A stretch of 27,301 nucleotides of DNA from a virus (taxonomy: Duplodnaviria > Caudoviricetes). The notes under the pieces were generated by a model. It saw only the letters and a program-made list of their open reading frames with translations. It made no database searches and was not told the origin of the DNA. Below are positions 1 to 27,301 of this stretch, one piece after another. The number at the start of each line of letters is the position of its first letter. Position 1 is the first letter of the stretch. Location: IMG/VR virus record IMGVR_UViG_3300048592_000447, positions 1 through 27,301 of that record; one strand, written 5' to 3'. The translations under genes and the position numbers were made by a program.

Positions 1-69
1 TAATTAATTACGCGCGTAATATGGCTTGAGTGAAGCGGTATTACGGCACTATTCGGGAGGATAGAATTT

Positions 70-345
70 ATGCCGAAACAAAATGAAGCCGATAGGCTCG
101 ACAAGACCGCTTTGAAAGTGGCGATAATGTATGCCAATGAAACACTAGATATAGAACTGCCTGACATCCCGGCGCTTAGCATTGACAAGGTTCGTGCCGC
201 ACTGTATTCGGCAGTTCTATTTAATCGCCTGGGTGCCACCGAAACAGCAGCTCTTAACGCTTCACTGCGTATGCTCGAAGCGGAACCCGGCTCGGTCGAC
301 ATGCTAACCACCTTAAAACTCTTACTCAATAAGGACGCTAAATAA
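70..345 (+). CDS. Hypothetical protein (91 aa)
   Basis: ATG preceded by GGGAGG; stop overlaps next start (TAATG). Confidence 0.75.
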   Translation: MPKQNEADRLDKTALKVAIMYANETLDIELPDIPALSIDKVRAALYSAVLFNRLGATETAALNASLRMLEAEPGSVDMLTTLKLLLNKDAK

Positions 346-728
346 TGCCTGAAAAACTATTCCCTACTATCGCCGATAGGTCGTTCAAATGTGGCGGTTG
401 CCCTAAAACCATCATGCCGGGCGACCCTATTATCTTCATGCTTCCCTCAAAGCGTAGATATTGCGAGCCATGCGGTAACCGCGTCTACTCCTCTCAGGTC
501 GGGGCACCTGAAGCTGGACCCGTCACTACCCGGTCTATCTGCCGGTGTGACGAGCTGGACGCACGCCTTGCCGCGCTCGAGTCTAAACCAGAATCACCAC
601 CCGCCGATGACGTCCGATATGTGGACTTCAAAACCTACGCCGATAAACAAACCTCTATATGGCGAGAGCTGGAAACCCTGAACCAGAAACTAACCCGGCT
701 TGAAACCCGCGTTGATTCCCTCGAATAA
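345..728 (+). CDS. Hypothetical protein with CxxC...CxxC zinc ribbon and C-terminal coiled coil
   Basis: CGGC and CEPC motifs; heptad-like C-terminus LETLNQKLTRLETRVDSLE; coupled to upstream ORF. Confidence 0.75.
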   Translation: MPEKLFPTIADRSFKCGGCPKTIMPGDPIIFMLPSKRRYCEPCGNRVYSSQVGAPEAGPVTTRSICRCDELDARLAALESKPESPPADDVRYVDFKTYADKQTSIWRELETLNQKLTRLETRVDSLE

Positions 729-755
729 TTTAACCTCTCATAGTACTGTAGTATG

Positions 756-780
756 CTATGCTATCTTTCAGGTAGCATAG
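756..780. promoter_or_regulatory. Palindromic operator-like site CTATGCTA-N9-TAGCATAG upstream of clamp gene
   Basis: Perfect 8-bp inverted repeat with 9-bp spacer in an intergenic gap; core 759-777 nearly matches the reverse complement of 16431-16449. Confidence 0.6.
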
Positions 781-807
781 TTTGCTTTTATACGGGAGAA
801 TTTGATA

Positions 808-1698
808 ATGACCACCACTACTAAGAATGACAACCGTGTTGCGCCGGGATTTGAAGCGGGCGCTGCCGATACATCATCACTGTTCTTTGAGCCAGTAGAA
901 ATCAAGAGCATTGTCAACAAGATAGCGATTTGCGCCAGTACCTCAAAATACGATTTAACGCCTGTTTTGAGCGCCATTAATTTTGACGTTCGTGATGGGC
1001 AGTTGCATGTGTGCGCAACCGACAGCAGCCGCTTGGCACATGGTGAGTTTCGCGCATCAGGGATTTATTCGTCTTTCAACAAAAATGTCCCCGCCAAAGA
1101 ATTCATCACTGCTAGTCGCGCGGCGTCCGCCAAGAAGATGGGTTTTTATCTTGTTGTTCGTGGTTCTGCTTTTGTTATCCACGACCACGACTACAATCAA
1201 CTGGTGTCAGGAAATCTTATCGAAGGTCAATATCCGCGCTACATGGAGTTGTTCCCTGACGAAAGCAAGCTGCAAAGTATCAATCTTTTGAACATCAAAT
1301 CTGCTATGCGCTTTGGCTCTCACTCGCCTGTTGAATCATTGATAGAAGCTGCCAAGCAAATCGAGCAAGCTTGCTACATTGCCGAAACAAAGAAAGATTC
1401 CGCAAAGCACGGCATCATCACTCTAAATTTTTCCCAGAACGAAAAACGCGCGCTTGAAGTCGATTGCAATATCACTGTGGTGCATGACTTCTTTGAATAC
1501 AAGCGCTCCATTCTCGTGAATGATAAGGATGGGCTCTTGGACCGTTTCAAGGTCACTTTTTGCGCCGAGTTCCTGGCGCAAGCACTGAACCATGACCGTG
1601 ATGTCACCATGCTTTACAGCACCCCGCTTAAGCCCGTTGTTTTTCGCTATGAGGCATCCAGTGTTCGCCACCTTTTGATGCCCGTCCAAACAAAATAG
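808..1698 (+). CDS. dnaN: DNA polymerase III beta sliding clamp-like protein, N-terminally shortened
   Basis: Motifs PVLSAINF, VCATDSSRLA, LIEGQYPRYMELFP and terminal LLMPVQ typical of beta clamps; ATG 808 follows GGGAG (ORF track starts at TTG 802). Confidence 0.85.
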   Translation: MTTTTKNDNRVAPGFEAGAADTSSLFFEPVEIKSIVNKIAICASTSKYDLTPVLSAINFDVRDGQLHVCATDSSRLAHGEFRASGIYSSFNKNVPAKEFITASRAASAKKMGFYLVVRGSAFVIHDHDYNQLVSGNLIEGQYPRYMELFPDESKLQSINLLNIKSAMRFGSHSPVESLIEAAKQIEQACYIAETKKDSAKHGIITLNFSQNEKRALEVDCNITVVHDFFEYKRSILVNDKDGLLDRFKVTFCAEFLAQALNHDRDVTMLYSTPLKPVVFRYEASSVRHLLMPVQTK

Positions 1699-1710
1699 CT
1701 ACCTTTCTCA

Positions 1711-1730
1711 TGCCACTATCCGTAGTGGCA
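1711..1730. other. Intergenic hairpin TGCCACTA-TCCG-TAGTGGCA
   Basis: Perfect 8-bp stem, 4-nt loop just after the clamp stop; no U-tract, so function is uncertain. Confidence 0.4.
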
Positions 1731-1763
1731 CCATACAGGGTACTAATTTGGGAGAATTTGACA

Positions 1764-2207
1764 ATGTACACACCAAAACCACTTTACTTGCAAGAGCACG
1801 ACCCGGCTGATTGGTTCAAGCTTAAACCATGCGAGCTGCCCAAGCCGGGCGGTCCGCGTATGATTGCGCACACCTATCAAACCGTTGAGCACACATTCAG
1901 TAAGCGCACCGGGCGCACGACAGAGAAGCCCGCGCCTTGCTGGCTGTCATCCTTTGTCGGTGTTCGTGACCATCGCCCAGAACAAAATACTTACGGTCGT
2001 TATTTTGAGCTGCAACCATCAAAACAGCTTATCGACTGGATTGGGCAAAACAACCTCTTGCCTGACTATGACACTGTCAACCTTGAAATCATTATTCGTG
2101 ACGATGGCTCAATGCTTGTTACCGCAAACAACTCCAAAATACTTGCCAGCCGCTGGCTATGGCTTGTTGACGCATCCAAGCTTGACGAATTGGTGATTGC
2201 GTCATGA
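1764..2207 (+). CDS. Hypothetical protein (~147 aa)
   Basis: ATG 1764 follows GGGAGAATTTGACA, nearly the same leader as the clamp gene; ATGA overlap with next gene. Confidence 0.75.
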   Translation: MYTPKPLYLQEHDPADWFKLKPCELPKPGGPRMIAHTYQTVEHTFSKRTGRTTEKPAPCWLSSFVGVRDHRPEQNTYGRYFELQPSKQLIDWIGQNNLLPDYDTVNLEIIIRDDGSMLVTANNSKILASRWLWLVDASKLDELVIAS

Positions 2208-2338
2208 ACTGCCCCGATTGCGAATCCGACAAAACAGAATACAACCGCTACACGCAGGGTTATGAATGCCCTGTGTGCGGCTGGGAAGAGGTCGAAAGTG
2301 ATAATCCCTGCCTTACCGATTATGAGAGGAACCAATGA
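2204..2338 (+). CDS. Small zinc-ribbon protein (44 aa; not in ORF track)
   Basis: Hand translation MNCPDCESDKTEYNRYTQGYECPVCGWEEVESDNPCLTDYERNQ; two CPxC motifs; ATGA overlaps at both ends. Confidence 0.75.
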   Translation: MNCPDCESDKTEYNRYTQGYECPVCGWEEVESDNPCLTDYERNQ

Positions 2339-3099
2339 AAAGTAAAACTAGAATTGAGCGCGAACAAATCCTAGCTCTGACGCCATGCGGTCGTGCGGTG
2401 ACACAGTATGACGCACAAATCAGCCAAGGCTATAATTCCTGGATTGATTGCCTGAAAGACGAATCAATCGAGCCTCTTGACCGTATTTGGGTTGGTATTC
2501 GCGCGCTACCCGATGACCGGCAAAAACGCTTGTTCGCCTGTTGGTGCGCTGAGCAAGCGCTAAATCAGATTCACCCAAGCAAATGGGATGAACGCAGTTT
2601 AAATGCAATCAAGGTGGCTCGTGATTTCGCAAATGGCAAAGTAAATACATTGGAGCTGCAAACAGCTCGCCGTGCCGCTGCTGCTGCTGCTTATGCTGCT
2701 TATGCTGCTGCTGATGCTGCTGCTTATGCTGCTTATGCTGCTTATGCTGCTGCTTATGATGATGCTGCTGCTGCTGCTGCTTATGCTGCTGCTGCTTATG
2801 CTGATGCTGCTGCTTATGATGCTGCTGCTTATGCTGCTTATGATGCTGCTGATGCTGCTGCTGATGCTGCTGCTTATGCTTATGCTGATGCTGCTTATGA
2901 TGCTGCTTATGCTGCTGCTGATGCTGCTGCTTATGCTGCTGCTGATGCTGCTTATGATGCTGCTTATGATGCTGCTTATGCTGCTGCTGCTGCTGCTGCT
3001 TATGCTGCTTATGATGCTGCTGCCCGCCACAAAATGCACCGTCACACACTGAAGAAGCTAATCACCACCCACAAAAGGATTGCCAGAGATGAAAAATAA
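2335..3099 (+). CDS. Imm5-like helical domain protein with long Ala/Tyr/Asp tract (copy 1)
   Basis: GAGAGG RBS; RLFACWCAEQAL...DERSLNAIKVARDFANGK...EL..ARRAA pattern resembles Imm-5-like phage proteins (recalled, not searched). Confidence 0.8.
   Translation: MKSKTRIEREQILALTPCGRAVTQYDAQISQGYNSWIDCLKDESIEPLDRIWVGIRALPDDRQKRLFACWCAEQALNQIHPSKWDERSLNAIKVARDFANGKVNTLELQTARRAAAAAAYAAYAAADAAAYAAYAAYAAAYDDAAAAAAYAAAAYADAAAYDAAAYAAYDAADAAADAAAYAYADAAYDAAYAAADAAAYAAADAAYDAAYDAAYAAAAAAAYAAYDAAARHKMHRHTLKKLITTHKRIARDEK
2677..3021 (+). repeat. Aperiodic trinucleotide tract of only GCT/TAT/GAT (115 codons)
   Basis: Read directly from sequence. Confidence 0.95.
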
Positions 3100-3307
3100 A
3101 CGACAAATCAACGGGCGGCGCTTCGTTTTTGCGCTTGCCGCCGCCGAACTGGAATTAAGAAAACGAGAAGGATGGCAGCATCGCGCCACGAGCGGATGCT
3201 TAGAAAAGCTCGTAGATATTGGCTATGAATGCCCTGAATGTGGCTGGGTAGATGAATCATTCACCCCTGATAACCCCTGTCTATCTGATTCTGAGAGGAA
3301 CCAATGA
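3089..3307 (+). CDS. Chimeric small protein at the duplication junction (72 aa)
   Basis: N-terminus matches 3861-4508 product up to IGY; C-terminus GYECPECGW...DNPCLSDSERNQ matches the 2204-2338 product. Confidence 0.7.
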   Translation: MKNKRQINGRRFVFALAAAELELRKREGWQHRATSGCLEKLVDIGYECPECGWVDESFTPDNPCLSDSERNQ

Positions 3308-3864
3308 AAACAAAAATCAAAATAGACCGCGCGCAAATCCTGGCGTTAAACCCTTGTGACCGCGCGATTACACAATATGACGCGCAAATCACCCGCGGCT
3401 ATGATTCCTGGCGGGAAGTCTTAAAAGACGAATCAATCGAGCTGGTTGACCGCATTTGGGTCGGAATTCGCGCGCTACCGGATGACAAAACTAAGCGCCT
3501 ATTTGCCTGTTGGTGTGCCGAGCAAGCGCTAAATCAAATCCATCCAAGCAAGTGGGATGAGAGTAGCTTAAACGCAATCAAAGTGGCTCGCCGATTTGCG
3601 CTAGGTAAAGCCGATTCGTTGGAATTGCAACAAGCTCGCCGTGCTGCTTATGCTGCTGCTGCTGCTGCTGCTGCTGCTTATGCTGCTTATGCTGCTGCTG
3701 CTGCTGATGCTGCTGCTGATGCTGCTGCTGATGCTGCTGCTGATGCTGCTTATGCTGCTGATGCTGCTGTTTATGCTGCTGATGCTGCTGTTTATGCTCG
3801 GGAACGAATGCGCCGTCATGAATTGAAGCGATTAATCCGCCTGTATAGTGAGGTCAAACAATGA
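3304..3864 (+). CDS. Imm5-like helical domain protein with Ala/Tyr/Asp tract (copy 2)
   Basis: Clear paralog of 2335-3099 with the same GAGAGGAACCAATG leader. Confidence 0.8.
   Translation: MKTKIKIDRAQILALNPCDRAITQYDAQITRGYDSWREVLKDESIELVDRIWVGIRALPDDKTKRLFACWCAEQALNQIHPSKWDESSLNAIKVARRFALGKADSLELQQARRAAYAAAAAAAAAYAAYAAAAADAAADAAADAAADAAYAADAAVYAADAAVYARERMRRHELKRLIRLYSEVKQ
3643..3798 (+). repeat. Aperiodic GCT/TAT/GAT tract with two GTT (52 codons)
   Basis: Read directly from sequence. Confidence 0.95.
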
Positions 3865-4508
3865 AAAACAAACGACAAATCAACGGACGCCGCTTTGTGT
3901 TCGCGCTTGCTGCTGCCGAGCTGGAATTAAGAAAACAAGAGGGGTGGCAGCATTGCGCAACTGCTGGCTGTCTTGAAAAACTTGTGAATATTGGCTACGG
4001 ATTACAAGAAGAAAACACCCAGATGTGGCAGCATCGCAAAGTGGGCAATCTGACCCGCCGCTGGGAATCATTCAAGCTCGCCGAAGCATGGAACGTCGCG
4101 CAAGCAATCAAAACCTACGACCAAGCGTTAGACTGGGCAATGTGCTTTGTGATGCGCTATCCAGGGCAGTTAGAATTCGTGGCACAATCAGCTACCAATG
4201 ACAATCTAGGCTCAAAATTCCGCTTGGCTCAATACAGGGAAACCCAAGAGTACAAGCGCTGGAAACAAGAGCGGGAAGAGGACGCCGCAGATGATGGCTT
4301 TGACAAATGGCTTGCCGAACAGGAGTCCTGGAAACCATCGCCAGAGCAAGCCGCACGTAAAGAGTCCGCCGTCTTGGCTCAATTAGAGTTACAGAATTGC
4401 GCGGTTGAAAGCGCCGCAACACCGGACGAGGCTTTCAACCTTTTGGCGCGAATCTGCGCCGAGCAGGGTTACAAACCAGTCAGGGTGGAGGCGCAAGATG
4501 AGACTTAA
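3861..4508 (+). CDS. Hypothetical protein (215 aa)
   Basis: GAGG RBS, ATGA overlap, long ORF; N-terminus conserved with 3089-3307. Confidence 0.8.
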   Translation: MKNKRQINGRRFVFALAAAELELRKQEGWQHCATAGCLEKLVNIGYGLQEENTQMWQHRKVGNLTRRWESFKLAEAWNVAQAIKTYDQALDWAMCFVMRYPGQLEFVAQSATNDNLGSKFRLAQYRETQEYKRWKQEREEDAADDGFDKWLAEQESWKPSPEQAARKESAVLAQLELQNCAVESAATPDEAFNLLARICAEQGYKPVRVEAQDET

Positions 4509-4782
4509 ACTTGACATCTACCCTCAAGAGCAAATCCACAAACGGGTTGAGCAAATCACACCACGGGGCGGCTCGATGGCTTATACCGCTGAGTATGTGC
4601 TCAACGCAGCATTCAATCTGGCTGATGGCGTCGTGACCCTTGACGAGTTTTTGCACGCTGTCAGGATGGGACCGACTGAAAAACGAGCCCCAAAGACTCG
4701 CAAGCCGAAGCCGGTACGGGCGCCCCGCAAGCCGCGAGAGCCCGTAAAAGTGCCGGACCCTCAAAGTAACCCCTGGGACTAA
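4498..4782 (+). CDS. Hypothetical protein with basic Pro/Lys/Arg tail (~94 aa)
   Basis: ATG 4498 follows GGAGG; preferred over the ORF-track start at 4405. Confidence 0.7.
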   Translation: MRLKLDIYPQEQIHKRVEQITPRGGSMAYTAEYVLNAAFNLADGVVTLDEFLHAVRMGPTEKRAPKTRKPKPVRAPRKPREPVKVPDPQSNPWD

Positions 4783-4815
4783 CAAAACATTCAACAGAGA
4801 GGCTAGAAACGACCA

Positions 4816-5049
4816 ATGGCAAAAAATATTTTTCGGGAGATATTCAATCATCAAATCGAGTCAACAGAGAGCGCTGGACGGTTGACCTTGAAAGTGCTTG
4901 AAGACCGCAAACTGCTCATTATTGAGCAAAATGGCAAGTGTATATCAATAGACCGCTGGCAAGTTTTGGAGCTTGCGACCGAGTTGCTGAATATTCGCAA
5001 ATACCTCAAAACACACCGGGAGAAATCTAATGCTAAAGCAAGCCGTTAA
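4816..5049 (+). CDS. Hypothetical protein (77 aa)
   Basis: Fills gap in operon; GAGG upstream. Confidence 0.65.
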   Translation: MAKNIFREIFNHQIESTESAGRLTLKVLEDRKLLIIEQNGKCISIDRWQVLELATELLNIRKYLKTHREKSNAKASR

Positions 5050-7237
5050 CGCTTTACTGGGTGTTTGCGATGGCGCGCGCGCCCAGGATGGTTCCGGATT
5101 CAATCGCTTTGATGGCGGTTTTATCCGAAGCCTGCCGGAGAATTGGAGCCCTCGCCAAGAGATGGCTGTTTACAACCTGCTGCGCAAATACAAATCGCAG
5201 CTTTCAAGATTCGGGATTAACTATGACGCAATCGAAAAGCCTGTACTACCACCCGCACCGCCTCCAATCGACATGGACGCCATTCGAGCCAAACTCGCTA
5301 CAAGCCCGGTGGTTGCAAAACCAAACATTCAACCTGCCTCACCGCGTCAGATTTCAATTGAATCGGGAAATATTATTGTCGAATTTCCCTGGAATCAAAC
5401 AGACGTGGACCGAGTCAAGAAGCTCATTCCTGGCGCACGCTTTAAGGACGATAACGGTCGAAAGATGTGGCACGCGCCCCTTAATATCGGGACTGCCGAG
5501 GGAGCTGCTGAGTTATCTAAGGTCATCAATTTCGCACCCGGCGCTTACGAGCAAATCGCTGGAATTATTGCAAAAGCCCACGCTAACGCAACACTTTCAC
5601 GAGCTGAGGACGGCGTCCGGCTCGACTTTACCGGATTCGGCAAGGAGCCCAGACCATTCCAGCACGGCGGGGTTGATTACTGGCTCAAAAACGACCGGGT
5701 TCTGATTGCTGATGACATGGGGCTTGGAAAAACAATTCAAGCGCTGGGCGGTATCTTCCTTTTGGGAGCCAAGCGAGCCCTAATCAACTGCCCTGCTACC
5801 GTCAAGGTGAACTGGGGTAAAGAGGCTGCGGCTTGCCTGCCGGGTGCACAAAAGATGTTTTTCTCGCCTCGCAAAAACTCGTACGAGCATTACGACCAGC
5901 AAGGCAATCACGTCGCCACCGAATATCCATACGCCCATGCTCGTGTCATGTGCCCAATCACGCTAGTTCTTGTTTGCGATTCAAAAACGCCGGCGGATTT
6001 AGTGGCAAAGGCTAACATTCTGGTTGTGAATTACGACCTGAATTCTGCCGGGTGGGCTGATGACAAGAAGAAAAACGTAAATCTCACACCGCTCGCCGAG
6101 GCAGCATCCGAGGGTGTTGAGGTTTATGTGTGCGATGAGTCGCATTATCTCAAAAACGACAAAGCGCAAAGGACCAGGGCGTCATATCAAATCAGCCGCA
6201 ATGTGCCGCACCGCGCTTTGCTGACTGGAACCCCAATTCTTAATCGCCCCGTCGAACTGCCATCGCAATTGGAAATTCTGGACCGCTTAAGTGAATTCGG
6301 CGGCAAGTGGAAATTTTTGCAGCGCTATACAAATGCGCATCAGAAAAACGCGGGGCGCAAGATGGCTTGGGACTTCTCGGGTGCATCGAATCTCGAAGAG
6401 TTAAACGCAAAACTGCGCGCTACTTGCTACATCCGTCGAACAAAAGACCAGGTGTTGACCGAGCTGCCGCCAAAAACCTACGAAACCCTGTCGTTGGAAT
6501 TGGCAAATCGCGCCGAGTATACAAAAGCCGAAAAAGACCTCGTTAAGTACATCAGGGAGATTGCCTATCTCGCCGAGAAAACCAAATCAATTGATGTTGA
6601 TGAGGACGCCGGCACTCCGGAAGAAATTGAAGCACGCGCGCAATTGGCGGCAGAAATCGCCGCAGCAAAAGCCGCCCGGGCAAAGGTGCTAGTCGGTATC
6701 GGTGTTTTGCGCAAGCTCTGCGCGCAAGGCAAAATCAAAGAGGTCGTCTCATTCGTCAATGATTTTATGGAGGGCGACCAAAAGCTCGTAATCTTTGCGC
6801 ATCACATAGAAGTCCAACAAGAGCTGCTTGGCGCTTTGGCTCAATGGGGCGCTACAAGTGTGATGGGCTCGGACTCTGCCACGGTGCGCGCCGAGCATGT
6901 AGCGCGGTTTCAATCGGACCCCGGATGCCGCGTTATAGTATGCTCGCTTGAGGCAGCGGCTGAAGGTATCACCTTGACGGCGGCGTCGACAGTTTTGTTT
7001 GTAGAGCAACCTTGGACTCCTGGTAAAAAACAACAAGCCGAAGATAGATGCCACCGTATCGGACAGAATGACAATGTCACCGTATACGATACTATTGCGC
7101 CTATGTCTTTTGATGAGGACCTGGCAGCGCTACTGAGGGATAAAAGTCAAATCGTTTCAGCACTTGCTGATGGCAATCAGCAAGCAACAATCTCGCAGCT
7201 TCGGGAGATATTGAACCGGATTCAAGCAAGGCATTGA
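5030..7237 (+). CDS. SNF2-family (SMARCAL1/HARP-like) helicase/translocase
   Basis: IADDMGLGKT (motif I), DESH (II), LLTGTPILN (III), YIRRTK, AEGITLT, QAEDRCHRIGQ (VI); HARP-like segment FPWNQTDVDRVKKLIPGARF. Confidence 0.92.
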   Translation: MLKQAVNALLGVCDGARAQDGSGFNRFDGGFIRSLPENWSPRQEMAVYNLLRKYKSQLSRFGINYDAIEKPVLPPAPPPIDMDAIRAKLATSPVVAKPNIQPASPRQISIESGNIIVEFPWNQTDVDRVKKLIPGARFKDDNGRKMWHAPLNIGTAEGAAELSKVINFAPGAYEQIAGIIAKAHANATLSRAEDGVRLDFTGFGKEPRPFQHGGVDYWLKNDRVLIADDMGLGKTIQALGGIFLLGAKRALINCPATVKVNWGKEAAACLPGAQKMFFSPRKNSYEHYDQQGNHVATEYPYAHARVMCPITLVLVCDSKTPADLVAKANILVVNYDLNSAGWADDKKKNVNLTPLAEAASEGVEVYVCDESHYLKNDKAQRTRASYQISRNVPHRALLTGTPILNRPVELPSQLEILDRLSEFGGKWKFLQRYTNAHQKNAGRKMAWDFSGASNLEELNAKLRATCYIRRTKDQVLTELPPKTYETLSLELANRAEYTKAEKDLVKYIREIAYLAEKTKSIDVDEDAGTPEEIEARAQLAAEIAAAKAARAKVLVGIGVLRKLCAQGKIKEVVSFVNDFMEGDQKLVIFAHHIEVQQELLGALAQWGATSVMGSDSATVRAEHVARFQSDPGCRVIVCSLEAAAEGITLTAASTVLFVEQPWTPGKKQQAEDRCHRIGQNDNVTVYDTIAPMSFDEDLAALLRDKSQIVSALADGNQQATISQLREILNRIQARH

Positions 7238-7766
7238 TTTGCCATTCGGTTTTGTGCCAGCCGCGCGCAGTGCCGAGCATCGCAGTGAAGAAAGCGTGAC
7301 GCAATGAACTTGCTTCGCGCTCTTTTCTTGTCTGCCTTCGCTTCTTGAATATCTGCTTTGACTCCGGCAAAACAATTTCCATCGCCGTGAGCATCACCTG
7401 CAATTGAAAGTCTGTGCCCGGCTTGCGCCACCATCTGCCGGTCTCGTCCTTTTCATAGCAATCAATAAACATTGCTATCCAGTCTATAACTAACGCAAGT
7501 AGTATTTGACCGCGCCTGTATTTTTGCTCTTGGACTGCATCGCCCTTGCTTGGCTGTTTTAGTGCGCGCTTGAGTTTTTGCTTTTGCTCCCTGGCGAGTA
7601 CTCGGGCTTTCTTTTCTGCCTCCATCCACGCGATAGGCGAGCGCTGCCTTGCGACCGCGCGCTCGATTCTGGTTTTTTGGCGAATGCGCTCACATGCCGG
7701 GCAATTGCCCATCGGCATCCGGAGGTTGCCGCACTTCTTGCAAATAGGGTTTTTGGGTGGTGGCAT
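7101..7766 (-). CDS. Hypothetical basic protein with N-terminal CxxC...CxxC
   Basis: CKKC/CPAC motifs; last gene of the - arm; overlaps the SNF2 3' end by 137 nt. Confidence 0.6.
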   Translation of the reverse strand: MPPPKNPICKKCGNLRMPMGNCPACERIRQKTRIERAVARQRSPIAWMEAEKKARVLAREQKQKLKRALKQPSKGDAVQEQKYRRGQILLALVIDWIAMFIDCYEKDETGRWWRKPGTDFQLQVMLTAMEIVLPESKQIFKKRRQTRKEREASSLRHAFFTAMLGTARGWHKTEWQINALLESGSISPEAARLLLADCHQQVLKRFDFYPSVALPGPHQKT

Positions 7767-7802
7767 TACGAGTGTCTGCTAATCAGTGTTATGTTTCATT
7801 GG

Positions 7803-8108
7803 TTACCAGCCATCGTCCAACATTTTCATGTCCTCTTCGGTGTGAGGATAGTCAGGAGACTGACAGCAATTGATTTTGAATAACGCTGATGGCGTTTCAC
7901 CACAGTTGTTGCAAACGGGTTCCGGCATGTCGTCTGAAGTGTGATTCTTTTCAAGCTTCTCGCCAAAACTTAAGTCGCCGTCGCTCAACGCTCTGTCAAA
8001 ATTCTCCAATGCTGCAACCGTACTTTCATCCTCCCAGATATGTTCGGTCTCATAGGTGTGCCTGACTTTGAATTTGAATTTCTTTCTGATTGTAACTTTC
8101 TCGCTCAC
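7803..8108 (-). CDS. Hypothetical protein (101 aa, Cys-containing C-terminus)
   Basis: GTG start in repeated junction GGAGGGCGCAATCGTGA. Confidence 0.75.
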   Translation of the reverse strand: MSEKVTIRKKFKFKVRHTYETEHIWEDESTVAALENFDRALSDGDLSFGEKLEKNHTSDDMPEPVCNNCGETPSALFKINCCQSPDYPHTEEDMKMLDDGW

Positions 8109-8413
8109 GATTGCGCCCTCCGTCGTTCTGCCTTGTCCTGTCTCATCATGTCCAACGCAACATCAGCATTGAAAAGAAATTCTTGCTCTGCTGTGATGGT
8201 CTCCTTCTTGTCAGACGTTTTGACGAAATGGATTGTGATACCGTCAGTATCGATGCTGATACCGTCAGTATCGATGCTGATACCGTCTGAGTGCGCAGAT
8301 ACATCCAGATTCCAGCCAGCATCTCCCAGCACGCACGCATAGGTGCAAATCTTTTGCACGGTGACTTTGCCTTCAAATCGCTTTTCAAACGTGTTTCGGA
8401 AACGAACATTCAC
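8105..8413 (-). CDS. Hypothetical protein (102 aa) with internal DGISIDT duplication
   Basis: Starts and ends in junction repeats; ends RAQS. Confidence 0.75.
   Translation of the reverse strand: MNVRFRNTFEKRFEGKVTVQKICTYACVLGDAGWNLDVSAHSDGISIDTDGISIDTDGITIHFVKTSDKKETITAEQEFLFNADVALDMMRQDKAERRRAQS
8236..8287. repeat. 21-bp tandem repeat, about 2.5 copies (tgataccgtcagtatcgatgc)
   Basis: Exact in-frame duplication seen in sequence. Confidence 0.9.
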
Positions 8414-8604
8414 GATTGCGCCTCCTTATCTGCGAGTGCCAGTATTACTTGTGTCGCACACTTGTAAGAGCAGAACACAGCGGAAAACGGCATCATGTTT
8501 CCGCATTGCCCGTCCGGCGTAGCCCATGAATGGTGCTCGCTAACCTGTATCCAGTCGTGCTCGTACTGTTTTAACAGCCGCTTATCGCATGTTCGACAGT
8601 TCAT
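8410..8604 (-). CDS. Small Cys-rich (zinc-finger-like) protein (64 aa)
   Basis: CRTC...FCSYKC; bounded by junction repeats; ends KEAQS. Confidence 0.75.
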   Translation of the reverse strand: MNCRTCDKRLLKQYEHDWIQVSEHHSWATPDGQCGNMMPFSAVFCSYKCATQVILALADKEAQS

Positions 8605-8780
8605 GATTGCGCCTCCTTTCTCACGCTGAGAGTCCGCAATTTATCCTGTCGCTTCCAGAGTCGTAGAAGATACAGATTGAAATTCGCACGCGCTTTCTCT
8701 TCCGCTTCTTTCTGCGTACCAGCTTCAACGGTCCAAGTTCTAATCGCGCTGTACTTCAAACGCACTTGATAGCGATTCAC
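8601..8780 (-). CDS. Small hypothetical protein (59 aa; not in ORF track)
   Basis: Hand translation MNRYQVRLKYSAIRTWTVEAGTQKEAEEKARANFNLYLLRLWKRQDKLRTLSVRKEAQS; GTG after TAAGGAGG; bounded by junction repeats. Confidence 0.75.
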   Translation of the reverse strand: MNRYQVRLKYSAIRTWTVEAGTQKEAEEKARANFNLYLLRLWKRQDKLRTLSVRKEAQS

Positions 8781-8792
8781 GATTGCGCCTCC

Positions 8793-8921
8793 TTAATATT
8801 GTTGGTAGTGATAGTATTGATTGAGCGGTGATGGCTGCATGAGTTTCTTCCTGGCTTTCTGGGCGTCGACGCTCCCTTGTAGCAATCTTGATATTTCGAC
8901 TGGTTTCTTTTGCGCTGGCAT
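8793..8921 (-). CDS. Small hypothetical protein (42 aa; not in ORF track)
   Basis: MPAQKKPVEISRLLQGSVDAQKARKKLMQPSPLNQYYHYQQY; GAGG upstream; its TAA is part of the next TAAGGAGG. Confidence 0.5.
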   Translation of the reverse strand: MPAQKKPVEISRLLQGSVDAQKARKKLMQPSPLNQYYHYQQY

Positions 8922-8923
8922 CG

Positions 8924-9190
8924 TTATTGCCTCGCGTCTCTGCGCTCGCGCGCAATAGTTTCAAGTGCAGACACGGGGCGTTGTTTTTCAATCACACCAT
9001 GCGGATAGCGAACCTTCACCAGTTTGTCTGTTAGCTGGTTTACATCCTTGTCTGTCAGCGCAATCTCATGTTCTGCGCCATCAATTTCAAGCAAAAAAAC
9101 ATTAACTTCGCCGTGCTCATCACCAGCAGTGGCTTTTTATATTTTAAAACGAGGATTGGTATTTGTTGAAAGTGTTTTCGATTTAGCCAT
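8924..9190 (-). pseudogene. 88-codon gene interrupted by in-frame TAA at codon 18
   Basis: AAGGAG RBS, ATG 9190, MAKSKTLSTNTNPRFKI*KATAGDEHGEVNVFLLEIDG...; stop at 9137-9139, frame then stays open to 8924. Confidence 0.65.
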
Positions 9191-9231
9191 TTTCTTCTCC
9201 TTTAATTACGTCCGATAAGGGTCTTTATGTT

Positions 9232-9510
9232 TCAAATTGGGCAATCTTCAATAACCGATTTCCCACCGTAATGAATGAAACGGCTTGATGTCGGGTGCTC
9301 GCGCCGATAGTCTTGTAAGTTGACGCAGTAATCGACCTCATCTTCTAGCTTGGCTATCGGAATATTCAACCCAATAGCCCCTTTCTCGATGATGACCTTG
9401 GCGCCATTGAACGCGCCACCAATCAGGTCGACAGTCTCGCGCTCGGCATTGCGGTCTCGCAGCATCTCGTGGGTTATCCATTCTCCCTGTTCATTCTTCC
9501 GTAGCATCAT
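9232..9510 (-). CDS. Hypothetical protein (~92 aa)
   Basis: ATG 9510 overlaps the upstream stop (ATGA). Confidence 0.65.
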   Translation of the reverse strand: MMLRKNEQGEWITHEMLRDRNAERETVDLIGGAFNGAKVIIEKGAIGLNIPIAKLEDEVDYCVNLQDYRREHPTSSRFIHYGGKSVIEDCPI

Positions 9511-9758
9511 CTCGGTACGCTCCATTTTTGCATCGGTAAATTCTCCTCTCCCATCGCCCAAGTGATACCGAGGGCGATACCATAATAAATAGCTGCGTTT
9601 GTTTCCGCATCTTTGGCGGGCTTGCCATTCGGCATGACAATGATAGGCGCTTCAGCGACTTTACGGGACATTCCCAGCATCGCCAGCCGCTGTAACTGCA
9701 TTTGGAATCGGGTTTTTCTGCCCTCGCTTGGATTGCCGAGCTTTCTGAGTTTTGTCAT
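9507..9758 (-). CDS. Hypothetical protein (83 aa)
   Basis: ATGA overlaps at both ends. Confidence 0.65.
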   Translation of the reverse strand: MTKLRKLGNPSEGRKTRFQMQLQRLAMLGMSRKVAEAPIIVMPNGKPAKDAETNAAIYYGIALGITWAMGEENLPMQKWSVPR

Positions 9759-10039
9759 TGCTTTGGCACCGCCATCAAAACATATCCTTTGAGCTGCAAC
9801 ATGTTTCTTTCAACCAAGTCACGCATGTCGTAAAAGTTCAAGCGTACACCCGTGAAGTGCCACGGCGAATCAACATCCTTGCATTCGCCGGTCGGGCAGT
9901 GTCCCGGTGCGTGATTAGCTCGGAGCCGAGCGGCTTTGTTCCTGGTGGCGTCGCTGATGCCAGCCTGATGACCAGCAAAAGCCAGCCATTTACCAGTAGA
10001 TGGCTTGTATGCACCATATACGGTGCTTTCAGTTGTCAT
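9755..10039 (-). CDS. Hypothetical protein (~94 aa)
   Basis: ATG 10039 follows AGGGG; avoids overlap with the upstream gene. Confidence 0.65.
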   Translation of the reverse strand: MTTESTVYGAYKPSTGKWLAFAGHQAGISDATRNKAARLRANHAPGHCPTGECKDVDSPWHFTGVRLNFYDMRDLVERNMLQLKGYVLMAVPKQ

Positions 10040-10049
10040 AAAATTTCCC

Positions 10050-10511
10050 CTATTTCCTGACAGCCGCGACCGAGCTTGCTGCCATGGTCCCAATCCCGAG
10101 TGCTGCTGAGATGCCATGTTCCTCCGCGTATTTGGAGGCTCTTAGCGGGTGGACTATCGGGAAGAAAATCACGCAAGGGTCCTTCAGCAACCTGGTGAAG
10201 CGTCTCTTGAATGTCTGGGCGCATCCGGACAGGTACACCTTTGGGTGCGGGCGGTTTGCATTCTTTCCGGGAGCATCTACCGCAGGTTTTTGTTGTGCAA
10301 GAGAAGTGCTCGCGCTGGACTTTCCCCCAGAACTTACAGTGGGAGCAGCTTCTGTCGTCACAGCAGGTGCGGCGAGGGGTGGGGAGTCTGATTTTAACGT
10401 TGTGTTCTGCGTTAATCCGGGTAAAGGCGCAGTCTGCGCAAGTGCAGGAAATAGGTTGATGGTCGACAAACCGAACAGGCTTGCCGCAAGAATAGGTTTT
10501 ATCGGGGTCAT
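10050..10511 (-). CDS. Putative exported/membrane protein with signal peptide
   Basis: MTPIKPILAASLFGLSTINLFPALA then Pro/Ser/Thr/Ala-rich linker and a hydrophobic C-terminus; ATGA overlap at 10508-10511. Confidence 0.65.
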   Translation of the reverse strand: MTPIKPILAASLFGLSTINLFPALAQTAPLPGLTQNTTLKSDSPPLAAPAVTTEAAPTVSSGGKSSASTSLAQQKPAVDAPGKNANRPHPKVYLSGCAQTFKRRFTRLLKDPCVIFFPIVHPLRASKYAEEHGISAALGIGTMAASSVAAVRK

Positions 10512-10897
10512 ATCTCTCGTCCTTTTCCGTCTGAACCATAAATCCAACTCCCCCGATTGCCTTTCTTTGTTTTGATATACGCCGCGTCCATCTCTTCTTG
10601 TAGCTTGGTTCTGCGCAGAGCCTGCTCGCGGTTTCGCTCTTCTTCGTGTACGCGCAGCATCGTTTCATTGTCGATGCAGTAAACGCACTTGCAGGTTGTA
10701 GGCGAAGTGGCGACAGCAAATTCCGCCGCCTTTTGTTGCAGCATCAGCTCTTTCAATAGATGGCGCGCCTTGTCGTCGACCGGGCTTCCGCCAGCAAAAG
10801 CCAGCTCGTCGGTAATGCCGAATTCGTTGACGCGCACGCCGCGACCCACGACCGCAATCATGATGTCGGTTATTGAAAGTTTCCCTGGCGCTTTCAT
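10508..10897 (-). CDS. Hypothetical protein (129 aa, CxCxxC motif)
   Basis: ATGA-coupled at both ends. Confidence 0.7.
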   Translation of the reverse strand: MKAPGKLSITDIMIAVVGRGVRVNEFGITDELAFAGGSPVDDKARHLLKELMLQQKAAEFAVATSPTTCKCVYCIDNETMLRVHEEERNREQALRRTKLQEEMDAAYIKTKKGNRGSWIYGSDGKGREI

Positions 10898-11076
10898 TTT
10901 TCCCAGCCCCTTATGTACTCGCCGAGGATAAACCTAACCAGCTCCGCTCGGCGTCGGATGCCTAGATGTTCTTTGATTTCGTCAAGCGAGTCACGCATGT
11001 CATCCGGCATGTCGATTTGTGCTCTCTTGTTCGCGTCCTCTTTCTTTGTTCTGGTTTTTGCCTTTACTTTTGGCAT
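10894..11076 (-). CDS. Ribbon-helix-helix (CopG/Arc-like) DNA-binding protein
   Basis: KRAQIDMPDDMRDSLDEIKEHLGIRRRAELVRFILGEYI fits the beta-helix-helix pattern; ATG 11076 after GAGGGA. Confidence 0.75.
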   Translation of the reverse strand: MPKVKAKTRTKKEDANKRAQIDMPDDMRDSLDEIKEHLGIRRRAELVRFILGEYIRGWEK

Positions 11077-11101
11077 CTTTGGTCCCTCTCGCGTCGTCCG
11101 A

Positions 11102-11140
11102 GGTAGCACAACAATAGCATGAAAAATCTACTATTGGCAA
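11102..11140 (-). promoter_or_regulatory. Possible sigma70 promoter of RHH operon with TGCTA half-sites
   Basis: TTGCCA-18 nt-TATTGT with TGn extension; TGCTAT and TGCTACC half-sites at 11102-11119. Confidence 0.35.
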
Positions 11141-12537
11141 TCGCGACCCGGCTCCACAATCCTTAAACCCTCTTCAAATCGAGAGCAGCGGAAAAAGTTT
11201 GTGTAAAAGACTTTACAGCGCCTGCCGCCGTCCCGCACTTTCGTTACAGTGATAGTCCCGAGTGATTGATTTATATCCGCCAGCCAGCGGCGTCGATGCT
11301 CGGCTTCTACCCGAAACGCCTTTTCCTTTACCTCTTTATCGCTATACTCGACCGGGTGATTGTGGTTTATTTTCAATCGCATATTATCTGGACCGCCGCC
11401 GATAAAATTCTCGGTCCAACTCATTAGTTCCTCGTTGGACAAGGGATTGATTATTAACACATTGTCGGGGGCATATACCTTGCGAGAGGTGCCCATTACG
11501 CCTGCATTCGTGACCGGGTTGCCCTCCTTGGTGGATTCCTTGTTGACCTCGGTAATGGAGAGAATCGGGTCGTTTGGGTTGAGTAGATGCCAATCGAGTA
11601 ATGCCTGCACTCGCTCTTGGTCGACCGCTATGTCTTTCATTTTGTCCTGTTCCGGAACGACAAGCTGGTCCATGTAGTCAACCCAAATTGAAACCCGTTT
11701 AAGACCTGATTCTTTCTTCACCAGGGCGACGGCGTCTTTTACATCATCGAAACAAACCCGGAGGTTTGGGAAGTATGAACGGTCAAACAAAAATAAACGC
11801 TTTCCGAGATGTTCCCGCAGCCATTCGAGACCGATATGCCGGCTTTGCAGGTCCTCGTCGGTCAAAGGTGCCCCCTCTCCGGTCAAATTACTCCCTTGCT
11901 CGAATTGCTCGACATTCACGCCGGTTACGCACGCAGCCAGGCGGCTCAGTAGCTTAGCCTCCGGCATGTCCAGGGCGAAATAAAGGACGGCAGTTTCGGG
12001 GTTGTCCTTGAGCACGCTTACGACATTGTGTAGGAAGAATTGGGTCTTGGAGGAGTTCGTAGGACCGGCGACCATCGTCACACCCTGAAAGCCATTCAGC
12101 GCTTGGTTTAAGGTTGGAAAGACGGACTGCTGGACTCCTGCGAACTTCTGCCCGGTTCGCTCCCAGATGTAGTCTTCGTACCGTTCGAGCTGCCCACCCA
12201 GCCGCGAAAGGAGTGCTTGTCGACGGTCACCCTGAGCGTAAAGGTGAGATTGTGACATTTTGAACATCCGTGCAAAAACATCAGCCGTATCGCCGGTATC
12301 TCGGAGCGATTCCCGCAATTCTTGCAGGTGATGCTCAAGCTTTGCTGCGTCGGCGGCTCTGCGTATCTCGGCTTGCTCTTTCTTGAGGATTTCTTGGATT
12401 GCTTCGAGCCCGAAGCCCGTTTCTTGACTGACAAAGCCGAACGCCTCCGCATCAAATTGTAGTTTCGCCACAGGGTCCGAGATGCCATTGCTCATCGCGA
12501 ATAATTTTTCAAGTGTTTCTCTGACGCTTGCTTCCAT
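11131..12537 (-). CDS. dnaB: DnaB-like replicative helicase
   Basis: FPTLNQALNGFQG, Walker A-like AGPTNSSKT, YFALDM, IWVDYMD, ITEVNK, DNVLII, VTKVRDG; start uncertain (frame open to 12588). Confidence 0.85.
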   Translation of the reverse strand: MEASVRETLEKLFAMSNGISDPVAKLQFDAEAFGFVSQETGFGLEAIQEILKKEQAEIRRAADAAKLEHHLQELRESLRDTGDTADVFARMFKMSQSHLYAQGDRRQALLSRLGGQLERYEDYIWERTGQKFAGVQQSVFPTLNQALNGFQGVTMVAGPTNSSKTQFFLHNVVSVLKDNPETAVLYFALDMPEAKLLSRLAACVTGVNVEQFEQGSNLTGEGAPLTDEDLQSRHIGLEWLREHLGKRLFLFDRSYFPNLRVCFDDVKDAVALVKKESGLKRVSIWVDYMDQLVVPEQDKMKDIAVDQERVQALLDWHLLNPNDPILSITEVNKESTKEGNPVTNAGVMGTSRKVYAPDNVLIINPLSNEELMSWTENFIGGGPDNMRLKINHNHPVEYSDKEVKEKAFRVEAEHRRRWLADINQSLGTITVTKVRDGGRRCKVFYTNFFRCSRFEEGLRIVEPGRDCQ

Positions 12538-13645
12538 CAAAAACCGCCTTTGCGTAATAAATCGCCGCAGGAATTGCGTGCTTCTCAACCAACAGCCTTA
12601 GCGCTTCGCCTCCCCATTTGTCCATATATTCATCCGGGTCCTTGCACTCGCCCATCACAGACGGTGGCACCGCATACAGTGTCAGTCCCTTGGCGAGTTT
12701 AAACGCGCTCTCAATAGCTGCCAGCGTAGCTTTGTGACCCGGTTCGTCGTTATCAAATAGCAGGACCGCTTTGCCCACGTGCCACTTTGATAGACCGTCC
12801 CACCTGTTTTGTGCCGAAGTACCGCCGAACGCAGCCAGATTAAAAATGCCGTGCTGGCGGGCTTTAAACACATCAAGAACACCCTCGACGAGAATAAGAT
12901 AATCGAGCCGAGCATCCGCCAATCCGTAAGCGCCAGAGGTAGCCACAGACGCGCCAGCCGTCCACCTATATTTAGGCGGATTCTTTTGGTCGTCGAGACT
13001 ACGTCCCCAAAAACCGATGATTCGACCGTGTCTATCGAAAAACGGACCAATAATGCGATTCCGCCAGGTGAAATAGATCCGCCCTGTTTTATCGTCTTTC
13101 TTCGCAAACCCGCAATCCAACAGGAGGTCGTCTCCGAATTCTTCTTGGAAACTCTCAGAGTTTTCCAAAAAACCAAGGGGGTGTGCTGCGATGTCGAACT
13201 TTCTTCTTTCCAGATACTCACGTGCTGCCTCAGCCTCCCATGGTGAATCTAGTGCCGATTTGCACACCTCAAGAATACGCTCATAAGCAGTCGCTTTTGC
13301 AGCCTCCGCTCGGATGGCTTTAAAGGTGCTTGATGGCAGCGCTTGCTCAGGGCTCGGTACGCCTGCCATGTCTGCCAGCTTATTGAGGGCGTCAAGAAAC
13401 TCTTTGCCGCGAGGCGAGCCTTCTCCAGCCACGTAAGCCAAAATACGAACAGAATAATCACAGGACCAGCAAACAAGGCTGTGACCACTTTGCTTAATCC
13501 AGGCTTTTCCACGCTTTCCACACTTCGGACAGTCTGCATTGATAATTTCTCCCTTGCGAACAGGATTCAGGCTATGAAAAACAATTGCACGGTCCAACCT
13601 CGGGTAAATGACATTATCGAGGTACTCTCCCAATTTTGAAGTCAT
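12509..13645 (-). CDS. dnaG: DnaG-like primase (zinc-binding + TOPRIM)
   Basis: CPKC/CWSC, AREYLERR, RIIGFWGR, PKY, LVEGVLDV, FDNDEPG, KDPDEY. Confidence 0.92.
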   Translation of the reverse strand: MTSKLGEYLDNVIYPRLDRAIVFHSLNPVRKGEIINADCPKCGKRGKAWIKQSGHSLVCWSCDYSVRILAYVAGEGSPRGKEFLDALNKLADMAGVPSPEQALPSSTFKAIRAEAAKATAYERILEVCKSALDSPWEAEAAREYLERRKFDIAAHPLGFLENSESFQEEFGDDLLLDCGFAKKDDKTGRIYFTWRNRIIGPFFDRHGRIIGFWGRSLDDQKNPPKYRWTAGASVATSGAYGLADARLDYLILVEGVLDVFKARQHGIFNLAAFGGTSAQNRWDGLSKWHVGKAVLLFDNDEPGHKATLAAIESAFKLAKGLTLYAVPPSVMGECKDPDEYMDKWGGEALRLLVEKHAIPAAIYYAKAVFDGSKRQRNT

Positions 13646-14033
13646 CTTTCAGCTCGACTAGCGTCAATGAAACCCCAGGCTCGTCGGATTGACGAATTTC
13701 CACCGAGCCATAAATTATCTGTCGGTCATCATGGTAGGTAATGCCGTTCAGCGAGTCAGCAAGTATCTTTCCTAAATTGTCCCAGTCGCCACCCGGTCTG
13801 CGGTCAAACATGCACCGCGCCATGAATGCGACCGGTCCTGACAAGGGGCTGTCATCCCAATAATTTTGCTCTCTTGAGAGCTTACCGCCAAGAATATCCT
13901 CAAGGACGCGAGTCGCCACGGGGGTGCGGTGTCCGGTTCCGGGGCGCTCTTTGCCGTGGACATGAAGCGGAAAGTACATATGCAAGGGAGGTCGCTCGCT
14001 GAAAAACGACTCTCCCCTTGAGACTTCATACAT
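13614..14033 (-). CDS. rusA: RusA-family Holliday junction resolvase
   Basis: DWDNLGKILADSLNGITYHDDRQI signature. Confidence 0.9.
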   Translation of the reverse strand: MYEVSRGESFFSERPPLHMYFPLHVHGKERPGTGHRTPVATRVLEDILGGKLSREQNYWDDSPLSGPVAFMARCMFDRRPGGDWDNLGKILADSLNGITYHDDRQIIYGSVEIRQSDEPGVSLTLVELKDDFKIGRVPR

Positions 14034-15319
14034 TAGTCACCATAGCTGGTGCTAGTGGATTGGTATTCCGGACGGCGGCGATAGCCTGCCTCTTCTGGGT
14101 TGTCCATCTCCTTGATAAAGCCTTTGATTTTGCCTCGCTGGTCGATGGCTCTCCACTCGACTCGGCGCTCCATGTTCATTGAGGCTGCCCATGCCTCGCC
14201 CTTCTTGCCGACATAGCCCATAAATTTGGTCTCGTCAAAACATTCAAGCGATTCTGAGACCTTGCGTTGCTGCAAGCGACCGTGCGGGAGGTCGACGTAT
14301 TTCGTTCCTTTCTTCGCGTGGCGAGCAATGAAATCCTCGGCAGCGGGCGACTGAATGAACATCGTTTCGAGGTACTTCAGCTCACGCTCTGGCACTGAAA
14401 GCATTCGCTGAAATTGGGCGGTAAGCACTTTTATCTCGTCCTCGGCTTGGCGCTTGGCGAGCATAACCCTGTCCCAGTCTGCCTTTTCCTGCTCCGGGTC
14501 GAGGTCTTTTGGATTGAGCGACGGCTCGGTGATGCTGTAATTCTCGAACAGAATCTGCTCGATTTCTTCCCACTCGTTTATCTCTGGCACGGTGTAAGCC
14601 TTGAGCTTTTCGTACCAGCGATAGAGCACTTCCCAGTTGTGCTGCGAGCCGAGAGAGAATCGACCGCCGACAATCTCCGCCCACGCCTCGTCAAAGAAGA
14701 TGTCGACTTGAACCGGGCGAATGCCTTTCTCTAAACCGTAATTGCGAACCGCCTCAGCATCGCGCACCGGGGATGGTGGCACGTAGATAGGCTTGCCGTC
14801 GGAGCCTTGAACTGGGTTTATCCAGCACTTGTCACGATAGAACAAGAAAATCTTCTCCGGCGTATCCAGCTCGGCGCGCATATCGGCTGCGTTTTCATTT
14901 ATAACGACCAAAATATCCGTTGTCTCGGAATTCGTCGGCGCGGCTTCGGAAGATTTCTTTCCGCCTCGTTTTGCTCGGGAGGCGGATGAGTCCTTTTTTA
15001 CGATTTCCGCCGGGGAAAGCGAAGGACCATCAGCCCCGTCCGGGCGTGTAGAATCCGGCTCTGCGTAGCCGAACGGGTTTTCAGTGTAGCGCTCGCCCGT
15101 TTTGGGGTCCATAAGCGCAGGAGGCAGCACCTCGGCGTCGTCGACCGACTCCCGGTCGGAATCTGCACCCTGGTCCTCCAATAGTGCGCGCGTCGCTTCA
15201 ATCTGCTTTGAGATGTTCGCGTGTTCGACATCCTCCCAGTCGGGGTCCGTAACTTTGAGCCTCTCCTCAAGCTCGACGAGGAGCGCTTCGAGGTTTTCTT
15301 TTGTTTCAGCATCTAGCAT
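14033..15319 (-). CDS. Large acidic protein with C-terminal Gam-like (host-nuclease inhibitor-like) domain
   Basis: C-terminal coiled coil then KKGTKYVDLPHGRLQQRK, resembling Mu Gam-like proteins; next to RecT-like gene; ATG 15319 after GGGAG. Confidence 0.6.
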   Translation of the reverse strand: MLDAETKENLEALLVELEERLKVTDPDWEDVEHANISKQIEATRALLEDQGADSDRESVDDAEVLPPALMDPKTGERYTENPFGYAEPDSTRPDGADGPSLSPAEIVKKDSSASRAKRGGKKSSEAAPTNSETTDILVVINENAADMRAELDTPEKIFLFYRDKCWINPVQGSDGKPIYVPPSPVRDAEAVRNYGLEKGIRPVQVDIFFDEAWAEIVGGRFSLGSQHNWEVLYRWYEKLKAYTVPEINEWEEIEQILFENYSITEPSLNPKDLDPEQEKADWDRVMLAKRQAEDEIKVLTAQFQRMLSVPERELKYLETMFIQSPAAEDFIARHAKKGTKYVDLPHGRLQQRKVSESLECFDETKFMGYVGKKGEAWAASMNMERRVEWRAIDQRGKIKGFIKEMDNPEEAGYRRRPEYQSTSTSYGD

Positions 15320-15329
15320 TGTTTTCTCC

Positions 15330-16406
15330 CTATTGAGCCGGATTTGCGCCAAAGAATTCGCAAATCTTGGTTGCTGTTTCTGGTGTTAGCGACACGCGCA
15401 TTTGTGCGGCATCATCGGAATTGACTTCGAATTTTTTGAGTAGCATCGACTTGAATTCGGCGACGTTTTTCTGCTTGTTTTCCTCGCCGAGAATGGCAAA
15501 ACAAGAGGCGTTGAATGCTTTCCAGATACCCTGCTTGAGCGATGCGAATTCAAGGTCGTTAACGGGCTGCGCGCCAGAAGCACTGGGGGCATTCGCCGTC
15601 GAGACTGCTGAGTCCTTCGTATTCTCGGCAGACTTTGCAGGCTTTGGGTCAGCTTGTTTTCCAGTAGTCGTGCCGCTCTGACTGGTTGACGATTTCTCGC
15701 TCGAATTCTGAGCATTCGAGGCATTCGCCTTGCCGGTTTCTTCTGATTTGCCCGCAGTCTGCGCAGCGGTAGATGTAGCCGCGCCTTTCTGCTTTCCCTC
15801 GGCGGGCTGTTCTCCTTGCTCAAGAATTGGCTCGCCAGTTTCGCCATCGACAACCATGTTTAACTCTTCAGGCGTATAGACCGGCTGACCGCCAAAAACA
15901 TCGGTGCAGTCCATCTTGGCGATATTGCTAATGTTGCGCGCGTGCAGCATGTTGCGCGGATATTTTTTATAATTGTGCGCGTTTTGTCCGGTTGTTAGCT
16001 CTGCTTTTTTTGCGTCTTCAATGGTGAAGGTTCTCACGCCGAGCGAGTTGTTGTGCTCAAAGACTTCAATTTCCGATTTTGTGTCGGTGGTTTCTTTGAC
16101 GATAAAATTGTAGCGCCCCGATTTTTTGATAAGGCACGCCATCAGCGCTGAGGTCATAGAAGCCTTTGGCACCTCGACCCAGGACTCCTGTTTTGTCTTG
16201 TGGTCGTAGACTTTCTTATTGTTCCATTGGATAAAAACGCCTTGGGCGCTGGCGATTGGCGGCACGCCAAGCTCGCCGCCGAACATTACCTTGTATGCGA
16301 CCTGGTCGACGTTTTTGCAGTCAGGGCAGAGCCCAGAATCAAATATAAGTTTTGCGACCGCCAGGAGGTCGTCTTTCGTGGTGATTTGCAGGTTGTAGCC
16401 GCTCAT
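15330..16406 (-). CDS. RecT-like ssDNA-annealing recombinase
   Basis: GGELGVPPIAS, FTIEDAKKAEL, YKKYPRNMLHAR, DVFGG.VYTPEEL motifs; low-complexity linker and small C-terminal domain. Confidence 0.8.
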   Translation of the reverse strand: MSGYNLQITTKDDLLAVAKLIFDSGLCPDCKNVDQVAYKVMFGGELGVPPIASAQGVFIQWNNKKVYDHKTKQESWVEVPKASMTSALMACLIKKSGRYNFIVKETTDTKSEIEVFEHNNSLGVRTFTIEDAKKAELTTGQNAHNYKKYPRNMLHARNISNIAKMDCTDVFGGQPVYTPEELNMVVDGETGEPILEQGEQPAEGKQKGAATSTAAQTAGKSEETGKANASNAQNSSEKSSTSQSGTTTGKQADPKPAKSAENTKDSAVSTANAPSASGAQPVNDLEFASLKQGIWKAFNASCFAILGEENKQKNVAEFKSMLLKKFEVNSDDAAQMRVSLTPETATKICEFFGANPAQ

Positions 16407-16426
16407 TCCGAAACTCCATAAAAGTA

Positions 16427-16468
16427 AAAGTGCTACCGTAATGATAGCACTTTCAACGGGTTCGTCAA
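16427..16468 (-). promoter_or_regulatory. Sigma70-like promoter overlapped by palindromic operator
   Basis: TTGACG-16 nt-TATCAT with TGn extension (16441-16468); inverted repeat AAAGTGCTA-N9-TAGCACTTT (16427-16453). Confidence 0.7.
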
Positions 16469-16507
16469 TTCCCTTCTTTGGCGACCAGTCAGGGAACGAT
16501 AGCGCCT

Positions 16508-16768
16508 TTAATCGCGCTCGTCACCTTCAGTGTTTTTAACGCCGATTCTATATGCCGAAGCTATAGTCGCAGCCACCGAAACGGACAAAGCGGCGAGCCC
16601 GGCGCCGACAGCCCATTGGCACATCTGCACGAAGAAAACAGGCACCTGGTGGACCTTCCCGGCGAGCTGTGCCTGCCTGTCTGCAACAAGCTCATAGGTG
16701 AGCAGTGCAAGAATCCAGCAGACGACTACCGCCGCAATTGTGAGCTTGATGCGCTTTTCAGTGGACAT
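16508..16768 (-). CDS. Putative holin / two-TM membrane protein
   Basis: Two hydrophobic segments and a charged tail, in the lysis module; start could be upstream (frame open to 16858). Confidence 0.55.
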   Translation of the reverse strand: MSTEKRIKLTIAAVVVCWILALLTYELVADRQAQLAGKVHQVPVFFVQMCQWAVGAGLAALSVSVAATIASAYRIGVKNTEGDERD

Positions 16769-16858
16769 ATCTCTTTGGCTACCTGTGGACCGGCAGCGAT
16801 GCCGACGAGTGCGCACGTCAAAAGGACCATCACTATAAAGGACGGCGATAAATAACAA

Positions 16859-17221
16859 TTACTCAGCAGCTTTTGCATCTTCCACCTCCGCAACTGGCAT
16901 GAGCTTCTCTTTGTTAGCTTTCATGCGTTTTTCTACACGGCTGACGATTTCACTAAGTGCGTGCAAGTGCCCGGCGGCTTCCTGTGCGTCATCAACGTAT
17001 TCGTCGAAATCCATCTTGTCGTTTCCGTCGGCATCGCCAAGAGCTTCGCGCAGCTGCTCCTCGCCGAACTTGCGAAGAGATTCAATATACTCGGGCAGCT
17101 TTGCCTTGTGCTCCTCGATAAGCTTCGGCAAGTACTGCTTGATGAGTGCCGGTGCTTCTTTCTTCAGCTCGGCGACGATGCCGGGGAGTTGCGATTTTAC
17201 GATGCCTGCGAAAATGTTCAT
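16859..17221 (-). CDS. Hypothetical helical protein with EF-hand-like loop
   Basis: DADGNDKMDFDEY; ATGA-coupled to lysozyme. Confidence 0.75.
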   Translation of the reverse strand: MNIFAGIVKSQLPGIVAELKKEAPALIKQYLPKLIEEHKAKLPEYIESLRKFGEEQLREALGDADGNDKMDFDEYVDDAQEAAGHLHALSEIVSRVEKRMKANKEKLMPVAEVEDAKAAE

Positions 17222-17763
17222 GCGTATTTTCCTGTCAAGAAGATGGTGCGTTCTCTTTGTCTGCGGGTGAGCAGTCCGGGCGTGTATTGACCGCCGGAGT
17301 ACACCCAGCGCAGCAACTGATTTGCGGCTTCTGTTTTCTTGCCTTCATTAAGTCGCTTAAGAAGGGTAGAAGTAGTGAAGCCAGCGATGCCTTGTTTGCG
17401 GTCGCCCAAGCCAATATTGAAGATAAAAATGACGATGGCGTCATACTCATGCTGCTCAAGCGGGATTTTCACCTCGACCCTAACAGAATTCTCGAACCGT
17501 CGTAAGTCCTCCAAAAGCATCTGTGATGCTTGCGCCTCGGTTACGCCGTTCTTGTATTTCTCGTAGTCAGTCTTTGGATTCCAGAGCACGCGCCCGTATC
17601 CGACGGTCAGCTTTCCTTTTAAAGGCATTGAAGGATTCCAGTCAATTGGATTTCCTTTTTTATCTTTGGAATTTTTATCGTCGTAGGGCTTCGACCTGAA
17701 CGCCTCATAATTTTTAAGGCGGTGCAATCCGGCTGGCGAAATTTTTCGTGCGGCATTAATCAT
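17218..17763 (-). CDS. Endolysin, GH24 phage lysozyme
   Basis: LKNYEAFRSKPYDD, TVGYG, YDAIVIFIFNIG, STLLKRLN, RWVYSGG..GLLTRRQRE. Confidence 0.92.
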   Translation of the reverse strand: MINAARKISPAGLHRLKNYEAFRSKPYDDKNSKDKKGNPIDWNPSMPLKGKLTVGYGRVLWNPKTDYEKYKNGVTEAQASQMLLEDLRRFENSVRVEVKIPLEQHEYDAIVIFIFNIGLGDRKQGIAGFTTSTLLKRLNEGKKTEAANQLLRWVYSGGQYTPGLLTRRQRERTIFLTGKYA

Positions 17764-18212
17764 TTGAGCGCGACTCCATATGTGGCGGCAGTGCTTTCAA
17801 TGCGTGACGATGCCGGGTCTAAGTTGCCCAACAATCCTTTTGCTTTCGCCCACAATGCTTTGCGGTCAGCGTCGGACAACTCGGGGTCGGAAAGTACGTT
17901 GATGTACGGAATGTGGGCGGCGTTAACCTGCGAAAGCTTATAGCAGGCAAAGCGAAAACCTCGGTAATCTGGGCCTGGCGTATCCACCCAATCAAAAGTT
18001 GCTCTTTCTGCGCTGGCCCAATCTCTCTGTTTCTGAGTAGCTTCCGGTTTGAAGTCGATTCGACAGTCCGCACCACTGCCAGAAATCCCGTCAATCGGGA
18101 TACCCTGCGCTCTAAGATACTCGTCAAAGGCTGTCTGCCCGGTTTTCGCGGAGACGGGGAGCACTACTAAAAATAGTGCTACTGAAAATGTCAACAGAGT
18201 CGAAAGTTTCAT
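17760..18212 (-). CDS. Tail-fibre-associated protein with signal peptide
   Basis: Directly follows the fibre gene; N-terminus MKLSTLLTFSVALFLVVLPVSA. Confidence 0.7.
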   Translation of the reverse strand: MKLSTLLTFSVALFLVVLPVSAKTGQTAFDEYLRAQGIPIDGISGSGADCRIDFKPEATQKQRDWASAERATFDWVDTPGPDYRGFRFACYKLSQVNAAHIPYINVLSDPELSDADRKALWAKAKGLLGNLDPASSRIESTAATYGVALK

Positions 18213-18217
18213 ACTTA

Positions 18218-20659
18218 CTACATCTCCAAACGTACTGTCATGCCGGTTTGTAAAGCCGAGCCACCGTCATCGCCATACCAGGTTGTCGTTCCGGTAGCAT
18301 CGCTGTATTCCTGCATGATTAGTGCATGTTTCCCGATCCCAACCGTTGCACCGTAAGTTGCGAAGTGGATACAGGCACTAATTGTGGCGCCGCTGGTCGT
18401 TGAAGAAGTTCCGTTAAACGCTGAATTTGCCGTTGCGGAGTCTAGCCCGATGCCGCAATAGCGGTTCGCAGTTCCTATATTGTTGTGCCTAGTGGTGTGT
18501 ACCGCTTGCGCTGATACGGAAGTAGGCGCACCGAGAACAAAAGATACTTGTCCGCCACCGTCGGTGGTGTTGTTGTTGATCGCTCTATAGGCGGCGGTAG
18601 TATAGGTCCATGAGTTTGTCGTGTCTTTGCAAACTGCAATACGAGAGGCTCTGTTATCGGCGTTAAATAGTCCTCGGATCGATTGATTATCAGTACATTG
18701 ATTGGTGCCACTGGCATAAAGTGTTCCGAGAAATCTACGAGTCTGATCGCCCGTTTTGTGAGTGACTCCCGATGAATCGATAGTCAATCCAGTGGCGCGG
18801 GTTGTTGTGTCAGTCCAAACTAGCGTTTCAAGCGCCAGCGTGCCACCACTTAAATAACCCCATACGTCATACACACTACCACTGGTGAGCGTTAGCGAAA
18901 GCGATTTTTCGCCAGGCAGAATATTTACGTATCGAGATGCGCCGCTGTCGTACAGGCTGATTACGCCATGTTTAAATGGCGTCCAATACAAAGTGCCTTG
19001 AGCGGATGCGTCAGCGACCGCAGAGCCGCTCGTTAATGTTAATCTGCCACCATTGCAGATTGGGAGGTTTGTATAGTCACCAATCGCGTGAACACGGAAA
19101 GCGGGAGTCGTCGCAGAGCCAGATGCTGGACCTGCCAGAAATGTATTAGCGCTTTGATCGCTCAGCGTTTGCGTCAGAGTGCCTGACGATGTAATCGCTG
19201 ATGACCATGTTGCGATACCGGTTGGTCCGGCAGCTCCAACGCTGGTTACGGTGCCCGCGCCGCCGCTACTCCACTCGGGGGCGGTTGCGCCGGAATTGAC
19301 CTTTAGGGACTGCCCGGCAGTGCCGATTGGCAGCTTTGCAAGCGTTGTCGAACCAGTCGCATAAAGGATGTCACCAGCCGAATAGCTAGAACTTCCGGTG
19401 CCACCGCCGCCCGCTCCAAGTGTGCCGAACGAGCCAGCGGATGTGCCGCCACTGAGAAAGGGCTGTCCGGAGGTGCCCGCGCTGGAAAAATTTATAGTGT
19501 TATTTCCAACCCCCTGGGCGACACCACCGGCGGTTGCGGCGCCGGATTTGTAAGCAATGTCTACGTTACCGTTGGGGTTCGGTAGGCTGAGAGTTTGACC
19601 GGTCGCACCGGGCGCCCAATCGACCACAAAGGTATTGGAGCTTGACCCTTTTAAGGTCATACCGGTCGCGTTGTTTGTGAATGACGGCGAGGTCAATTCT
19701 TTATCTGTCAGAGTGTCGGTCGAGGTTCTGCCAACAAGTGTTTGTGCGCTCGATGGGAACGTCATCAAGTTGGCACCGGCAGTCAAGGTGCCTGTCGAAA
19801 GAACGGGAGCCGCTGATAAAGTTTTGACACCGCCAATGGTTTGCGCGCCAGCCGTCATAACAAAAGACGATGTGCCCACGGATGGGATAGTGACGGTTTG
19901 ATTTGAGCCGGGGTCAGTGACTATCTTTGTGGTGGCGATTGAGCCTTCCAGGTCCAGACCGTCGGTATTCGCGTCGGCGATAACAGGTCCACCAGTGAGC
20001 GTCTTTGGACCGCCAAGGGTCTGCGCGCCAGTGGTTCTGACAACCGTCGAATCTACATCTATTGCAAAAGTGCCCGAACCGACAACAGCGGTCGTCCCGT
20101 CGCCATCGTCTGCTACGTGGGCATTTGCCAGCGCGCCATCGCCCTGGGTGACTACGTAATGCGCATCATCCGGAGCGCCACCGCCGCCACCACCACCAGA
20201 GGCCCACTCGGGAGCCGTGGCGCCAGCGTTAACCTTCAGGAATTGCCCGGCGGTGCCAATTGGCAATCGGGTGACGGTTGTCGCCGAGTTTTTGTAGAAG
20301 ATATCGCCGGTTGCTGACGAGGGCAGATTTGAGATAGCGTTGAACGCCGTCTGATTGGTCGTTGCCCCAGTGCCGTACCAGTAGGAGAGGATGGGACCAA
20401 GTCCGACGACGTAAGTATTGCCCGGTCCATTGTCGGAAACCGAGAACTGTGGCACCGAGAACGTCAAGACGCGCTCGTTCGTTAGATTCGAGTTTGAGCT
20501 GAGAGTGAAATAGCTCGCATCAAGGGGCGCCACACCGGACAGGCTAGGCAGCCAGCCAACGGGTGGACCCTGGAGGACGGCGGGGGAGTCCGCTATCGCC
20601 CATGGTGCAAAGATTGTGAACGCTAGAAATAGCGCAAGGAGCTTATTGACGAGCCGCAT
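18218..20659 (-). CDS. Long tail fibre protein with signal peptide (813 aa)
   Basis: Gly/Thr/Ser/Ala-rich; duplicated GDI.Y...LPIGTAGQ.LKVN.GATAPEW and GAQT.GG.KTL fibre motifs; N-terminus MRLVNKLLALFLAFTIFAPWAIA. Confidence 0.85.
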   Translation of the reverse strand: MRLVNKLLALFLAFTIFAPWAIADSPAVLQGPPVGWLPSLSGVAPLDASYFTLSSNSNLTNERVLTFSVPQFSVSDNGPGNTYVVGLGPILSYWYGTGATTNQTAFNAISNLPSSATGDIFYKNSATTVTRLPIGTAGQFLKVNAGATAPEWASGGGGGGGAPDDAHYVVTQGDGALANAHVADDGDGTTAVVGSGTFAIDVDSTVVRTTGAQTLGGPKTLTGGPVIADANTDGLDLEGSIATTKIVTDPGSNQTVTIPSVGTSSFVMTAGAQTIGGVKTLSAAPVLSTGTLTAGANLMTFPSSAQTLVGRTSTDTLTDKELTSPSFTNNATGMTLKGSSSNTFVVDWAPGATGQTLSLPNPNGNVDIAYKSGAATAGGVAQGVGNNTINFSSAGTSGQPFLSGGTSAGSFGTLGAGGGGTGSSSYSAGDILYATGSTTLAKLPIGTAGQSLKVNSGATAPEWSSGGAGTVTSVGAAGPTGIATWSSAITSSGTLTQTLSDQSANTFLAGPASGSATTPAFRVHAIGDYTNLPICNGGRLTLTSGSAVADASAQGTLYWTPFKHGVISLYDSGASRYVNILPGEKSLSLTLTSGSVYDVWGYLSGGTLALETLVWTDTTTRATGLTIDSSGVTHKTGDQTRRFLGTLYASGTNQCTDNQSIRGLFNADNRASRIAVCKDTTNSWTYTTAAYRAINNNTTDGGGQVSFVLGAPTSVSAQAVHTTRHNNIGTANRYCGIGLDSATANSAFNGTSSTTSGATISACIHFATYGATVGIGKHALIMQEYSDATGTTTWYGDDGGSALQTGMTVRLEM

Positions 20660-21044
20660 GTACTGTTGCCCTCACGACCGGGGTATCCGAGACAAGATAA
20701 AACGCGGTGCCTTCCTGTCCCGTGAAAGCCCATTGCCCCCTTTCTTCAATGGATTTTGTGTAATCGGCGGCGGCAGCGCCCGCCTTTGTCCACTCTCCCC
20801 ATGTTTTGTTAAAAATATAGACCGCGAGCTGACATGCCGTATCAACAAGAACGGAGGCGATGTTGCTTTCGTAAATATAGCCATGCGCCGCCGCGAGGTC
20901 GTTTAGTGCTGGACCACCAGCCGAGCCCGGTGCTTTGTCGCCGATGGCGTAATTGCCAGCCCCGATGACATAGTCGCCCGAACTGTTGTAATTTTTCGGC
21001 AAATCCCGGCTGGGATTGAAGGTGACTAGGTTTGATGTGCGCAT
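20643..21044 (-). CDS. Hypothetical virion-module protein (133 aa)
   Basis: GAGG RBS; between fibre genes; no signal peptide. Confidence 0.7.
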   Translation of the reverse strand: MRTSNLVTFNPSRDLPKNYNSSGDYVIGAGNYAIGDKAPGSAGGPALNDLAAAHGYIYESNIASVLVDTACQLAVYIFNKTWGEWTKAGAAAADYTKSIEERGQWAFTGQEGTAFYLVSDTPVVRATVHAARQ

Positions 21045-21051
21045 CGGTTCC

Positions 21052-21939
21052 TCACAGTTTCATGATGTAGCAAAGGGCGTAGTCGGCGGGCTCGCTGGCG
21101 GCTGTTTGAATTGAGCGAACGAACGGGGGGATTAGGTGGTAGTGAGACCCGGGGTTGCCAAACTGGTTTGGGGCACCGTTAAGGATTATCGGGGCTTGGC
21201 TGTTTGAGCCGTCACTTGTTCCACCGGTAAAAATGCTTGCGATGTAGCCGCTGTGTACATGGGTATTACTACCATGCTGAGAGTTTGCGGTATAAGCCCC
21301 AAAGCCGCCGCTTGAAGCGCTTGACGATGAACCGTTGGGCTTGGTGCCGATAACAAACAAGCCGATTAAATTCGGGGTGCCGCTGCTTCCATCGCAAAGA
21401 GCCCAGCCGGACGGAATAGTTGAGGTGCCAGCGGCGGCGGGAGACCACGAGACGATTGAGCCAGTCGGGAATGGGTTTGATAAGGCGCTCGACCATGACG
21501 GAATGCCTGTCATGCTCACCGTTAAAACCTGTCCGTCCACGCCAACTGGCAGGCGCTTGACGAGCTTGTCTTGAAAGTAGAGCAGGTCACCCTTGGTGGT
21601 GAGTGGTTGCTCGCCAGAGTAGCTCTCCCACTTGACGCCAGTCTGCTCGGAGCTTCTCGATACGATTTTGTGACCGTTGGTGCCAGCCGCCAACTTTTGC
21701 AAATGGGCGCCATCGTAGACATACAAGTCGCCTTTCGTCACAAGCAAGTTGAGTGGTGCCACCACGTTTGTATTAAGCCACGTGTAGGCGCCGACTACGG
21801 TCGGATTCCAATGGTCCAGAGTGCGCATTATGTCGCCCGGATTAAACCGAGCAGGCTGTCCAATCGGCGGGCACACCGAGGCGCCGGCGACTGCCGTTGT
21901 CAAAAGAAAAACCAAAAATAGCCGAATGAGATTTGTCAT
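21052..21939 (-). CDS. Tail collar-domain short fibre protein with signal peptide (paralog 2)
   Basis: PTGSIVSW..IPSGWALCDG..GTPNLIGLFVIG collar motif; ends YALCYIMKL. Confidence 0.85.
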   Translation of the reverse strand: MTNLIRLFLVFLLTTAVAGASVCPPIGQPARFNPGDIMRTLDHWNPTVVGAYTWLNTNVVAPLNLLVTKGDLYVYDGAHLQKLAAGTNGHKIVSRSSEQTGVKWESYSGEQPLTTKGDLLYFQDKLVKRLPVGVDGQVLTVSMTGIPSWSSALSNPFPTGSIVSWSPAAAGTSTIPSGWALCDGSSGTPNLIGLFVIGTKPNGSSSSASSGGFGAYTANSQHGSNTHVHSGYIASIFTGGTSDGSNSQAPIILNGAPNQFGNPGSHYHLIPPFVRSIQTAASEPADYALCYIMKL

Positions 21940-22811
21940 TGCTTCATGATGTACACGAGGGCGTAATCAGCCGGCTCGGACGTGGTGGCGCCCGTAACAC
22001 CAGCATTTACAACAAAAGTATGCGTATGGCTGCCACCCGACAAAATAGTCGCGCCAACTTGCGCACCGCCGATAACCGAATTCGCAGCGGTGGTGGTACC
22101 ACTGGCGGCGTCTACGGCGTGAGTGTGATTGACCGAGCCCGAGCCATTGGCATCGACGGTCTGGGCTCCGTAACCATCCACAGCAGGGGCGGCGGCAGAG
22201 CCCCCGGGTCGCGTGCCAATAATGAAACGACCGATAAGGTTCGGGGTGCCGCTGGCTCCATCGCAAAGGAGCCAGCCAGTGGGGATAGTGTTTGTCGCGG
22301 CTGCGGCGGGCGACCAGGCGATAATAGTTCCGGTCGGAATGGCAGAGGCTGAAGATTCCCAAGCAATGCCTTCGGTGGCTGAACTTCGAGCCGTGAGAAC
22401 CCTTCCGTTCGCACCGACCCCAAGCCTTGTCGCACCGGAGGCGTAGGTGAGTATGTCTCCTTTTGTGGTGAGCTGGGCGGCGTTTGCAAAGGATGCAAAA
22501 GCGACACCCTTGGAATCGCCAGAGGCTGCGGTGAGGACCTGTCCGTCCGTGCCTGCTGCGAGCCTTTGAAGCGAGGACCCATCGTAAACATACATATCCC
22601 CTTTCGTGGTGAGCTTGTTTAAGACTGGGACAATGTTGTTATTTATGTACGAATAAACGCCGCCGACGTCGCTATTCCAGATGGTGTTTGTGACAGTAAA
22701 GCCGGACGCCCTGGTCGTGGGTACCACCGCCGACGATACCACGGTCGCAAAGCAGGGGATGGCGAAAATCAGCGCCACCAGCAGGTTTATGATAATACCC
22801 CGATATTTCAT
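21936..22811 (-). CDS. Tail collar-domain short fibre protein with signal peptide (paralog 1)
   Basis: PTGTIIAW..IPTGWLLCDG..GTPNLIGRFIIG; HTH motifs; ends YALVYIMKQ. Confidence 0.85.
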   Translation of the reverse strand: MKYRGIIINLLVALIFAIPCFATVVSSAVVPTTRASGFTVTNTIWNSDVGGVYSYINNNIVPVLNKLTTKGDMYVYDGSSLQRLAAGTDGQVLTAASGDSKGVAFASFANAAQLTTKGDILTYASGATRLGVGANGRVLTARSSATEGIAWESSASAIPTGTIIAWSPAAAATNTIPTGWLLCDGASGTPNLIGRFIIGTRPGGSAAAPAVDGYGAQTVDANGSGSVNHTHAVDAASGTTTAANSVIGGAQVGATILSGGSHTHTFVVNAGVTGATTSEPADYALVYIMKQ

Positions 22812-24454
22812 ATTTTATTTCCCATCATGTCTACATCTGCGACTATTTGAACAAAATCGATATTGTCGTCCTCGTCCTGCCCTTTGATTTGAAATTCGAC
22901 AAAATCACAAGCGCCCAGACAGCTATACTGCTTCAGGACTTTGACCTGGTCGGCGGGGAATGAACTGGAGTCGGCTATCCACGAATCGAGAATGGTTTGC
23001 GTGCCAGTGTCGTCGGCGGTCATGCGAAAGTCTTGAGGCTTCGCCTGGTTGCGAATCATTGATTCCTTCACGGTTCGCACGTACTGGAAGGCGTTCATGA
23101 TAAACCGCTGGGCTGCACCCTCGCAGACGACCCCAATCTCTTGTATCTGCATTGATTTAAGCGGATTTTGAACACCCATCAAGGCTGTCATTATTTCAAA
23201 CGGAACGGGCGCGGTGTCGTACTTGGTGCCGACATAGTGACGCTGCAAAACGCCGTCAATACCACCGCCGATAGACTCTTTATTGAAGTAAATAGACGCA
23301 GTAACGGTGGTACCGGATTTGGTGAACCACTGCGGGACCGGGCGACCGGGCTGAGAGAAGTCGTTGTTGTAGTTCGCGACAATCGCGTCCTGGCATTCCG
23401 TATTTGCATCGAGCGGCAGCCAGATGACAATGTCCTGCGTGCGCTTGTTGTGGAAAGCATGAATCTTGTAGGCGTGAGCCGGGTTGACGCGCGCGATGAT
23501 GTCCTGAATGTCCATCGAGAGCATGTCGGTAAGCAGTGAGGAGTTGCTCGCCAAAGTCGAGAACGAGGTCAGTCCCTTGTCGGAGAAAAACCACATGTCG
23601 TTATAAAGCGGAATCCAGGTGTGGTTGCTCGGGATGCCGTATTCTTCGGTAAGAACTGTCAAGGAAAAATTTGTCGCATCCGTGCCGGAGAGCATACAGA
23701 CGCCGCTCTCACAGGCTATGAGCGCGATTTGGATGTTGTCAGCGTTCGACAATCTAAAGCTGACGCCACCTGTGGGATTACCCAGACGGGGTGGCAATTG
23801 GCGCATGTCTCCATCGGTCGCGAGTAGCGGCGTTGCCTGCGTGACGACTTCTGCTTCGCCCGTGTTTGTAATGAGCACATCATACCGGGTGTCGTCGTCA
23901 GGAAAGCCAAAAATCAACAGCCTGTCGAGGAATGGCACGACAAACTTGGGGATGCCGTAGCTCTTTGCTGGCATCGGGGATGTGGTCGCCGCACCGCCAC
24001 CATAGGCGCTACCATTCAGCTCGAAGGCTGCCGAGGTCGACAAGTCGGTGATTTTAAGCGGCTCGTCTTCGCCGTTTGAGAAGATGCCGAAAGATGGACC
24101 CGAGGCGTATGGCTGAAACATGGCAAAATTTGGAATCGCTGCCGGGTCAAGGCTGTTAGCGATTTCCGTTTCCGTTTCCGTCCCGAAGTCGTAAGAATAA
24201 ATCTTGTCGCCGACCTGAAAGATGAGATTTTTTGAGCCGTCAGCGGCAAGGATAAATTCGGAGAATCCTAAAAACTTTGCACCACCATTGAAATCGTCAG
24301 CACGCACCCTTTCCCAGCCGCGCACGCGCGAAGTGACGACGCCCCGCTTCACCTGGTTGACGTTGTTCAATACTTTGGCTTTGGTGGTCGGACGTCTCAG
24401 GTCGGAGACGTAGGTTGCAAGACCAGCTTCAGCGGATAGGGTTAGTGGTGGCAT
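22808..24454 (-). CDS. Putative packaged-DNA stabilisation / tail nozzle protein
   Basis: 548-aa beta-rich protein directly after the adaptor, as in podovirus-type modules; positional inference. Confidence 0.6.
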   Translation of the reverse strand: MPPLTLSAEAGLATYVSDLRRPTTKAKVLNNVNQVKRGVVTSRVRGWERVRADDFNGGAKFLGFSEFILAADGSKNLIFQVGDKIYSYDFGTETETEIANSLDPAAIPNFAMFQPYASGPSFGIFSNGEDEPLKITDLSTSAAFELNGSAYGGGAATTSPMPAKSYGIPKFVVPFLDRLLIFGFPDDDTRYDVLITNTGEAEVVTQATPLLATDGDMRQLPPRLGNPTGGVSFRLSNADNIQIALIACESGVCMLSGTDATNFSLTVLTEEYGIPSNHTWIPLYNDMWFFSDKGLTSFSTLASNSSLLTDMLSMDIQDIIARVNPAHAYKIHAFHNKRTQDIVIWLPLDANTECQDAIVANYNNDFSQPGRPVPQWFTKSGTTVTASIYFNKESIGGGIDGVLQRHYVGTKYDTAPVPFEIMTALMGVQNPLKSMQIQEIGVVCEGAAQRFIMNAFQYVRTVKESMIRNQAKPQDFRMTADDTGTQTILDSWIADSSSFPADQVKVLKQYSCLGACDFVEFQIKGQDEDDNIDFVQIVADVDMMGNKI

Positions 24455-25219
24455 TTAATACCACCCTTGGCGCCCAACCGTGTTGGTGCCATAGCCCCGC
24501 CGAGGGGTGCGACCGGCAATTCTAACGTCCATCCGGACGCCCGGCTTGCGCTCCGATGGTCCGGTCGACCACTGCTTAACAGAGTCGACAGCCTGCTTGG
24601 CAAGCTCGTAGATAGTACCATCGGTGACACCACCCTTTAGCGACCACTCAAGCAAGGTCCCCGCCGCGGCTTGTAATGCGAAGATGTAGTCGTCAGGGAA
24701 GACCAGGATGTCCTCGCGGTTTTGCGGTGTCGGCACGTTGATTTTGCACTGATACTCGCAGACGTAGGCGGCGTCCGGGATGGGGTCAAAGCGAACCCGC
24801 TTCGTGCGCACCGCGGAGGCGGAATCCGTTGGGACTTCGAGCCACCAGCATGGCTGCGCGGTCGAAACAAGGGAGTCATCTGTATAGATTCGACGCCAGG
24901 CATTATAGCCGCCTGGATACGCTTTCATCCTGCCAGGCGAGTCCGTGCCGAGCAAGATGATTGAAAAGGGCACAAGGTTCTCGACTGCCGCTGTGTCATC
25001 CAGGTCATACTCGGCGACTCCGGCGGACAGTGGTAATTGAAAGCGCCGCTGCATCCACGGCTCATTCATTCGGCTCAAAACGGCTTCGTGACAGAACTCA
25101 AAGAAACGACGCATCTGTCTTTGATACTTCGTTTCATTGTCAGTCCCAAAGTTCTGAGGCGGTATCGCCTGCTGACCGTGAAACTCAAGAGTTCTGTCAC
25201 AAAATTCGCCGTAGAGCAT
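24455..25219 (-). CDS. Putative head-tail adaptor / tail tubular protein A
   Basis: L.AGVAEYDL, VRFDPIPDAAY, FPDDY motifs common in phage adaptors; position after capsid genes. Confidence 0.65.
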   Translation of the reverse strand: MLYGEFCDRTLEFHGQQAIPPQNFGTDNETKYQRQMRRFFEFCHEAVLSRMNEPWMQRRFQLPLSAGVAEYDLDDTAAVENLVPFSIILLGTDSPGRMKAYPGGYNAWRRIYTDDSLVSTAQPCWWLEVPTDSASAVRTKRVRFDPIPDAAYVCEYQCKINVPTPQNREDILVFPDDYIFALQAAAGTLLEWSLKGGVTDGTIYELAKQAVDSVKQWSTGPSERKPGVRMDVRIAGRTPRRGYGTNTVGRQGWY

Positions 25220-25815
25220 TAGTAGTCCGTTACCTGCACTTCAACAGAACCAAAGACGCCAATCGCATCCGTCCCAGCCGAGCCCTGTGCGTACTCCAAA
25301 TAAATAGGAGTGGTCGCCGGGATAGCCAAATCAGCAGCGGTCGAGGTCAGGGTCGCATTGGTTGTGGTGTTTGCCGCCAATCCGGTCGCATTGATGGACG
25401 CAGCGCTCAGCAATGTATTGCCGGACGAGCTGCCCTTGAGCGCCTTCAAGGTGTCAGTGCCACCAACGGGAGGGGTTTGAGCCACGAAGCTGACACCAGT
25501 TACGGTGCAAGCTCTACCCACAGGGATGAGAGCCCTGTAAGTAGTGGAGTCAGCCGCTGCGCCAGTTACGGGCGACAGGGGTACCGTTATACGGAAACGC
25601 CTTGCGGCATTCGTGACATTGGAGCCCGCGAGCGGGGTGCCCAGTGTCAGTGCGCCGGTTAGCGAAGTTGTCCCGCTTACACTCAGGTTTCCGTAGATAG
25701 CCTGATTGCTATACGAGTGGGAAGTCTCGGTAGCGGCGAATGCCATCGGCGTAAAAGCCAACAGCATTGCCACCACCTGCGCTACCACCAGCATCGGGGA
25801 AAGTCTTTTCAACAT
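25219..25815 (-). CDS. Putative capsid decoration/fibre protein with signal peptide
   Basis: Directly after the capsid gene; Thr/Ala/Gly-rich; GNLSVSGTTSLTG motif; N-terminus MLKRLSPMLVVAQVVAMLLAFTPMAFA. Confidence 0.65.
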   Translation of the reverse strand: MLKRLSPMLVVAQVVAMLLAFTPMAFAATETSHSYSNQAIYGNLSVSGTTSLTGALTLGTPLAGSNVTNAARRFRITVPLSPVTGAAADSTTYRALIPVGRACTVTGVSFVAQTPPVGGTDTLKALKGSSSGNTLLSAASINATGLAANTTTNATLTSTAADLAIPATTPIYLEYAQGSAGTDAIGVFGSVEVQVTDY

Positions 25816-25843
25816 TCTTTCACTCCTTTACGGTGAAAAGCGA

Positions 25844-26761
25844 TTACGCGCCTTTGCAGCCTACCCAGCCTCTCCAAGAGGCGACCAGGAACGAGTACGC
25901 GATGCGCACTTTGATGACAATGTCATCGGTGTCCTCGTCGATATACATCTTGAAGATTGGACCTTCTCTCAAGAAGAAATAGGTCTGAATCTGGGTTGGG
26001 TCGCAAGCGTAGAACTGAGTATTCTTATACTCGTCCGGAGCGTTCGCCAAGAAAGGCAAACAAATCGGGTCGTAGTCGAATACGTTGATATCGAAGTCTT
26101 GCTTGCCAGCTTCGTATTGCCCTGTCATCGAGAGCTGTTTGGCTCTGCGGCGCAGTTTGGGCGGTACGAATACACGCAAGCGCTTTCCGTTGCCCATCGG
26201 GCAAAGACCATTTCTCTCGTTTCTGGTTTCGAGCAAGTTGACTTCGATATCGTTCAACGTATCGGAGCCGAACGCGCCTGTAATCAGGTTCGAGTAGGTC
26301 TTACCAGGGGCTTTGGCGAGGCTGTGCTCGCCGAACCATGCGCCACCGTCCGGAGATTTGGTCTGCAAGAACCCGTTGTAAATCAGGCTTGCAGCGTCTT
26401 CATTGAGTTTGCGCTGAACGGATTCAGCCAGACCCCATGATTTCTTTTCCATTTCTTCGTACATATTGTCGCGCTTCATTTGGTGGGAGATGCGCTCCTC
26501 ACCGGTAAAGTCGTCATGCACGACCGACGCGAGTCGGACCTTTTCGGTTTGAAGGCGAACATAGGGCGCGCCTTCGGGGGTTTTTACGACCGGACCAGGC
26601 ATCGCGTACTCAAGCATTTCCTCGCGGCGTTTTTTCGATTTGACCTCGATGAACGCTTTCTTCCAGTCGGTTTGTTCTTCCAGACCGGCGGTGAAATTCT
26701 TGAATAGGGTTTTTTCGGACTGTTCCAGCCAATCTTGGATGGTGATTGTGCCTGCTGACAT
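25844..26761 (-). CDS. Major capsid protein (HK97 fold, Mu gpT-like)
   Basis: 305 aa; TPEGAP, ISHQMKRDN, AASLIYNGF, DGGAWFGEHS, VFVPPKL, WRGWVG pattern; AAGGAG RBS. Confidence 0.85.
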   Translation of the reverse strand: MSAGTITIQDWLEQSEKTLFKNFTAGLEEQTDWKKAFIEVKSKKRREEMLEYAMPGPVVKTPEGAPYVRLQTEKVRLASVVHDDFTGEERISHQMKRDNMYEEMEKKSWGLAESVQRKLNEDAASLIYNGFLQTKSPDGGAWFGEHSLAKAPGKTYSNLITGAFGSDTLNDIEVNLLETRNERNGLCPMGNGKRLRVFVPPKLRRRAKQLSMTGQYEAGKQDFDINVFDYDPICLPFLANAPDEYKNTQFYACDPTQIQTYFFLREGPIFKMYIDEDTDDIVIKVRIAYSFLVASWRGWVGCKGA

Positions 26762-26772
26762 TTTGAAACTCC

Positions 26773-27294
26773 TTATTCAACATCAGGGAAAGAAACTTCA
26801 ACCCAAAACTCTTTCGGATTGAGGTTGTAGCCTTCGATACGAGCGTGACCGCCGGACGCGCCAGCGATTTTCGGGTCAATACCTTGAGCTGCCTCAACCG
26901 AGGAGAGCTTGATGGCGCTCGAACCGATGCCTTTCGGCAGGATGGAGATAACCGTCGCGACCGACGGAGCCGTGTCTCTCGCGGGCGAGAAAGTGACAGT
27001 GTGAGTGCCACCGGCTTCGGCATCATTTGTGATGGCGTGGTGAGTGTCGGTGTCGTGAAAATAAATCACACCGCCGTCGAAATCACCCGCCGATGCACCA
27101 CTCAAGAATTTCGCCGTGGTTGTAGTCCCGGCTTCTGAGCAAGCGTCTGAGTCAATCTCCAAACCTTCGCCGGTAAGGGAAGTTTTGAAAACAGCGTCAC
27201 CGCCCATCGCGTGCATATATTGAATAAATTCACATGCAGCAGTTGTGTTTTCCGGATTGGTTGCCGGTTTGCGCATCTCGTCTGCGCGAGCCAC
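26773..27294 (-). CDS. Putative head decoration/cement protein (start may lie beyond the window)
   Basis: Immediately upstream of the capsid gene; beta-rich; GTG start sits at the window edge. Confidence 0.55.
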   Translation of the reverse strand: MARADEMRKPATNPENTTAACEFIQYMHAMGGDAVFKTSLTGEGLEIDSDACSEAGTTTTAKFLSGASAGDFDGGVIYFHDTDTHHAITNDAEAGGTHTVTFSPARDTAPSVATVISILPKGIGSSAIKLSSVEAAQGIDPKIAGASGGHARIEGYNLNPKEFWVEVSFPDVE

Positions 27295-27301
27295 GCGGGA
27301 A

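What the first reader, a model, noticed from the sequence alone, without database searches (positions are those of the whole stretch)
17760..25815. Five virion-module proteins carry Sec-type signal peptides: possible export-dependent virion assembly
Seen: five N-termini have a basic n-region, hydrophobic h-region and small-residue cleavage site: 25219-25815 (MLKRLSPMLVVAQVVAMLLAFTPMAFA), 21936-22811 (MKYRGIIINLLVALIFAIPCFA), 21052-21939 (MTNLIRLFLVFLLTTAVAGA), 18218-20659 (MRLVNKLLALFLAFTIFAPWAIA) and 17760-18212 (MKLSTLLTFSVALFLVVLPVSA). Capsid, adaptor, stabiliser and lysozyme have none. Several of the starts are supported by coupling to, or near-abutment with, the upstream stop, and the five leaders differ in sequence. 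Established: tailed phages normally assemble heads and fibres in the cytoplasm, and tail-collar/fibre proteins are usually not exported. Inference: peripheral parts are exported or membrane-tethered and added in the periplasm or at lysis. Alternatively they serve as host-surface proteins or receptor blockers.
Basis: partly seen in the sequence, partly recalled or inferred. Interest (0 to 1): 0.85.

Follow-up and report, generated by a model that had tools for sequence, protein, structure and literature searches.

The report
Phage tail fibres carrying export signals
An uncultured short-tailed phage, and a family of relatives that includes prophages of non-photosynthetic cyanobacterial relatives, puts predicted secretion signals on its fibre- and spike-like proteins but not on its head or neck proteins, which suggests these outer parts are made outside the cytoplasm and would join the particle only at lysis.

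Summary
Confirmed. All five N-termini have basic–hydrophobic–AxA anatomy. One uniform rule (no SignalP available) flags exactly these five of 69 ORFs called in the complete 47.6-kb genome. In 13 related genomes it flags 50 of 60 peripheral and 0 of 69 core genes.

Three of the five are clearly receptor-binding fibres: two collar/needle fibres, and a long fibre whose head matches the virion-detected Pam5 tail spike. Their tips vary among close strains. Leaderless orthologues begin where cleavage is predicted, so the leader is a removable add-on.

In a sister clade the single tail-nozzle gene also has a leader, which is hard to explain as a host-surface protein. One prophage in the same host order has no leader on any of these genes. 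Cysteines are neither enriched nor paired, so disulfide folding is not the reason here. The host is probably Obscuribacterales (inferred from integrated relatives).

Best reading (0.6): Sec export, then docking on particles after holin rupture. Export and docking are untested. Nine literature searches found no precedent. This scan has noted the same pattern on other DNA (138 notes), none matching this sequence.

The parts
26773..27301 (-). 3' part of a 231-aa gene before the capsid gene (likely head decoration/cement; cut by the window end); no leader
   Evidence: Full gene in G001; leader 0 of 13 genomes; no PHROG or Pfam hit; role inferred from position
25844..26761 (-). Major capsid protein, no leader
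   Evidence: PF25209 E 8e-9; leader 0 of 13
25219..25815 (-). 198-aa protein: leader (predicted cut after residue 27), short variable-length beta shaft, jelly-roll head; likely head fibre or decoration
   Evidence: Leader 12 of 13 in slot, 16 of 23 in family; leaderless forms P0129/P0130 and forms inside longer leaderless proteins P0139/P0140/P0142; fold (best Z 8.2, not decisive)
24455..25219 (-). Head-tail adaptor, no leader
   Evidence: PF24175 SU10_adaptor E 5e-6; 0 of 13
22808..24454 (-). Tail nozzle (P22 gp10/T7 gp12 position); no leader here, leader present in a sister clade
   Evidence: Family hits phrog_3287 in 7 of 9, phrog_8094 in 4 of 9, phrog_376 in 2 of 9, and phrog_5107 (labelled amidase) in 6 of 9; 0 of 12 in this clade; 33 of 57 in the wider family
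21936..22811 (-). Short collar/needle fibre 1: leader (cut after residue 22), N-terminal helical putative docking domain, TTKGD repeats, collar, HxH needle
   Evidence: phrog_1800 E 1e-18; profile hits solved fibres 9qgo, 6ov6, 9nxk, 8on5, 2xgf; leader 68 of 73 family members
21052..21939 (-). Short collar/needle fibre 2 (paralogue, 48% identical), leader
   Evidence: phrog_1800 E 3e-14; leader 7 of 7
20643..21044 (-). p133, conserved leaderless protein directly before the long fibre; candidate cytoplasmic docking piece (inferred)
   Evidence: Leader 0 of 12; also present in G062, G051, G097 and not found in the all-leaderless G091; no PDB hit
18218..20659 (-). 813-aa long fibre/spike: leader (cut near residue 23), conserved shaft, swappable head
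   Evidence: BppL_N E 4e-8; alignment A6; residues 454-796 match Pam5 gp18 tail spike, 27%, E 3e-14; tip breakpoint at 18689 in 4 of 4 runs
17760..18212 (-). 150-aa leader-bearing protein behind the long fibre; candidate tip partner or chaperone
   Evidence: Homologues in L253, G110, G112; diverges together with the fibre tip in close strains; no family
17218..17763 (-). Lysozyme, no leader (canonical holin-dependent type, inferred)
   Evidence: PF00959 E 3e-31; 0 of 6 entered
16859..17221 (-). p120, conserved lysis-region protein with a DxDxDG loop
16508..16858 (-). Holin-like membrane protein (inferred)
   Evidence: One strong TM segment, KD19 2.3; position after lysozyme; terminator-like hairpin at 16455-16425

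Best explanation
This is a podovirus-type late operon in which five peripheral proteins carry predicted cleavable Sec signal peptides and are likely exported to the host periplasm, where they would wait and then dock on DNA-filled particles once the holin breaks the inner membrane. Shown: the leaders, their conservation, their absence from core parts, the fibre identity of three of the five, and leaderless orthologues that start at the predicted cut. Inferred: (1) Sec export and signal peptidase I cleavage; (2) trimerisation in the periplasm; (3) head, adaptor and here the nozzle assemble in the cytoplasm; (4) after holin rupture the compartments mix inside the outer membrane (no spanin found) and the mature N-termini, which match the N-termini of leaderless forms, bind the neck, with p133 as a likely anchor for the long fibre. 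The boundary between exported and cytoplasmic parts moves between lineages. The most likely benefit is keeping receptor-binding and triggering parts away from the particle, or from cytoplasmic sensors, until lysis; this last step is speculation. Disulfide folding is not supported.
For: Peripheral 50 of 60 versus core 0 of 69 in 13 genomes (rows not independent, two near-duplicate pairs). In the 56-row collar alignment the leader is 32% identical to the query versus 52-68% for mature parts, while the -1 residue is A/G in 55 of 56. Distant collar relatives have none (0 of 47). Leaderless orthologues in complete genomes G112 and G113 start at the predicted cleavage position, with a stop directly upstream in frame in G113. 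G091 has no leader on its structural genes; its single fibre joins the collar-type N-terminal domain (E 1e-8) to the long-fibre head (E 2.5e-7). The long-fibre head matches leaderless Pam5 gp18, marked as found by mass spectrometry of purified particles. Fibre tips are the breakpoints among close strains. No other fibre candidate was recognised in G001. Three Obscuribacterales prophages put a leader on the only nozzle gene of the prophage (G062 by rule; G051 and G097 by eye), and 33 of 57 nozzle homologues pass the rule. No shared internal start with a Shine-Dalgarno motif lies behind the leaders.
Against: No export, cleavage, virion or docking data; SignalP was not run and the rule is my own. 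Collar fibres without leaders exist inside the same clade (G112, G113), so export is not required for that part. Pam5 gp19 and gp20, unrelated small leader-bearing proteins in the same position as the 150-aa gene, are not marked as found in particles. An orphan leader-bearing nozzle sits in a primase-bearing element with no capsid or adaptor nearby (G051:C59), so such a gene can occur without its own virion. An exported nozzle raises the unexplained problem of holding DNA in the head until lysis. The 198-aa fold match is not decisive. The host of this phage is inferred; its capsid is only 28% identical to the two prophages that share the collar gene.
Confidence: 0.6

Rival explanations
1. Split use: the leaders work inefficiently, so a cytoplasmic pool builds the virion normally and the exported pool does a second job such as occupying receptors against superinfection.
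For: Leaderless orthologues show these folds can assemble in the cytoplasm. It would avoid the DNA-retention problem for the nozzle clade. Shine-Dalgarno detection is weak, so internal starts could be missed.
Against: No shared internal start (4 of the 50 leader-bearing slot genes had any SD-preceded internal start, at different positions). A cytoplasmic precursor would keep a hydrophobic leader on the putative docking end. The leaders are strong (9-residue KD 2.3-3.6 in the leader-bearing collar family).
Confidence: 0.15
2. They are not virion parts but exported host-surface adhesins or receptor blockers derived from fibres, like Bdellovibrio MAT fibres.
For: Bacteria do export phage-fibre-like adhesins (PMC10769870, passages). 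Pam5 gp19/gp20 are not marked in particles. There is an orphan nozzle gene. This remains plausible for the 150-aa and 198-aa proteins.
Against: The phage would then have no recognised fibre. The genes are translationally coupled inside the late operon, with no promoter-like site in front of any of them (weak scan). Orthologues in the same slot are leaderless. A single-copy nozzle is an unlikely surface protein. In 107 host-order genomes the full-length collar family occurs only in the two prophages.
Confidence: 0.12
3. The leaders are uncleaved signal anchors that tether fibres, and through them the particles, to the inner membrane during assembly or egress.
For: Hydrophobic N-termini can act as anchors (established knowledge); no direct cleavage data.
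Against: The -1 residue is A/G in 55 of 56 and the -3 residue is small in most. The h-regions are short, and leaderless orthologues start at the predicted cut.
Confidence: 0.08
4. The hydrophobic N-termini are misread starts or chance.
For: Only that no trained predictor was run.
Against: Coupled starts; 0 of 1,372 internal false positives; clean core/peripheral split; the next in-frame Met of collar fibre 1 is residue 73, inside the conserved mature part.
Confidence: 0.03

Closest known systems
T4 gp37-tip-type collar/needle fibres: Pseudomonas phage Pa223 tail fibre (9nxk), Bizionia C24 (6ov6), 9qgo, T4 gp37 (2xgf)
   Same: Collar domain and HxH needle; profile E 3e-11 to 6e-3; Foldseek ranks 6ov6, 8on5 and 9nxk first, but none at E<=0.001.
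   Different: Here the fibre begins with a leader; 0 of 47 distant collar relatives have one.
Pseudanabaena podophage Pam5 gp18 tail spike (ON014757; PMC9382816, passages and supplement table rows read)
   Same: Shares the long-fibre head domain (27%, E 3e-14); marked as found by mass spectrometry (Pam1 and Pam5 co-occur in those preparations).
   Different: gp18 is leaderless with a different N-terminus; the leader-bearing gp19/gp20 behind it are unrelated to the 150-aa protein and are not marked in particles.
SU10/P22/T7-type podovirus neck (adaptor plus nozzle plus ejection proteins)
   Same: PF24175 adaptor, nozzle-position 548-aa protein with PHROG tail hits, large leaderless proteins before terminase.
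   Different: Those phages assemble all parts in the cytoplasm (established knowledge); here the fibres, and in a sister clade the nozzle, carry leaders.
Bdellovibrio bacteriovorus MAT fibres (PMC10769870, passages read)
   Same: Phage-fibre-like trimers with signal peptides, surface displayed.
   Different: Cellular genes with a conserved ~130-aa domain after the signal peptide; not in a virion operon.
Signal-peptide genes of Porphyromonas gingivalis phages (PMC10367356, passages read)
   Same: Phage genes predicted to use the host Sec system.
   Different: Genes of unknown function read as host-surface modifiers; not identified as fibres.
Filamentous phage coat proteins such as M13 pIII/pVIII (recalled, no call)
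   Same: Virion proteins made with cleavable leaders.
   Different: Membrane-anchored, used in non-lytic extrusion; no HK97 head, no lysis cassette.

Membership tests
Sec/signal peptidase I substrates | Basic n-region, hydrophobic h-region, small residues at -3/-1 | tested here: met
   Own rule, 5 of 5; -1 A/G in 55 of 56 aligned collar proteins
Sec/signal peptidase I substrates | Leader poorly conserved in sequence and removable without touching the mature domain | tested here: met
   32% versus 52-68% identity; leaderless orthologues start at the cut
Sec/signal peptidase I substrates | Trained-predictor score; actual export and cleavage | not testable with these tools
   No SignalP/Phobius; needs fusions or proteomics
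Lipoproteins (signal peptidase II) / spanins | Lipobox with Cys at +1 | tested here: not met
   None in leader-bearing slot proteins; none in window ORFs of 40 aa or more
Tat substrates | Twin-arginine motif | tested here: not met
   0 among leader-bearing slot proteins
Collar/needle tail fibres (21936-22811, 21052-21939) | Collar domain plus HxH needle | tested here: met
   phrog_1800, solved fibres, H229/H231 nearly invariant; Pfam Collar below its cut-off
Phage receptor-binding proteins | Conserved shaft with variable distal tip | tested here: met
   Alignment A6; strain breakpoints at tips
Phage receptor-binding proteins | Attachment to the virion neck | not tested
Capsid decoration / head fibre (25219-25815) | Jelly-roll fold like podophage minor capsid chains | tested here: inconclusive
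   8h89_J Z 8.2, rmsd 3.2, 118 aligned; 7eel_H Z 7.8, rmsd 8.1, 132 aligned; tied with unrelated jelly rolls. That these chains are cement proteins is recalled.
Podovirus nozzle (22808-24454 family) | Follows adaptor, ~550 aa, single copy, tail-protein profile match | tested here: met
   no PDB sequence hit, fold not predicted
Disulfide-stabilised exported fibres (as in other notes of this scan) | Enriched, even-numbered cysteines in mature parts | tested here: not met
   0.54-0.79 Cys per 100 in main leader slots versus 0.72-1.31 in core; collar1 10 odd, 3 even
Morons / lysogenic conversion genes | Own promoter and terminator, extra to the structural set | tested here: inconclusive
   No promoter-like site before the five starts; scan is weak (2 found, 6.5 expected); genes are coupled

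The most novel reading that the evidence does not exclude
A tailed-phage lineage splits virion assembly across the inner membrane: fibres, and in a sister clade the tail nozzle itself, are secreted and join the DNA-filled head only when lysis mixes the compartments. The export boundary shifts between lineages (nothing, fibres only, nozzle plus fibres), independently of disulfide bonding, possibly to hide these parts from cytoplasmic sensors such as the nozzle-sensing Avs13.
Probability: 0.5. Interest if true: 0.92.

Novelty: categorically new. Interest (0 to 1): 0.8.

Why it matters
Tailed phages are taught to finish their particles in the cytoplasm before lysis. If these leaders do what they look built to do, infectivity is acquired at lysis, intracellular particles are non-infectious, and part of the virion passes through the host secretion system, where it could be modified or hidden from cytoplasmic immunity. 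This family adds natural controls within one host order: leaderless and leader-bearing orthologues of the same fibre and of the nozzle. That makes leader-swap and fusion experiments possible in E. coli without culturing the host. It also shows that the trait does not depend on disulfide bonds.

Tried and rejected
Profile search of the long-fibre alignment against the 50% representatives: still queued at the end, no result.

Disulfide folding as the driver: rejected for this clade. Dual start producing a cytoplasmic form: no shared internal start found; weak test. Lipoprotein, Tat or membrane-anchor reading: not met.

Homology of the collar docking domain to N-termini of distant leaderless fibres: not significant (outside the clade, hhalign E 0.3), although the motif looks alike by eye. 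p133: no PDB hit, no similarity to Pam5 gp17. Adaptor, nozzle and long-fibre profiles: no PDB sequence hit (single query). ESM Atlas gave no named family for the 150-aa or 198-aa proteins. Foldseek of the collar monomer model (pTM 0.38): nothing at E<=0.001.

Direction of change: G112+G113 form a clade, sister to leader-bearing G002+G003 in the adaptor tree (98/96) and collar tree (84/89), but unresolved in the capsid tree and rooted only at the midpoint. Loss is likely, not shown. The nozzle tree labels include mis-started proteins, so its change count of 10 is inflated.

The Saccharibacteria label of L087 is set aside as probable mis-binning of a 12-kb phage-only contig (inference). No tRNA genes.

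Literature searches (plus 98 and 121 for side questions): judged from listings, no paper describing exported structural proteins of tailed phages; subscription-only papers are not covered.
Full report
What the window is. The window is a 27.3-kb viral record. The same phage is held whole as G001, 47,617 bp, 99% complete. Its late operon reads: large leaderless proteins (likely ejection proteins, inferred from size and position), terminase, 676-aa portal-position gene, scaffold-position gene, 231-aa gene, capsid, 198-aa gene, adaptor, 548-aa nozzle, two collar fibres, p133, 813-aa fibre, 150-aa gene, lysozyme, p120, holin-like gene. There is no tail tube, sheath or tape-measure hit, so a short tail is inferred. 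Near-identical sequence lies in activated sludge, wastewater and soil runs (4 runs from 4 studies hold half the words or more).

Observation. All five leaders are present and the starts are coupled or SD-supported. SignalP was not available, so I applied one hand-written rule everywhere. It flags exactly these five of 69 greedily called ORFs of G001. The caller missed two small early genes, one of which passes. It fires on 0 of 1,372 internal windows of the five mature proteins and 97 of 32,372 over all slot proteins. There is no Tat motif, lipobox or mature transmembrane segment.

Conservation. The collar search returned 463 hits and listed 120. Of the 73 full-length family members 68 pass the rule; four of the five misses have visible h-regions and one is a truncated start. 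Of the 47 distant relatives none pass. In 13 genomes with context the rule gives: post-capsid slot 12 of 13, collar1 11 of 13, collar2 7 of 7, long fibre 9 of 11 (both misses lack only K/R), first small gene 8 of 10, further fibres 2 of 3, second small gene 1 of 3. The 231-aa gene, capsid, adaptor, nozzle, p133 and lysozyme give 0 of 69. Coordinates were chosen by hand. Left out: the G111 long fibre and G112 nozzle (split at contig ends), G110 p133 (not found at the contig junction), seven lysozymes, and the distant L259. Two pairs are near-duplicates. In the 56-row collar alignment the leader is 32% identical to the query against 52-68% for mature regions, while position -1 is A or G in 55 of 56. 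That is the pattern of a signal under functional, not sequence, constraint.

The leader is an add-on. Complete genomes G113 and G112 have a collar gene in the same slot with no leader. In G113 a stop lies directly upstream in frame. Both start at the position where the leader-bearing forms are predicted to be cut. They form a clade, sister to leader-bearing G002+G003 in two of four trees, so loss is likely but unrooted. Of 23 homologues of the 198-aa protein, 16 pass, two look mis-started, two are short leaderless forms and three carry the domain inside longer leaderless proteins. I found no shared internal start behind the leaders.

What the proteins are. The 291- and 295-aa proteins are collar/needle fibres (phrog_1800; solved fibres 9qgo, 6ov6, 9nxk, 8on5, 2xgf). 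The 813-aa protein has a conserved shaft and divergent heads. Its head matches Pam5 gp18, annotated tail spike (27%, E 3e-14), which is leaderless and marked as found by mass spectrometry in the paper's supplementary table (PMC9382816). In four public runs the breakpoints of close strains fall at 18689 (the last ~150 residues of the long fibre, with the 150-aa gene diverging too) and in the needle tips of both collar fibres, as expected of receptor-binding proteins. The 198-aa protein has a jelly-roll head (model pLDDT 81) resembling phage fibre heads and minor capsid chains, but not decisively. The 150-aa protein has no family. No leaderless fibre candidate was recognised in G001.

Host. Two relatives are integrated in Obscuribacterales genomes, with a resolvase-family gene at the edge and host genes on both sides. 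The flanking ATPase of G003 has orthologues at 64-76% identity in other genomes of the order. Six of 107 genomes of the order hold the capsid family and two the full-length collar family. The order belongs to Candidatus Melainabacteria, which are diderm (my knowledge). For the window's own phage the host is an inference.

The export boundary moves. The four further prophages keep the gene order. G062, G051 and G097 have no collar gene and begin their nozzle with a leader (G062 by rule; the other two by eye). Each prophage has one nozzle gene, and their long fibres also have leaders. Of 57 nozzle homologues 33 pass the rule; by eye 6 are clearly leaderless, 1 is a fragment and 17 have long, uncharged or truncated leaders. 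G091 has no leader on any structural gene, no detected p133, and one fibre joining the collar N-terminal domain to the long-fibre head. A more distant lineage in the same class is leaderless: 0 of 14 nozzles and 0 of 11 downstream fibres in the 14 loci fetched, out of 47 of 401 genomes with a match. A single-copy nozzle is an essential tail part (established knowledge), so its leader is the strongest argument that exported proteins return to the particle.

Against. There is no experimental evidence of export or virion location. Leaderless collar fibres exist in the clade. The small leader-bearing genes behind the Pam5 spike are not marked in particles. An orphan leader-bearing nozzle lies in a primase-bearing element without capsid or adaptor. 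DNA retention without a nozzle is unexplained. Docking could not be modelled.

Mechanism. Most likely the five proteins are exported by Sec, cleaved, and held in the periplasm. Heads with adaptor and nozzle form in the cytoplasm. The holin opens the inner membrane, the leaderless lysozyme escapes, and with no spanin found the outer membrane would confine both pools long enough for docking. All these steps are inferred. Cysteines are not enriched or paired, so disulfide folding is not the driver here. Remaining candidates are delaying infectivity until lysis, host modification of these Ser/Thr-rich proteins (20-23% in the four fibre slots, 14% in the small slot, 9-18% in core), or evasion of cytoplasmic sensors. 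Avs13 senses tail nozzles, but the passages I read list no fibre among the targets, and capsid, portal and adaptor are also sensed yet not exported (PMC13581612).

Comparison and novelty. The parts are members of known fibre and neck families; the route is not. Searches gave no listing that describes exported structural proteins of a tailed phage. The nearest cases are Bdellovibrio MAT fibres and P. gingivalis phage genes with signal peptides, both read as passages. This scan's notes report the same pattern in at least 132 genomes, mostly with paired cysteines, and one note concerns a nozzle and fibre in a prophage of a non-photosynthetic cyanobacterial relative. None matched this sequence. 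These notes are unchecked and are not counted as support.

Verdict. Observation confirmed; export-dependent maturation is the best reading at 0.6; interest 0.8.

Noticed in passing
L275 7316-9025 (G062), L277 7658-9514 minus (G051), L278 6761-8479 (G097); P0144-P0200: Sister clade in which the single tail-nozzle gene carries a signal peptide and there is no collar gene.
   Followed up: yes
L280 8294-10057 (G051:C59): Orphan leader-bearing nozzle gene next to a zinc-ribbon/Toprim primase and DUF3987 gene, with no capsid or adaptor nearby: possibly a satellite carrying a tail part of its helper.
   Followed up: partly
L276 4534-11298 (G091): Prophage of the same host order with an entirely leaderless structural set, no detected p133, and a single fused fibre; a natural control.
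   Followed up: yes
window 16859-17221: p120 in the lysis cassette keeps a DxDxDG EF-hand-like loop in many relatives; no spanin was found, so it may act in outer-membrane disruption (speculation).
   Followed up: no
window 10050-10547 and G001 14854-15246: Two further small leader-like genes outside the virion operon (the first fails my rule, the second passes).
   Followed up: partly
window 2335-3099 and 3304-3864; 3080-3307 and 3861-4508: Tandem duplicated gene pair: two Ala/Asp/Tyr-repeat proteins (Imm5-like, E 4e-5 for the second), each followed by a gene with the same N-terminus.
   Followed up: no
window 802-1698, 5030-7237, 11131-13645: Phage-encoded sliding-clamp homologue, SNF2 helicase, DnaG primase and DnaB-like helicase; no DNA polymerase or integrase noticed in G001.
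   Followed up: no
L284 4999-5804 (Pam5 gp19, gp20): Cultured cyanophage Pam5 has two small signal-peptide-like genes right behind its tail spike; not marked in the particle mass spectrometry.
   Followed up: yes
L291-L304: About 40 genomes of the same class carry a more distant leaderless capsid-adaptor-nozzle-fibre block; its frequency suggests a widespread prophage family or a domesticated element.
   Followed up: partly
L252 19817-20461, L167 13216-13827, L262 2482-3147: In one subclade the lysozyme gene lies on the opposite strand, after the holin-like gene.
   Followed up: no
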